Source: Burkholderiaceae bacterium
GTDB taxonomy: Bacteria; Pseudomonadota; Gammaproteobacteria; Burkholderiales; Burkholderiaceae_C
Direction: 5' to 3'
Assembly (NCBI GenBank): GCA_040400875.1
Contig: JBBAPK010000004.1
Location: 20,840 to 84,839, forward strand
DNA length: 64,000 bases
Numbering within the stretch: the first letter of the stretch is position 1; each line of letters opens with the position of its first letter. The position numbers were made by a program, and so were the translations under genes. Positions 1 to 64,000 of the stretch are shown one piece after another. Below the pieces are notes generated by a model. That model was given only the letters and a program-made list of their open reading frames with translations, did no database searches and had not been told where the DNA came from.

Positions 1-495
1 GGCATGCTGGGCATCGGGCCCTTCCCCACCGAAGACGAAGTCGACGCCGACCTGATCAACGCCGGCAAGCAAACCGTCACCACCATTCCTGGCTCGTCGA
101 TCTTCGGCTCGCACGAGAGCTTCGCGATGATCCGCGGCGGCAAGATCAACCTGAGCATCCTGGGCGCCATGCAAGTCAGCGAGAATGGCGATCTGGCCAA
201 CTGGATGATCCCCGGCAAGATGGTTAAGGGCATGGGCGGCGCGATGGATCTGGTGGCCGGTGTCGCCCGCGTCATCGTGCTGATGGAGCACGTCGCCAAG
301 AAGAAGGACGGCACCATCGACCTGAAGATCATCCCGAACTGCACCTTGCCGCTGACCGGCGTGGGCGTGGTCAATCGCATCATCACCGACCTCGCGGTGA
401 TGGATGTCACCCCTCAAGGCCTGAAGGTGGTCGAGCTAGCTGAAGGCGTCACCCGCGAAGAACTGCAGTCGAAAACAGGCGTGCCCTTGCAGTGA
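1..495 (+). CDS. scoB: 3-oxoacid CoA-transferase subunit B, C-terminal part (5' end cut by window edge)
   Basis: The frame is open from base 1 to TGA at 493-495. The translation carries the B-subunit core [28 protein letters not shown]. Confidence 0.85.
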
Positions 496-524
496 ACGGC
501 CACTGTGGCGATGGCGTGTGATTG

Positions 525-2297
525 ATGCGCGCCATTGCCCTGGGTGTGCTGTATCTGGCGGGCTGCGCAGCGAGCGTGGCCCCGCCTGAACCCAGGCTGC
601 CGCTGCAGAGTGAATCAGCCTCGGGCTGGACGCCCAAACCGGGCTGGACCTCCCAGAATTTCATGGTGGCCGCAGCGCATCCGCTGGCCACCGATGCGGG
701 CTACCGCATCCTGAGAGCCGGCGGTTCCGCGCTTGACGCGGCCATCGCCGTGCAGATGGTGCTGACCCTGGTGGAGCCGGATGCCAGCGGAATTGGCGGC
801 GGGGCTTTTCTAATGCACTGGGACGGCGCTGCGGTGCAGGCCTGGGACGGCCGCGAAACCGCACCCGCTGGCGTCGACGCCAATCTGTTCATGGGCACCG
901 ATGGGCGGCCGATGGCCTTTGCGCAGGCCAAACTCGGTGGTCGAGCGGTGGCCACACCCGGTGTGCTGAAGATGCTGCAAGCGGCGCACCGTCAGCACGG
1001 CCGACTGCCCTGGGAGCAGTTGTTTGAGCCGGCCATCACGCTGGCAGAAGACGGGTTCCCCTTGGGTGCCCGACTGCACAGCCTGCTGCAGCAAGACGAC
1101 ACCCTGAAACGCGACACCCGTGCGCGTGCGTATTTCTTTGACGCCCAAGGGCAGCCGCATCCCGTGGGCCATTGTCTGCGCAACCCTGCGCTGGCGGCCG
1201 TGATGCGCTCGCTGGCGGCACAGGGCAGCGAGGCGTTCTACAGTGGGCCGATGGCTGCCGAACTGGTGCAACGCGTGCAGGCGGACGCTGCGCCCGGCGC
1301 CTTGTCGCAGGCCGATCTGGCTGCCTATGTGCCCAGGCAGCACGATGCCATGTGCACGCTGTGGCTCAGCATCTACCGGGTGTGCGGCATGCCGCCGCCG
1401 TCTTCGGGCCATCTGGCGGTGATGCAGATCCTTGGCATGCTCGAGCGTGTGCCGGGCGCGCTCGGTCCGACGCGCGATGCCGATAGCCTGCATGCTTACA
1501 CCGAGGCCTCGCGTCTGGCTTTTGCCGACCGTGCGCAGTACGTGGCCGACCCCGACTTCGTCACCGCGCCCGGTGCCAGTTGGGCCAGCTTGCTCGATGC
1601 GGGTTATCTCGACGAGCGAGCCGCGCTGATCGGCCCGCGGGCCATGAAGGCGGCCCCGGCCGGCCAGCCCCCAGGCGGTCAGCGCAGCGCCTGGGCACCG
1701 ATGCCGCCGCAACCCGAACACGGAACCAGCCACATCAGCGTGGTGGACGCACAGGGTCAGGCGGTGGCCATGACCACCAGCATCGAGGCGGTTTTTGGCG
1801 CCCACGTGATGGCCGATGGCGGCACCGGCTTGGCCGGCGGTTACCTGCTCAACAACCAGATGACGGACTTCTCGCTCGCGCCCACCGACGCCCAAGGCCG
1901 TCCCGTGGCCAATCAGGTTCAGCCAGGCAAACGGCCGCGCTCCAGCATGAGCCCGACGCTGGTGTTCGACGCGCGCGATGGCCGATTGCTGATGACGCTG
2001 GGCTCGCCCGGCGGGCCATTCATCATTCACTACGTGGCCAAGACCTTGCTCGGCACGCTGGCCTGGTCGCTGGATCCGCAGCGCGCCATCGACCTGCCCA
2101 ACATCGGCCTGGTGAATGGCCCGCTGCTGCTCGAGCCCGGTGCCTTCGGTGCCACCACGATCGATGGCCTGCGCCAGCGCGGTCACCGCGTGGTGGAAGC
2201 CGAGTTGCCCAGCGGACTGCAGGCCATACAGCGCACGGCGTCTGGCTGGCGCGGTGGCGCCGATCCGCGGCGAGAAGGCACGGCGCTGGGCGACTGA
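525..2297 (+). CDS. ggt: gamma-glutamyltransferase (lipoprotein-type signal)
   Basis: ATG at 525 (TTG at 522). The N-terminus MRAIALGVLYLAGC has a lipobox. The autoprocessing Thr context EHGTSHISVVD, the GSPGG motif and the ~590 aa length are typical of GGT. Confidence 0.9.
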   Translation: MRAIALGVLYLAGCAASVAPPEPRLPLQSESASGWTPKPGWTSQNFMVAAAHPLATDAGYRILRAGGSALDAAIAVQMVLTLVEPDASGIGGGAFLMHWDGAAVQAWDGRETAPAGVDANLFMGTDGRPMAFAQAKLGGRAVATPGVLKMLQAAHRQHGRLPWEQLFEPAITLAEDGFPLGARLHSLLQQDDTLKRDTRARAYFFDAQGQPHPVGHCLRNPALAAVMRSLAAQGSEAFYSGPMAAELVQRVQADAAPGALSQADLAAYVPRQHDAMCTLWLSIYRVCGMPPPSSGHLAVMQILGMLERVPGALGPTRDADSLHAYTEASRLAFADRAQYVADPDFVTAPGASWASLLDAGYLDERAALIGPRAMKAAPAGQPPGGQRSAWAPMPPQPEHGTSHISVVDAQGQAVAMTTSIEAVFGAHVMADGGTGLAGGYLLNNQMTDFSLAPTDAQGRPVANQVQPGKRPRSSMSPTLVFDARDGRLLMTLGSPGGPFIIHYVAKTLLGTLAWSLDPQRAIDLPNIGLVNGPLLLEPGAFGATTIDGLRQRGHRVVEAELPSGLQAIQRTASGWRGGADPRREGTALGD

Positions 2298-2317
2298 GTC
2301 TGTCGCCGCTCGGCCGC

Positions 2318-3358
2318 TCAGCCGCGCTGCTGAAGTGCCCGCGCTGCCTCGGTCACGAGCTCCGGCCCCTTGTAGATGAACCCGGTGTAGATCTGCACCA
2401 GGTCCGCCCCTGCAGCCATCTTGGCGCAGGCGTCGGCACCGTTCATCACGCCACCCACGCCGATGATGGTAAAGCCCGCACCGAGTTCGGCGCGCAGTTG
2501 TCGAATGACGGCGTTGCTCGCCTCGAAGACCGGCGAGCCCGACAGGCCGCCAGCTTCTTCAGCGTGGGGCAGGTGCTTGACGGCTTCGCGCGAAATCGTG
2601 GTGTTGGTGGCAATGACGCCGCTGATGCCGTGGCGCTTGAGCGTGGCGGCGATCACCCGCACCTGGTCTTCGGACAGGTCGGGTGCGATCTTCACGAACA
2701 GCGGCACCTTGCGGCCGTGCTGGCGGGCCAGCGACTCATCGCGCTCGGCGAGTGCGGCGAGCAGCGACTCGAGCGCGTCATCGGACTGCAGCGCACGCAG
2801 GTTTTGGGTGTTGGGCGACGAGATGTTGACCGCCACGTAGTCGGCGTGCGGGTACACGCCATCGAGTCCGATCAGGTAGTCGTCGACCGCGCGTTCGATC
2901 GGCGTGGCCGCGTTCTTGCCGATGTTCAGACCCAGGATCCCGCCTTGAGAGCGAAAGCGCGCGCGCTGCACATTAGCGACAAAGGCGGCCAGCCCGTCGT
3001 TGTTGAAGCCCAGCCGGTTTATCAGCGCGTTGGCTTCGGTCAGGCGCCACATGCGCGGCTTGGGGTTGCCGGGTTGTGCCAGCGGCGTGACGGTACCGAC
3101 CTCGACGAAGCCAAACCCCAGGGAGCCCAGCGCGTCAATGCAGCGGCCGTTCTTGTCGAGCCCGGCAGCCAGGCCGATGCGGTTGGGAAAGTGCAGGCCG
3201 GCGATGGTCACCGGGTCGTCGACGCGTGTCTGACTGATGGTGCACGCCAGCGGCGAGTGCTGCAGGCGTGCCAGCGTTTCCATCGTCAGGTCGTGGGCCT
3301 GCTCGGGGTCGAGGCTGAAGAGCAGGTGACGGGTCAGCGAGTAGGGAAGCAGTGCCAT
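2318..3358 (-). CDS. pyrD: dihydroorotate dehydrogenase (quinone), class 2
   Basis: 346 aa. It is collinear with PyrD: N-terminal [31 protein letters not shown] and IIGVGGV motifs. Confidence 0.95.
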
Positions 3359-3420
3359 GCGAGTTGGCGCTCGAGGGGCGCGCTTGATAATTAGGGCATT
3401 GTCTCAAACGGTGTTTTCCG

Positions 3421-4092
3421 ATGACCCAGGATGAACTGAAGGTGATGGTCGGCCAGGCGGCGCTGGCGCATGTGGTGGCGGGCAGCGTGGTCGGCGTGGG
3501 CACCGGCTCGACGGTCAACTGCTTCATCGATGCGCTGGCCGCGATGCGCGATCGCATCGCCGGTGCGGTGTCGAGCAGCGAGGCCAGCAGCCAGCGTTTG
3601 CGCGCGCACGGCATCACGGTGCTCGAGAGCCATCTGGTCGAGCGCATCCCGGTCTACATCGACGGGGCTGACGAGATCGACCCGCACGGCCACATGGTCA
3701 AGGGCGGCGGTGCAGCGCTCACGCGCGAAAAGATCGTGGCCGATCTGGCCGATTGCTTTGTGTGCATCGCCGATGAGTCCAAGCGCGTGGACGTGCTCGG
3801 GCGGTTTCCACTGCCGGTTGAGGTGATCCCGATGGCCGCGGCCCAGATCGCGCGGCGCTTCGCGGCCATGGGCGCAAGAGCTGTCTTGCGCGCCGGGGTG
3901 GTCACCGACAACGGCGGTCACATCATCGATGTGCAAGGCCTGCAGATCACCGATCCGCTGGCGATGGAGTGCGACATCAACCAATGGCCGGGCGTGGTGA
4001 CAGTGGGCATCTTTGCGCGCCACAAGGCCCGCGTGTGCCTGTTCGGCACGCCACGCGGCGTCGAGACGGTGAGATACGACACCCCCGCGTGA
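3421..4092 (+). CDS. rpiA: ribose-5-phosphate isomerase A
   Basis: 223 aa with GVGTGST, DGADEID and [11 protein letters not shown] motifs characteristic of RpiA. Confidence 0.95.
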
Positions 4093-4150
4093 TGCGCCAG
4101 CGCGCTGCCAAAACAGCGTAACCTCGCGACCTGTCTTTTCAAGTGGATGC

Positions 4151-4339
4151 ATGCCCATGGCCAAGCCCAACTACTCGTTCGAAAAGCGTCAGCGCGAGCT
4201 GGCCAAGAAAAAGAAAAAAGAAGAGAAGTTGAAGGACAAGACCGAGCGCAAGCACGTCGGTGAAGGCGAGCCAGAGTCGACTGACGCGCAAGCCGAGCCA
4301 TCCGAGGCCTCTGGCGAACCGGAACAGCCGCCAGCCTGA
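4151..4339 (+). CDS. small Lys/Glu-rich hypothetical protein (62 aa)
   Basis: ATG ORF in a 280-nt gap between rpiA and mnmC. It has a charged N-terminal half (KPNYSFEKRQRELAKKKKKEEKLKDK) and an acidic Pro/Glu tail. Codon third positions are GC-rich like the neighbours. I recognise no domain. Confidence 0.5.
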   Translation: MPMAKPNYSFEKRQRELAKKKKKEEKLKDKTERKHVGEGEPESTDAQAEPSEASGEPEQPPA

Positions 4340-4374
4340 TTTCACAAGTCGGTGCCTCGCGCGCGGCGCGCTGC

Positions 4375-6252
4375 TCAGACCTGTCGTCTGGATCGTCTGC
4401 TGACGAAGCGAGCCGCATCCACGCTGTCGAGCAAGCTCGCCTCGATCGGTGCGGGTGCGCGCGCGATCGATGCGGCCACGATCTGCGCCGACAGCGCCGC
4501 CCATGTGATGCCGCGCGAACCGAATGCAGTGCACGCATGCAGCCCGGCCAGGCGCGGCACCTGACGCGGCTGCTCCAGACCCGACAGCGCCAACGCGCCG
4601 CTCAAGTCGGGCACGCCGCCGAGCACCGGCAGCCTGTCGTCGGTGCTCCAGCGCCAGCCGGTGCGCCCGCGCAGGCCTGCGGTGTCTGAACCCAGGTCCA
4701 CGCCGCACAGCCGCGACAGCTGGAGAAGGTTCAGACGGTGGTCGGCATCGCGCACCGAAGCGTCTTCGTCATCGGTCTGCGCGGTGGCCCCGAAGATCAC
4801 GTCGTCACCCAAGCAGGGCAGCAAGTAGCCCGAACCCGTCACCGGCATCGAGGGCAGCGTGAGCCCGGGCAGCCGCGAGCGAGGCGCGATGCTGATTTGC
4901 CCGCGCACCGCACGCATCGGCCAGGCATCGGGCTGCGATGCCGGCATGAAAGGCCGCAGCAGACGCAGCGCATCGCCGGCATTGGCCAGCACCACATGCG
5001 GTGCCTCAGCCAGCGTCGAACCCTGCGCATCGAGCAAGCGCCAGCCGCCATTCATGCGTTCGAGGGCGTCGATCTGTGTGCCCGTGCGCAGCGTGCACAG
5101 CGCGCCCGCTCGCTCCAGAAACGAACGTGCTAGTCCGCCCGGCTGCACCCAGCCGCCGCCGGGGTACCACCACGCCGGATGAGGCAAGGGCCAGCCGCAG
5201 CGAGCCGAGGCTTCATGTGCCGACAGCGCCTGGACATAGTCGGGCGGCAGGCGCAAACGCTCGAGCATGTCGCGCATGTCGTCGACGCTCAAAGACGCGG
5301 TTTCGCGCCGCAACAGGCCATCTGCGCTGCCTTGAACTGCGTGCGATGTCAGTGCGGTGGATACCGCGCGGTGCGCCTCGAGTGCTGCGGCGCGATTGAA
5401 GCGGGCATGAGCGCCATCTTGCGGGTTGACGATGCCGTGGAACAAGCCCGCCGGGTTGCCCGATGTTTCAAGGGCGGGCGCCCGATGGCGTTCGAAGACC
5501 GTGCTGCGCAGCCCCTGTTCGGCCAGCGCCCAGGCCATCGCGCCACCTGCCAGACCACCCCCGACCACCAGCACCTGAGCGGATTCGCCCGAGGCGCTCT
5601 GGTGACGCGGCCCGACCGATCGACGCGGCGTGTAGCTCGGCGCGTATTGCCATAGGTTGGGCACTGACGGGTGCTGCGCGCCTTGCGATGGCACCGGCAT
5701 GAAGCCCGCAGGCCGCAGCGCGGGGCTGGGATCCTCAGCGGCGGTGGCGGGCTGACCACCGAAGCTGAGCGTGGCCTGAGCGGCGGCCAGCCGAGCCAGC
5801 GCCTTGGCCAGTCGGGGGTCGAAGGCGTATCCATGGGCGCCGGCAAAGTCGCTGCGACTCAGCCAGAAGGCATCGATCTCGGCGACCAGTTCGCGCAGCG
5901 CGGCCCCGAGACTCAGGGGCACCAGCAGCCATTGGACGCGGCCGTCTTCAAAGGACAGCCGGTGCATGTTGGGGGTGAGCGTTGGCCACGCATCGCGAAC
6001 CGCGCCGGCCAAGGGGTGCGCGCCATCAGGATCGAGCGCGAAATGCTGCGACACGCTGATCACATGCAGGCGGTCGCAGCGGTTTGCATCGTGCTGCCAT
6101 GTCTGCCAGCATTCGAGGAAGTGCCGGCCGCCATCGAACACCCCGTCGAGCACCACAAAGTGCGCGCGGTTTTGCCACGCAGGACTCAGCAGTCGACACA
6201 GCGACGCTGCCGAGTCGACCGGCTCGGCTGAACCGGTCGGCGTGGCAGTCAC
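4375..6252 (-). CDS. mnmC: bifunctional tRNA mnm5s2U34 methyltransferase / FAD-dependent cmnm5s2U34 oxidoreductase
   Basis: 625 aa. The N-terminal MnmD-like region (FVVLDGVFDGGRHFLECW) is followed by a FAD dinucleotide fold VLVVGGGLAGGAMAWALAEQG and a DAO-like C-terminal domain. Confidence 0.85.
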   Translation of the reverse strand: MTATPTGSAEPVDSAASLCRLLSPAWQNRAHFVVLDGVFDGGRHFLECWQTWQHDANRCDRLHVISVSQHFALDPDGAHPLAGAVRDAWPTLTPNMHRLSFEDGRVQWLLVPLSLGAALRELVAEIDAFWLSRSDFAGAHGYAFDPRLAKALARLAAAQATLSFGGQPATAAEDPSPALRPAGFMPVPSQGAQHPSVPNLWQYAPSYTPRRSVGPRHQSASGESAQVLVVGGGLAGGAMAWALAEQGLRSTVFERHRAPALETSGNPAGLFHGIVNPQDGAHARFNRAAALEAHRAVSTALTSHAVQGSADGLLRRETASLSVDDMRDMLERLRLPPDYVQALSAHEASARCGWPLPHPAWWYPGGGWVQPGGLARSFLERAGALCTLRTGTQIDALERMNGGWRLLDAQGSTLAEAPHVVLANAGDALRLLRPFMPASQPDAWPMRAVRGQISIAPRSRLPGLTLPSMPVTGSGYLLPCLGDDVIFGATAQTDDEDASVRDADHRLNLLQLSRLCGVDLGSDTAGLRGRTGWRWSTDDRLPVLGGVPDLSGALALSGLEQPRQVPRLAGLHACTAFGSRGITWAALSAQIVAASIARAPAPIEASLLDSVDAARFVSRRSRRQV

Positions 6253-6259
6253 ATCCGGC

Positions 6260-6814
6260 TCAGACGCGCTTGCGGTATTCGTGCGTGCGGGTGTCGATTT
6301 CGACCTTGTCGCCCGTCTGCACGAACAGGGGCACCGAGATCTCGAAGCCGGTGGACAGCTTGGCGTTCTTCAGGACCTTGCCTGAGGTGTCGCCCTTGAC
6401 GGCAGGCTCGGTCTCGATGATTTCGCGCACCAGGCTGGTGGGCAATTCGACCGAGATCGCCTTGCCGTCATAGAAGACCACTTCGACAGACATTGCGTCT
6501 TCCAGATACTGGAGGGCGTCGCCCATGTTCTCGCTTTCGACTTCAAACTGGTTGTAGTCAGCATCCATGAAGGCGTACATCGGATCGGCGAAGTAGGAGT
6601 AGGTGCACTCCTTCTTGTCGAGGATGACCTGGTCCATCTTGTCGTCGGCCTTGAAGACGACTTCGGTGCCCGAACTGCTGAGCAAGCTCTTGAGCTTCAT
6701 GCGCACCGTGGCGGAGTTGCGGCCGCCGCGGCTGTATTCCGTGCGCAAGACGACCATCGGGTCCTTGCCGTGCATGATGACGTTGCCGGCGCGAATTTCC
6801 TGTGCGATTTTCAT
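6260..6814 (-). CDS. efp: elongation factor P (Arg32 type)
   Basis: The tracked ORF is longer; the ATG at 6814 gives 184 aa starting [17 protein letters not shown]. The loop is SRGGRNSA with Arg at position 32, and the KOW/OB layout is typical of EF-P. Confidence 0.95.
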
Positions 6815-6901
6815 GACGCTATCCGTTGAGTGCCCGGGAAATGGGCTGGTGAGTTGCGCGTGACAAGACGCGAAGCGCTGCGTGAAGCACAGCAAAAAGC
6901 C

Positions 6902-8086
6902 CTAAATTTTAGCCGCTCCGGCAAGGCGTTTGGCGTGCGCGAAGGCCAGCAATTGCGTCACGAGGTCAGCTTGCATGAAAAGCGCGTCTCGCCAAGCCTC
7001 ACAACGCTCGCGCCAGCGCGACATCGATTCGTCGCCATTCAACACCGACCAGGCCTCGGTCGATGGCGAGTCGCGGCTTGCCGAACCTTGGTTCCAGCAG
7101 GCCCAGACCCGGCGCACCGCATCGGCTGTCGATGAGGACCGATCGGGAAATGCCCGCGACAGGAATGCATCCAGCTTGATGAAATGGGCTGCATCGTCTT
7201 GCGGATAAATCTGCCAGATGAAGGGTGCTCCGGCCCAGAGGGCGCGCACCAGCGAATCTTCGCCGCGCACGAAGTTCACATCGCATGACCACAGCAACTC
7301 GTCATAGCCCCGCTGGCTGAGCCAGGGCAGGGGATGGACGCGCAGCAGGTCCCAGCAGTGCGCGCTGGGCGCGGCTTCGGCCATCACGCGCTCGACCTGC
7401 TCGGTGGCGTGGCCGGGTGTGGTCAGCAGCAGCGTGGGCTGCTGCCCCAGCGATTTCATCAACGCAGGCAACTCGGGGTTGTCATAGCAAAACAGGCTGA
7501 CCAGCCGTTCGCCGGGCCGCGGCGTGATCGCCTGCTCGGCCAGCCACAGGTCTCGGCGAAAGTTGTTACGGCGCTCAACCAGATCAAGTTCGCGCAGCAG
7601 GCCGCCGGTGCCTGCGGTGAAGCCGGGATAAAAGAAATGCGCCGTCAAGCCACGGCCCGCACCACTGCATTGCAGTGACGGCAGCTGGTGGTTGCGCTCA
7701 ACATAGGCCTCGGCACTCAGGTATTCCAGGTTGATCCACAGCGGCGCCAGGTCGATTGGTTGAAGGCTTGCCATCCACCTCAGGCAAGCATTGGGCAGTG
7801 CGCATCCAAAGGCTTCGATCACCACGTCGGACGGTGCACGTTGCGCGATGCGCATCTCGTCATCGCCTGCGGGCCAGGGATGAACCGTCACGCCCGCGCA
7901 ACCCTCGGGTGCCATCCAGGCCAACGCGCTCGCGTCGTCAATCCACAAGCGCACCTCGATGCCTCGGGATGCCAGATCGGCCGCCAGCCGCCAGCACACG
8001 CCAGCATCGCCATGGTTGTCGACCACACGGCAAAAGACATCCCAAATGACGGGTTGGCTTCTTCGCGCGATCGGATCGGTGGGCAT
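6902..8086 (-). CDS. earP: EF-P arginine-32 rhamnosyltransferase EarP
   Basis: The N-terminal signature [29 protein letters not shown] matches the EarP (DUF2331) family, and the gene lies immediately upstream of an R32-type efp. I chose the start at the ATG 13 codons before WDVFC; the tracked ORF extends to 8143. Confidence 0.85.
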
Positions 8087-8120
8087 GAAAGGATTATCCG
8101 AATCGGCACAATCGTCTCCG

Positions 8121-10208
8121 ATGCCTGATTCGCCCGAAGCCACACCACCGTCGACAGCCAGCTCCGCCAGCGCAGCGGTCTCGCCAGACGCTGGCGCGCT
8201 TCGCGAGCAGTTGCTGGCCGATGTGGCTGCGCTGCCCGCCCTGCCCGGGGTGTACCGCTACTTCGACGCCAACGACGGTGTGCTTTATGTGGGCAAGGCG
8301 CGCGATCTGAAAAAGCGCGTGTCCAGTTATTTCCAGAAGCAGCACGGCGGCACGCGCATCGGCCACATGATCACGAAGATCGTGCGCATGGAGACCACGG
8401 TGGTGCGCTCCGAGGCCGAGGCGCTGCTGCTCGAGAACAACCTGATCAAGGCGCTGAACCCGCGCTACAACATCCTCTTTCGCGACGACAAAAGCTACCC
8501 GTATCTCAAGATCACCGGCACCTCAAGTTCATCCGGCAAGGCTTCATCACTCGCGGGGCAGTACCCCCGGATGGCCTACTACCGTGGCCCGATCGACAAG
8601 CGCCACCGCTACTTCGGCCCCTATCCCAGCGCCTGGGCGGTGAAGGAGTCGATCCAGCTGCTGCAAAAGGTGTTTCGCCTGCGCACCTGCGAAGACAGTG
8701 TGTTCAGCAACCGCAGCCGGCCGTGTCTGCTGCACCAGATCAAGCGCTGCTCGGCGCCCTGCGTGCAGTTGATCTCGCCGCAGGACTATGCGATCGACGT
8801 GCAGCATGCCGAACGCTTCCTGCGCGGTGAGCAGCAGCAGGTGATGGACACGATGCAAGCGCAGATGATGGCCCTGGCCGAGCAGCTCAAGTTCGAACAG
8901 GCCGCCGAGATCCGCAACCAGCTGAGCGCGCTGTCCAGGGTGCTGCACCAGCAGTCGGTCGAGGACAACAGCGGCGTCAGCACCAAAGACGTCGATGTGC
9001 TCGCGGTGAAGGTGCAAGGCGGGCGTGCCTGCGTCAATCTCGCCATGGTGCGAGGCGGCAGGCACCTGGGAGACCGACCCTACTTTCCGGTTCATGTCGA
9101 GGACGCCACGTCGCTGGCCGCAGGCGCTGCTGCCGATGAGCCATCCAGCGCAGCAGCCGGACTGGCGCCCGAGACCCTGGTGCTTGAGGCCTTCATGGCC
9201 CAGCACTACCTAGAAGGGGCCATGCCGCCGCTGCTGCTGGTCAGCCACGCGGTCGACAAGTCGCTCATCGAAGCGCTGGCCGCACACAGCGGTGTGAAGG
9301 TCAGCGTGCAGCACCAGCCCCGTGACGCACGACGCGCGTGGCTCGACATGTGCATCAAGGGTGCTGAACTGAGACTGGCCCAGTTGCTCGCCGAAGAAGG
9401 TTCGCAACAGGCCCGAACCCGCGCGCTCATTGATGCGCTGGGTCTGGAAGTTGATCAGCTGGATGTGTTTCGAATCGAATGCTTTGACGTCAGCCACACG
9501 GCGGGCGAAGCGACACAGGCCTCATGCGTGGTGTTCGAGAACCATAAGATGCAAAGCGCCCAGTACCGCCGCTACAACATCGATGGCATCACCCCAGGCG
9601 ACGACTATGCGGCGATGAAGCAGGTGCTGATGCGCCGCTACGGCAAAGTCGCCGCGCAGTGGGCGAAGTGGGCTGAAGTTGGGGATTCGGTGGCCGATCG
9701 CGACGCTGATGACTCTGTGCCCACGTTTGAAGACGAGCCCTCAACCAAACGCGGGCTGCGACCGCCCGACCTGGTGCTGGTCGACGGTGGGCGGGGACAG
9801 GTCAGTATGGCGCGCGAGGTCTTCGAGGAATTGGGCATCGATCTCGGTCTGATCGCGGGCGTCGAAAAAGGCGAGGGCCGCAAGGTCGGGCTGGAGGAGC
9901 TGGTGTTTGCCGACGGACGCGCCAAGGTCAGTCTGGGTCACGACTCTGCCGCGCTGATGCTGATTGCGCAGATACGCGACGAGGCCCATCGCTTTGCCAT
10001 CACCGGTATGCGCGCCCGGCGCGCGAGCGTTCGCACGGGCGGCAGCCAGCTCGAAGACATTCCCGGTGTCGGCCCCAAAAAACGCGCCAAGCTGCTGCAG
10101 CGTTTCGGGGGCGTTCGTGGTGTGGCCAGTGCCAGCGTGGACGACTTGCTCAAGGTCGACGGCATATCCAGGGACCTGGCCGAAGCGATCTACCGAAGCC
10201 TGCGCTGA
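8121..10208 (+). CDS. uvrC: excinuclease ABC subunit C
   Basis: GIY-YIG motif ([30 protein letters not shown]), UVR domain, RNase H-like endonuclease domain and C-terminal (HhH)2 ([18 protein letters not shown]). The start is ambiguous: ATG at 8121 or 8085. The tracked ORF start at 7959 is unlikely. Confidence 0.9.
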
Positions 10209-10250
10209 ACGCCTGCAGTCGTGTCATTGCAGCAAGTCACAATTCGCCGC

Positions 10251-10817
10251 ATGTTTTTCAATTTGCCCACTCTGCTCACTTGGGCACGCATCGTTTCCAT
10301 ACCTCTGGTCGTGGGTGTTTTTTACCTGGACTTGCAGGATCAGACCCGCAATCTCATCGCCACCGTGCTGTTCATCGTGGTGGCGCTCACCGATTGGGCT
10401 GACGGCTATCTGGCGCGCAAGCTCAACATGACGTCGGCATTCGGCGCCTTTCTCGATCCGGTCGCCGACAAGTTTCTGGTGTGTGCAGCGCTGCTGATCC
10501 TGGTGCACCTGAACCGGCTGCACGCACTGGTGGCGCTGGTCATCATCGGACGCGAGATCGCGATTTCGGCGTTGCGCGAATGGATGGCGCAAATCGGCGC
10601 CTCGCGCAGCGTGGCGGTGCACATGCTGGGCAAGGTCAAGACCGCGGTGCAGATGATCGCCATACCTTTCTTGCTGTATCACGGCGCGTTGTTCGGCGTG
10701 ATCGACACCCAGTTGTGGGGCACGGTACTGATCTACGCGTCGGCGGTGCTGACGGTGTGGTCGATGGTTTACTACCTTCAAAAAGCCCTGCCCGAAATTC
10801 GCGCGAAGGGACGATGA
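10251..10817 (+). CDS. pgsA: CDP-diacylglycerol--glycerol-3-phosphate 3-phosphatidyltransferase
   Basis: The ATG at 10251 gives [19 protein letters not shown], aligning with the PgsA N-terminus. The CDP-alcohol phosphatidyltransferase motif [27 protein letters not shown] is present. Confidence 0.9.
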
Positions 10818-10879
10818 GGCAACCCCAAGGGCGCCACCACAGCGCACTGCGGATGCATCGATAGAATTAAGAGGCTTGC

Positions 10880-10908
10880 TTGACATCCCGCTGCCCCGCG
10901 GCTGTAAT
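10880..10908 (+). promoter_or_regulatory. sigma70-like promoter upstream of hupB
   Basis: TTGACA (10880-10885), a 17-nt spacer, then TGTAAT (10903-10908), about 85 nt upstream of the hupB start. Confidence 0.5.
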
Positions 10909-10992
10909 TCTTGGTGGCCCGGATCTGGCGACACTCGCAATCGCGGTCTGCGAACACACCGCACATCCCAAAAAATATTCGAGGGGAAGTCA

Positions 10993-11265
10993 TTGAACAA
11001 GTCAGAACTGATCGAGCACATCGCCACGCAGGCCGACATCTCGAAAGCGGCCTCGGGCCGAGCACTCGAGGCTTTTATCGGCGCCGTTAAGACCACGCTG
11101 AAGAAGGGCAACAGCGTGACCCTGATCGGCTTTGGCACCTTCGATGTCACCAAGCGCGCAAAGCGCAGCGGTCGCAACCCGCGCACCGGCGAAGCCATCA
11201 CGATCAAGGCGGCCAAGATTCCAAAATTCCGCGCCGGCAAGGCTTTGAAAGACGCGGTCAAGTGA
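10993..11265 (+). CDS. hupB: HU family DNA-binding protein
   Basis: TTG start at 10993 preceded by GAGGGGAAG. The 90 aa begin (M)[10 protein letters not shown], and the arm motif [30 protein letters not shown] is present. Confidence 0.9.
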
Positions 11266-11276
11266 TTCGGGACTGT

Positions 11277-11352
11277 GGGTGCTTAGCTCAGTTGGTAGAG
11301 CGGCGCCCTTACAAGGCGTAGGTCGGGGGTTCGAGCCCCTCAGCACCCACCA
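11277..11352 (+). tRNA. tRNA-Val (anticodon TAC)
   Basis: 76 nt, GGGTGCTTAGCTCAGTTGGTAGAGC...CCTTACAAGG...GGTTCGAGCCCCTCAGCACCCACCA. It folds as a cloverleaf with anticodon loop CTTACAA and an encoded CCA. Confidence 0.95.
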
Positions 11353-11376
11353 CAGAACAACAAAAAAAGGGCATCA

Positions 11377-11769
11377 ATGAAACGCAAGGGCGTCAACGGC
11401 TTGGCCGAAGTGTTTACCCGTGAGACCAACGAGCCTGGAGTGGTGGCACTCGAACTGGTTGACGGCCAAGGGCGCTCGTTTGCAGCGGCCATCGATGTCA
11501 ACGGTATTGCCGCATTGATGAACCGCTTGTTGGGTCTGGCTGCTGAACCTGTGTTCGCCACGTCGTCCCGGATGGGTGCGGAAAAGCCCGCTCAGTGTCA
11601 GGCCGATGTGAGCAGCATTGAAATGCGCGCGGGTCGATCCGATGCTGAAGTGGTAGCCAATTTGACCATTGGCGGTCTGCAACTGGCCGTGTTTCTGCCT
11701 CGCGAAGAACTCATGAAAGCCGTGGCCGGTCTTGCGCCGACGGCGCAGGAACAAGGCCCCGGCGCCTGA
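11377..11769 (+). CDS. hypothetical protein (130 aa)
   Basis: ATG ORF 24 nt after tRNA-Val. Third positions are GC-biased, and a strong hairpin terminator follows. I recognise no domain. Confidence 0.55.
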   Translation: MKRKGVNGLAEVFTRETNEPGVVALELVDGQGRSFAAAIDVNGIAALMNRLLGLAAEPVFATSSRMGAEKPAQCQADVSSIEMRAGRSDAEVVANLTIGGLQLAVFLPREELMKAVAGLAPTAQEQGPGA

Positions 11770-11840
11770 GTCGACCGGCTCACGCGTGACACGGTGGGTG
11801 TCATCTTCGCGCAGATAAACTTTGCGGCATGGATCCAGCA

Positions 11841-11866
11841 GGGGCGAACCAAGGTTCGCCCCTTTC
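11841..11866 (+). terminator. rho-independent terminator candidate
   Basis: GGGGCGAACC/GGTTCGCCCC perfect inverted repeat (effective 8-bp stem, 6-nt loop) followed by TTTC. Confidence 0.5.
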
Positions 11867-11942
11867 ACATTCCGCGTGCCACTCACCCTGTGCGCGGGTT
11901 CACCCTTGATCTGAACCCGCCTCATTCCACCCGAGATTGACG

Positions 11943-13871
11943 ATGTTTAACTTTGTCCGCAACCACATGCGCAAGCTGCAGTTCATTTTGCTGCTGCTGA
12001 TCCTGCCTTCGCTGGGGCTCGTTGGTTTGGAAAGTTACACGGGATTTTCTGAAAATGCCGGTTCGGCGCCAGCCAAGGTTGATGGCCAGGCGATCACCCA
12101 GGCCGAGTGGGACTCCGCGCATCGCGATCAGGTCGAGCAGATGCGCCGCAGGATGCCCAACGTGGACTCCAGACTGCTCGACAGTCCAGAGTTGAAAAAG
12201 GACTCGCTCGAAAACCTCGTCCAAAGGCGAGTGCTGATGGCCGCGGCCAACCAGCTTCATCTGTCCATCACGGATGATCGTCTGCAGCGTTTGTTCGCCA
12301 CGTCCGAGCAGTTCGCACCGATCCGCAATCCGGATGGCAGCGTGAACAAGGAACTGCTGGCCGCTCAGGGCATGTCCAGCGAGATGTTCGCTGCGCGTTT
12401 GCGGCAGGATCTGTCAGTGCAGCAGGTGGCGCAGGGTTTGTCGAGCACGGTCTTCGCCTCGAGGTCAGCGGCTGACCATGCGGTAGACACCTTCTTTCAG
12501 CAAAGGCAAGTGCGCGTGCAGCGCTTCGATGCGTCTGCTTATGCGTCCAAGGTGAACCCCACAGACGCCGACATCGAGCAGTACTACAAGGACCCGGCCC
12601 ACACATCGCAGTTTCAGGCGCCTGAGCAAGCGAGCATTGAATACGTGGTGCTCGATGTGGATGCCATCAAGAAGGGCCTAGCGGTCAACGAAGAGGACCT
12701 GCGCCGTTATTACGAAGAAAACGCATCGCGCTTTGGCACACCCGAAGAACGTCGCGCTAGCCACATCCTGATCGCGGCCGACAAGTCACTGCCCGCTGAT
12801 GAACGCGCCAAGGCGCGAGCCAAGGCCGAGGAAATCAGCGCCGCGTTGGCCAAGAACCCGGCTCAGTTTGCCGAGCTTGCCCAAAAGAATTCGCAAGATC
12901 CCGGCTCGGCCGCCAAGGGCGGCGACCTCGATTTCTTCGCGCCCGGTGCCATGGTCAAGCCTTTCGAGGATGCGGCCTATTCCCTCAAGGTGGGCCAGAC
13001 CAGCGCGGTGGTTGAAACCGATTTCGGTTTTCACATCATTCGGCTCACCGATATCCGTGGTGGCGACAAGCGCAGTTTTGAATCGGCACGGCCTGAAATC
13101 GAGGCCGAGGTTCGCAAGCAATTGGCGCAGGAGAAGTTTGCCGAAGCCGCTGAAGACTTCACCAACATGGTCTACGAGCAGTCCGACAGCCTCAATCCCG
13201 TCATTGAAAAGTACAAGCTTGAGCTCAAGACGGCTCAGGGTGTCACCCGCAAGCCTGCCGCCAGCGCCAAAGGTGTGATCGCATCAGCCAAGTTTCTGGA
13301 CGCAATTTTTTCCAGCGACGCCTTGACCAGCAAGCGCAACACGCCGGCGGTTGAAGTGGCGGCCAGGCAATTGGTCTCCGGTCGAGTGCTCAATCACCAG
13401 GCCGCCCACGCGCTGTCGCTGGACGAAGTCAAGGACAAGGTTCGGCTGCTGGTGTCGCAGTCTCAGGCAGCAGCACTGGCGCGCAAGGCGGGTGAGCAGC
13501 GTTTGGCTGAACTCAAGCAGGCTCCGCAGACCGACATGCGAATCGAGCCGCAGATGGTCTCGCGTTTGCAGACCGGTCAATTGGGCGAGCCACTGATCAC
13601 TGCCATCTTGAGCGCTGACATGAAGTCTGCGCCAGGCTTTGTCGGCGTTGACCTCGCAGCGCAGGGCTATGTCGTTGCGCGAATCGACAAGGTGATCGGT
13701 CGTGACCCGGCGGCGGCTGACACATCCCGCGCGATCAGCCAGTACGCCGAGGCCTGGGGAGCCGCCGAGTCGCAGGCCTACTTCGCCTCTTTGCGCAACC
13801 GCTTCAAGGTGCAGATCAACGAAAAAGAAGTCGCCAAGAAGGCGCTCAACGACTCCACCGAGACGCGTTGA
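11943..13871 (+). CDS. ppiD: periplasmic chaperone / peptidyl-prolyl isomerase PpiD
   Basis: The ATG at 11943 gives MFNFVRNHMRKLQFILLLLILP (membrane anchor). A SurA-like N-terminal domain and a parvulin domain (ASHILI...GGDLDFF...FGFHIIRL) are present. 642 aa. Confidence 0.85.
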   Translation: MFNFVRNHMRKLQFILLLLILPSLGLVGLESYTGFSENAGSAPAKVDGQAITQAEWDSAHRDQVEQMRRRMPNVDSRLLDSPELKKDSLENLVQRRVLMAAANQLHLSITDDRLQRLFATSEQFAPIRNPDGSVNKELLAAQGMSSEMFAARLRQDLSVQQVAQGLSSTVFASRSAADHAVDTFFQQRQVRVQRFDASAYASKVNPTDADIEQYYKDPAHTSQFQAPEQASIEYVVLDVDAIKKGLAVNEEDLRRYYEENASRFGTPEERRASHILIAADKSLPADERAKARAKAEEISAALAKNPAQFAELAQKNSQDPGSAAKGGDLDFFAPGAMVKPFEDAAYSLKVGQTSAVVETDFGFHIIRLTDIRGGDKRSFESARPEIEAEVRKQLAQEKFAEAAEDFTNMVYEQSDSLNPVIEKYKLELKTAQGVTRKPAASAKGVIASAKFLDAIFSSDALTSKRNTPAVEVAARQLVSGRVLNHQAAHALSLDEVKDKVRLLVSQSQAAALARKAGEQRLAELKQAPQTDMRIEPQMVSRLQTGQLGEPLITAILSADMKSAPGFVGVDLAAQGYVVARIDKVIGRDPAAADTSRAISQYAEAWGAAESQAYFASLRNRFKVQINEKEVAKKALNDSTETR

Positions 13872-13888
13872 CACAGCACTTCCACCGG

Positions 13889-13916
13889 CCGACAAGCACA
13901 GGCTGCAGCCTATAAT
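13889..13916 (+). promoter_or_regulatory. candidate promoter for tRNA-His
   Basis: Perfect TATAAT at 13911-13916, 11 nt before the tRNA 5' end. There is a weak -35 CCGACA at 13889-13894 with 16-nt spacing. Confidence 0.4.
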
Positions 13917-13927
13917 TGCGCCTCTGC

Positions 13928-14004
13928 GGTGGCTGTAGCTCAGTTGGTAGAGTCCAGGATTGTGATTCCTGTTGTCGTGGGTTCGAGCCCCATCAGCCAC
14001 CCCA
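13928..14004 (+). tRNA. tRNA-His (anticodon GTG)
   Basis: 77 nt, GGTGGCTGTAGCTCAGTTGGTAGAG...GGATTGTGATTCC...GGGTTCGAGCCCCATCAGCCACCCCA. It has the extra 5' G(-1) typical of tRNA-His. Confidence 0.95.
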
Positions 14005-14015
14005 TAAATTCTTTA

Positions 14016-14052
14016 ACGCCGACAAGCAATTAGCTTAGTCGGCGTTTTTCTT
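14016..14052 (+). terminator. rho-independent terminator after tRNA-His
   Basis: Perfect 8-bp stem ACGCCGAC/GTCGGCGT (14016-14023 / 14038-14045), a 14-nt loop, then TTTTTCTT. Confidence 0.5.
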
Positions 14053-14362
14053 GGGGACACTCCAGGGACAATTCCGGCTTGTCCATGAGCTTGGCCATCT
14101 CGATGTCGTCGGCCTGGCCTGGCAGCCATTTCGAGTAAGTGCTAAGAAAAATCTCGACGCTGTGCCCCAGTTGGGCGGCCGCAAACGCAGGACTCATCCC
14201 CGCCATCAGCATCTCGGTGGCGCGCGTGTGGCGGCAGTTGTAGGGCCTGCGGTAGCGCGCACCGAGCCGCTTGAGCGTCCGGGTCCAGTGGCTGCGACGA
14301 AAGGCCCTCTCGTCTGTCCACGGCGTGCCGTAGCGCGGGTCCAAGAAGAACGGAACTGCCAC
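14030..14362 (-). pseudogene. tyrosine recombinase/phage integrase, C-terminal catalytic fragment only
   Basis: Only about 110 codons remain, starting at a GTG. They retain the catalytic-domain motifs (RHTRATEML, LGHSVEIFLSTYSKW with the Tyr nucleophile). The roughly 250-300 aa N-terminal arm/core-binding part is missing, and the antitoxin gene begins only 4 nt upstream. Confidence 0.75.
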
Positions 14363-14366
14363 CCGT

Positions 14367-14654
14367 TCAGGTCACAGGCAGTGGCTCAATGCGTACCACC
14401 GCGCGCGCGCCCACGGCCCGGGCGTAGCGTTGAACAGTACGCAGCGACGGCGCGCGGCTACCCCCTTCCAGTCGGGCAATCGCGCTCTGTGTCGTGCCCA
14501 TGAGAGCAGCGACGTCGCTTTGCGTCATTCCGGCTCGGGCGCGCGCGGCAATCAACTCGTGGGCCATGTCGAATTCAGCCGCCTGATGCTCGTACTCGGC
14601 GCGGGTGGCAGGGTCGTCCAGCAGTTCGCGCTTGATGTCTTTGAGGCTTTTCAT
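14367..14654 (-). CDS. higA: XRE-family HTH antitoxin (HigA-like)
   Basis: 95 aa with an HTH (AGMTQSDVAALMGTTQSAIARLEGG). Its start overlaps the stop of the upstream toxin as ATGA. Confidence 0.85.
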   Translation of the reverse strand: MKSLKDIKRELLDDPATRAEYEHQAAEFDMAHELIAARARAGMTQSDVAALMGTTQSAIARLEGGSRAPSLRTVQRYARAVGARAVVRIEPLPVT

Positions 14655-14977
14655 GATGCGATGTCTTCCAGTCGTTTGCGAGCCGTGGTCAACGCTCTGC
14701 GCGGCGTGGCCTGTGTCTTCTTGACGAAGACGTGCAGCACCAGCAGGCGGCGGCCTTGAATAGCGGCGTACACGGCGCGTGCAATACCGTCTCGGCCCTG
14801 CATGCGCATCTCCCAGAGCTTGTCTTCCAAGGGGCGGATGTGCGGCAGGCCGAGATGCTGCGGCCCAAAGTCTTCAAGCAACTCGGCGATGTGCAAGAAG
14901 CGAGCACGCATGTCTGCCGGGAGTGCTTGCAGTTCGGGCTCTGCCAGCGGGTGTAGGGCGTCTGTCCAAGTGTTCAA
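14651..14977 (-). CDS. higB: type II toxin, RelE/HigB superfamily (Gp49-like)
   Basis: 108 aa with the toxin-first gene order typical of higBA. The conserved core is LWEMRMQGRDGIARAVYAAIQGRRLLVLHVFVKKTQATP. The only in-frame start is TTG at 14977. Confidence 0.8.
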   Translation of the reverse strand: MNTWTDALHPLAEPELQALPADMRARFLHIAELLEDFGPQHLGLPHIRPLEDKLWEMRMQGRDGIARAVYAAIQGRRLLVLHVFVKKTQATPRRALTTARKRLEDIAS

Positions 14978-14980
14978 AGT

Positions 14981-14996
14981 ATAGCCATTGTGCTAT
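14981..14996. promoter_or_regulatory. palindromic operator candidate upstream of higB
   Basis: ATAGC-N6-GCTAT inverted repeat 4 nt upstream of the toxin start, in an AT-rich patch. Confidence 0.3.
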
Positions 14997-15336
14997 TTTT
15001 AAGCCACCGCCCGAAGGCCGGTCGCGGCCAAATTTTTCGCACCGAACGCCACCCCGGCTTCTTTCAGAACCCATGCCTCGATGCGCTCTCGGTGCGTCGC
15101 CAGCAGTTCAAGCGGGCGCAGCTTGTAGTGCGCCTGAACGGAGATCAAGCATCTCAGCGCACAAGCTCATGGGGTGAGCCTGTGCTTTGAATTCGGCGAC
15201 TGCGTTTCACCCGGATGGCTTCATCCCTGTCGCGTGCCAATTTCAATTTGCCTTTGCATGCTTGGTTTGAGACGGCAACAATCCATCTCAATCGGCAGAT
15301 CGCCCGCTTTGATAGTTTCTTGACGAGGTTCTTCCC

Positions 15337-17097
15337 ATGACTGTTCGAGCCCCATTGACCTTTGCCGCACCCACCTCGTTCGCCGCGCGTTTTTGTCGAT
15401 TGGCAGCAGCCGTATTAGTGGCTTTGCAGCTGGGGTCTTGCGGCGGCGGCTCCGGGTCATCCGATGCCCAGGTGCCCGAACCCGAGCTCATTCAAAGCAC
15501 CAACGGGTCGCTCACCTACACCTTGACGCAAGCGCCTGCCCAGATCACGGTGGGCGGAACCTCCGTGCGGTCGAATGTCTACAACGGCAGGTACATCCCT
15601 CCCGTGTTCAAGCTGGCGCGGGGCGACACGCTCAATCTCACCGTGGTCAACCGCATCGGTGCGGCGGATGTGCAGATCTCCGGGCCGCAGACCAGCAACA
15701 CGCACTTCCACGGGATGAACATCTCGCCCAGCAACGACAACGTGTTTTTGTCGCTGCAGCCGGGTGCCAAGTATTCATACCAGTGGCAGGTTCCGACGAA
15801 CCATCCCCAGGGCCTTTACTGGATTCATCCGCACGACCATGGACTGGTCGAGCCACAGGTTCTGAGCGGCATGGCGGGCATGCTGGTGATCGATGGTCTG
15901 GTCAGTCAGCACTACCCGGCATTCGCCGGCCTGAAGGAGCGCAATCTGCTCTTGAAGGACTTCACTTTCCCCGGCTTTCAGGACGGCGACGTCAAGACGA
16001 AGACCATCAACGGCACCATCGGTGCATCGATCCAGATGCGCCCGGGCGAGATGCAGGTGTGGAATCTGGGCAACTTTGGCGCCGATGCTTACTTCAACTT
16101 CGCCGTGGCTGCTCCTGTTCAGATCTGGGAAATCGGCCACGATGGCAACGTGCTGGAACAACCACAGCAACTCAGCTCGGTGTTCTTGCCACCGGGTGCT
16201 CGCTCGGTGGTGGTGGTTGTGGCGCCCAGCACCCCAGGCACCTATTCGATTGACTCGCTCAATGTGGACACCGGCCCTGCGGGTGACCCCAACCCCACCG
16301 TCAATCTGGCCAAACTGGTGGTCAGTGGCGATGCGTCGACCAACGCGACTTCACTGCAATACGCCCTGACGCAACCGGCGGCCGATCAAGTCGGCATCAA
16401 CCCGACCGTGGCTTTGGTGGAAGCGTTGGCAGTGACGAACAGCCGCACGCTGACCTTCAGCGAATCTGATGATGGCAACACGTTCTACATTGACAGCGGT
16501 GATGGCAAGGGCCCTCTGGTCTATGACCCCGACTACATCAACATCGCTGTCACCTTGGGCTCTGTCGAGAGATGGACCATCTTGAACACCAGCAGCGAGC
16601 GCCATGTGTTTCACATTCACCAACTCGATTTCCTTGTTGAATCGATCAACAACGACGATCAGGACGAGGAGGGGCTGCGCGATGTGATTGACCTGCCCTA
16701 TGCGCAAAACGGCGTGCCCGGCAAGGTCGTCTTGAAGATCCCCTTCAACGATCCGACGATGGTTGGAAACTTCGTTTATCACTGCCACATCGTGGGTCAC
16801 GAAGACGCAGGGATGATGGCCAACCTCACGGTGAACGCCTCTGGCAGCACCGCGGCACTTGGGCCCGCACGCATGCGCCTCATCAAGCCTGAGGTGGACA
16901 ACGGGCTGTGGACGCGCATAGCACGCTGGGTGGGCCTGGAGCCGCCAGTGGTGGTCGCCTTGCCCGACGCGCCGGTGTGCCGCACGCCCGTCAAGACCGC
17001 CTCAGTCGGAACCGACAAGCGCCAGCGCTCGAGAACGGTGCCCGCCGCGAGCGACAACCAGGCCAAGGCCACTGTGCTTGTCGACAGCAAGCGTTGA
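15337..17097 (+). CDS. multicopper oxidase, predicted lipoprotein
   Basis: 586 aa. The signal has a Cys (LVALQLGSCGGGSG). All four copper motifs are present: HFHGM, WIHPHDHG, HIHQLDF and HCHIVGHEDAGMM. About 87 aa of tail follow the last motif. Confidence 0.85.
   Translation: MTVRAPLTFAAPTSFAARFCRLAAAVLVALQLGSCGGGSGSSDAQVPEPELIQSTNGSLTYTLTQAPAQITVGGTSVRSNVYNGRYIPPVFKLARGDTLNLTVVNRIGAADVQISGPQTSNTHFHGMNISPSNDNVFLSLQPGAKYSYQWQVPTNHPQGLYWIHPHDHGLVEPQVLSGMAGMLVIDGLVSQHYPAFAGLKERNLLLKDFTFPGFQDGDVKTKTINGTIGASIQMRPGEMQVWNLGNFGADAYFNFAVAAPVQIWEIGHDGNVLEQPQQLSSVFLPPGARSVVVVVAPSTPGTYSIDSLNVDTGPAGDPNPTVNLAKLVVSGDASTNATSLQYALTQPAADQVGINPTVALVEALAVTNSRTLTFSESDDGNTFYIDSGDGKGPLVYDPDYINIAVTLGSVERWTILNTSSERHVFHIHQLDFLVESINNDDQDEEGLRDVIDLPYAQNGVPGKVVLKIPFNDPTMVGNFVYHCHIVGHEDAGMMANLTVNASGSTAALGPARMRLIKPEVDNGLWTRIARWVGLEPPVVVALPDAPVCRTPVKTASVGTDKRQRSRTVPAASDNQAKATVLVDSKR
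15343..15355 (+). repeat. 13-nt direct repeat of the tRNA-His T-arm/acceptor segment (att-like scar)
   Basis: GTTCGAGCCCCAT is identical to 13981-13993 inside tRNA-His. Confidence 0.5.
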
Positions 17098-17112
17098 GTG
17101 ACCGCGCGCCGT

Positions 17113-17565
17113 CTAGATCGGCATCCAGCAGTCGAATGTGGCGGCTTGGCCGTGACAAGCGCCCGCGGTGTCGATCAGGTTCCACACGACGGCTCGCTCG
17201 ATTCGAAATCGCTTGCCGCTGGCTGCGATCCTGATGCCCGAGTAGTCGGCAATGAAGCCATCGCGGCCGACCCGCTCGAGCAGCCGGGCCCGTTCTTCGC
17301 GCAGCAGGGGTTCGGCCGACAGCCGCGAGGGCATGCCCACGAAAGTCGCCCAATCCAACTCGAAGAGCGACAGAGCCGAGCGATTGCCGTAAAAAAACAA
17401 GGGGTCGGACTCTGTGCCGTGGGCCACGATCACTGCGCTGGCGTTCCACATCGCATCGCGCAGGGGGCCTGAGCGCACGACCAGATCGTGCCCTGTCAAG
17501 CGGGCATGGCTGTCGGCGATGAGGCTCAGGCGGTCATCGCTGAGTGGGTTATCGCTGCCCAGCAT
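17113..17565 (-). CDS. MEKHLA (PAS-like) domain protein
   Basis: The core DPLFFYGNRSALSLFELDWATFVGMPSRLSAEPLLREERARLLERVGRDGFIADYSGIRIAASGKRFRIERAVVWNLID matches the MEKHLA family pattern. I chose the ATG at 17565; the tracked ORF begins at a TTG at 17625. Confidence 0.75.
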   Translation of the reverse strand: MLGSDNPLSDDRLSLIADSHARLTGHDLVVRSGPLRDAMWNASAVIVAHGTESDPLFFYGNRSALSLFELDWATFVGMPSRLSAEPLLREERARLLERVGRDGFIADYSGIRIAASGKRFRIERAVVWNLIDTAGACHGQAATFDCWMPI

Positions 17566-18187
17566 TGGCGCGAGCCGACTCGCACAGCTTCTTGCAGGCG
17601 GCGCGAATTGTTTCGTTGACGGCAAGCAACCTGAGTTTCGTCAGGCCCGCCACTTCCTTGGCGCTGAAACCCTTGCTCAGGTGGGTGAGCACGTCGATCT
17701 CCACAGGACTCAAGCCGTCCCCCTTGAGCCCCGCTTCCTGAAAATGAGCCAGCACGCGACGGGCGAGGGCAGGCGACAGCGGCGGCTTGCCACGAACGAT
17801 TTTTTGAAGGTTCTCGACCACGGCCTCGAAGCGTTCTTCTTTCAAGAGGTATCCATCCGCGCCCAGTTTCAAGGCGGGAAACAGATGTTCATCGTCGGCA
17901 TACAGCGACGTGACGATCTTCGCGCCCCTGGCCGTCGGAAATTCAACCAGCAGATCAAGTCCTGCGAGGTCAGGCAAGTCGAGGTCGATCAGGAGGATGT
18001 CGAACGGCAGGCGCGGATTTGCACTGGCCTCGTCAACAAGCATCGACGACAGGATCGCTTCTCGCGCTGATGGCAGATCGCCGACTTCGGTGAGCGTCAT
18101 GGCATCGGTGAAACTTTCGCTCACCACGCGGGCCAGGAAGGCCCGGGTCTGCGGGTTTTGTTCGAAGATCAAAACATTGACGGACAT
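17549..18187 (-). CDS. response regulator, LuxR/FixJ (GerE HTH) family
   Basis: The ATG at 18187 gives MSVNVLIFEQN. The receiver has the phospho-acceptor context ILLIDLDLPD, Thr in IVTSLY and Lys in YLLKEE. The C-terminal HTH is LSPVEIDVLTHLSKGFSAKEVAGL. The 3' end overlaps the MEKHLA gene start by 17 nt. Confidence 0.85.
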   Translation of the reverse strand: MSVNVLIFEQNPQTRAFLARVVSESFTDAMTLTEVGDLPSAREAILSSMLVDEASANPRLPFDILLIDLDLPDLAGLDLLVEFPTARGAKIVTSLYADDEHLFPALKLGADGYLLKEERFEAVVENLQKIVRGKPPLSPALARRVLAHFQEAGLKGDGLSPVEIDVLTHLSKGFSAKEVAGLTKLRLLAVNETIRAACKKLCESARANAGQR

Positions 18188-18269
18188 GGCCAGACGCTGA
18201 TCAGTGATGAGCAAATGCTAGCAGTGCGTTCGCCCCGGGACGAGCACATCGACTCCTACAATGATTTGC

Positions 18270-19028
18270 ATGCGCATCCTGATTGCCAACGACGATGGTT
18301 ACCTGGCGCCCGGACTTGCAGCATTGGTGAGGGCTTGCGAGGGTTTGGGCGATATTGAAGTGATCGCCCCCGAGCAAAACGCCAGCGGTACGTCGAACTC
18401 TCTGACGCTCAGCCGCCCGCTGTCGCTGCATGTGGCGCCAAACGGGTTTCGCTATCTGAACGGCACGCCTTCTGATTGCGTCCACGTGGCCCTGACGGGC
18501 CTGTTGCTCGAGCGCCCAGACCTGGTGGTCTCTGGCATCAACCAGGGCGCCAACATGGGCGACGACACCTTGTACTCAGGCACGGTCGCCGCGGCGATGG
18601 AGGGGTTCCTCTTCGGCATCCCGTCGATCGCCTTCTCGCAGGTCGACAAAGGCTGGGGTCATCTTGATGCGGCGGCGAGAGCGGCAAGGCGGGTGATTGA
18701 ACAGGTGCTGAGCCAGCCGCCAGCAAGGCGGCCGTTTTTGCTCAACGTGAACATCCCGAACCGTGAAGATGCAGACCAGCTGCCCGCGCAGATTACGCGC
18801 CTGGGTCGTCGCCATGCCAGCGAGCCGGTGATTCTTCAGACGAGCCCGCGCGGCGACACGATGTACTGGATCGGACCTGCAGGCGATGCCCGCGAAGCAG
18901 GAGAAGGCACCGATTTCCACGCCGTGGCCCATGGTTTTGTTTCCATCACGCCCTTGCAGGTCGACCTCACCGACCATCTGGTGGTGCCCGATTGGCAAAG
19001 CTGGCTGGTCGCGGGCGCAAGACCGTGA
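18270..19028 (+). CDS. surE: 5'/3'-nucleotidase SurE
   Basis: [17 protein letters not shown]-terminus, NxGxNxG ([19 protein letters not shown]), 252 aa. Confidence 0.95.
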
Positions 19029-19891
19029 GCGGTTCGCCGCCGCGTGGGGGCAAGTTTCCGCTCAAGCTCGAGCAGATGTTGCGCCCACCCAAGAAATTGG
19101 TCAGCACGCCCGGAGAGCCTTCGGGCCAGGGCTCGAATGTTTCGCAAGGTCAATCTGCGCCGTCGTTAAACGCGGCAACACGCCGGTCGGCGCTCGCTGA
19201 GAAGGCGGCCGCGTCACGGCCCACGGGCCTTGGACTTGACTCTGAGGACGTGCGACGCCGCATGGTCGATCGCCTGCGTGCCGCGGGCCCCCACGACCCT
19301 CGCGTTCTCGAGGCGATGGGGGCCGTGCCCCGGCACCTTTTCGTGGATGGCGCGCTGGTCACACAGGCCTACGAAGACACCAGCTTGCCCATCGGCCATG
19401 GCCAGACGATCTCCAAGCCCTCTGTGGTCGCACGCATGATCGGCGTGCTGATGGACGGTGCGGCCGCGCGCGCTGCCGGGCATCTCTGCAGAGTGCTTGA
19501 GGTGGGTACGGGTTGCGGCTATCAGGCCGCCGTGCTGTGTCGGCTTTCGCGTCAGGTGGTGTCGGTCGAGCGCATCAAGGGCCTTCACGACAAGGCGCGG
19601 GAACTCGTCGCGCCTTTGCGCATGAACCAACTGCGGCTGGTCTACGGCGACGGGATGTTGGGCCACGCGCCCAATGCGCCCTATGACAGCATCATCGCGG
19701 CAGCCTGTGGTGCCGAAGTGCCCGATGCATGGCTTGCGCAGTTGGCGGTAGGTGGTCGCCTGATCTCGCCGGTGCTCGATGCGGCCAAGGGTCAGCGTTT
19801 GCTGGTCATTGACCGCCTCGACACTGGCGCATTCCAGCGCACCGAGTACGAGGCGGTGCAGTTCGTCCCCCTAAAATCAGGTTCGATTTGA
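19025..19891 (+). CDS. pcm: protein-L-isoaspartate O-methyltransferase with N-terminal extension
   Basis: SAM motif [15 protein letters not shown] and VPRHLFV are present. I chose the GTG at 19025 (GTGA overlap with the surE stop) because the KFPLKLEQ segment resembles the extended N-termini of Burkholderiales Pcm. Alternatives are 18992 and 19076. Confidence 0.88.
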
Positions 19892-19908
19892 TTGAGGTGA
19901 CGGCTCGC

Positions 19909-20790
19909 ATGAGAACGAAGTTTGATGCCCGGCGTCGAGGGCTGGGTTGGCTCGGTGTGGTCGCTGCAGCCTTGGTGTTGCTGGGCTGCTCTTCGCCTCG
20001 TCAAAAAGCACCGGTCGAGGACCGTCGCTCGACTACCAAGTCGACCGCATCGCAGCCGGCTGACTTCAAGGCTGGCGCTCAGGCAGCACTTCCCGCCGGA
20101 TCGGAAAATGCGGGCAAGCCGGGCTACTACACCGTACGGCCCCAGGACACGCTGGTTCGAATCGCCCTTGACAACGGGCAGAACTGGAAAGATTTGGCGC
20201 GGTGGAATGCGCTCGAAAACCCCAACCTGATTGAGGTGGGTCAGGTCTTGAGAGTGGTTCCTCCAGGTGCTGATGCGTCGCAGCCGTCCACCCGGCCGGT
20301 GACGGCGGCCAGGGTTGAAACCAGACCGCTCGATTCAAAGGCCGCAGATTCATCGGCAAGCCAGCCCGCTGCCAGCGCCTCAGGTGCTGCTGCGCCGAGC
20401 GCGGCCACCGTGCAAGGCGATGAGGCCGTGGTGTGGATGTGGCCGGCCAGCGGCGCGGTCACTGCCGGTTTCGATGAAGCCAAGAGCAAGGGTCTGTCGA
20501 TTGCGGGCAAGGCCGGAGACCCCGTGGTGGCAGCCGCCGACGGACGGGTCGTCTATGCCGGATCAGGACTTCGGGGCTATGGCAATCTGGTGATCATCAA
20601 GCACAACAGCACCTACCTGACCGCTTACGCGCACAACCAGACCTTGCTGGTCAAAGAGGACCAAGTGGTCAGGCGTGGCCAGAAGATCGCCGAGATGGGA
20701 TCTACCGATGCCGAGTCGGTCAAGCTGCACTTCGAGATCCGCCGACAGGGCAAGCCCACAGACCCCGCAAAGTTGCTGCCACCGCGCTGA
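19909..20790 (+). CDS. nlpD: LysM + M23 peptidase-family lipoprotein (NlpD-like)
   Basis: ATG at 19909 with GAGGTGA upstream. Lipobox LVLLGCSS, a LysM domain (YTVRPQDTLVRIALDNG) and an M23 domain (GYGNLVIIKHNSTYLTAYAHN...LHFEIR) are present. It sits in the classic surE-pcm-nlpD order. Confidence 0.85.
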   Translation: MRTKFDARRRGLGWLGVVAAALVLLGCSSPRQKAPVEDRRSTTKSTASQPADFKAGAQAALPAGSENAGKPGYYTVRPQDTLVRIALDNGQNWKDLARWNALENPNLIEVGQVLRVVPPGADASQPSTRPVTAARVETRPLDSKAADSSASQPAASASGAAAPSAATVQGDEAVVWMWPASGAVTAGFDEAKSKGLSIAGKAGDPVVAAADGRVVYAGSGLRGYGNLVIIKHNSTYLTAYAHNQTLLVKEDQVVRRGQKIAEMGSTDAESVKLHFEIRRQGKPTDPAKLLPPR

Positions 20791-20808
20791 TCGGTCCTGC
20801 ATCAACAC

Positions 20809-22152
20809 ATGACACCGAATACCGAATGGCTGAGCGTCGAGTCACTCGACCTCGAAGGCCAGGGCGTGGCTCACAACGCCGAAGGCAAGGTTGTTTTCAT
20901 CGAGGGTGCATTGCCCGGCGAGCAGGCGCAAGTCAGCGTCTACCGTCGCAAGAACCAGTGGGAGCAGGCCACCATCACGGCCTTGCGCCGCGAGAGTTCG
21001 CAACGTGTCAGCCCACGCTGCCAGTATTTCGGCGTGTGCGGCGGCTGCAAGATGCAGCACTTTCACGCGGGCGCGCAAATCGCGACCAAGCAGCGAGCGC
21101 TTGAGGATGGTCTTTGGCATCTGTCCAAGGTCAAGCCAGACCAAGTGCTCAGGCCCATCGAAGGCCCCGCCTGGGGCTACCGCTACCGCGCACGCCTGTC
21201 GGTGCGCTACGTGGCCAAGAAAGGCAAGGTGCTGGTCGGGTTTCACGAGCGAAAGTCAAGCTATGTGGCCGACATGAACAGCTGCGAGGTGTTGCCGCCA
21301 AGGCTGAGCGCGTTGTTGCCTGAGTTGGCTGAATTGATCGGCAGCATGGAGCAGCGTGATCGACTGCCGCAAATCGAGGTGGCTGTCGGTGATGACACCG
21401 TGGCGCTGGTGCTTCGGCACCTTGAACCACTTGGCGAAGGCGATCTTCGACGGCTGAGCGCGTTTGCCACCGAGCACGCGGTGCAATGGTGGCTGCAGCC
21501 GAAGGGGCCGGCCACCGTGCACCCGCTTGATGCTCAGGCTTGCGAGCTGTCTTACAGGCTGCCCGAGTTCGGTATCACGATGCGCTTCAAGCCGACCGAC
21601 TTCACGCAGGTCAATCACCAGATCAACCGTACGCTGGTGGCCCGCGCGATCAGCCTGCTTGACCCTCAGCCAGACGAGCGCGTGATCGACTGGTTTTGCG
21701 GGCTGGGCAACTTCACGCTGCCCCTCGCCACGCGGGCCCGCGAGGTGCTGGGTGTCGAGGGCAGCGAAGCCCTTGTCGCGCGCTCACGTGAAAACGCCGA
21801 AGTCAACGGGCTTGCCGCCAGGGTCAGCTTCGCTGCGAGCAACCTATTCGAGATCGAAGCCGCTTCGCTGGCTGCATTGGGGACTGCCGAAAAATGGCTG
21901 GTGGATCCTCCGCGCGAGGGCGCTTTTGCGCTCGCCAAGGCGCTTGTCGAGCTCGCCGCAGACGGGTCGGCACAAGGGGCTTGCCGTATTCCCCATCGCA
22001 TCGTCTATGTGAGTTGCAACCCAGCCACCTTGGCACGAGATGCCGGCTTGCTGGTGCATCAGGCCGGCTACACCCTGTCGGCAGCAGGTGCCGTCAACAT
22101 GTTCCCGCACACGGCTCATGTGGAAAGCATCGCCGTGTTCGATCGACTCTGA
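20809..22152 (+). CDS. rlmD: 23S rRNA (uracil1939-C5)-methyltransferase RlmD
   Basis: TRAM domain, Fe-S cysteines ([14 protein letters not shown]), SAM fold ([14 protein letters not shown]) and the catalytic region [12 protein letters not shown]. Confidence 0.9.
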
Positions 22153-22173
22153 TCCTGAGGGCACGCACAAACG

Positions 22174-22203
22174 AAAACGGGGCCCGCAGGCCCCGTTTTT
22201 TTT
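22174..22203. terminator. bidirectional rho-independent terminator between rlmD and the BI-1 gene
   Basis: AAAA-CGGGGCC-CGCA-GGCCCCG-TTTTTTTT, a perfect 7-bp GC stem flanked by an A-run and a T-run between convergent genes. Confidence 0.7.
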
Positions 22204-22216
22204 CGACGGTTTCGAC

Positions 22217-22915
22217 TCAGTCGTCGCTACCGCCAGCCATTCCGAAGATGGCGAGCAGCGACTGGAACACGTTGTACACGCTCAGGTAGACGCTCAAGGT
22301 GGCGGTGATGTAGTTGGTCTCCTCGCCATCCTTGACTCGCTTCAGGTCGTAGAGGATGAATGCAGAGAAGATGCCGATGGCCAGCACCGACAGCGTGATC
22401 ATGAGCGCGCTGGACTGGATGAACACATTGGCAATACCAGCCACCAGCAACATGATCACGCCAATGAACAAGAATTTGCCCATCGAACTCAGGTCACGCT
22501 TGATGACCGATGACAGCGCTGCCATGCCGAGGAAAATCGCACCCGTTCCGGCGAACGACATCATGATCAGGCTGGCGCCGTTGGACATGCCCAGAACCAC
22601 ACCGACCATGCGCGACAGCATCAGGCCCATGAAGAAGGTGAAGCCCAGCAGCACAGGAACGCCCATCGCAGAGTTCTTCGTTTTCTCGATCGCGTACATG
22701 AAACCAAACGCGCCAGCCAGGAAAACAATCAGGCCCATCATGGGCGAAAGCGCGTTGGTCAGGCCGGTAGCCAAGCCAACCCAAGCGCCCAGAACCGTGG
22801 GCACCATCGACAGCGCCAACAGCCAGTAGGTGTTGCGCAAGACGCGATTGCGCTGCTCGGTTGATGTGACCGACCCAGAATATGTGTAGGGGGATGAACG
22901 AAGACCTTGACTCAT
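22217..22915 (-). CDS. Bax inhibitor-1/YccA family membrane protein
   Basis: ATG at 22915 with GGAGG 6 nt upstream. The 232 aa begin MSQGLRSSPYTYSG...QRNRVLRNTYWLLALSM, with 7 predicted TM helices. The tracked ORF extension to 23203 has no support. Confidence 0.9.
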   Translation of the reverse strand: MSQGLRSSPYTYSGSVTSTEQRNRVLRNTYWLLALSMVPTVLGAWVGLATGLTNALSPMMGLIVFLAGAFGFMYAIEKTKNSAMGVPVLLGFTFFMGLMLSRMVGVVLGMSNGASLIMMSFAGTGAIFLGMAALSSVIKRDLSSMGKFLFIGVIMLLVAGIANVFIQSSALMITLSVLAIGIFSAFILYDLKRVKDGEETNYITATLSVYLSVYNVFQSLLAIFGMAGGSDD

Positions 22916-23166
22916 GGAAACCTCCTGAAACAGCGGGATGACGGTTCGATACCGGGAATGTGAGTTTAGTTCCCTCGGGTTTCTTCGTCTGCCGCACCCC
23001 GGCAAGGCCAAAGCATTCAAGAGCCTTTGCGCGGCTTCGATGCGGCGGTCTCGACTTACAATCTCTACTCTAACCCGAACATCCCCCGCCCCCAGAGAAA
23101 CCCCTCCAGTTTCCCACCAGGATCCGATCTTGCAGCGCCGACTGCGGGGCAGAACTGGGTGCATCA

Positions 23167-24352
23167 ATGGAGTCTTCCTTGCTGCCCGTCTCGCCTCCCG
23201 CAATCCTCGTACTCGCAGACGGCTCCCGCTTCATCGGCACTTCCATCGGCTCACCGGGCCAGACCTGTGGGGAGGTGGTCTTCAACACCTCGTTGACCGG
23301 CTATCAGGAAATCCTGACCGACCCGAGCTATCGCCGTCAGATCGTCACGCTGACCTACCCGCACATCGGCAGCTATGGCGTCAATCCAGAAGATGTTGAG
23401 TCTGATCGGATTCATGCTGCTGGTTTGATCATCAAGGACCTTCCCCTGAGGGCCTCGAACTTCCGGATGACCGAAACGCTGTCGCAGTATCTGCAGCGTG
23501 AGCGCACCGTGGCGATTGCCGACATTGACACCCGACGGTTGACGCGTTTGTTGCGCAGCACAGGCGCGCAAAACGGCTGCATCCTCTCGTTGGGTTCTGA
23601 CGAGGTGATAGGCGAAGCGCATTTCGAGGCCGCCTTGAATGCTGTGCGCTCAGCGCCCAGCATGGCCGGTCTTGATCTGGCCAAGGTCGTCAGCAGCACC
23701 AGCAGCCACGTCTGGACCGAAACCGAATGGGCGCTTGGCGCAGGCCATGGCACGCAGGACGACCCGACCTGGCATGTGGTTGCCTACGACTTTGGCGTCA
23801 AACGCAACATCCTGCGCATGCTGGCCAGTCGTGGCTGCAAGGTCACGGTGGTGCCTGCGCAAACAACCGCGCACGAAGTTCTGGGGATGAGCCCGGACGG
23901 TGTTTTTCTGAGCAACGGCCCCGGAGACCCCCAGCCTTGCGACTACGCCATCGAGGCCACGCGCACGCTGATCGAAACTGGCATCCCGGTGTTCGGGATT
24001 TGCCTCGGTCATCAGATCCTCGCGCTGGCTTCGGGCGCCAAGACCTTCAAGATGAAGTTCGGGCACCACGGCGCCAACCATCCTGTCAAGGACCTTGATA
24101 CAGGCCGGGTGAGCATCACCAGCCAGAACCACGGATTTGCCGTAGATGAGACCACTTTGCCCCACAACTTGAGACCGACCCACGTGAGCTTGTTTGACGG
24201 CACCTTGCAGGGCTTGGCGCGCACCGACCGCCCGGCCTTTTGCTTTCAGGGCCACCCCGAAGCATCTCCGGGGCCGCAAGACATCGGCTACCTTTTCGAC
24301 CGGTTCATTGCGCTGATGCACACGGCCCGCGCCGCCTCGACCGGAGGTGCAA

Positions 24353-24360
<8 letters not shown>
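23167..24360 (+). CDS. carA: carbamoyl-phosphate synthase small (glutaminase) subunit
   Basis: 397 aa. [20 protein letters not shown] and the GATase triad context (GICLGHQ ... HGANHPV ... FQGHPE) are present. Confidence 0.95.
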
Positions 24361-27619
<3,259 letters not shown>

Positions 27620-27649
27620 ACTGGTTTGAGACTTGATTTTTGACATTTG

Positions 27650-27687
27650 GCCGCCGCTGAAGCTTTCTGCGGCGGCTTCATTTTTTC
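27650..27687 (+). terminator. rho-independent terminator after carB
   Basis: GCCGCCGC / GCGGCGGC 8-bp stem with an 11-nt loop, followed by TTCATTTTTT. Confidence 0.7.
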
Positions 27688-27701
27688 TCCGGGCGATCAC
27701 C

Positions 27702-28178
27702 ATGCAAACCATTCCATTGACCAAGCGCGGAGCTGAAAAGCTCAAGGACGAACTTCAGCGTTTGAAGACGTCGGAGCGCCATGCCGTGATCCAAGCCATT
27801 GCTGAGGCCCGCGCCCAAGGCGATTTGTCCGAGAACGCCGAATACGAGGCCGCCAAGGACAAGCAAGGCTTCGTCGAGGGACGCATCCTGGAAATTGAGG
27901 GGAAGCTTGCAGCCGCCAAAGTGATCGATCCGTCCACCCTGGATGCCGAGGGCCGCGTGGTGTTCGGCTCCACCGTCGACCTCGAGGACGAGTCCAGCGG
28001 CGTCATGGTCACCTATCAAATCGTGGGTGACGATGAGGCCGATCTCAAGCTGGGTCTGGTCTCCATCAGCTCGCCCATCGCACGCGCGCTGATCAGCAAG
28101 GAAGTCGGTGACATTGCCGAGGTGCACGCGCCCGGCGGCGTCAAGAGTTACGAGGTCATGGCCGTGCGCTATTGCTGA
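27702..28178 (+). CDS. greA: transcription elongation factor GreA
   Basis: 158 aa. [18 protein letters not shown]...[16 protein letters not shown] coiled-coil tip with a C-terminal FKBP-like domain. Confidence 0.95.
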
Positions 28179-28192
28179 TCGGCTGCCCGCTC

Positions 28193-28627
28193 ATGTTGCA
28201 TCGAATTGCCGCGTGCCTGGCCGGTTTATGGGCTGGAGTGTTGCTGGGCGTGGGCTTGATCGGAGCGCCCGCGGGCTTCGCCGTAGCCCCTTCGGAAATC
28301 GCCGGTCGAAGCGCCGGGAGGATGTTCGCCATCGAGGCTTACGCCAGCCTGGCTGTCGCGGTACTGCTGCTGCTTGCGCTTCGCAACGTCAGGAGCTCGC
28401 GCCCATCAGGGATTCCGATTGACGTCAACATGTTGCTGGTTTTCGGCAGCTTGTTTTGCACCATCGCCGGCTACTTCGTGCTGCAGCCCATGATTGCAGC
28501 GGCTAAAGCGGGCGAGGGCGCCTTGTCGTTCGCAGTCCTGCACGGGTTGGCCGCAGCCTTTTTTGCGGTTAAGGCGCTGTGTGTGGTGTGGCTCGCCTGG
28601 CGTTTGACCTCTGGCCCTAAGCCCTAA
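28193..28627 (+). CDS. DUF4149-like small membrane protein
   Basis: 144 aa with four hydrophobic helices. It sits directly after greA, as in other Burkholderiales by my recollection of synteny. Confidence 0.7.
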   Translation: MLHRIAACLAGLWAGVLLGVGLIGAPAGFAVAPSEIAGRSAGRMFAIEAYASLAVAVLLLLALRNVRSSRPSGIPIDVNMLLVFGSLFCTIAGYFVLQPMIAAAKAGEGALSFAVLHGLAAAFFAVKALCVVWLAWRLTSGPKP

Positions 28628-28676
28628 GGTATCGCGTCTGATTTTTCCTCGACTGCCCTTGGGTAAGTCAGGCAGT

Positions 28677-29150
28677 TCAGTCTGGCACCTTCCGTTTGAC
28701 ACTGACCACCCGCTTGCGGGCACGCTTGACCTCGCCGCCCGCGGCAAGACGTTCGTTGCCGAGAACCCTGATCTTCTTGACCTGAGGCCGGTGGTTACCA
28801 CTTTTCGAGAACTTCAGCAGCTTGACCACCTTGGGACCCGGCATGCGATCTTCGCGCTCTTGCTTTTCCTTGGGCGGAATCGGGCGCCACAGCACCAGCA
28901 ACTTGCCGATGTGCTGAATCGGTGCTGCGTTCAGTTCATCGGACAAAGATGCAAACATCGCTTCGCGCGAGACACGCTCGTCGCAAAAGACACGAATCTT
29001 GATCAGACCATGGGCGCTGAGTGCTGCGTCCGTTTCACGAACCACCGCAGGGGTCAGTCCGTCACCGCCTATCAGCACCACGGGATCCAGATGATGTGCG
29101 TCCGCACGTTTTTCTTTACGTTGATGGGAGGTGAGTTGAATTGCAGGCAT
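28677..29150 (-). CDS. yhbY: YhbY/CRM-domain RNA-binding protein with basic C-terminal extension
   Basis: The ATG at 29150 gives MPAIQLTSHQRKEKRADAHHLDPVVLIGGDGLTPAVVRETDAALSAHGLIKIRV. It is divergent from rlmE as in E. coli. About 60 extra Lys/Arg-rich residues lie at the C-terminus. Confidence 0.85.
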   Translation of the reverse strand: MPAIQLTSHQRKEKRADAHHLDPVVLIGGDGLTPAVVRETDAALSAHGLIKIRVFCDERVSREAMFASLSDELNAAPIQHIGKLLVLWRPIPPKEKQEREDRMPGPKVVKLLKFSKSGNHRPQVKKIRVLGNERLAAGGEVKRARKRVVSVKRKVPD

Positions 29151-29170
29151 CAACCTATTATCGGCTCAGC

Positions 29171-29863
29171 ATGAAGGTCAAATCCAAAAGCAAGAAGATC
29201 AACAAGGCTTGGCTGCTCGATCACCTGAACGACACCTACGTCAAGCTGGCGAAGAAAGAAGGGTTTCGAGCCCGCGCTGCGTACAAGTTGAAAGAAATCG
29301 ACAAGACGCTGGGCCTTTTCAAGCCTGGTCAAGTGGTTGTCGATCTGGGTGCTGCGCCAGGCGCCTGGAGCCAATACGTGCGGCGTCGTCTTTCAATGAA
29401 GGAGTCAAACGTGGCGGGCGCTGGCATGGCGCCGCTCAACGGCACCATCATCGCCCTCGATGTCCTCGATTTCGAGCCCATCGACGGTGTGGTTTTCATT
29501 CAGGGTGACTTCCGTGATGAAGAAGTGCTTCAGCGGCTAGAGCTGGCCATCACTGGGCGGTCTGTCGACGTGGTGGTCTCCGACCTGGCGCCCAATCTCT
29601 CAGGCATAGCCAGTTCGGATTCCGCCCGAGTGGAGCATCTGGTTGAACTCGCGGTCGAGTTCTCCACGCGACACCTGGTCGACAACGGAACCTTGGTATG
29701 CAAGGTTTTTCATGGTGGCAATTACAGCCAGCTCGTGGAACTTCTGAAAGCGAATTTCCGTTCGGTCAGGCCCATCAAGCCCAAAGCGTCAAGAGACAAG
29801 TCGTCAGAAACTTTTCTTGTCGCTGCGGGTCTCAAGTCGACAAGCAAGTCTGCCGACAGATGA
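29171..29863 (+). CDS. rlmE: 23S rRNA (uridine2552-2'-O)-methyltransferase RlmE/FtsJ
   Basis: WLLDHLNDTYVKLAKKEGFRARAAYKLKEID, VVDLGAAPGAWSQY, VVSDLAPNLSG. Confidence 0.95.
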   Translation: MKVKSKSKKINKAWLLDHLNDTYVKLAKKEGFRARAAYKLKEIDKTLGLFKPGQVVVDLGAAPGAWSQYVRRRLSMKESNVAGAGMAPLNGTIIALDVLDFEPIDGVVFIQGDFRDEEVLQRLELAITGRSVDVVVSDLAPNLSGIASSDSARVEHLVELAVEFSTRHLVDNGTLVCKVFHGGNYSQLVELLKANFRSVRPIKPKASRDKSSETFLVAAGLKSTSKSADR

Positions 29864-30013
29864 CCTGTTGTGATTGACCCTTCTGCAGGCGCTGTGGCTT
29901 TGCCGTCACGGCAGCTTTGGCGGGCTTGACTCGCATAAACTCGGTCCTATGTTGGAGTTGCGTGTGCTGTCTCTCTTCGCGCAATCTTGTACGCTTAAAA
30001 AATTGGAGCTGCG

Positions 30014-31915
30014 GTGAACAATCAATGGTTCTCAAAGGTGGCTGTTTGGCTCGTGATCGCCCTCGTGCTGTTCACGGTTTTCAAGCAATTTGATCGCAGC
30101 TCGTCATCGGGCGGCCAGATCGGGTATTCGGACTTTCTGGAAGAGGTCCGAAATAAGAGGGTCAAGGCCGTCACTTTGCAGGAAGGCCCCTCGGGCACCG
30201 AGATCATCGCCACTACCACCGACGACAAGCGCTTGCGCAGTACGGCCACTTACCTTGATCGTGGTTTGGTTGGCGACCTGATCAACAACGGCGTGAAGTT
30301 CGATGTGAAGCCGCGTGAAGAACCATCGCTGCTCATGAACATCCTGGTGTCTTGGGGCCCGATGCTTCTCCTGATCGGCGTGTGGATTTATTTCATGCGG
30401 CAGATGCAAGGCGGGGGCAAGGGAGGCGCTTTCAGCTTTGGAAAATCGAAGGCTCGCATGCTGGATGAGGCGAACAACACGACCACATTCGCCGACGTGG
30501 CAGGCTGTGACGAAGCCAAGGAAGAGGTCAAGGAACTGGTCGATTTCTTGAAGGATCCCCAGCGCTTTCAAAAACTCGGTGGCCGTATCCCTCGCGGTGT
30601 TTTGTTGGTGGGGCCTCCGGGGACTGGCAAGACGCTGCTGGCCAAGGCCATCGCGGGCGAGGCCAAGGTGCCTTTCTTCAGCATTTCAGGGTCTGACTTC
30701 GTCGAGATGTTTGTCGGCGTCGGTGCCGCCCGCGTGCGCGACATGTTTGAACAAGCCAAGAAGAGCGCCCCTTGCATCATCTTTGTGGATGAGATTGACG
30801 CCGTTGGACGCCACCGTGGAGCGGGCCTGGGTGGCGGAAACGATGAGCGTGAGCAGACACTGAACCAGATGCTGGTCGAGATGGACGGCTTCGAGACCAA
30901 TTTGGGCGTCATCGTGATGGCGGCGACCAATCGGCCTGACATCCTTGACCCGGCACTGTTGCGTCCGGGCCGCTTCGATCGTCAGGTCTATGTGACGTTG
31001 CCTGATGTGCGTGGACGCGAGCAGATTCTTAACGTGCACATGCGTAAGGTGCCCGTGGGGCAAGACATCCGTGCTGACATCCTCGCTCGTGGCACACCGG
31101 GATTTTCCGGCGCTGATCTCGCCAATCTGGTCAACGAAGCTGCCCTTTTCGCTGCGCGCCGGGCTGGTCGCGTCGTGGAAATGGTCGACTTCGAAAAGGC
31201 CAAGGACAAGATCATGATGGGCCCCGAGCGCAAGTCGATGATCATGCCCGAGGAGGAGCGTAAAAACACCGCTTATCACGAGTCCGGGCATACCTTGGTG
31301 GCCAAACTGATGCCTAAGACCGATCCCGTGCACAAGGTGACTGTCATCCCACGCGGTCGGGCTTTGGGTGTGACCATGCAACTGCCTGAAGGCGACCGTT
31401 ACAGCCTCGACAAGGAGCGGATGCTTTCAACCATATCCGTCCTGTTCGGAGGCCGCATCGCTGAAGAGGTGTTCATGCACCAGATGACCACGGGTGCCAG
31501 CAATGACTTCGAGCGGGCCACGCAAATCGCGCGGGACATGGTCACTCGCTACGGTATGTCCGATGAGTTGGGTCCAATGGTTTATGCCGAGAACGAGGGC
31601 GAGGTTTTTCTGGGCCGCTCCGTGACGAAACAAGTCAATGTGTCTGAGCAGACGATGCAAAAGGTCGACGGGGTCATCCGCCGCATCATCGATGAGCAGT
31701 ACGCCATTGCGCGCAAGCACATTGAAGAAAACCACGACAAGATGCATGCCTTGGCCAAGGCCCTGCTGGAGTGGGAAACCATCGACAGTGAGCAGATCGA
31801 TGACATCATGAAGGGCGACCCCCCTCGTGCACCGAAAGACTGGACATCGTCGTCGAGCAAGCCCAACGGCCCATCGGCTCCGGTGTCCACTGACGGAGCG
31901 CCCGCAGTCGCATGA
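30014..31915 (+). CDS. ftsH: ATP-dependent zinc metalloprotease FtsH
   Basis: GTG start after GGAG. Walker A GPPGTGKT, Walker [12 protein letters not shown] region and the zinc site HESGHTL are present. 633 aa. Confidence 0.97.
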
Positions 31916-31991
31916 AGTGATCGGTGACGAATTTTCACGGGGCTTCGGCCCCGTTTTTAATTTGATCGGCAATCTGTCCACACGGCATCGC

Positions 31992-32849
31992 ATGTTCTGG
32001 CAGACGACAAATCACCGCATCGATCTGACGATGCCCAAGGTCATGGGTATCGTGAACGTCACGCCCGACTCGTTTTCGGATGGCGGATCGTTTGGAGGGC
32101 CCCGGTCGGCGATCGACCACTGCCGGCGCTTGATAGACGAAGGCGCAGACATTCTCGATATCGGAGGCGAATCCAGCCGCCCCGGTGCCGTGTCGATTTC
32201 CCTGCAGGAAGAACGATGTCGGGTGCTCCCGGTGCTCGAGGCTGCACTTGCCTGGGGGCATCCGGTTTCGCTGGACACGACCAAACCCGACCTCATGTCG
32301 GAAGCCCTTGCGATGGGTATCGACATCGTCAATGACATCAGCGCGTTTCGCTCGCCCGAAGCCTTGCGAGTTGCTGTCGGCCATCCGAACTGTGGCTTGT
32401 GCCTGATGCACATGAGAGGCAAGCCTGAAACGATGCAGTCCCTGACGGCATACAACGACGTGATGGCCGAGGTGGGTGCCGAGTTGTCTTTGCGGGCCAA
32501 AGCGTTGCTGTCAGAAGGGGTTCATTCAGAGCGCATCGTGATCGATCCGGGCATTGGCTTTGGGAAGACCGCTTCGCAAAACATCGACTTGCTGCGTCGC
32601 CAGCGAGAGCTTTTGTCTATGGGTTTCCCGCTGTTGACGGGTTGGTCCCGAAAATCGACGCTGGGCGTGGTCACGGGGCGCGACGTGCACGATCGTTTGG
32701 CCGCCAGTCTGGCGGCTGCCATGGTTTCAGTTCTCAACGGCGCCAGCATCGTGCGCGTTCATGATGTGGGCGCCACAGTCGATGCCCTGAAAGTCTTGTT
32801 GGCAACGGGTCTGCCTGTGTCTGCCCCAACCCCTTTTGAAGGTCATTGA
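31992..32849 (+). CDS. folP: dihydropteroate synthase
   Basis: The ATG at 31992 gives MFWQT...VMGIVNVTPDSFSDGG. DIGGESSRPGA and the C-terminal VRVHDV are present. The tracked ORF start at 31827 would overlap ftsH by 89 nt. Confidence 0.93.
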   Translation: MFWQTTNHRIDLTMPKVMGIVNVTPDSFSDGGSFGGPRSAIDHCRRLIDEGADILDIGGESSRPGAVSISLQEERCRVLPVLEAALAWGHPVSLDTTKPDLMSEALAMGIDIVNDISAFRSPEALRVAVGHPNCGLCLMHMRGKPETMQSLTAYNDVMAEVGAELSLRAKALLSEGVHSERIVIDPGIGFGKTASQNIDLLRRQRELLSMGFPLLTGWSRKSTLGVVTGRDVHDRLAASLAAAMVSVLNGASIVRVHDVGATVDALKVLLATGLPVSAPTPFEGH

Positions 32850-32852
32850 TTC

Positions 32853-34193
32853 ATGAGCAGAGCGCTTTTTGGTACCGACGGCATCCGGGGTACGGTGGGC
32901 CAAAGCCCGATCACGCCGGACCTCATGCTGCGTCTCGGTCATTCGGTCGGTCGCGTGCTGAAGGCCAGCGCGTCGAAGCCAACCGTGCTGATTGGCAAGG
33001 ACACGCGAATTTCCGGCTACATGATCGAGTCCGCATTGGAGGCCGGATTTGCGTCTGCGGGCGTCGATGTTCTCTTGACAGGCCCGCTGCCGACGCCGGG
33101 TGTGGCCTATCTGACGCGCGCGCTGCGTCTGAGCCTGGGGGTGGTCATCAGTGCGTCGCACAACCCCTTTTGCGACAACGGCATCAAATTCTTCTCGGCA
33201 TCTGGTGAAAAACTCAGCGATGGCTGGGAGTCGAGCGTCGAGGCGATGCTCGCTCAGGAGCCTCACTGGGTCGATTCGGCAGCCCTCGGCAAGGCTCGAA
33301 GGTTGGACGACGCACGCGGACGCTACATCGAATTTTGCAAGGGCACCTTCGGTGGTGACATCTCACTTCGGGGGATGAAGATCGTCGTCGACGCAGCGCA
33401 TGGGGCGGCTTACCAGGTGGCACCCGAGGTCTTTCATGAACTCGGCGCTGAGGTGCTTGCGATTGGCTGCAGTCCCGACGGGTACAACATCAATGCTGGA
33501 TTCGGAGCCACTGACCCGTCTGCGCTGGTCAAGGCCGTGATGGACAGCGGCGCCGACTATGGTATCGCGCTGGATGGCGACGCCGATCGTTTGCAACTGG
33601 TCGATGCGGCCGGCCGTTTGTTCAATGGCGACGAGTTGTTGTACGTGCTTGTCGCCGATCGCCTTGCTCAGGGGCAGGTCGTCGCTGGCGCAGTCGGCAC
33701 CTTGATGACCAACCTTGCTGTCGAGCTGGCGCTCAAAGGAAAGGGCGTGGACTTCGCTCGGGCACGGGTTGGCGATCGCTACGTCCTTGAAGAGTTGAGT
33801 GCCCGTGGATGGGTCTTGGGGGGCGAGGGCTCAGGGCACCTGCTGGTGCTGGACCGGCACTCGACAGGCGACGGGATCATCAGTGCGCTGCAGGTTTTAC
33901 AGGCTGTCATCCGGAGCGGAAAGTCGCTCGCAGATCAACTCGAAGGCGTCCGGTTGTTTCCTCAGTCACTGATCAACGTTCAGTTGCGCCACGGATTCGA
34001 GTGGCGCACTCATGAAGCGTTTCAGGAGACCCTGAGAAGTGTTGAGAGTGAACTGGGAAACTCTGGGCGAGTGCTCGTTCGACCGTCAGGTACGGAGCCT
34101 GTCCTGCGCGTGATGGTCGAGACCCACGACCCTTCAACCGCCAAACGACTAACGCAAAGCCTTGCCGACGCCGCTGGCAAGGCTGCCCGATAA
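32853..34193 (+). CDS. glmM: phosphoglucosamine mutase
   Basis: FGTDGIRG, the active-site [16 protein letters not shown] and GGEGSGH motifs are present. 446 aa. Confidence 0.96.
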
Positions 34194-34234
34194 GTCAAGC
34201 CAGGCCGTGGCGAACATCTGACCCGTGGGGCGGC

Positions 34235-34720
34235 TTACTTCTTGGTCGGTGGAACGAGCACACGGTCGATGATCTGCACCACACCGTTGCTCGCCTCTAC
34301 ATCGGCAACAGTCACCATCGACTCGCCCACGGTGACGTAAGGTCCTGCCCTGTAGATCTCCACGGAAGCGCCTTGGACGGTTTTGTTCGGACCTTCCTTG
34401 AACTGCGTGGTTTCGATCTTTCCCTGCAGCACGTGGTAACTCATCAGTGAAATGAGCGCGGCACGGTCCTTGGCCAAGCCATCCAAGGTCTTGGCTGGCA
34501 CAGCCTTGAATGCGTCGTTCGTCGGAGCGAAGAGGGTGTACGGCCCTGTCTCCTTCAGAGTCTCGGTGAGACCCGCGTCATTGATGAGCTTCTTCAGCGT
34601 CGACAATTGGGGGTAATCGGCGACCGTTTCCGAGATGGTTTTTGGCGCAGGCGGCGTGGCGCAGCCGGCAATGCTCAATGCTGCGATGCCCGCGATAACT
34701 CGCAATTTCCGAATCAACAT
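34235..34720 (-). CDS. fasciclin (FAS1) domain lipoprotein
   Basis: The ATG at 34720 gives MLIRKLRVIAGIAALSIAGCATP (lipobox). FAS1 motifs TLFAPTNDAF and the C-terminal NGVVQIIDRVLVP are present. Confidence 0.85.
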   Translation of the reverse strand: MLIRKLRVIAGIAALSIAGCATPPAPKTISETVADYPQLSTLKKLINDAGLTETLKETGPYTLFAPTNDAFKAVPAKTLDGLAKDRAALISLMSYHVLQGKIETTQFKEGPNKTVQGASVEIYRAGPYVTVGESMVTVADVEASNGVVQIIDRVLVPPTKK

Positions 34721-34851
34721 TTGGGTTTCCGAGAGACAGTCTGAAGGGGCTTGCACCCACACCATGACGAAAACTCAGGTTAGCGGCGCTCCATGACAAG
34801 CGGGTGAACGCCTAATGACAACGTTAATGATGAAAAGCCTTGCGAGCCAGA

Positions 34852-34907
34852 CTGTCGCCGTTGCTTCATGGGCTTGTCATGGAATTGACATGAGTGGGGG
34901 CTACATT
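34852..34907 (+). promoter_or_regulatory. tandem Pho boxes plus -10 (candidate PhoB-dependent pst promoter)
   Basis: Four heptamers at 11-bp phasing: CTGTCGC, GCTTCAT, TTGTCAT, TTGACAT (34852-34895), compared with the consensus CTGTCAT-N4-CTGTCAT. TACATT lies at 34902-34907, 10 nt after the last heptamer. Confidence 0.5.
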
Positions 34908-35100
34908 GAAACGGGACGCAAGGCTGGCGGGGCATGCGCCAACGCTGTCACCTGACGAGACCAGGCCGTTGTACTCAAGGGTGTTGAGGCTTCGAGCGTG
35001 ACCTAAGCCATGAGAGTCGTCACCGAATCCGGTGGATAAGCGGCGATCCTTTTATTTCATTTTTGGGGCCGTCGGGTGGCCATGATGCTTAGGGGGAACT

Positions 35101-36120
35101 GTGTCGTCCGTAATTTCTGATCATCGTGCTGAGGAGTTTTCTTTGGAGCGTCGGGAACCGATGCGGCGACCGCCCTCAATGAAGGAGTCTCCGGTGTGGA
35201 TTGACAAGGTTTTCTCGGGTCTTGCGCACAGCGCGGCGATCCTGACATTGTTGCTTTTGTTTGCAATCATCGGGTCTTTGGTGATCGGTGCATGGCCTGC
35301 GATTGCGGAGTATGGGCTCTCGTTTCTTTGGAATACCGAATGGGATCCCGTTCAAAACAAGTTTGGTGGCTTGGTGATGATTTACGGCACGGTGATGACC
35401 TCAATCATCGCGCTGCTGATTGCTGTACCGGTAAGTTTTGGAATCGCTCTTTTTCTCACTGAATTGGCGCCGGGTTGGCTAAGGCGACCTTTGGGCATAG
35501 CGATCGAACTGCTTGCGGCAGTCCCATCGATTGTTTATGGTATGTGGGGGCTGCTTGTTTTCAGTCCAGTACTGGTTAAGTACGTACAACTTCCGCTTCA
35601 GGGTCTTTTGGCAGATGTGCCTTATCTGAGGACTCTTGTTTCAGGTTCGCCCGTGGGTATTGGAATACTGTCTGCAGGCATTATTCTGGCCATCATGATC
35701 ACGCCCTTCATCGCCTCGGTGATGAGGGATGTATTCGAGGTGACGCCTCCCATGCTGAAGGAGTCGGCATACGCATTGGGATCGACCACTTGGGAGGTGG
35801 TGTCCAAGGTCGTGCTTCCGTTTACCAAGACCGGCGTCGTTGGCGGGATCATGTTGGGGCTGGGTCGGGCCATTGGAGAGACGATGGCGGTGACTTTCGT
35901 TATTGGCAACTTCAACCAACTGAACAGTCTGTCCTTGTTTGAGGCTGCCAACAGCATCACCTCTGCACTGGCCAACGAATTTGCCGAGGCTGATCCTGGG
36001 TTGCATCAAGCATCGCTCATGTACTTGGGCCTCGTACTGTTTTTGATCACCTTCACCGTGCTTGCGATGTCCAAGTTCATGCTGAATCGACTCCGGAAGA
36101 ATGAAGGGAGCAAATCATGA
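35101..36120 (+). CDS. pstC: phosphate ABC transporter permease PstC
   Basis: GTG at 35101 preceded by AGGGGGA. The protein is polytopic with the EAA-type loop ([20 protein letters not shown]) and ends with an ATGA overlap into pstA. An alternative start is the ATG at 35161. Confidence 0.9.
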
Positions 36121-36992
36121 GCCTGAGCGCCGCTGCTGAATTGCAGATGTCCCGAGTCGCCATGCACAAGCGCAGGAAGTTGACGAACGCCGTCGCCTTG
36201 ATGGCATGTGTTTGTGCGATGGCATTTGGCTTGTTTTGGTTGGCATGGATCCTGTTCGAAACCATTCATCTGGGTTTGGGTGGCTTGAACCTCGCTGTTT
36301 TTACAGAGATGACGCCGCCGCCGATGGCTGAAACCGGCGGGTTGGTCAATGCGATCGCAGGTTCATTGGTCATGGTGACGTTGGCCACGCTCCTGGGTAC
36401 CCCGATTGGGGTGCTTGCCGGGATCTATCTGGCCGAATATGGTCAAAAGACTTGGCTCGGTGAACTCACCAGATTCATCAATGACATCTTGTTGTCTGCG
36501 CCGTCGATCGTCGTGGGGCTGTTCATTTACGCTGCGGTCGTGGCACCCACGAAACATTTCTCGGCCTACGCGGGAATTCTGGCGTTGTCTTTGATTGTGA
36601 TTCCTGTCGTAATCCGAACGACAGAAAACATGTTGGCCTTGATCCCGGGAGCGCTGCGAGAAGCCGCCTATGCTCTGGGCACGCCAAAATGGAAGGTGAT
36701 ATTGAGTATCACTTTGAAATCTGCGCGTGCCGGGGTCATCACCGGAATTCTCTTGGCCGTTGCAAGAATTTCAGGTGAAACGGCCCCCTTGCTATTCACA
36801 GCGTTGTCAAATCAGTTCTGGTCGTCGAGTATTTCGGAGCCCACGGCAAGTCTGCCGGTGACTATTTTCAAGTTTGCATTGAGCCCATACGAGAACTGGC
36901 AAAAGCTGGCGTGGGCTGGAGTTTTTATAATTACCTTTGGCGTGCTGATGCTGAACATTGCAGCGCGCTTCTTGTTCGGAAATAGAAAATAA
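36117..36992 (+). CDS. pstA: phosphate ABC transporter permease PstA
   Basis: 291 aa with 6 TM helices. The motif [20 protein letters not shown] and the C-terminal region are typical of PstA. Confidence 0.93.
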
Positions 36993-37010
36993 ATATTAAA
37001 GTAACCGATT

Positions 37011-37796
37011 ATGGAAAATAGTTCCAATATCCCAGAAGATGAAAAGATAAAAATTTCGGTTAAAAGCCTGAATTTTTATTATGGAAAATTTCATGCTCTC
37101 AAGGATATCTCGTTAGAGATTCCCGAAAAAAAGGTCACTGCATTCATCGGTCCTTCTGGGTGTGGCAAGTCAACCTTGCTTCGGACATTCAACCGCATAT
37201 TCGAGCTTTATCCGGAGCAGCGTGCCGAGGGCGAAATACTTATTGATGGCGAGGATGTTATTCGTTCGAAGATGGATATCTCGTTGATTCGCGCGAAGGT
37301 TGGAATGGTTTTTCAGAAGCCGACTCCATTCCCAATGTCGATTTATGAAAATATTGCTTTCGGCGTCCGACTTTTTGAAAAATTGACGCGTGTGGAGATG
37401 GACGAGCGCGTTGAATGGGCGCTCAAAAAAGGTGCTCTGTGGTCTGAAGTCAAAGATAAACTCAACCAAAGTGGCTCTGGCCTGTCGGGAGGGCAGCAGC
37501 AAAGGCTTTGCATCGCACGAGCAGTCGCGATCAAACCCGAGATCCTTTTGCTCGACGAACCTTGCTCTGCGCTTGATCCGATTTCCACTGGGAAAATTGA
37601 AGAATTGATCCATGAGTTGAAGTCAGACTACACGGTTCTTATCGTGACTCACAATATGCAGCAGGCGGCACGTTGTTCTGATTACACCGCATATATGTAT
37701 TTAGGTGATTTGATGGAGGTGGGCGCCACTTCCGATATCTTCATGAAGCCGAATCGAAAAGAAACCGAGGATTATATTACCGGTCGATTCGGTTAA
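37011..37796 (+). CDS. pstB: phosphate ABC transporter ATP-binding protein PstB
   Basis: [16 protein letters not shown], Walker [10 protein letters not shown], signature [14 protein letters not shown], Walker B LLLDEP, and the C-terminal [10 protein letters not shown]. It is very close to E. coli PstB throughout. Confidence 0.97.
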
Positions 37797-37827
37797 TCCA
37801 CAGTCATTTATATTTGATGGGCGAGCC

Positions 37828-38535
37828 GTGACGGAAAAGCATTTATCAGCTCAGTTTGACGCCGAGCTCAGCGGCATATCGACACGCGTTCTGGAGATGG
37901 GTGGGTTGGTGGAGTCACAGGTTTCTCAGGCCATCTACGCGCTCACCAATTTCAGTGAGGCCACTGCAGCCCAGGTGCTGACTCGCGAAGAGACAGTCAA
38001 CGCCGCCGAAGTCGAGATTGATCGTGATCTGTCAAGGATCCTTGCAAGGCGTCAGCCCACGGCTCGCGATTTGCGTCTGTTGATCGCCATTAGCAAAAGC
38101 ATTGCCAATCTGGAGCGTGTCGGGGACGAAGCCGCACGCATCGCCCGAACGGTGCAGCGCTTGATCAGCGCGGGCATGTCGAGCCGCCTTCGCTTGCCTG
38201 TCGAAGACTTGAAGTTCGAGTCTGATCTGGCCATCGCGCTCTTGAGAAAAGCGCTTGATGCTTTCGCTCGACTTGACGTGGACAAGGCGCTTGAAGTCTT
38301 GAAGCAAGACGATCAAATCGATCAGGAATTTGAGGGGCTGATGCGCAAGCTCATCACCTTCATGATGGAAGATCCCCGCACGATTTCGTCGAGCATCGAT
38401 CTCGTGTTTGTCGCGAAGGCAATTGAACGGGTCGGAGATCACGCCAAGAACCTGGCCGAGCAGATCATCTACATCGTCAAGGGCACGGATGTACGGCACA
38501 GCTCGGTGGAAGCTGTGGAAACACTGATGCGATGA
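37828..38535 (+). CDS. phoU: phosphate signalling complex protein PhoU
   Basis: 235 aa with a duplicated PhoU repeat carrying ERVGDEA / ERVGDHAKN metal-site motifs. Confidence 0.95.
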   Translation: MTEKHLSAQFDAELSGISTRVLEMGGLVESQVSQAIYALTNFSEATAAQVLTREETVNAAEVEIDRDLSRILARRQPTARDLRLLIAISKSIANLERVGDEAARIARTVQRLISAGMSSRLRLPVEDLKFESDLAIALLRKALDAFARLDVDKALEVLKQDDQIDQEFEGLMRKLITFMMEDPRTISSSIDLVFVAKAIERVGDHAKNLAEQIIYIVKGTDVRHSSVEAVETLMR

Positions 38536-38557
38536 GAAACACCATGAGGAGACAAGG

Positions 38558-39259
38558 ATGAGCCGCGTTTTGGTGGTTGAAGACGAGTCGGCGATCGCCG
38601 AGTTGATATCCATCAACTTGCGACATGCCGGTTATGACGTGACGATTGCTGGCACTGCCGATCAGGCACAGGTTGAGGTGGATGGCGTTTTGCCCGACCT
38701 GGTAGTTCTGGATTGGATGCTGCCCGGGCAGTCTGGGTTGGTGCTGGCCAAACGCTGGCGTGGCCAGTCGCGTACCCGTGAACTGCCCATCATCATGCTG
38801 ACGGCCCGAGCAGAAGAAGGCGACATGATTTCTGGCCTCGACGCTGGCGCTGACGACTATCTCACGAAGCCTTTTTCGACCAATGAGCTGCTGGCTCGCA
38901 TTCGGGCCGTTCTCAGGCGCAAGGCGCCTGAGGCCCTCGACACCATGGTGGACGTGGGTGGTTTGCAACTGGATCCGGCAACCCGTCGTGTGTCCAAGAA
39001 TGACCTTGAAGTGCGCATCGGGCCGACCGAATTCAGGTTGCTGCACTTTTTCATGACGCATCCCGAGCGCGTTCACAGTCGTGCGCAACTGTTGGACAGG
39101 GTGTGGGGCGACCATGTGTTCATCGAGGAGCGCACAGTGGACGTTCACGTCAAGCGCCTGCGAGAGGCGCTTGATCCGGTGGGCTGCTCACGGATGATCG
39201 AAACCGTTCGTGGTGCCGGCTATCGCCTCACTCAACAGGTGCAGGTGGCTGCGAGCTGA
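38558..39259 (+). CDS. phoB: phosphate regulon response regulator PhoB
   Basis: Receiver domain (VLVVEDE...LVVLDWMLPG...LTA...DDYLTKPF) and an OmpR/PhoB winged helix (TVDVHVKRLREAL...IETVRGAGYRL). Confidence 0.95.
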   Translation: MSRVLVVEDESAIAELISINLRHAGYDVTIAGTADQAQVEVDGVLPDLVVLDWMLPGQSGLVLAKRWRGQSRTRELPIIMLTARAEEGDMISGLDAGADDYLTKPFSTNELLARIRAVLRRKAPEALDTMVDVGGLQLDPATRRVSKNDLEVRIGPTEFRLLHFFMTHPERVHSRAQLLDRVWGDHVFIEERTVDVHVKRLREALDPVGCSRMIETVRGAGYRLTQQVQVAAS

Positions 39260-39282
39260 TCTCGGAGCGATCAAGCTCATTG

Positions 39283-40683
39283 ATGGACTGGTTGTTCCCA
39301 CGCCTGCTGGCAGCGCTGCTGTCTGTGCTACTGGCTGCCTCGTTTGGTGGCTTGATCGGTCAGTGGTGGCATGCGCCTGCGATAGGCGTGGTGGTTGGAT
39401 CTCTCGCCGGCGCGTTGGCCTACACCTCGGTGGATGTTTTGCGTGCGCAGCGCTTCATCAGATGGCTGCAGCAACAGAACCCGGAGCCCGCTCCACGAGA
39501 AGTGGGTTTTTGGGGCGAGGTGGGCCAACGGGTAGAGCGCTCTTTGAGGACACTCGAAAATCGGGTGGATTTCGAACAGACCCGGCTGGACCAATTTCTC
39601 TCAGCGATCGAGGCCTCACCTAACGGCGTGATGCTGCTGGATTCGAATGACCAGATCGAGTGGTGCAATTCCGTCGCAGCGGATCAGTTCGGGCTAGATC
39701 CCCATCGTGACCGGATGCAGCCGGTCACCAATCTTGTTCGGGAGCCGGCATTTGTGGCCTACATGCAGGCCGGGGTTTTCGATGAGCCGGTGGTCTTCCC
39801 AGGCCCCGGATTGCGCGGGACGGTTTCGGTGTCAGTTCGCCCCTATGGCGACGGCATGAGACTGGTCTTGTCGCAAGACATCACCGAGCGTGAACGAAAC
39901 GACAGCATGCGTCGAAGTTTCGTGGCCAACGTCTCACATGAAATTCGCACCCCGCTGACGGTGCTGTCCGGGTTCATTGAAACCATGTCAAGCCTGCAGT
40001 TGACCGAGGTCGAAAGGCGCCGAGTCAACGAATTGATGGCCCAACAAACCCGTCGAATGCAGCTGCTGGTCGGCGACCTTCTGACCCTCGCTCAACTCGA
40101 AGGCAGCCCGAGGCCACCCGCCGATCGATGGGTGGCAGTGCAGCAGGTGTTGGTTCAGGTTCGCGTGGCAGCCGAAGCCCTGTCGGCGGGGCGGCACACC
40201 TTGGTTTGCGAGAGCACGGGCACGGGCGATGGCGCTAGCGATCTGATCGCGGGTTCTGAGTCCGAACTGCACAGCGCCATTGCGAATCTTGTGACGAATG
40301 CCATCCGATACACCCCGGCTGGCGGCTCGGTGAGGGTGGTGTGGTCCATACGCCCCGACGGAACCGGAGAGCTGGACGTTCGCGACACGGGTATCGGTAT
40401 CGCTGCCGAGCATGTGCAGCGTCTGACGGAGCGTTTTTACCGTGTCGATGGCAGTCGTTCGCGTGACACTGGAGGCACCGGGCTTGGCTTGTCCATCGTC
40501 AAGCACGTTGTGCAAAGGCACGGCGGTGAGCTTGAAATTCGCAGTGATCCGGGCAGCGGCTCGAGTTTCAGATTGCTTTTCCCGGCTGCGCGAGTTCGTG
40601 CCGCAACCCACGGGATTCAGGTGGGAGAAGTGGACCGTTCCGCTATCGATGTGTCGCAAGAGCCCAGCGTTCACACGCGTTGA
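39283..40683 (+). CDS. phoR: phosphate regulon sensor histidine kinase PhoR
   Basis: ATG at 39283. It has two N-terminal TM segments, a PAS domain, the H-box FVANVSHEIRTPLT, and N, G1 (RDTGIGI) and G2 (GGTGLGLSIV) boxes. Confidence 0.92.
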   Translation: MDWLFPRLLAALLSVLLAASFGGLIGQWWHAPAIGVVVGSLAGALAYTSVDVLRAQRFIRWLQQQNPEPAPREVGFWGEVGQRVERSLRTLENRVDFEQTRLDQFLSAIEASPNGVMLLDSNDQIEWCNSVAADQFGLDPHRDRMQPVTNLVREPAFVAYMQAGVFDEPVVFPGPGLRGTVSVSVRPYGDGMRLVLSQDITERERNDSMRRSFVANVSHEIRTPLTVLSGFIETMSSLQLTEVERRRVNELMAQQTRRMQLLVGDLLTLAQLEGSPRPPADRWVAVQQVLVQVRVAAEALSAGRHTLVCESTGTGDGASDLIAGSESELHSAIANLVTNAIRYTPAGGSVRVVWSIRPDGTGELDVRDTGIGIAAEHVQRLTERFYRVDGSRSRDTGGTGLGLSIVKHVVQRHGGELEIRSDPGSGSSFRLLFPAARVRAATHGIQVGEVDRSAIDVSQEPSVHTR

Positions 40684-40720
40684 GTGAACGTGCGATTGGG
40701 TGTGTGGGCCGGGCGTTGAC

Positions 40721-42403
40721 TCAACGCTTTGGCTTGGCTGCAGTCGATTCGCGGCGGTAGATCACCGTCCAGTCCGTGCGGTCGGTCGGCAATGACACGC
40801 GTGCGACTCGGACCCACCCTTCGGGCGCGACTCGTTTTTCGCGGCGCGGTTCGATCTGAATCATGTACTTGCAGATGCTGGCCGATGCGCCCATCGCGCC
40901 ATCTATTTGAAACGGGCCGAAGTACTCCAAAGAGGCTTGCAAGCTTCGGGGTATCTTTGGTGTTGCTATGCATTCACTCAGCGGCACATGCTTTGCAATC
41001 CGATTGACCAAGGGGCGGAAGCTTCTTGCATAGTCGACCAAGGGCAGCATCAGTGTCATCAGCAACAGCCAGCACAAAGCCACGCCGCTTGCCGGAAGGA
41101 CGAGGCTTTTCCAAAGTGCATGCTGGTTGCGCCCGGTACGCCAGCGCACCAGCCACAGCCAGGCGAGGCTGCCCGCAACCGCCAAAGCCAGCGAGCTTGC
41201 CGAGAAAACTGACGCAAAGCCGGGCGCAAGCTTGATCACATTTCGCGCGGTGGGCTCTGGAATGCCCGTTTGCAGCGCGGCGTAAATCACCCAGATCACG
41301 ACGGCGCACACGCTGAAGAAAAATACCGAAAACCAGTCGATCGCTGCAGCAGTGCTGCGCTTGAATGTCGGTAACGCAAAGGCGGCCAGTAGCGCCCAGG
41401 CCGGAAGAGACAGCATCAGCACCCGATCGACCCCACCGCACATCAGACTCGCCACGGACGTGACCGCAGCGCAACCCAGAGGCACTGCAATGTGGCGGTG
41501 CAGTATTTGGCGGCGCCACTGCCACAGGGTCCAAATCACCATAGGCCATGCCGGCCATAGAAACCAAGCCCATTGCCGAGCAACAGCCAGAATCTGTTCG
41601 GGCTTGCGCATGCCGCTCAATTGCCAAGTCCACAGTTCCAAGGCCGAACTGACGGTCATTGCCAACGCCATGGCCATCAATACCCAGGGGAAGAACTTGC
41701 GCACCTTGCTGTATGTGGATTTCGCGCAGATCACGGCACCCGTGAGACCGAGCGCAACGGCGATGCTTGGTGCGCCACTGGCGGCCAGCGCGGGCAAGGC
41801 GATCATCACCGCCACTTTGGCGCGCCATCCCTGCTGAATCGGGCTGGCCGCCAGTGCGTAGGTGAACAAGGAAATACAAGCGAGTTGAGCCAGTTCTGGA
41901 GTTGTCTCATGCCCCAGTTGGAGCAGCCCCAGGCTGGCAATCAATGCCAGCAAGGCACCGTCCGCGATGGCTCGAGCGTAGTCAGCAGGAACGGCCTCGC
42001 CACCGAAGGCAAACGGCACGGGCTGGGCCGCTTCACTGCGAGCAAGGTGATATGAGGCCAGCCAGGTCAGCGCCAGAACGGCTGCCAAAAGCGCAGCGAA
42101 CGGAAGCCTCGCTGCCAAGGCGGGATCAAGCCAGGGGTCCAGCAGCCGAATGAAACCGGCCCCAAGCCAGTGGGGCAACGGCGCTGTGGTGGCCGTCGCA
42201 CCCCCGATCGTGGGACTCCACCAAGAGGCCCGGCCCTCGACCATGCCAAACATGAGACCGAATGCCGTGACGTCGGCATTGCGCCAGGGGTCGCGGCCAA
42301 AAACTCCAGGCAGCACGTAGGCCGTGCAAAGCAGAACCAAGGCCCACCGAGGCAGTCGCTGCACGGCGCGCTGGGAAACAAGAGCAGGATTGGGCAGATT
42401 CAA
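40721..42403 (-). CDS. large polytopic inner-membrane protein, possibly GT-C/ArnT-PMT-like glycosyltransferase
   Basis: 560 aa with at least 12 hydrophobic segments. The N-terminal loop motif VFGRDPWRNADV resembles the acidic loop of GT-C (family 39-like) enzymes, and there is a soluble C-terminal ~90 aa. The function call is weak. Confidence 0.6.
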   Translation of the reverse strand: MNLPNPALVSQRAVQRLPRWALVLLCTAYVLPGVFGRDPWRNADVTAFGLMFGMVEGRASWWSPTIGGATATTAPLPHWLGAGFIRLLDPWLDPALAARLPFAALLAAVLALTWLASYHLARSEAAQPVPFAFGGEAVPADYARAIADGALLALIASLGLLQLGHETTPELAQLACISLFTYALAASPIQQGWRAKVAVMIALPALAASGAPSIAVALGLTGAVICAKSTYSKVRKFFPWVLMAMALAMTVSSALELWTWQLSGMRKPEQILAVARQWAWFLWPAWPMVIWTLWQWRRQILHRHIAVPLGCAAVTSVASLMCGGVDRVLMLSLPAWALLAAFALPTFKRSTAAAIDWFSVFFFSVCAVVIWVIYAALQTGIPEPTARNVIKLAPGFASVFSASSLALAVAGSLAWLWLVRWRTGRNQHALWKSLVLPASGVALCWLLLMTLMLPLVDYARSFRPLVNRIAKHVPLSECIATPKIPRSLQASLEYFGPFQIDGAMGASASICKYMIQIEPRREKRVAPEGWVRVARVSLPTDRTDWTVIYRRESTAAKPKR

Positions 42404-42490
42404 CGGAGGAGCGTCAGTATGTTGCGGGAATCATGCGGCAAGTTGCAGGGCTTGGCACGGCCTGAATGGCCACGTGCTCACCGATGCCAC

Positions 42491-42518
42491 CAAAAAACAA
42501 GGCAGCCGAAGCTGCCTT
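42491..42518 (-). terminator. rho-independent terminator after rpmE2
   Basis: On the minus strand: AAGGCAGC-TTCG-GCTGCCTT followed by GTTTTTTG, 30 nt after the rpmE2 stop. Confidence 0.7.
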
Positions 42519-42547
42519 TGAAGGTCGAACGACAAGCGATGCGGGCT

Positions 42548-42808
42548 TTATTTCTTGAGGCCGACACGCGCAAACTTGTTGCGGAACTTCTCGACGCGAC
42601 CGCCAAGCGAATCAATGCTTTTCTGGGTGCCCGTGTAAAACGGATGCGACTCACTGGTCGTCTCGAGCTTGAACAAAGGCATCTCGCGGCCGTCGTCAAG
42701 CTTGATCGACTCTTTCGTTTGTGCGCATGAGCGGGTCACAAACTTGAAGCCGTTAGACAAATCGACGAAGCAAACTTCGCGATAGTTGGGGTGAATGCCT
42801 TCTTTCAT
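42548..42808 (-). CDS. rpmE2: 50S ribosomal protein L31, type B (no CxxC zinc ribbon)
   Basis: ATG at 42808 with AGAGG upstream. The 86 aa begin [23 protein letters not shown]...HPFYTG. The second Cys pair of type A L31 is absent. Confidence 0.93.
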
Positions 42809-42912
42809 GGGAACCTCTGCGCAGTGTTGCGGGAGCCACATCGAACCGTTCGAAGCACTTTCCGCTTTGGGCCAAGCCAACGATTCTAGCCGGCTCTGGC
42901 TGGATCAGGGAA

Positions 42913-44175
42913 TCAACCGCCTCTTCGCATCATGTCGAAGAAGTCGTGGTTGGTCTTCGTGGACTTCATCTTGTCGAGGATGAACTCCATCGCCTCGATT
43001 TCGTCCATGGGGTAGAGCAATTTGCGCAGGATCCAGGTCTTCTGGAGTATTTCCGGTTTCAGCAAGAGTTCTTCGCGTCGCGTTCCCGACTTGTTCAACA
43101 AGATGGACGGGTAGACACGCTTTTCCGCCATGCGGCGATCAAGGTGGATTTCGCAGTTGCCGGTTCCCTTGAACTCTTCATAGATCACTTCATCCATGCG
43201 GCTGCCGGTGTCTACCAGAGCTGTGCCGATGATCGTGAGCGAGCCACCTTCTTCGATGTTGCGCGCGGCACCGAAAAAGCGCTTCGGGCGTTGCAATGCA
43301 TTGGCATCCACACCGCCGGTCAGAACCTTGCCGCTGGATGGCAGCACATTGTTGTAAGCCCTGGCCAGCCGAGTGATCGAGTCGAGAAGGATGACCACAT
43401 CTTTTTTCAGTTCGACCAGACGCTTGGCGCGTTCGATGACCATCTCGGCGACTTGCACGTGTCTGGCCGCAGGCTCGTCGAAAGTGGAGCTGATGACTTC
43501 GCCGCGCACCGTGCGCTGCATTTCGGTGACTTCTTCCGGGCGCTCGTCCACCAGCAGCACAATGAGATGTGCCTCCGGATAGTTGGCCACGATCGCATGA
43601 GCCAACTGCTGCATCATGACCGTCTTGCCGCTCTTTGGCGCCGACACCAGCAGCGCACGCTGCCCCTTGCCGATCGGTGCAATGAGATCGACGATGCGCG
43701 CGGTGATGTTCTCGTCCGACTTGATGTCACGTTCCAGCTTGAACTGCTCTTTGGGAAAGAGCGGCGTCAGGTTCTCGAACATGATCTTGTTTTTGCTCTC
43801 CTCGGGGGTCAGGCCATTGACCTTGTCGACCTTGACCAAAGCGAAGTAGCGCTCGCCGTCCTTCGGAACCCGCACCTCGCCCTCAACGTCGTCTCCGGTG
43901 TGCAGGTTGAAGCGGCGAATCTGGCTTGGGCTGAGGTAGATGTCGTCGGTTGACGCCATGTAGCTCGCATCTGGTGCGCGCAAGAAGCCAAACCCGTCTG
44001 GCAGCACCTCCAGCACGCCGTCGCCGAAAACCTGTTCGCCACCCTTGGCGCGCTTTTTCATGATCGCAAACATCAACTCTTGCTTGCGCATGCGCGTCAC
44101 GTTCTCGATCTCCAGCGCTTCGCCCATCGTGATGAGTTCGGAAACGTGAAGTGCTTTCAGTTCGGACAGGTGCAT
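42913..44175 (-). CDS. rho: transcription termination factor Rho
   Basis: 420 aa. MHLSELK N-terminus, RNA-binding OB region, Walker A APKSGKT and the C-terminal [11 protein letters not shown]. Confidence 0.98.
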
Positions 44176-44379
44176 GAGGTGAAACCAGGAAAGGGGATCA
44201 GGAACTGGGCACCCGCAAAGTCAGCCTCAATGGACGAAGAGTTGCGGATACAGGGCCGGCCGTTCGCTAAGAACCGGCCGCTGGGCTGACAACACTGTGG
44301 AAACTTTGGCTACCGAAACCCACGCGGTGGGTGGCTGCCTGTTGGAGAAGGCAGGGTCATGAACCCCGCCTGACTCAAA

Positions 44380-44709
44380 TTATAGGTTGGCGTCGATGAA
44401 GGCCGTCAATTGGGCCTTCGTCAGGGCGCCTACCTTGGTGCCGCAAAGCTTGCCATCCTTGAACAACATCAAGGTGGGGATGCCCCGAATGCCGAATTTG
44501 GCGGGCACGTCCCGGTTCTCGTCGACGTTCATCTTTGCAACTTGCAGGCGCCCGTCATAGTCCTTGGACACCTCGTCGAGGATGGGCGCAATCGCCTTGC
44601 ACGGGCCGCACCATTCGGCCCAGTAATCCACCAGAACCGGCCTCGTTGACTGGGTGACGTCGCCGTCAAACGATGCGTCAGAAATGTGCTTGATCAGTTC
44701 GCTGCTCAT
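44380..44709 (-). CDS. trxA: thioredoxin
   Basis: 109 aa with the WAEWCGPCK active site. Confidence 0.97.
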   Translation of the reverse strand: MSSELIKHISDASFDGDVTQSTRPVLVDYWAEWCGPCKAIAPILDEVSKDYDGRLQVAKMNVDENRDVPAKFGIRGIPTLMLFKDGKLCGTKVGALTKAQLTAFIDANL

Positions 44710-44970
44710 GGTGCATCCTCGTTACGCGCCGTACCGCAAGATCAACGTCGGGCTGAAAAGATTCTGACACATCAAACTGCTCCGGGGTCGGTGCCTTTCG
44801 GTCGTCGGGACAGAGCTTGGCAGCCAAGGCGATGAACGTTTTCCTGAGGTTGCGCCTGCGATTGGCGTGACTTGGATGCGCAAGGACCGAGCCACAGCAC
44901 GGGCTTTTCTTTGTTTGAGCCGCAAAGCGCCCTGATTTCGAGGCTTTGGCTGCGTGGAAATTCGGTTGCA

Positions 44971-46920
44971 ATGCTCCAGCATCGCCAGAACTTCACCATG
45001 ACGGCATCCGCATCTACCGCTGCCAGTCGACCGGCCCAGCCCAGTCCCCATTTCGGACGGTTCGAGCTGTTGCGCCTGCTTGGTAAGAGCCAAGGCAGCA
45101 TGGTGTGGCTGGTCAACGACCCGCAGACCCAGCAGCAACTGGTGCTCACCTTGCCAAGGGTGCAGCCCGGCGACCCCTGCGTTCTCGAGGACTGGATGGC
45201 CCGTGCAAGACACGCCGCCCGTTTGGCTCATCCGCATCTCGCGCACACCGTCGAGGTGTCGGTTCAGGAGCAGTGGCCCTATGCGGCGGCTGCGCGCTCA
45301 AACGGCGTCTTGCTGAGCGAGCGTTTGCGCGAACACCCCAACCCTGCCCCACTCGAGGCTGTGGGCTGGGTGTGCCAGATGCTGGAGGGGCTGGCGTTTG
45401 CGCATGACTCGGGCTCTGCTCACCATGACTTGCAACTTCACAGCCTGCAAATAAGCGATGGCGGCAGGCTCCAGGTCATGTCGCTTGGCACCTGCAGCGC
45501 GGATGACGCGCCACCGGCCTTGACGAACAAGGTCTTCGCGCGCGGTACGGAACGTGATTCGCTGCTTGGAGTCGACGCGCTGCGCGCTCATCGCGAGGCT
45601 GCCGGGCGCGACGTGGTGGCTTGCGGCGTTGTGCTGCATCGATTGTTGACAGGCGCTGCCGCGCTGGACGAGCCCGACGTCATGAAGGTGGTGAGGCGAC
45701 TGCCACCATGGGGCAATGACCTGATCAGGCTGCCCTGGAACACGGCCCACCCCATTACCGAGGCGCTGCGTGCGATTGCCAATCGCAGCACCTCAAGTCA
45801 GCCTTCGCAGCACTACATAAACGCGCGCAGTTTCCTGCGGGCCTTGCAGGGCTGGATGGAGTCCGAGGCGCTGGGCAGTGACGGGCCTCTCGAATTGATG
45901 CTCGGGCGTTTGCGCAGTGTGGGTGTCCTGCCCGCCGGGGCCGGAATAAGTGCTCGCATCGAACGTCTTGCCGCGATGGACGGTCAGCACACCGAGGAGA
46001 TCTCTCACCAGATCCTGCAGGACATGGCGCTGAGCTTCGAGTTATTGCGTGAGGTGAATTCATCGCAGGTTCAAGGCGCTCAGGCACGCACACCCTCGCC
46101 AGTACTCACCATTCGTCGTTCCATCGCCTTGCTGGGACTCAATGGCGTGCGTCGCGCGGCCAACTCTTTGCGGCCGTGGCCGGGACCGTTGTCCGTGGCC
46201 CACGCCAAAGCCCTGCGCGTGCTGATGGACCGCGTGCGTCAGGCTGGCTACACCGCCCAGTCGCTGCGCCCGGCGGGCTACGACGGCGAAGTGGTCTATC
46301 TCGTGACGCTGCTTCAGAACCTCGGCCGCCTGCTGGCCCAGTACCACTTTCCTGACGAGTACGAGCAGATACAAAGGCTGATGCAAAGCCCGAGCGCGGA
46401 CCTGGCAGCTGACCCAGACGCTCCACCGCGCGCAGGCTGGAGTGAGACCGAGGCCTCTTTTGCCGTGCTTGGAATCGACATCGAGGCGCTGGGCGCGGCT
46501 GTGGCGCGGCACTGGGGTCTGGGTGAAGAAGTGCTGCACATGGTTCGCTGCCTTCCCAAGGACAGACCTGTGCGCGCAGCCGAAACTGACGGCGACGTCT
46601 TGCGCATGACGGCCAGTGCTGCCAACGAGGCGGTCGATGCCTTGATGCTGTCGACAGCCGAAGAAGCCCAAGCAGGTCGTCCCGTGCCTGCGGCCGCGAC
46701 GGCTGTGACCAACAAGATCGCATCGACACGCGCCTCAGCCCTGCGCAACTTGCCGGCTCAGCGTTACGCGAAAACGCTCGGGCTGACACCGAGACGGGTC
46801 CAGGAGGCGTTGGCCGCCGCGCGTGAGGCGCTGCGCACGGGCGCTCCTCTTCAGACCTCTGATCCGAGCGGACTTTCCGACGCGATCGCAAAGCCTAGAC
46901 CAGCAGCGGTTTCCGGCTGA
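44971..46920 (+). CDS. protein kinase-like (predicted pseudokinase) domain fused to an HDOD domain
   Basis: The N-terminal Hanks-kinase-like fold has degenerate catalytic motifs: LVLTLP for VAIK, HHDLQLHSL for HRDLKPxN, MSLG for DFG. The central and C-terminal HDOD-like region is ISHQILQDMALSFELLREVNSS...IRRSIALLGLNGVRRAANSL. The start is ambiguous (44971 or 44998). Confidence 0.8.
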   Translation: MLQHRQNFTMTASASTAASRPAQPSPHFGRFELLRLLGKSQGSMVWLVNDPQTQQQLVLTLPRVQPGDPCVLEDWMARARHAARLAHPHLAHTVEVSVQEQWPYAAAARSNGVLLSERLREHPNPAPLEAVGWVCQMLEGLAFAHDSGSAHHDLQLHSLQISDGGRLQVMSLGTCSADDAPPALTNKVFARGTERDSLLGVDALRAHREAAGRDVVACGVVLHRLLTGAAALDEPDVMKVVRRLPPWGNDLIRLPWNTAHPITEALRAIANRSTSSQPSQHYINARSFLRALQGWMESEALGSDGPLELMLGRLRSVGVLPAGAGISARIERLAAMDGQHTEEISHQILQDMALSFELLREVNSSQVQGAQARTPSPVLTIRRSIALLGLNGVRRAANSLRPWPGPLSVAHAKALRVLMDRVRQAGYTAQSLRPAGYDGEVVYLVTLLQNLGRLLAQYHFPDEYEQIQRLMQSPSADLAADPDAPPRAGWSETEASFAVLGIDIEALGAAVARHWGLGEEVLHMVRCLPKDRPVRAAETDGDVLRMTASAANEAVDALMLSTAEEAQAGRPVPAAATAVTNKIASTRASALRNLPAQRYAKTLGLTPRRVQEALAAAREALRTGAPLQTSDPSGLSDAIAKPRPAAVSG

Positions 46921-47144
46921 GATGAGTCCTGCCGCGGCGCTGCTGCGCACCTGACGCGATCAGGCCATCATGGCCTTCAAGCAATCAACCTGAAGCGGTG
47001 GAGGGTGACGAGCCTGACCCCGGCACTGGTCGCAACGGTTGGGGCTGCTTCGTTCCCGACCTGACCCGGTTGGCCGCGCTTCCATGCGGGGAGGCCCGTC
47101 AAGGTTGATTGTAGTGACCGGTCATCCCGTGGCCGGCTTCCAGA

Positions 47145-48284
47145 TCAACGCAGCTGCAGCGCGTCGTCACCGAATTCGAGCCCGAGCGGGTCGATCAGCA
47201 AGCGCTTTGCGCCGACTTCCACCTGGCCCGCCACCCATGCCTTGATGCCCTGCGCCTGGGCCACGGCGACCGCCCGTTGAGCCTGGTCAGCCGACACGAA
47301 AAGCGCAAAACCAGCGCCCATGTTCAAGGTGCTGTAAGCCTCGAGGTCGTCTTGTCTGGCTTGCTGCTGAATGAAGCGCAGCACGGGTGGCACATCGGGC
47401 AGCGTGTGAATGCGGTAGCTGTGTATGGCCGGATGCCGTAAAAGTTTGCGCCAGCCGTGGCCGGTGATGTTGGCGCAGTAGCGGGGCGTGATACCGGCCT
47501 GGTAGAGGGCTTCGGTGACGGGTGAGTACAACTCGGTGGGCGCCAAAAGCGCCTCGCCGTAGGTGGTCTGCGATACACCGGGCTCGATCGGCGTGAGGTA
47601 GCCCTCGGGCAGGCGCTCGACCAGCTTGCGCGCCAGGCTCAGGCCGTTGGCGTGAATGCCGCTCGATGCCAGCAGCACGATGGCATCACCGGGTGCCAGA
47701 CGGTCGCCGACCGACAGGCGTTCCTTGGGATTGATCAGGCCGGTGCACGATGCCGCCAGATCGATGCGGCCATCGACCACGATGCCTGCCAGGGCAGGTG
47801 TCTCGCCACCGCCCCAGGCCACGCCGCAGCGGTCGCACGCACTCTTCCAGCCGGCCACCAGCGCCTGTGCGCGCTGGCCATCCGCAAACCAGTCCGAGCC
47901 GCCGGCCGCCCAGTACGCCTGCACCACCAAGGGTGTGGCGCCCACGGTGATCAGATCATTGATGGCCATGGCGATGGTGTCCTGGGCGATCGCGTCGTAA
48001 TAACTTTTGCCGGTCAGCAGGTGCATCTCGTCTGCCACCAGCGCCTTCGAGCCCAGGCATTCGACGATGCTGGCCAGATAGAACGGTCCCACATCGATGA
48101 CATAGGCCGATTCGCCACGCGATGCCGTGACTTCGCTGAAACCATGCGCAGCGAGATGAGCGCCTGTGGCCGCCGCCGCACGCTGTGCCGTGACCTTCAG
48201 CGGGTCGATCAGGTCGTAGTTGACGCCGGATTGCGCGTAGCTGAGCGTGCCGTGATCGGCCGCTGATGGCGAAGTGGTGGTCAT
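47145..48284 (-). CDS. AIR synthase (PurM)-related family protein, non-canonical
   Basis: 379 aa with a PurM-like N-domain (ECLGSKALVADE...DTIAMAINDLITVGATP) and C-domain (SSGIHANGLSLARK). The N-terminus and length differ from canonical PurM. Confidence 0.8.
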   Translation of the reverse strand: MTTTSPSAADHGTLSYAQSGVNYDLIDPLKVTAQRAAAATGAHLAAHGFSEVTASRGESAYVIDVGPFYLASIVECLGSKALVADEMHLLTGKSYYDAIAQDTIAMAINDLITVGATPLVVQAYWAAGGSDWFADGQRAQALVAGWKSACDRCGVAWGGGETPALAGIVVDGRIDLAASCTGLINPKERLSVGDRLAPGDAIVLLASSGIHANGLSLARKLVERLPEGYLTPIEPGVSQTTYGEALLAPTELYSPVTEALYQAGITPRYCANITGHGWRKLLRHPAIHSYRIHTLPDVPPVLRFIQQQARQDDLEAYSTLNMGAGFALFVSADQAQRAVAVAQAQGIKAWVAGQVEVGAKRLLIDPLGLEFGDDALQLR

Positions 48285-48396
48285 GGGCGAAGGCTGCGAT
48301 GAGCCGAGGCAAGAGGGAATGGGGCAGGAGAAGTTGGATTATCCGGCAGCCCCTGTGCAGCAGCGCTCGCCCATGGGCGACATCTAGAATCAATCG

Positions 48397-50202
48397 ATGA
48401 GTTATCTGGTGCTCGCCCGCAAATACCGTCCACGCAGTTTCGATGCCCTAGTGGGTCAGGAGCACGTGGTGCAGGCACTCGCGAATGCGCTCACCCAAGG
48501 CCGTTTGCACCACGCGTATCTGTTCACTGGCACGCGGGGCGTGGGCAAGACCACGGTGTCGCGCATCTTGGCCAAATCGCTGAATTGCGTCGGTGCCGAT
48601 GGTCAGGGCGGCATCACGGCCAACCCGTGCGGCGTTTGTGATCCATGCCGGGAAATCGATGCCGGCCGCTTCGTTGACTACATCGAGCTCGATGCCGCCT
48701 CCAACCGCAGCGTCGAAGAAATCACCCCGCTGCTGGACCAGGCTGTCTACAAGCCAGTGGTCGGTCGGTTCAAGGTCTACCTGATCGACGAAGTCCACAT
48801 GCTGTCTTCACACGCTTTCAATGCGATGTTGAAGACGCTGGAAGAACCGCCCGAGTACCTGAAGTTCGTGCTTGCGACCACCGATCCGCAAAAGGTGCCC
48901 GCCACCGTGCTGTCACGCTGCTTGCAGTTCAACCTGCGGCCTATGGGCGCGCGCACGGTGCAAGATCACCTGGCCCGGGTTCTGGCCGCTGAAGGCATCG
49001 CCGCCGAGGCGGGCGCGTTGCGCTTGTTGTCACGTGCGGCGCGGGGTTCGATGCGCGATGCGCTGTCGGTGACCGATCAGGCCATCGCGTTTGGCGGCGG
49101 TGCGCTCATCGAGTCTGCCGTGCGTGGCATGCTGGGTGCGGTGGACCGCAGTCACGCCATTCGCCTGATCGAAGCGCTGTCTGAGCGCAATGGCGCGGCG
49201 CTGCTGGCCGAGGCCGACTCGCTGCGCGCGCTGGGCCTGTCGGCTGCCGGCACGCTCGAGGAATTAGCCGAATTGTTGCAACAGATGGCGGTGGTCCAGG
49301 CAGTGCCTGATGCGCTCGATGCGAGTGAGCCCGACGCCGTGGCCGCCGCCAGGCTGTCGTCGTGTCTGGCTGCGGACGAGACCCAACTGCTTTACAGCAT
49401 GGCTCTCCATGGCCGCGGTGAGTTGTCGCTGGCGCCCGATGAGTACTGCGGTCTGGTGATGGTGTTGCTGCGCATGCTGGCGTTTCTTCCGGCAAGCGCC
49501 GAGCCCTCGAGCGAGCGGGCGACCACCGTGGCCAGGCCCCATCAGGCGGCTTCGGTGGCGAGCCGGGTGGCCCGTCGTGATGTGCCTGTTGCCTTGCACG
49601 CGTCTGAGCCCAAGCTCGAGCAGCCCGCGGTGGGCCATTCCACTGCGAAGGTGACGGCCGCCGAGCCCACACCGCCGCCCTGGGTCGATCTGATCGATGA
49701 CTTGCCTGAGCCCTTGATGGCGGCGCACGATGAACCGGCCATGCTGAGCACGCCAGTGTCGCCGCCTGTCGCATCAACGCCGCTGGCCGTGCTCAACCTG
49801 ACACCGCTTGGCGATCGATGGGCTGCCGTGGTGGGCGAGATGGTGAGTGCCGGCAGCATTGGCGCCATGGTGCGCGAACTGGCACAACAGTCGCAGTGCC
49901 TGAGCGTCGGTGATCAAGCCGACCCTGCCCTGTGGGTGCTGCAGGTCGATCGTGAAACGCTGCGTTCGGCAGCCCAATGCGACAAGCTCGAAGCAGCGCT
50001 GACACAGCACCTCGGCAGCGTGGTTCGCATCGAGGTGCGTGGCGGTCCGGTCACGGACACGCCGGCTTTGCGCAACGCTGCCGAACGCAATCGTCGCCAG
50101 CGCGAGGCCGAGCAGATCATTCACGACGATGCGGCTGTGCGCTCCCTGATGGCTCAGTACCCCGGCGCGCGCATCGTGCCCGGCTCGGTCAAGTACCAAT
50201 GA
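48397..50202 (+). CDS. dnaX: DNA polymerase III subunit gamma/tau
   Basis: LARKYRPRSFDALVGQEHVV, Walker A GTRGVGKTT, the zinc module CGVCDPC, and a Pro/Ala-rich linker plus tau C-terminal domain. Confidence 0.95.
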   Translation: MSYLVLARKYRPRSFDALVGQEHVVQALANALTQGRLHHAYLFTGTRGVGKTTVSRILAKSLNCVGADGQGGITANPCGVCDPCREIDAGRFVDYIELDAASNRSVEEITPLLDQAVYKPVVGRFKVYLIDEVHMLSSHAFNAMLKTLEEPPEYLKFVLATTDPQKVPATVLSRCLQFNLRPMGARTVQDHLARVLAAEGIAAEAGALRLLSRAARGSMRDALSVTDQAIAFGGGALIESAVRGMLGAVDRSHAIRLIEALSERNGAALLAEADSLRALGLSAAGTLEELAELLQQMAVVQAVPDALDASEPDAVAAARLSSCLAADETQLLYSMALHGRGELSLAPDEYCGLVMVLLRMLAFLPASAEPSSERATTVARPHQAASVASRVARRDVPVALHASEPKLEQPAVGHSTAKVTAAEPTPPPWVDLIDDLPEPLMAAHDEPAMLSTPVSPPVASTPLAVLNLTPLGDRWAAVVGEMVSAGSIGAMVRELAQQSQCLSVGDQADPALWVLQVDRETLRSAAQCDKLEAALTQHLGSVVRIEVRGGPVTDTPALRNAAERNRRQREAEQIIHDDAAVRSLMAQYPGARIVPGSVKYQ

Positions 50203-50242
50203 CACGGCACACAGTGCTCACATTCACTAAGGAGATCTCAGC

Positions 50243-50569
50243 ATGATGAAGGGTCAGATAGCCGGCTTGATGAAGCAAGCGCAGGCCATGCAGGACAACT
50301 TGAAAAAGGCCCAGGACGAACTCGCCCAGATCGAGGTCGAGGGTCAGTCCGGTGCCGGGTTGGTGAAGGTCACCATGACCTGCAAGCACGAGGTCAAGCG
50401 CGTGGTGATCGACCCCGGCGTGCTGGGCGACGACAAGGACATGCTCGAAGACTTGATCGCTGCAGCCTTCAACGACGCGCTGCGTCGCGCAGAAGAGGTG
50501 TCTCAGGAAAAGATGGGCAAGATCACCGCGGGCATGCCTTTGCCGCCGGGCATGAAGTTCCCGTTTTGA
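50243..50569 (+). CDS. ybaB: YbaB/EbfC nucleoid-associated protein
   Basis: 108 aa, conserved dnaX-ybaB-recR order, motif [22 protein letters not shown]. Confidence 0.95.
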
Positions 50570-50593
50570 CGCTCACCCTGGTGGGGGTGCGTG

Positions 50594-51181
50594 ATGGCTG
50601 AGCCGGCGCTCGAGGCGCTCATCGACTCGCTGCGCAGCTTGCCGGGCATTGGCGAAAAGTCGGCGCGCCGCATGGCCTTGCACCTGTTGCAGCACGACCG
50701 GCCGGGCGCGCAGCGGCTGGCGCTTTCGTTGCAGGCGGCGGTGGCCAACGTCAGGCACTGCGAGCGCTGCCACACCTTCACTGAAGGCGCTCTGTGCGGC
50801 ATTTGCGCTGATGAGCATCGCGATGCCAGGCTTCTCTGTGTGGTCGAGACGCCAGCCGACCAGGCTGCCATGGAGCGCACGGGCAGCTACGCCGGGTACT
50901 ACTTCGTCTTGATGGGACGCCTCAGCCCGCTCGATGGCGTCGGGGTGCATGACATCGGTTTGCGCGCGCTGATCGACCGTGCGGCTCATGCCGCTGTCGA
51001 AGAGGTGATCGTGGCCACCAATTTCACCGCCGAAGGCGAAGCCACGGCGCACGCGGTGTCCGAGGCCTTGAAGTCGCGCGGTCTTCGCGTGACGCGTCTG
51101 GCGCGCGGCGTTCCGGTGGGCAGTGAACTCGAATACGTTGATCTCGGCACCATCGCGCACGCGCTGGTCGACCGCCGTTGA
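50594..51181 (+). CDS. recR: recombination protein RecR
   Basis: HhH ([17 protein letters not shown]), the C4 zinc finger [16 protein letters not shown] and a Toprim domain. Confidence 0.96.
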
Positions 51182-51191
51182 GGAGTCTCCC

Positions 51192-51590
51192 ATGAGCATC
51201 TTGTCCACCGGGTGTGTCCTTGTCGCCGCCCTCATGCCCATCACTTGCGCGGGCATCGCCAAGAGCGGTACGTTCTCCAAGCCGCCCTCGGAAGGCGGCT
51301 ATGACAACAATGCACCGCGCGAGTGGCTGTCGCGGCAGCAAGGCTGGCGCCAGCGCGCCAACTGGGCGCAATCCAACTGCTTCGAGGCCCTGCCGTTTTT
51401 CATTGGTGCGGTGCTGATCGCTCAGCAGGCTGGCGCCAGTCAGGTTCGAGTGGATGTGCTGGCCGTCAGCTTCATCCTTTTGCGCTGCGCCTACATCGCG
51501 TGCTATCTGGCCGACAAGCCGCTGGCGCGCTCGGTGGCATTCGTGGCCGCGCTGGCGGTCAATGTCGCGTTGCTGCTGTCGGCCGCCTGA
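51192..51590 (+). CDS. MAPEG family membrane protein
   Basis: ATG at 51192 after GAGGAG. 132 aa with four helices. The motif RANWAQSNCFEALPFF resembles the MAPEG RAHxNxxExxPxF loop. Confidence 0.8.
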   Translation: MSILSTGCVLVAALMPITCAGIAKSGTFSKPPSEGGYDNNAPREWLSRQQGWRQRANWAQSNCFEALPFFIGAVLIAQQAGASQVRVDVLAVSFILLRCAYIACYLADKPLARSVAFVAALAVNVALLLSAA

Positions 51591-53189
51591 TCAACGCGTT
51601 GCCACACGCACCTGCTTGGTCGGTGCGGTTGCCGTGGTGCGGGCTTTGGCTGTCTTGGCCGATGCCGTGGTCTTGCCAGGTGTCTTTCGTGCCGCCACCT
51701 TGGTGGGCGCGGTTGCACGGCCCTTGGTCGACTGATAGACAACCACCGGTGAGCCCGCCTTGAAGCGCGCGTCAACGCGCACCGAATTCCACTCGGCCAC
51801 CTGCTTTGCGCTCACGCCGTAGCGTTTGGCCACGCTGGCCACCGACTCACGTGCACCGGCTTTCAGCACCACGCGCTTTCGCGGTGGCACGTCGGGGGTC
51901 AGCATCATGGCGGCGTTGTCCGCCACATGCTCGGCCACATCGACATGCCGACTTTCGTTGCGTGGCACCAGCAGCGTCGAGCCTTGCTTGACCAGCATGC
52001 GCGGCGGAATGCGGTTGACATCGCACAGGTGCTGCTCTGCCATGCCGACGAGCAGAGCCACATCCGCAGGGCTCATGGTCTTGGGAGCGACCCAGGCCGT
52101 CCATGTGGCCAATGGTGAACGGTGAGCGGTGAGTCCGCGAACAAAGGTGCTCGCGTTGTCGTACGGCAGCAGCACCTGCGGCGTTCCAGCGGCCAGGATC
52201 ACCGGCTTGTTCATCTGCGGATTCAGCGTCTTGAATTCATCCAGCGTGATGCCAGCCAGCGCAGCGGCTTTGTCCACATCGATATCGCGCTGAATCGGCA
52301 CGCTGAGAAAGTAGGGGTGATTGGCTACCGTCGGCAGCGTCAAGCCGAACATCTGGGGCGCGGCAATGATGTTTTTCATCGCCTGCAGCTTGGGAACGTA
52401 AAGGCGAGTCTCATCGGGCATCCTGAGACTCAGATAGTCGGTGGGCAGTCCCGCCTTCTGATTGCGCGCGATGGCCCGCTGCACATTGCCTTCGCCCCAG
52501 TTGTAAGCCGCAAGTGCCAGATGCCAGTCACCGAACATGCGGTGCAGTCGCTGCAGGTAGTCGAGCGCGGCACGCGTCGAGGCCAGCACATCGCGCCGGT
52601 CGTCGCGAAAGACGTTCTGCGCGAGTGAAAAGGTGCGACCGGTCGCGGGCATGAACTGCCACATGCCCGAGGCCTTGGCCGATGACATCGCCTGAGGGTT
52701 GAACGCGCTTTCAATGAACGGCAGCAGCGCCAACTCGGTGGGCATGCCGCGCGCTTCGAGTTCTTCGACGATGTGAAACAGATAGCGGCCACCGCGAGTG
52801 GTCATGCGCTCCACATAGTCGGGGCGGTTCGAATACCAGAGTTCACGCTCGTGCACCAGTGGGGTGTCGATGTCGGGTATCGCAAAGCCCTGGCGCACTC
52901 GCACCCACAGGTCAGCTCTGGCGGCGTCGCTGTCGAGATCAATACGTACATTGGGACGCATCGGATCGATGGGCGCGGCGATCGCGCCCGACGCCAGAGC
53001 CTGACCGAGGGCGTCTGTGCTGTCGGTGCCCGTTTGTCCCGTCGGCTGGCTGGTGGCCAACTGAGTCGAAGATGCCATTTGCTGTGCGCCGGATTGCGTG
53101 GCGCATCCGGAACCCACCCACCACACCGCCAAGCTCAGCGCGCAGGCCAGCCCAAGCCGGCGCATGGAGGTGGGATGCCGATGAATCAT
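51591..53189 (-). CDS. mltD: membrane-bound lytic murein transglycosylase D-like lipoprotein (SLT + LysM)
   Basis: Lipobox (WVGSGCAT), SLT catalytic region (LPFIESAFNPQAMSSAKASGMWQFMP) and LysM repeats, with a Lys/Thr/Ala-rich tail. I chose the start at 53189 because it forms an ATGA overlap with the gloB stop. Alternatives are 53207 and 53165. Confidence 0.88.
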   Translation of the reverse strand: MIHRHPTSMRRLGLACALSLAVWWVGSGCATQSGAQQMASSTQLATSQPTGQTGTDSTDALGQALASGAIAAPIDPMRPNVRIDLDSDAARADLWVRVRQGFAIPDIDTPLVHERELWYSNRPDYVERMTTRGGRYLFHIVEELEARGMPTELALLPFIESAFNPQAMSSAKASGMWQFMPATGRTFSLAQNVFRDDRRDVLASTRAALDYLQRLHRMFGDWHLALAAYNWGEGNVQRAIARNQKAGLPTDYLSLRMPDETRLYVPKLQAMKNIIAAPQMFGLTLPTVANHPYFLSVPIQRDIDVDKAAALAGITLDEFKTLNPQMNKPVILAAGTPQVLLPYDNASTFVRGLTAHRSPLATWTAWVAPKTMSPADVALLVGMAEQHLCDVNRIPPRMLVKQGSTLLVPRNESRHVDVAEHVADNAAMMLTPDVPPRKRVVLKAGARESVASVAKRYGVSAKQVAEWNSVRVDARFKAGSPVVVYQSTKGRATAPTKVAARKTPGKTTASAKTAKARTTATAPTKQVRVATR

Positions 53190-53962
53190 TGAAAGCTGTT
53201 TTTCCATTGCCGCAGTGCGGCAAAGACAGCCACCGGATCTTCGCTGTCACAACCGTGCTGCCTTGCGGCGTCGATCACCGCCGGCTCGGTGCAGCGCATG
53301 AAAGGGTTGACCGCGCTCTCCATGTCGATGCGTGCGGGTAGCGTTGGCAACCCAGCCGCGCGTCGCTCTTCGCACCAGCCCGTGTAGGCGGCCAGCGCGG
53401 CACTGCGGGGCTCCACCGCCCGCGCGAATTTCAGATTAGACAAGGTGTATTCATGGGCGCAACAAACCCGAGTGTCGCCCGGCAAGCCGGCCAGCAGTTG
53501 CAGCGAGTGATGCATTTGCTGCGCAGTTCCCTCGAAAAGCCGACCGCAGCCGGCTGAAAACAGCGTGTCGCCGCAAAAAAGCAGCGGGGCTTGGCCGATT
53601 TGGCGCGAGTCGTGGAAGTAGGCGATGTGTCCGCGCGTGTGACCGGGCACATCGATCACTTCGAAGCGCAAGCCCACCGCGATCGCGCTGTCCCCGCCGG
53701 TCACGGCCGTACAGGCAACGGGAATGGATTCGAGCGCTGGCGCATAGATCGGCACATCGAAGCGGGCGCGCAAGCCGCGCAGTCCGCCTACGTGGTCCTG
53801 ATGGTGGTGCGTCACCAGAATCGCCCCCAGTCGCAGCCCCAGACGATCGAGCGCATCGAGTACCGGAGCACAATCGCCCGGATCGACCACGGCGGCTTCC
53901 ACCCCATCGTGAAACATCCAGATGTAGTTGTCAGCAAAAGCGAGCAGTGCGAGCAATTCCAT
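53186..53962 (-). CDS. gloB: hydroxyacylglutathione hydrolase (glyoxalase II)
   Basis: Metallo-beta-lactamase motif THHHQDHVGG, then PGHTRGHIAY and CCAHEYTLSNLKFA. Confidence 0.93.
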   Translation of the reverse strand: MELLALLAFADNYIWMFHDGVEAAVVDPGDCAPVLDALDRLGLRLGAILVTHHHQDHVGGLRGLRARFDVPIYAPALESIPVACTAVTGGDSAIAVGLRFEVIDVPGHTRGHIAYFHDSRQIGQAPLLFCGDTLFSAGCGRLFEGTAQQMHHSLQLLAGLPGDTRVCCAHEYTLSNLKFARAVEPRSAALAAYTGWCEERRAAGLPTLPARIDMESAVNPFMRCTEPAVIDAARQHGCDSEDPVAVFAALRQWKNSFQ

Positions 53963-54779
53963 GGCTGAATCCGAGCCGAGTATACGTTTCAGCTCTTGGC
54001 TGCAGACCCCTCCAGGGACCTATCTTCTCGAGTGGGAACAGCGTTTTCTCGACGCCGCAGTGGCCGATGTGTTCGGCTTTCATGCGGCGCAGCTGGGGCT
54101 GCCCGAACTCGATGCCTTGAGGGCCAATCGCATGCCGCACCGCTGGCGTGCGGTCGACTCGATGGCCAGCAGCCCTACGGCGGTCTGTCTGGCTTGCGAC
54201 TTTGATGCCCTGCCGTTCGACAGCCAAAGCCTTGACCTCGTGGTGCTGCCGCACGCACTGGAACTGGCACGCGATCCGCACCTGACCTTGCGCGAGGTCG
54301 AGCGTGTGTTGATGCCTGAAGGCCGTGTGGTCATCATCGGCTTCAACCCGACCAGTTTGTGGGGCATGCGCCAGCAAGCCTGCGTGGTGCGCCGGTATCT
54401 GGGCCTGGGTCCGAGTCATCCAAGGTTCCTGCCGCGCGACGGTGAACTCATCGCCTACCGACGTTTGCGCGACTGGTTGCGTCTGCTCAGCTTCGAGGTC
54501 GAGACGGGCCGTTTCGGCTGCTACCGCCCGCCGATGAGCTCGGACCAGTGGCTGTCTCGCTTCGCGTGGATGGAAGCTGCGGGAGATCGCTGGTGGCCTG
54601 TGTTTGGCGCTGTCTATGCGCTGACGGCGATCAAGCGGGTGCGCGGCATGCGATTGGTGGGGCTGGAGCGGGCGCGCCGCCGCAGGGCGAAAGCCCATCA
54701 GGCGGTGGTGACGCAGCAGCAGCCTCGTCGCGTGTTGCTGCTCGATCCGGCACGAGAGCCTGCAGACCATGAGTCATGA
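53961..54779 (+). CDS. class I SAM-dependent methyltransferase-like protein
   Basis: 272 aa, divergent from gloB with start codons sharing CCATGG. A Methyltransf_11-like segment ([11 protein letters not shown]...[19 protein letters not shown]) is present. The 3' end overlaps rnhA by 11 nt. Confidence 0.8.
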
Positions 54780-55227
54780 GACCGGCATCAAGCGGCCCCA
54801 CGTGACGATCTATACCGACGGCGCGTGCAAGGGCAATCCCGGTCGCGGCGGGTGGGGCGCCTGGCTCAGTTGTGACGACCATGAAAAGGAGTTGTTCGGT
54901 GGAGAAGTGCTCACCACCAACAACCGCATGGAACTCACCGCGGTGATCGAATCACTGGTGTCGCTCAAGCGAACCTGCTCGGTGGTCGTCTACACCGACA
55001 GCGATTACGTGCGCAAGGGTATGACCGAGTGGATCCATGGCTGGAAGCTGCGCGGCTGGAAAACCGCCGATCGCAAGCCGGTGAAAAACGCCGACCTCTG
55101 GCAACGGCTCGATGCCTTGCGATCGCTGCACGAGGTGGAGTGGCGCTGGGTCAAGGGACATTCAGGCGACCCGGGCAACGAGCGGGCCGACGCGCTTGCC
55201 AATCGTGGCGCGGGTGTGGCGGGCTAG
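54769..55227 (+). CDS. rnhA: ribonuclease HI
   Basis: [53 protein letters not shown]. Confidence 0.95.
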
Positions 55228-55342
55228 TTTTCACCCCCCTGTCCAGCAGCCGTCTTGGGGCCTATACTTGCGGGCTCGCCTTGCCACACCCAGTCAGACG
55301 CTTCGGGGTGGCTTCCAATGTCGGAATTCACAAGGAGATTCA

Positions 55343-55702
55343 ATGCGTCATTACGAAATCGTGCTCTTGATCCATCCAGATCAGAGCGAACAGGTTCCAG
55401 CCATGCTGGAGCGCTACAAGGGTGTCATCACCGCTGGCGGTGGCAAGGTGCACCGCGTCGAGGACTGGGGCCGCCGTCAGATGGCCTATCTGATCCAGAA
55501 GCTGGCCAAGGCTCATTACCTGTGCGTCAACATCGAGTGCACCAAGGAAGTTCTGGCCGAGCTCGAAACGGGCTTTCGCTTCAATGACGCCGTGTTGCGC
55601 CACCTGACCGTGCTCAAGGCCAAGGCCGAGACAACGCCTTCGGTGATGATGAAGACATCCGACCGCGAAGACCGCCGCTCGCACCAGGAGTCGATGGCCT
55701 GA
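55343..55702 (+). CDS. rpsF: 30S ribosomal protein S6
   Basis: ATG at 55343 after AAGGAG gives [18 protein letters not shown]...[10 protein letters not shown]. Confidence 0.96.
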
Positions 55703-55739
55703 GACGGCTTGGTGATGTCCGCTTGATCGCGCGGCGCCC

Positions 55740-56021
55740 ATGAATCGACTGGTTCTCACGGCTTGTGTGATTGAGCGCGGCGCTTTGCGCTACACCCCTG
55801 CCGGGTTGCCGGCCCTCGATTTGAGCCTCAGGCATGAATCGCAGGTCACGCAAAACGGCTTGCCGCGTCAGGTTTCCATGGAAATCAAGGCGCGGGCAGT
55901 AGGCGACATCACCGGCAGCTTGAGCCGGATTGAACTGGGAAGCATGCACGGTTTTGCCGGCTTTCTGGGTTCGCAGCGCAACGGCAGAGGCATCGTTTTT
56001 CACGTGACCGAACTGGACTGA
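55740..56021 (+). CDS. priB: primosomal replication protein N (PriB)
   Basis: 93-aa OB-fold protein between rpsF and rpsR. MNRLVLTACVIERGALRYTPAGLP. Confidence 0.9.
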   Translation: MNRLVLTACVIERGALRYTPAGLPALDLSLRHESQVTQNGLPRQVSMEIKARAVGDITGSLSRIELGSMHGFAGFLGSQRNGRGIVFHVTELD

Positions 56022-56067
56022 TGTCCGCAACGGTCAGTACCCGAACAAAGTTTGAAAGAGGTTTCAT

Positions 56068-56358
56068 ATGGCACCGCCCCGTGGTAAAGGCAAGTTTTCC
56101 AAAGATCGCAAGCCCAAGCGCAACCAGCAATCGCTGCTGTTTCGCCGCAAGCGTTTCTGCCGGTTCACCGTCACTGGTGTGACCGAGATCGACTACAAGG
56201 ACGTCGACACCCTGCGCGACTTCATCGGCGAGAACGGCAAGATCACGCCGGCCCGCCTGACCGGCACACGCGCTTTCTTCCAGCGCCAGTTGACCACCTG
56301 CATCAAGCGGGCTCGGTTCCTGGCGATGTTGCCCTACAGTGATCAGCATCGCGTCTGA
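56068..56358 (+). CDS. rpsR: 30S ribosomal protein S18
   Basis: RRKRFCRFT...[27 protein letters not shown]. Confidence 0.96.
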
Positions 56359-56371
56359 GTAAGGAACGATC

Positions 56372-56824
56372 ATGCAAATCATCTTGCTCGAAAAAGTGGC
56401 CAACCTAGGCAACCTCGGTGACGTGGTTCAGGTCAAGAACGGCTACGCACGCAACTTCCTGATTCCCACCCGTGCGGCACGTCGCGCCACCACGGCTGCG
56501 ATTGCCGAGTTCGAAGCCAAGCGCGCCGATCTCGAAAAAGCTGCGGCAGTCAAGCTGGCCGAAGCGCAGGCGCTGGCCGAGAAAATGGCCGGCCGCACCG
56601 TGCACATCACCCAGAAGGCCGGTGTTGACGGACGACTGTTCGGCTCTGTCACCAACAACGACATCGCCGAGGCGCTCACGCGCATCGACTTCAAGGTGCT
56701 CAAGTCGCAGGTTCGCCTGCCCAACGGCCCGCTGAAGACGGTTGGCGAGCACCTGGTGACGGTGGCCCCGCACTCCGACGTGGTGGTTGAGGTGAAGGTG
56801 GTGGTGGTGGGCGAAGTCGCCTGA
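56372..56824 (+). CDS. rplI: 50S ribosomal protein L9
   Basis: [32 protein letters not shown]. Confidence 0.96.
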
Positions 56825-56994
56825 TCACGACTTTCCTTCGTCGCTTCGAAAGGCCGGCACTGCCGGCCTTTTTTCATGGCTTTTGTGAACCGTCGGGGTG
56901 ATCGATCGGGCTGGCTTGATTTCCACCGGTCATGCCCAGCATTTGCACAGCTTTACCCACAGGCGATCGGCCGCCCCGAACTTATGATGGGCCG

Positions 56995-58428
56995 ATGTCT
57001 GCCCTGTTTGCTTCTGCCCAGAGTCCATCGCCCATGTCCCGAGGCGACGATGAAGTCGCCCGGCTGCGTGTTCCTCCACATTCGATCGAAGCCGAGCAAA
57101 GCGTGCTCGGCGGGCTCTTGCTCGACAACAGCGCCTGGGACCGTGCGGCCGATCTGCTGACCGAGAGCGACTTCTACCGCTTCGAGCACCGCGCCATCTA
57201 CAGCGCGATCGGCTCGCTGGTCAACGCCACCAAGCCGGCCGATGTGATCACGGTGTTCGAGCAGTTGCAAAGCCTGGGAAAGGCCGACGACTGCGGCGGT
57301 CTCGTCTATCTCAACTCGCTGGCGCAAAGCGTGCCGAGTGCGGCCAATCTGCGCCGCTATGCCGAGATCGTTCGCGAGCGATCGGTGCTGCGCAAGCTGG
57401 TTTCGGCCAGTGACGACATCGCCACCAGCGCCTTCAATCCGCAGGGCCGCGCGGTGTCCGAAATCCTCGACGATGCCGAGAGCAAGATCTTCAAGATCGG
57501 CGAAGAAGGCTCGCGCTCGAGGCAGGGTTTCCAGACCATGGACTCGCTGGTCGTGCAACTGCTCGATCGGGTGACCGAGCTGCACGAGAACGGCGCCGAG
57601 GAAGTCACCGGCGTTCGCACTGGCTACTTTGATCTCGACCGCATGACGGCCGGTTTTCAGCCCGGCGACCTGATCGTGCTTGCTGCTCGTCCGTCGATGG
57701 GCAAGACCGCACTGGCGCTCAACATCGCCGAACACGTGGCGGTCCAGGAAGGCCTGCCGGTGGTGGTGTTCTCGATGGAAATGGGCGCGGCGCAACTGGC
57801 CTTGCGGCTGGTCGGATCGCTCGGGCGCATCGACCAGCAGCACCTGCGCACCGGTGCGCTCAAAGACGACGAGTGGGGCCGACTCACCGAAGCCATCGAA
57901 AAGCTCGGTCGGGTCAATATGTACATCGACGAGAGCCCGGCCCTGACGCCTGGTGAGGTGAGGGCGCGCGCGCGCCGTCAGGCCCGTCAGTGCGGTCAGC
58001 TCGGGTTGATCGTGGTTGATTACCTGCAGCTCATGAGCGGCAGCGGCGGGGCGAACGAAGAGAACCGCGCCACCGTGATCGGCGAGATCTCGCGCGGCCT
58101 GAAGTCGCTGGCCAAGGAGCTCAAGTGCCCGGTGATCGCGCTGTCGCAGCTCAATCGCAGCGTCGAATCCCGCACCGACAAGCGGCCGATGATGAGCGAC
58201 CTGCGCGAGTCGGGTGCGATCGAGCAGGACGCCGACGTCATCATGTTCATCTACCGCGACGAGTACTACACGAAAGAAGCCTGCAAGGAACCCGGCGTGG
58301 CCGAAATCATCATCGGCAAGCAGCGTAACGGGCCGACGGGCACGGTCAAACTCACCTTCTTGAAGCCGCTGACCAAGTTCGACAACCTGGCGCCGGGCAG
58401 CGCCGGGTCTGATTTCGAGCCGTACTAG
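56995..58428 (+). CDS. dnaB: replicative DNA helicase DnaB
   Basis: PPHSIEAEQSVLGGLLLDN, Walker A ARPSMGKTA, Walker B VVDYLQLM, and QLNRSVESRTDKRPMMSDLRESGAIEQDAD. I chose the start at the ATG at 56995. Confidence 0.95.
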   Translation: MSALFASAQSPSPMSRGDDEVARLRVPPHSIEAEQSVLGGLLLDNSAWDRAADLLTESDFYRFEHRAIYSAIGSLVNATKPADVITVFEQLQSLGKADDCGGLVYLNSLAQSVPSAANLRRYAEIVRERSVLRKLVSASDDIATSAFNPQGRAVSEILDDAESKIFKIGEEGSRSRQGFQTMDSLVVQLLDRVTELHENGAEEVTGVRTGYFDLDRMTAGFQPGDLIVLAARPSMGKTALALNIAEHVAVQEGLPVVVFSMEMGAAQLALRLVGSLGRIDQQHLRTGALKDDEWGRLTEAIEKLGRVNMYIDESPALTPGEVRARARRQARQCGQLGLIVVDYLQLMSGSGGANEENRATVIGEISRGLKSLAKELKCPVIALSQLNRSVESRTDKRPMMSDLRESGAIEQDADVIMFIYRDEYYTKEACKEPGVAEIIIGKQRNGPTGTVKLTFLKPLTKFDNLAPGSAGSDFEPY

Positions 58429-60050
58429 GCGCGCAGTTTCAGGCCGCCAGCCGAGCGCTGGCTTTGTCCTAGGCCGAACTGTGAGCCCTGCGCGCAGTAA
58501 AGCGCCTTCAGGTCACTGACCCGGGTGCTCAGGTTCTCGCAGGCGCCGATGTTGGCCGCATGCCGGCTCAACACGGCGCCGGCGAGCTCGATCAGCTTCG
58601 CGTTGCCCGTTTGAGAGCCGCCCAACAGCAGCGACTCCACCGCGACCATGGGCTGGCCCGACACGCTGTGGGTCATGGCTTGTTCGGCCATGCTGCTGAT
58701 GCTGTGGTGGCCTTCGTGAATCAGCGCGCTGTAGGCCTCGTCGCCGTCGGAGGCCAGACAAAGCATTTCGCAGCTGACCTTGGAAACGCAGTAACGCTGC
58801 GACAAGTCCTTGACCCATTGCTCAGGGTGCGGCAAATCGGTGCCGGCCCGGCGAACACGCACCAGCACGGCCAGCAGGTTGGTGGCAGCTTCGTAGTCGA
58901 AATCAGCGCTGCGTATTTCGGCACCCAGTTCGACGACCGCTCGCGCGCACTCATCGGGCTGGCGCTCAATGAGCGCCAGCAGTGCTTCGCAGTTCCTCAC
59001 AAAGCGCTGCAGCCGCAGCGACTCGGGTTTTTTCTGCGCCAGCATGGCCAGATTGGCCATGGCCCACTTGAATTCCTTGCTGTCTTTCTTGTCGAAATAG
59101 ACCAGGCACAGCAAGACCAGGCTTTGCGCATCGAACATCTTTGACTTCAGCCCCAGACGCACTGTGCGATCGAGGTCTTCCATGGCATCGTCCTTGTTGC
59201 CGCTGAAGAACGACAACATGCCGTGCTTTTGCAGGCGCGGAATGCTCTGGGGCGTGATCTGCAGCGAGGTCCGGTAAGAGCCCAGCGCCAGGTCCATGTG
59301 GCCTTGCTCCAGATGAATCTGGGCCATCACGTCATGGGCATCGGCGTATCCGGGGTCTTCGGCCAACAACTCGTCGAGCAGGCGGGTGGCAGTGGGCACG
59401 CTGCCCGAGGCGAGCTCTGCACGGGCCAGCCCCAACGCGGCCCAGGCCGCGGGTTTGGCTTCGTTGGCCGACTGATACAACTTGTTGGCCGCCTTGACGT
59501 CGCCCACCCGCAGGAACAACTCGGCGCCGATGCGCGCGGCATAAAGCCAGAAATCTTCCCTGGACCGATAGCGTGCCAAGCACATCTTGGCGGCAGCCGC
59601 GAAATCGCCGGCCTGTATGGCTGCAAAGACGTGACTCAAGGTGCGTTTGCGGTGGCGGGCTGTGACGATGCGCTCTTCCAGCGCAAAGGCCGTGTGCGGC
59701 TTGACCAGATAGCCGTCCAGTGCCGATTCAGCAGCCTCGGCCACCTTGAGGTAGGAGCACTCGCCGGTCACCATGATGAACACGGTCGAAAACGGCAGCA
59801 GCTGGGCCTGCCTGAGGTCGTCGAGCAGTTCTTGCCCGTTGATCGAGTTGTTGTCGAAGTGGTAGTCGCACACCACGACGTCGAACACGCGCGATTCAAG
59901 CTCCTGTCTGGCGTCGACCACACGGCTGGTTTGCGACACATCGGTCATGCCCATGCCGCGCAGCACATTCATCAAAGCGCTGCGAGACACCGGGTTGGCG
60001 TCGATGACAAGGGCGGTGCAGTCGCTGATTCCAGCGTCGGCAGCCCTCAT
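58425..60050 (-). CDS. orphan CheY-like receiver + TPR-like repeats + conserved Cys/His C-terminal domain (paralog 1)
   Basis: The ATG at 60050 gives 541 aa, collinear with paralog 2. Receiver residues are D17, D62 (VVCDYHF), T95 (MVTGE) and K117 (YLVKP). The middle region is helical and TPR-like (LLDELLAEDPGYADAHDVMAQIHLEQGHMDLALGSY). The C-terminal domain has CVSKVSCEMLC and HEGHH. Confidence 0.85.
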   Translation of the reverse strand: MRAADAGISDCTALVIDANPVSRSALMNVLRGMGMTDVSQTSRVVDARQELESRVFDVVVCDYHFDNNSINGQELLDDLRQAQLLPFSTVFIMVTGECSYLKVAEAAESALDGYLVKPHTAFALEERIVTARHRKRTLSHVFAAIQAGDFAAAAKMCLARYRSREDFWLYAARIGAELFLRVGDVKAANKLYQSANEAKPAAWAALGLARAELASGSVPTATRLLDELLAEDPGYADAHDVMAQIHLEQGHMDLALGSYRTSLQITPQSIPRLQKHGMLSFFSGNKDDAMEDLDRTVRLGLKSKMFDAQSLVLLCLVYFDKKDSKEFKWAMANLAMLAQKKPESLRLQRFVRNCEALLALIERQPDECARAVVELGAEIRSADFDYEAATNLLAVLVRVRRAGTDLPHPEQWVKDLSQRYCVSKVSCEMLCLASDGDEAYSALIHEGHHSISSMAEQAMTHSVSGQPMVAVESLLLGGSQTGNAKLIELAGAVLSRHAANIGACENLSTRVSDLKALYCAQGSQFGLGQSQRSAGGLKLRA

Positions 60051-60232
60051 GACGCGGCCCTCGACGTGCGCATCACGCGCGTGCTTCGAAAGCAAACTTC
60101 AGGGCAGGCAGCAACATCAAACCGAAACGCAAGGGGCATGGTCAGTCATCCAGCGACTCATTCAGACAGGTCTTTATCGGAAGGCCTGCCCAAAGGCTTG
60201 AGGGCGGCTGCCGCTAAGATGTTTTTGCAGGC

Positions 60233-61861
60233 TCAGGTGCGAAGATTCAGCCCGCCAGCCGATCGCAGGGGGTTTTGCCCCAGCCTGACCTGGGCACCCT
60301 TGGCGCAGTAGCGGATCTTCAGGTCATTGACCTTTTTGTTCAGGGCATCGAACACGCTGATCTGCGCCGAGTGACGGCTGAGCACAGCGCCGGCGAGCTC
60401 GATCAGCTTGGCGTTGCAGGTTTCCGCGCCGCGCAGCAGCAAGGCTTCCACCGCGACGCTGGGTTCTCCTGAAACGCTGTGCGCCATCGCCTCTTCGGCC
60501 ATGTTGCTGATGCTGTGGTGGCCCTCGTGGATCAAGGCGCTGTAGATCGGATCATTGCCAGCGGCGATGCACAGCATTTCGCACGAGGCCTTGGACACGC
60601 AAAAGCGGCGCGACAAATCGTTGACCCAGCTGTCGGCCTCGGGCACCGCGACGTTGGCCTTGCGCATTCGCGCCAGCAAGGCCAGCAGGTTGGACGCCGC
60701 CTCGTAGTCGAAGTCCATGTGCCCGATGTCGGCGCCGATCTTGCGCGCCAGTGAAAGGCACCCGGTCAGGTTGCCGGTGGACAAGCGGTTCAGAGCACCA
60801 GCGACTTGCGCCATACGCTTCAAGAAAGCATCGCCTGGCCGCCGCTCTGCGGCGACCTCAAGGTGCGTGAGCGCGCGCTTCAAGTCGACCAGATTGCCCT
60901 CGTCGAAATACAGCAGCGTCATCACGACCAGCGTCTGGAAGTCGAACATCTTCGACTTCAGGCCGATGCGCACCGTGCGGTCGAGCGTTTGCGCGGCTTC
61001 CTTGTTTTCGCCCAGCAAAAAAGCCAGCATGCCCTGCTTTTGCAGCCGCGTGACGCTGTGCGGAGTGACACGCACCGAATCGCGCGAGGTCTCGAGTGCG
61101 GCGGCCAGGTCGCCTTGCTCAAGCTGCACCTGGCTCATCACGTCGTAGGCGTCTGCGTACTCGGGAAAGTCTTCGATCAGCCCCTCAAGGATGCGCATGG
61201 CCTTGGGCCCCTGGCCGCTTTCAAACTCGGCTCGCGCCATTCCCAGCTTGGCCCACAGCAGACCTTCGGACTGGTAGGCGGCGGTGTAGACCGCCTTGGC
61301 CGATGTGTGGTCTTTCAAGCGCATGAGCAGCTCGGCGCCAACATGACCGGCGTACAGCCAGAAATCCTCGCGCTGCGAAAAACGGCTCAGGCACATCTTG
61401 GCCGCGCCTTCGAAGTCGCCTTGGCGTATGGCTTCGAAGATGTAGCCCAGCACGCGCTTGCGGCGGCGCGCCAGCAACACACGCTCTTCGAGCGCAGCCG
61501 CGTTGTGCGGCTTGAGCAGATAACTGTCGAGCGCCGATTCGGCGGCTTCAACCACCTTCAGGTACGAGCGCTCGCCGGTGACCATGACGAACACGGTGGA
61601 GTAGGGCAGCAGTTGCGACTGACGCAGGTCATCGAGCAGTTCTTGACCGGACATCGGCGACTTGTCGAAGTGGTAATCGCACAGGACGATGTCGAAGGTC
61701 GTGATCTCGAGTTCCTGCCTGGCATCGGCCACGCGGCTGGTCTGCGAGATGTGCCCGACGCCAATATCGCGCAGCATGTTCATCAGCGCGCTGCGCGAAG
61801 TCGAATTGCCATCGATGACCAGCGCCTTGCATTCGCGAACTTCGGGATCGATCAGGCGCAT
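60233..61861 (-). CDS. orphan CheY-like receiver + TPR-like repeats + conserved Cys/His C-terminal domain (paralog 2)
   Basis: 542 aa, with GGAGGGG upstream of the ATG at 61861. It has the same architecture and motif positions as paralog 1 (D17, D62, T95, K117, CVSKASCEMLC, HEGHH). Confidence 0.85.
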   Translation of the reverse strand: MRLIDPEVRECKALVIDGNSTSRSALMNMLRDIGVGHISQTSRVADARQELEITTFDIVLCDYHFDKSPMSGQELLDDLRQSQLLPYSTVFVMVTGERSYLKVVEAAESALDSYLLKPHNAAALEERVLLARRRKRVLGYIFEAIRQGDFEGAAKMCLSRFSQREDFWLYAGHVGAELLMRLKDHTSAKAVYTAAYQSEGLLWAKLGMARAEFESGQGPKAMRILEGLIEDFPEYADAYDVMSQVQLEQGDLAAALETSRDSVRVTPHSVTRLQKQGMLAFLLGENKEAAQTLDRTVRIGLKSKMFDFQTLVVMTLLYFDEGNLVDLKRALTHLEVAAERRPGDAFLKRMAQVAGALNRLSTGNLTGCLSLARKIGADIGHMDFDYEAASNLLALLARMRKANVAVPEADSWVNDLSRRFCVSKASCEMLCIAAGNDPIYSALIHEGHHSISNMAEEAMAHSVSGEPSVAVEALLLRGAETCNAKLIELAGAVLSRHSAQISVFDALNKKVNDLKIRYCAKGAQVRLGQNPLRSAGGLNLRT

Positions 61862-61994
61862 CGACCCCTCCGAGCCGACGGCAAGAACTCATCCAACGAA
61901 GAGAAAAAACAAGCGCGCATGTCGACCCGTGGCTCACCGATACCCCATCGATATCGGATCGGCATGCGGGGTCTTGAGCCCCGATGGCCTGCGC

Positions 61995-63164
61995 TTACTT
62001 GAACAGGTTCTTGACCCGGTCAGACCACGTCTGCGAATTGGGCGAATGCTTGTCGCCGTTTTTCTGGAATGAATCTTCCAGTTCACGCAACAGCTTGCGC
62101 TGGTGCTCGGTCAGCTTGACCGGTGTTTCCACGGTGACATGGCAGTAGAGGTCGCCGGGATAACTCGAGCGCAGGCCCTTGATGCCCTTGCCGCGCAGCC
62201 TGAAGGTCTTGCCGTGCTGCGTGCCCTCGGGCAGTTCGATCTCGGCCTTGCCGTTGAGCGTGGGCACATGGATTTGCCCGCCCAGCGACGCGGTGACCAT
62301 GCTCACCGGCGCGGTGCAGTGCAGGTCGTCGCCATCGCGCTCGAAGATCTCATGGGGCTTGACGCGGATCTCGATGTACAGATCGCCCGACGGGCCGCCG
62401 TTGGTGCCGGGCTCGCCGTTGCCGGCCGAGCGGATGCGCATGCCTTCGTTGATGCCGGCCGGGATCTTGACCTCGAGTGTCTTGTTCTTCTTGATGCGGC
62501 CCTGGCCATGACAGGTCACGCACGGCTCGGGGATCACCTTGCCCATGCCGCGGCAGGCCGGGCAGGTTTGCTGGATGCTGAAAAAACCCTGGCGCATCGT
62601 GACCGCGCCGGAGCCGTTGCAACTGCCGCACACCTTCGGGCTGGTGCCGGGCTTGGCACCGGTGCCGTGGCAGGTGTCGCAGGTTTCGAAGGCGGGAATG
62701 CGTATCTGTGTTTCCTTGCCGGCGGCGCAGTCCTCGAGCGTGATCTCCATCGTGTACGACAGGTCATTGCCACGGAAAACCTGCTGCCCACCGCCACCGC
62801 CACCCCCACCACCGCCGCGACGCGGGCCGCCCGAGCCGCCAAAGATGTCGCCGAAGATGTCGCCGAAAGCTTCTGCAAAGCCGCCCATGCCATCCGGGCC
62901 GCCACCGGGGCGAAAGCCGCCACCCATGTTGGGGTCGACGCCGGCGTGGCCGTACTGGTCGTAGGCCGCGCGCTTTTGCGCGTCGGAGAGCATCTCGTAA
63001 GCCTCCTTGGCCTCCTTGAAGCGCTCTTCGGCTTTCTTCGCATCGTCACCCTGATTGCGGTCAGGGTGGTGCTTCATCGCGAGCTTGCGATAAGCCTTCT
63101 TGATGTCTTCCTCGGTGGCGTTCTTGGCCACGCCCAGGGTTTCGTAGTAATCGCGCTTTGCCAT
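61995..63164 (-). CDS. dnaJ: molecular chaperone DnaJ
   Basis: The ATG at 63164 gives [13 protein letters not shown]-domain HPD, a Gly-rich linker and four CxxCxGxG zinc-finger repeats are present. Confidence 0.97.
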
Positions 63165-63297
63165 CGGTACATCCGTCACGCCGCAGCGTCTGGTTCAAAC
63201 AAGAACGCCGCGTCGGATCCCAGCTGCGCGCTGGAGCCTGCGAACGCGGCGCAGACACCGGGGTTCACCCCGGCGCCGCAGCTTCATCGTTGTCGCG

Positions 63298-64000
63298 TCA
63301 CTTCTTTTCTTTGACTTCGGTGAACTCGGCATCCACCACGTTGTCATCGGCCGGCTTGTCAGACGCTCCTGCCGATTGTGGAGCCGCCTCGCCAGCGGCT
63401 GCACCGGCTGCTGCGGCCGCTGCCTGCGATTCGGCGTAGACCTTTTCGCCGAGCTTTTGGCTGGCCGTCATCAGCGCTTCGGTCTTGGCTTCGATGTCGG
63501 CCTGGTCTTCGCTCTTGAGCGATTCTTCGGCGTCCTTCAAGGCGGCTTCGATCTTTTCCTTGTCGCCGGCATCGAGCTTGTCACCGTGCTCGGTCAGGCT
63601 CTTCTTCACGCTGTGCACCATCGCATCGGCCGAATTGCGCGCCTGGATCAAGCCGAGCTTTTTCTTGTCCTCAGCGGCGTTGAGTTCGGCGTCTTTGACC
63701 ATCTGCTGGATCTCGGCTTCGGTCAGACCCGAGTTGGCCTTGATGGTGATCTTGTTTTCCTTGCCGGTGCCCTTGTCCTTGGCGCCCACGTGCAAGATGC
63801 CGTTGGCGTCGATGTCGAAGCTCACCTCGATTTGCGGCGTGCCGCGTGGTGACGGTGGGATGCCTTCGAGGTTGAACTCGCCCAGGCTCTTGTTGCCCGA
63901 TGCCATCTCGCGCTCGCCTTGGTACACCTTGATCGTCACGGCCGGCTGGTTGTCGTCGGCGGTGCTGAAGGTCTGTGCGAACTTGGTCGGGATGGTCGTG
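63298..64000 (-). CDS. dnaK: molecular chaperone DnaK, C-terminal part (5' end beyond window)
   Basis: The frame is open to the window edge. The translation reads ...[33 protein letters not shown]...[17 protein letters not shown]...EFTEVKEKK. Confidence 0.97.

Follow-up and report, generated by a model that had tools for sequence, protein, structure and literature searches.

The two adjacent genes described here, geneA and geneB, are real paralogs that are uncharacterised, and we put the probability at roughly 55% that these tandem genes encode Burkholderiales-specific, pseudo-receiver-controlled cytoplasmic protein-binding scaffolds, possibly coupled to chaperone function or stress. They lie in a 64,000-nucleotide stretch of DNA (the window), with the following gene order.

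56932..58428, plus strand: dnaB, convergent, its stop overlapping the geneB stop by 4 bp
58425..60050, minus strand: geneB, 541 aa, copy 2 of the array, 57% identical to geneA
60051..60232, minus strand: geneA-geneB intergenic spacer, 182 nt
60233..61861, minus strand: geneA, 542 aa, copy 1 of the array, atypical receiver plus TPR-like solenoid
61862..61994, minus strand: dnaJ-geneA intergenic spacer, 133 nt
61995..63179, minus strand: dnaJ, from its translation, directly upstream and co-oriented; Pfam DnaJ domains are present in the orthologous locus L081
63298..64000, minus strand: 3' part of dnaK, running off the window end, from the C-terminus of its translation and synteny

The gene pair and its family

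Both open reading frames are on the minus strand, in line with the two adjacent same-strand genes of the initial annotation, and its hand alignment of about 310 identities (57%) with one gap is matched exactly by BLASTP, which gives 310 identical positions out of 541, 74% positives and a single gap. A Shine-Dalgarno sequence, GGAGG, is located 8 nt before the geneA ATG, and the geneB start was placed at the ATG matching the family N-terminus, the open reading frame itself reaching back to a TTG at 60095. A scan of the minus strand detected no terminator-like site in the spacer between the two genes. Identity between the copies is 71% in the receiver (REC), 65% in residues 131-170, 48% in 171-300, 35% in 301-382 and 66% in 383-542, in agreement with the earlier impression that the receiver and the C-terminal part are the most conserved and that the middle repeats have diverged.

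Both copies are under purifying selection. The related locus L001 has a geneA ortholog that is 95% identical (dN/dS of 0.10 for this pair), and its copy 2 is a geneB ortholog, 93% identical over the whole length (dN/dS 0.14). The dS between geneA and geneB is approximately 1, and their similarity is thus due to constraint rather than gene conversion. The faster-evolving middle region has dN/dS values of 0.13-0.37, and this pattern of substitution indicates relaxed constraint; diversifying selection is not demonstrated.

The family has at least 565 species hits, all of them in the Burkholderiales, and is confined to one group of freshwater and soil members of this order. The usual copy number is one; the window has two copies and close relatives have three, and in a neighbour-joining tree geneA, geneB and the third copy (in L001, L002, L004 and L014) form a clade-specific expansion. 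The tree shows the step from one to two or three copies as a lineage-specific tandem amplification, so that the pair, for which constant duplication had been considered, is not the ancestral state of a normally single-copy family. Literature searches on the REC-TPR family returned no study of any member.

Receiver, solenoid and C-terminal half

The domains were placed as follows.

61472..61834, minus strand: geneA receiver, residues ~10-130 (Pfam Response_reg, 48.0 bits; CheY alignment)
59661..60023, minus strand: geneB receiver (Pfam Response_reg, 47.9 bits; active-site columns)
60308..61471, minus strand: geneA TPR-like solenoid, residues 131-518, ~21 helices (AF2 model and Foldseek)
60236..60964, minus strand: geneA C-terminal half, residues 300-542, family-specific (no Pfam hit, no significant fold match)

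Pfam Response_reg and TPR matches in both proteins bear out the receiver-plus-TPR architecture proposed at the outset. The Response_reg (PF00072) match spans residues 14-128 and is well above the cutoff of 30.2 bits in each protein, and the AF2 model shows a (beta-alpha)5 fold with five strand-helix units at residues 12-120, with a pLDDT of just 51-66 at receiver residues 61-120. In sequence the receiver is most similar to CheY (E 1e-13 to 1e-15), and the geneA receiver aligns with CheY 2chy without gaps (E 8.7e-15). The relevant residues are D17, G18, N19, C61-D62-Y63-H64-F65, T95, Y114 and K117 in geneA, and D17, A18, N19, the same CDYHF motif, T95, Y114 and K117 in geneB. CheY D12 thus corresponds to D17, and the equivalents of CheY D57, T87, Y106 and K109 (D62, T95, Y114 and K117) are present in both copies, while geneA has G18 and geneB has A18 where CheY has D13. 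This second residue of the receiver acidic pair (DD2) binds Mg2+ directly. The receivers had been called complete, and this description does not stand: the metal-binding DD2 is absent from both copies, leaving four of five active-site residues. Position 18 is G, A, S, T or P in 90 of 92 locus copies.

A pseudo-receiver (PsR) has been defined as a domain that is recognised by PF00072 but lacks at least one of DD, D, T and K (PMC12632262). With DD2 lost, the geneA and geneB receivers fit this 2025 Bourret-lab definition and are therefore pseudo-receivers in its sense, and they are not aspartate-less receivers (ALRs), D62 being present. Elsewhere in the family the phospho-acceptor position 62 varies: among 66 full-length representatives of 50%-identity clusters it is E in 31, D in 22, A in 7, S in 4, and G and N in one each, and K117 is replaced by R in 15 and T95 by A in 8 of the same representatives. 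Of the 92 locus copies, 36 orthologs or paralogs from lineages other than that of geneA and geneB have Glu at position 62, which is distributed by clade and co-varies with a change of Y63 to Q or H. Alignment of the members thus shows a family-wide drift of the phospho-site (D to E, A or S), of T to A and of K to R, and this replacement spectrum is the one reported for pseudo-receivers (PMC12632262). Most family members have lost the residues on which phosphorylation depends; if geneA and geneB are also unphosphorylated, the lack of a kinase would be accounted for.

The clade to which geneA and geneB belong behaves differently: among 119 close homologs, D62, T95, K117, Y114 and the motif CDYHF are invariant, being kept in 116-119 (D62 in 116). 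This is the pattern expected of a receiver that is still phosphorylated, and it counts against the reading as pseudo-receiver-controlled scaffolds. Dispensability of the conserved Asp, named in the initial annotation as something that would refute its reading, is borne out at the family level, where E, A, S, G or N replaces it in two-thirds of the representatives, but not within the geneA/geneB clade, where D62, T95 and K117 do not vary.

Matches to Pfam TPR_19, TPR_14 and TPR_16 fall at residues ~180-300, geneB scoring 46.2 bits with TPR_19 (cutoff 25), 33.2 with TPR_16 (32.7) and 27.9 with TPR_14 (23.5), and geneA 29.2 bits with TPR_19 and 28.4 with TPR_14. In the AF2 model of geneA (pLDDT 81.7) the receiver is followed by unbroken helical repeats, from H121-146 through H504-518, and Foldseek matches TPR superhelices (the OGT TPR, a consensus TPR and BBS4/8) with E ~1e-6 over 280-500 columns. 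Residues ~300-542 have no Pfam, PDB-sequence or significant fold match; their best Foldseek PDB match is to BamD/LapB-type TPR-like proteins with an E of 0.077, and they are weakly TPR-like. The profile-HMM, structure-prediction and fold searches that had been proposed for the C-terminal region thus returned no characterised family. A profile of this half finds 365 clusters among 1.84 billion representatives, and its full-length matches are proteins of ~514-585 aa in which the region is C-terminal, at ~300-542 in most, showing that it is restricted to the receiver-TPR architecture. No enzymatic or DNA-binding fold is present in either protein, and neither matches the PADLOC anti-phage models at E <= 0.01.

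The C-terminal part had been described as an unassignable Cys/His domain of ~160 aa. It does match no known family, but in the AF2 models it is a continuation of the solenoid, and the Cys and His residues are not kept family-wide. Of these residues only C421, kept in 77/92 copies, and H461, kept in 72/92, are moderately conserved; position 427 is Cys in 14 and position 431 in 35 of the 92, and there is no conserved metal-binding Cys/His constellation across these copies.

Genomic context and alternative readings

The initial annotation took the pair for orphan response regulators with a distant kinase. Stated in full, geneA and geneB would be classical regulators whose D62 is phosphorylated by a kinase with its gene in another part of the genome, thereby switching TPR partner binding; this is a possible but less likely reading. 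The distal kinase might be a homolog of the sensor-less 206-aa histidine kinase found in some relatives, or a hybrid kinase plus an Hpt protein. As first noted, no histidine kinase is adjacent, the neighbours being dnaJ and dnaB, and the sole one in the 64-kb window is PhoR (39280-40683), next to and paired with PhoB, which counts against this reading. Both the invariance of D62, T95, K117 and Y114 in the geneA/geneB clade and the similarity of the receiver to CheY favour phosphorylation, as do the Aquabacterium-type loci, in which a histidine kinase gene precedes Asp-bearing members by 39-70 nt. In six loci (L042, L046, L048, L050, L083 and L084) the order is a canonical REC-TPR gene, the 206-aa kinase and then the family member, some Aquabacterium relatives carrying this trio in the same slot after dnaJ, and none of the Glu-bearing copies in the loci examined has the 206-aa kinase nearby.

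A kinase is adjacent at the Aquabacterium-type loci only, and there it is more tightly coupled to the upstream canonical REC-TPR gene, with a gap of 3-25 nt. Nearly all members lack DD2, those adjoining the kinase (L048 and L083) among them, and orthologs at the same locus carry E, A or S at the acceptor site. The occurrence of DD2-less receivers beside a kinase suggests that phosphotransfer may survive without DD2. That no kinase is adjacent was rightly noted at first; the orphan-regulator reading itself is weakened by the loss of DD2 and by replacement of the acceptor Asp in two-thirds of the representatives.

A family gene is positioned directly downstream of dnaK-dnaJ in 58 of 80 related loci, the Glu clades included, and Glu-bearing orthologs occupy this same slot; both the co-orientation with dnaK-dnaJ and the location next to dnaJ are thus conserved features. 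The further claim of an insertion between dnaB and dnaKJ holds for the position after dnaJ, but abutment to dnaB is lineage-specific, with 0-6 kb of unrelated genes intervening in other genera. Across the 58 loci the gap between dnaJ and the family gene has a median of 119 nt and is <100 nt in 25. In Comamonadaceae and more divergent members the genes are unlinked to dnaJ and stand in unrelated contexts, and the dnaKJ linkage may be inherited synteny rather than a reflection of function.

This arrangement raises a second alternative, in which the solenoid would dock on DnaJ or on DnaK, for example at the conserved acidic tail that ends DnaK, by analogy with the EEVD-binding TPR co-chaperones of eukaryotes. 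The proteins would be made together with the chaperones from the heat-shock operon and would serve as regulated co-chaperones or adaptors, or form a stress switch titrated by the chaperones. We regard it as doubtful. It draws on the retention of the slot after grpE-dnaK-dnaJ down to ~45% identity while the downstream genes vary, on the 14 loci with a gap of <=61 nt, in which no terminator-like site was detected, and on the 133-nt dnaJ-geneA spacer, in which scans found neither a sigma-70-like promoter nor an intrinsic-terminator-like site. The paralogous canonical REC-TPR and kinase pair occupies the same slot after dnaK-dnaJ in other genera (Aquabacterium, Leptothrix and 'Rubrivivax' genomes); the DnaK C-terminal end was read from the translation, and the analogy is to the Hop/CHIP TPR co-chaperones. 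However, the linkage is limited to a single family-level clade and might be of historical origin, a terminator-like hairpin follows dnaJ in 17/58 loci, and the unlinked Comamonadaceae and divergent members also speak against it. We know of no bacterial DnaK-binding TPR co-chaperone or adaptor.

An elaboration of this idea, which we think unlikely, is that Sphaerotilaceae-type Burkholderiales have a signalling module built into the Hsp70 operon, in which solenoids dock on DnaK or DnaJ and chaperone availability, not a sensor domain, gates kinase and scaffold. The ancestral order would be dnaK, dnaJ, canonical REC-TPR, sensor-less kinase and pseudo-receiver-TPR; the geneA/geneB lineage would have lost the kinase and canonical partner and amplified to 2-3 diverging copies, and elsewhere the Asp would have been fixed as a phosphomimetic Glu after kinase loss. 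If true, such a module would be a bacterial receiver-controlled counterpart of the eukaryotic TPR co-chaperones, or a chaperone-titration two-component switch.

A role in assembling the envelope, pili or exopolysaccharide (EPS), like that of the TPR proteins PilF, PilW and PrsT (for the formation of flocs, EPS or type IV pili), prompted by partial NCBIfam similarity of the TPR region and by some JGI annotations as 'Tfp pilus assembly protein PilF', is effectively refuted by sub-threshold scores reflecting generic TPR repeats only (PrsT, TIGR02917, 58.2 bits against a cutoff of 312.2; PilW, TIGR02521, 32 against 154) and by context, no pilus, EPS or PEP-CTERM genes being adjacent in any locus examined and beta1 at residues 12-16, with the Pfam match starting at 14, leaving no room for a signal peptide or lipobox.

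Proposed function and comparison with known systems

We favour a pseudo-receiver-controlled scaffold, in which the solenoid would bind one or more partner proteins and the receiver would set the state of the solenoid by intramolecular docking or dimerisation. In Glu-bearing orthologs the receiver state would be fixed and phosphomimetic-like, and in the Asp-bearing geneA and geneB it may still be modulated, with a small phosphodonor or a distally encoded kinase like the sensor-less 206-aa enzyme as candidates; no kinase is adjacent, and none would be required there. Most speculatively, the switch and C-terminal module shared by both copies, with differing middle repeats, suggest related but non-identical partners, and a plausible tie between their expression and that of the dnaKJ stress operon suggests a role in proteostasis or linked to stress.

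Pseudo-receivers are common and how they switch is acknowledged to be unknown (PMC12632262). The family provides a natural series at one locus, from canonical REC-TPR with its mini-kinase, through DD2-less Asp members such as geneA and geneB, to Glu, Ala and Ser orthologs, and the step from phosphorylation-dependent to phosphorylation-independent action could thus be tested by ortholog and residue swaps. The fixed slot behind dnaK-dnaJ offers a well-defined hypothesis that is inexpensive to test: a TPR adaptor linked to bacterial Hsp70. Should both ideas fail, geneA and geneB would simply join the uncharacterised orphan regulators whose output is protein binding.

The closest known system combines the 206-aa kinase with the canonical REC-TPR proteins and is itself uncharacterised. 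These canonical proteins are similar in size (546-548 aa), order of domains (REC, then TPR) and slot downstream of dnaJ, and are 27-33% identical to geneA and geneB over REC and the first ~200 solenoid residues. They differ in keeping DD, D, T and K, in always being followed by the kinase, and in a C-terminal half with no detectable similarity to that of the family (hhalign probability 0.1); neither the canonical gene nor its kinase is present at the geneA/geneB locus. CheY offers a co-linear match to the receiver with equivalents of D57, T87, Y106 and K109, but geneA and geneB lack its D13, add a ~410-aa C-terminal solenoid and have no che genes nearby. The CheY chemotaxis regulator model (NF007901) was rejected for these 541-542-aa proteins, which are not single-domain and score 49.5 and 50.1 bits against a cutoff of 189.

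Like bacterial PsRs and ALRs (Bourret-lab review, PMC12632262; Maule et al. 2015), the family lacks at least one of the five active-site residues and has the typical D to E, T to A and K to R replacements. It departs from them in having orthologs with and without the Asp at a single conserved locus. Because D, T, K and the aromatic residue of the Y-T coupling are all kept in geneA and geneB, these two are better called borderline pseudo-receivers than outright ALRs.

Hop/Sti1 and CHIP are eukaryotic Hsp70/Hsp90 TPR co-chaperones that bind EEVD, a two-carboxylate clamp in a three-TPR unit binding the C-terminal peptide of the chaperone, and bacterial DnaK lacks a terminal EEVD. These are TPR proteins with, as predicted for geneA and geneB, a superhelical fold, and the latter are linked genomically to DnaK (Hsp70); no homology beyond generic TPR was found, and a receiver fusion is, to our knowledge, unknown in co-chaperones of these types. 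A precedent exists in Myxococcus xanthus, where the FrzS pseudo-receiver and the TPR protein SgmX show that a phosphorylation-independent CheY-like domain can act through a TPR domain as a protein-docking device, the two domains being on separate proteins and controlling polar type IV pilus activation (PMC9811614). With no sequence relationship to these beyond domain classes, and in an unrelated context, geneA and geneB fuse both domains.

Selection and copy number in the gene pair

The tandem paralogs geneA and geneB lie between dnaJ and dnaB, with dnaK beyond dnaJ, and each encodes a CheY-like receiver followed by a TPR-like solenoid.

geneA: 60233-61861, minus strand, 542-aa ORF
geneB: 58425-60050, minus strand, 541 aa counted from the ATG that agrees with the family N-terminus
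dnaJ: 61995-63179
dnaB: 56932-58428, convergent to geneA and geneB

The geneB stop overlaps the convergent dnaB stop by 4 bp (58425-58428), and a terminator-like hairpin of dnaB at 58446-58462 falls within the geneB coding sequence.

BLASTP aligns the two proteins with 310 of 541 positions identical (57%) and one gap, an exact match to the roughly 310 identities, 57% and single gap of the initial annotation. Its claim that the receiver and C-terminal part are best conserved and the middle has diverged is likewise borne out by the regional identities.

Identity between geneA and geneB by region
Receiver: 71%
Residues 131-170: 65%
Residues 171-300: 48%
Residues 301-382: 35%
Residues 383-542: 66%

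Both genes are functional copies and both are under purifying selection, with dN/dS values of 0.10 (geneA) and 0.14 (geneB) against the orthologs of a 95%-identical relative, and in region-wise dN/dS no part of either comes near 1. Positive selection on the diverged middle repeats is unsupported at the resolution of the Nei-Gojobori method, which gives them 0.13-0.37 in every comparison. Gene conversion is ruled out as the source of the conserved ends; these reflect constraint, because dS between geneA and geneB is about 1 (0.8-2) in every region.

A neighbor-joining tree groups geneA and geneB with a third copy as an expansion specific to their clade; this third copy is present in loci L001, L002, L004 and L014 of other genomes. 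Where the window has two copies, L001 has three (L001:5587-6981), the first of them 95% identical to geneA, so that close relatives are polymorphic in copy number. The idea that loss of copy 3 left geneB as a copy 2/copy 3 recombinant is unsupported because geneB is copy-2-like from end to end, with 85-100% identity to L001 copy 2 in every 40-aa window. Independent duplications are seen in Leptothrix (L038) and in Ideonella-type genomes (L054, L064 and L066).

The receiver and the C-terminal half

Pfam places Response_reg at residues 14-128, and the alignment with CheY (E 8.7e-15) is gap-free at residues 9-66, the region of the acidic DD pair (CheY D12/D13), with small gaps beyond. D17 is the equivalent of CheY D12, and D62, T95, Y114 and K117 are those of D57, T87, Y106 and K109. 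The receivers had been described as complete on the basis of D17, D62, T95 and K117; those four residues are present, but the second Asp of the pair (DD2) is missing, with G18 in geneA and A18 in geneB, and this position is G, A, S, T or P in 90 of 92 copies, drawn from 80 loci. DD2 is a direct metal ligand, and a receiver without any one of the five active-site residues is a pseudo-receiver as defined in a 2025 review (PMC12632262). Loss of DD2 makes the geneA and geneB receivers pseudo-receivers under that definition, as judged from sequence, although both keep the acceptor Asp.

Glu occupies the acceptor position 62 in 36 of the 92 locus copies, where it co-varies with a change of Y63 to Q or H, and the D to E replacement is clade-wise (Rhizobacter, Leptothrix, Sphaerotilus, Ideonella, Hydrogenophaga and Polaromonas). 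Among 66 full-length 50%-identity cluster representatives the residue at position 62 is most often E (31), followed by D (22), A (seven), S (four), and G and N (one each); K117 is replaced by R in 15 and T95 by A in eight. Changes of D to E, T to A and K to R are the usual pseudo-receiver replacements, and Glu at the acceptor site can be phosphomimetic (PMC12632262). The family thus does not depend on an Asp acceptor. The initial annotation had raised the prospect that the Asp is dispensable; this holds at the family level, with E, A, S, G or N at position 62, but not in the window's clade of close, Asp-bearing homologs, where D, T, K and Y are strictly kept, with an invariant CDYHF motif, T95 and K117.

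Beyond the receiver, Pfam gives TPR_19/14/16 matches at about residues 180-300 and none past about residue 300 in either protein, and no NCBIfam equivalog cutoff is reached (CheY, 50 bits versus 189; PrsT, 58 versus 312). An AlphaFold2 model built from 39 homologs (pLDDT 81.7) has a (beta-alpha)5 receiver and then about 21 unbroken helices at residues 121-518, and Foldseek matches it to TPR superhelices (OGT, consensus TPR and BBS4/8) at E about 1e-6 over 280-500 columns. When residues 300-542 were modelled on their own (pLDDT 85), Foldseek found no significant PDB neighbour, the best having an E value of 0.077, with BamD, LapB and BepA, all TPR-like, among the weak top matches. No consistent Pfam family was found in this region among 17 members tested. 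A known output domain here was rejected, as there is no significant Pfam, NCBIfam, PDB-sequence or Foldseek match, and the weak resemblance is TPR-like. A profile of residues 300-542 searched against 1.84 billion cluster representatives retrieved 365 clusters and no more; those matches that are full-length proteins are about 514-585 aa long and carry the region in their C-terminal half, mostly at about 300-542. Because the helices are unbroken, lack a family or fold match, and have a profile confined to these proteins, the C-terminal half is, in the predicted structure, a family-specific extension of the helical-repeat solenoid with no separate known output.

The C-terminal Cys/His domain of about 160 aa that could not originally be assigned therefore stands in part: HMM searches, structure prediction and fold search place the region in no characterised family, but it continues the solenoid and its Cys and His residues are mostly unconserved. 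A conserved Cys/His metal site is ruled out because most such residues vary across the family, Cys being found at C427 in 14 of 92 copies and at C431 in 35; only C421 (77/92) and H461 (72/92) are moderately conserved. Neither gene has a PADLOC match, and membership of a defence system is unsupported.

Distribution, the dnaKJ locus and kinases

The family has more than 1800 database matches, named merely 'response regulator' or 'CheY-like', and in species-representative genomes it has at least 565. The record titles of the 80 retained loci assign it to the Burkholderiales, mostly to Sphaerotilaceae-type genera (Piscinibacter, Rhizobacter, Aquabacterium, Leptothrix, Sphaerotilus and Ideonella) with a few Comamonadaceae. 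The titles of L001, L044 and L069 ('Bordetella parapertussis', 'Pseudomonadales bacterium' and 'Chitinophaga pinensis') clash with their Sphaerotilaceae-type dnaKJ loci, and these MAG records are probably mis-binned or mislabelled.

As to whether the genes recur beside dnaJ and as a duplicate, the first is common but the second is not the rule: family genes are directly 3' of dnaK-dnaJ and co-oriented in 58 of 80 loci, with variable genes further downstream, and most genomes have one copy. The median gap after dnaJ is 119 nt, with 25 loci below 100 nt, and a terminator-like hairpin follows dnaJ in 17; on this basis some genera, but not others, are likely to co-transcribe the gene with dnaJ. 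In the window the dnaJ-geneA gap is 133 nt, in which consensus scans found neither a sigma-70-like promoter nor a terminator-like site and reading by eye found no convincing sigma-32 match. In Aquabacterium soli (L087:1752-2957) a 401-aa gene without a Pfam match sits between dnaK and dnaJ.

Comamonadaceae and more divergent members lie in unrelated contexts (for example, near a GntR regulator, a dehydrogenase or a DEAD-box helicase), and a conserved partner gene was rejected as these contexts are heterogeneous, with mostly unrelated genes. One divergent member (581 aa; L089:5610-8746) begins 5 nt after a DUF3391 plus HD-GYP (HD_5/HD) gene, a single observation and a hint of a link to c-di-GMP in its lineage. 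The contig of another (L091:6001-13132) also carries RepA_C and ParA/ParB genes and is possibly a plasmid or secondary replicon.

The reported lack of an adjacent kinase was confirmed by scanning 20 of the window's largest ORFs, among which the only histidine kinase is PhoR, 18 kb away.

35101-36120, plus strand: BPD_transp_1 ABC-transporter permease, scanned
38558-39259, plus strand: presumed PhoB, among the ORFs at 36117-39259 between the permease and PhoR
39280-40683, plus strand: PhoR, scanned, the sole histidine kinase found in the window

PhoR was rejected as a partner, being PhoB-paired and a member of a pst-phoU-phoBR block; from the two scanned ORFs, the co-oriented run at 35101-40683 (plus strand) appears to be a phosphate-regulon (pst-pho) block. 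Next to it, a 560-aa ORF at 40721-42403 (minus strand) has no Pfam match and may not be a real gene because it failed a GC3-based gene filter. A 682-aa protein at 44872-46920 (plus strand) has HDOD at residues 353-560 only, its N-terminal ~350 residues having no Pfam match at E <= 1e-5. The window also encodes EarP, the EF-P arginine rhamnosyltransferase (6902-8143, minus strand), and a three-domain multicopper oxidase (15337-17097, plus strand).

Related loci do carry a kinase. Aquabacterium-type loci (L042, L046, L048, L050, L083 and L084) have a known or probable three-gene slot after dnaJ, comprising a canonical REC-TPR protein (546-548 aa) that retains DD, D, T and K, a 206-aa histidine kinase 3-25 nt on (H-box and HATPase_c, without a sensor domain), and, 39-70 nt past the kinase, a member of the window's family with Asp at the acceptor site. 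In Leptothrix, A. soli and a 'Rubrivivax' MAG, dnaJ is followed by the canonical REC-TPR and kinase alone. Over the receiver and first repeats, geneA and geneB share 27-33% identity with the canonical protein, whose C-terminal half is unrelated to theirs. From this similarity and the common slot, the window's family appears to be a derived sister of a genuine two-component pair at the same locus.

Pairs of REC-TPR and mini-kinase occur at L048:7590-9861, L083:345-2624, L085:5343-7621, L087:4347-6621 and L088:4088-6373, on or close to the 3' side of grpE-dnaK-dnaJ. They immediately follow dnaJ in L048, L087 and L088; in L085 the pair is about 2.8 kb further downstream, beyond an inverted ABC-transporter operon, and in L083 no upstream sequence is available. 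In L048 the REC-TPR gene spans 7590-9230 and the kinase gene 9241-9858. The 206-aa kinase family has 474 database matches, and the pair is apparently an uncharacterised two-component system embedded in the Hsp70 locus.

A proposed receiver-governed scaffold and its relatives

Both proteins combine a receiver-like switch with a predicted protein-binding solenoid, and have no catalytic or DNA-binding fold. We infer, with a probability of roughly 0.55, that they are scaffolds or adaptors in which the state of the receiver would set partner binding. The Glu orthologs would have a fixed state and the window's Asp-bearing copies possibly one that can still be tuned, and geneA and geneB would have a common switch and C-terminal module with different middle repeats. 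A classical orphan response regulator is a serious rival, if a doubtful one: D, T, K and Y are strictly kept in the window's clade, and members lacking DD2 do adjoin a kinase. The idea of a functional link to DnaK/DnaJ is attractive, yet rather unlikely, with synteny within a single clade as its one argument.

We found no study of the family in the full-text literature. Three features are particular to it: the family-specific C-terminal half, the D/E/A/S series of orthologs at one locus, and recurrent tandem amplification behind dnaKJ. The family fits known kinds of protein, namely pseudo-receivers and TPR scaffolds, and FrzS-SgmX provides a precedent for a pseudo-receiver that works through a TPR domain (PMC9811614).
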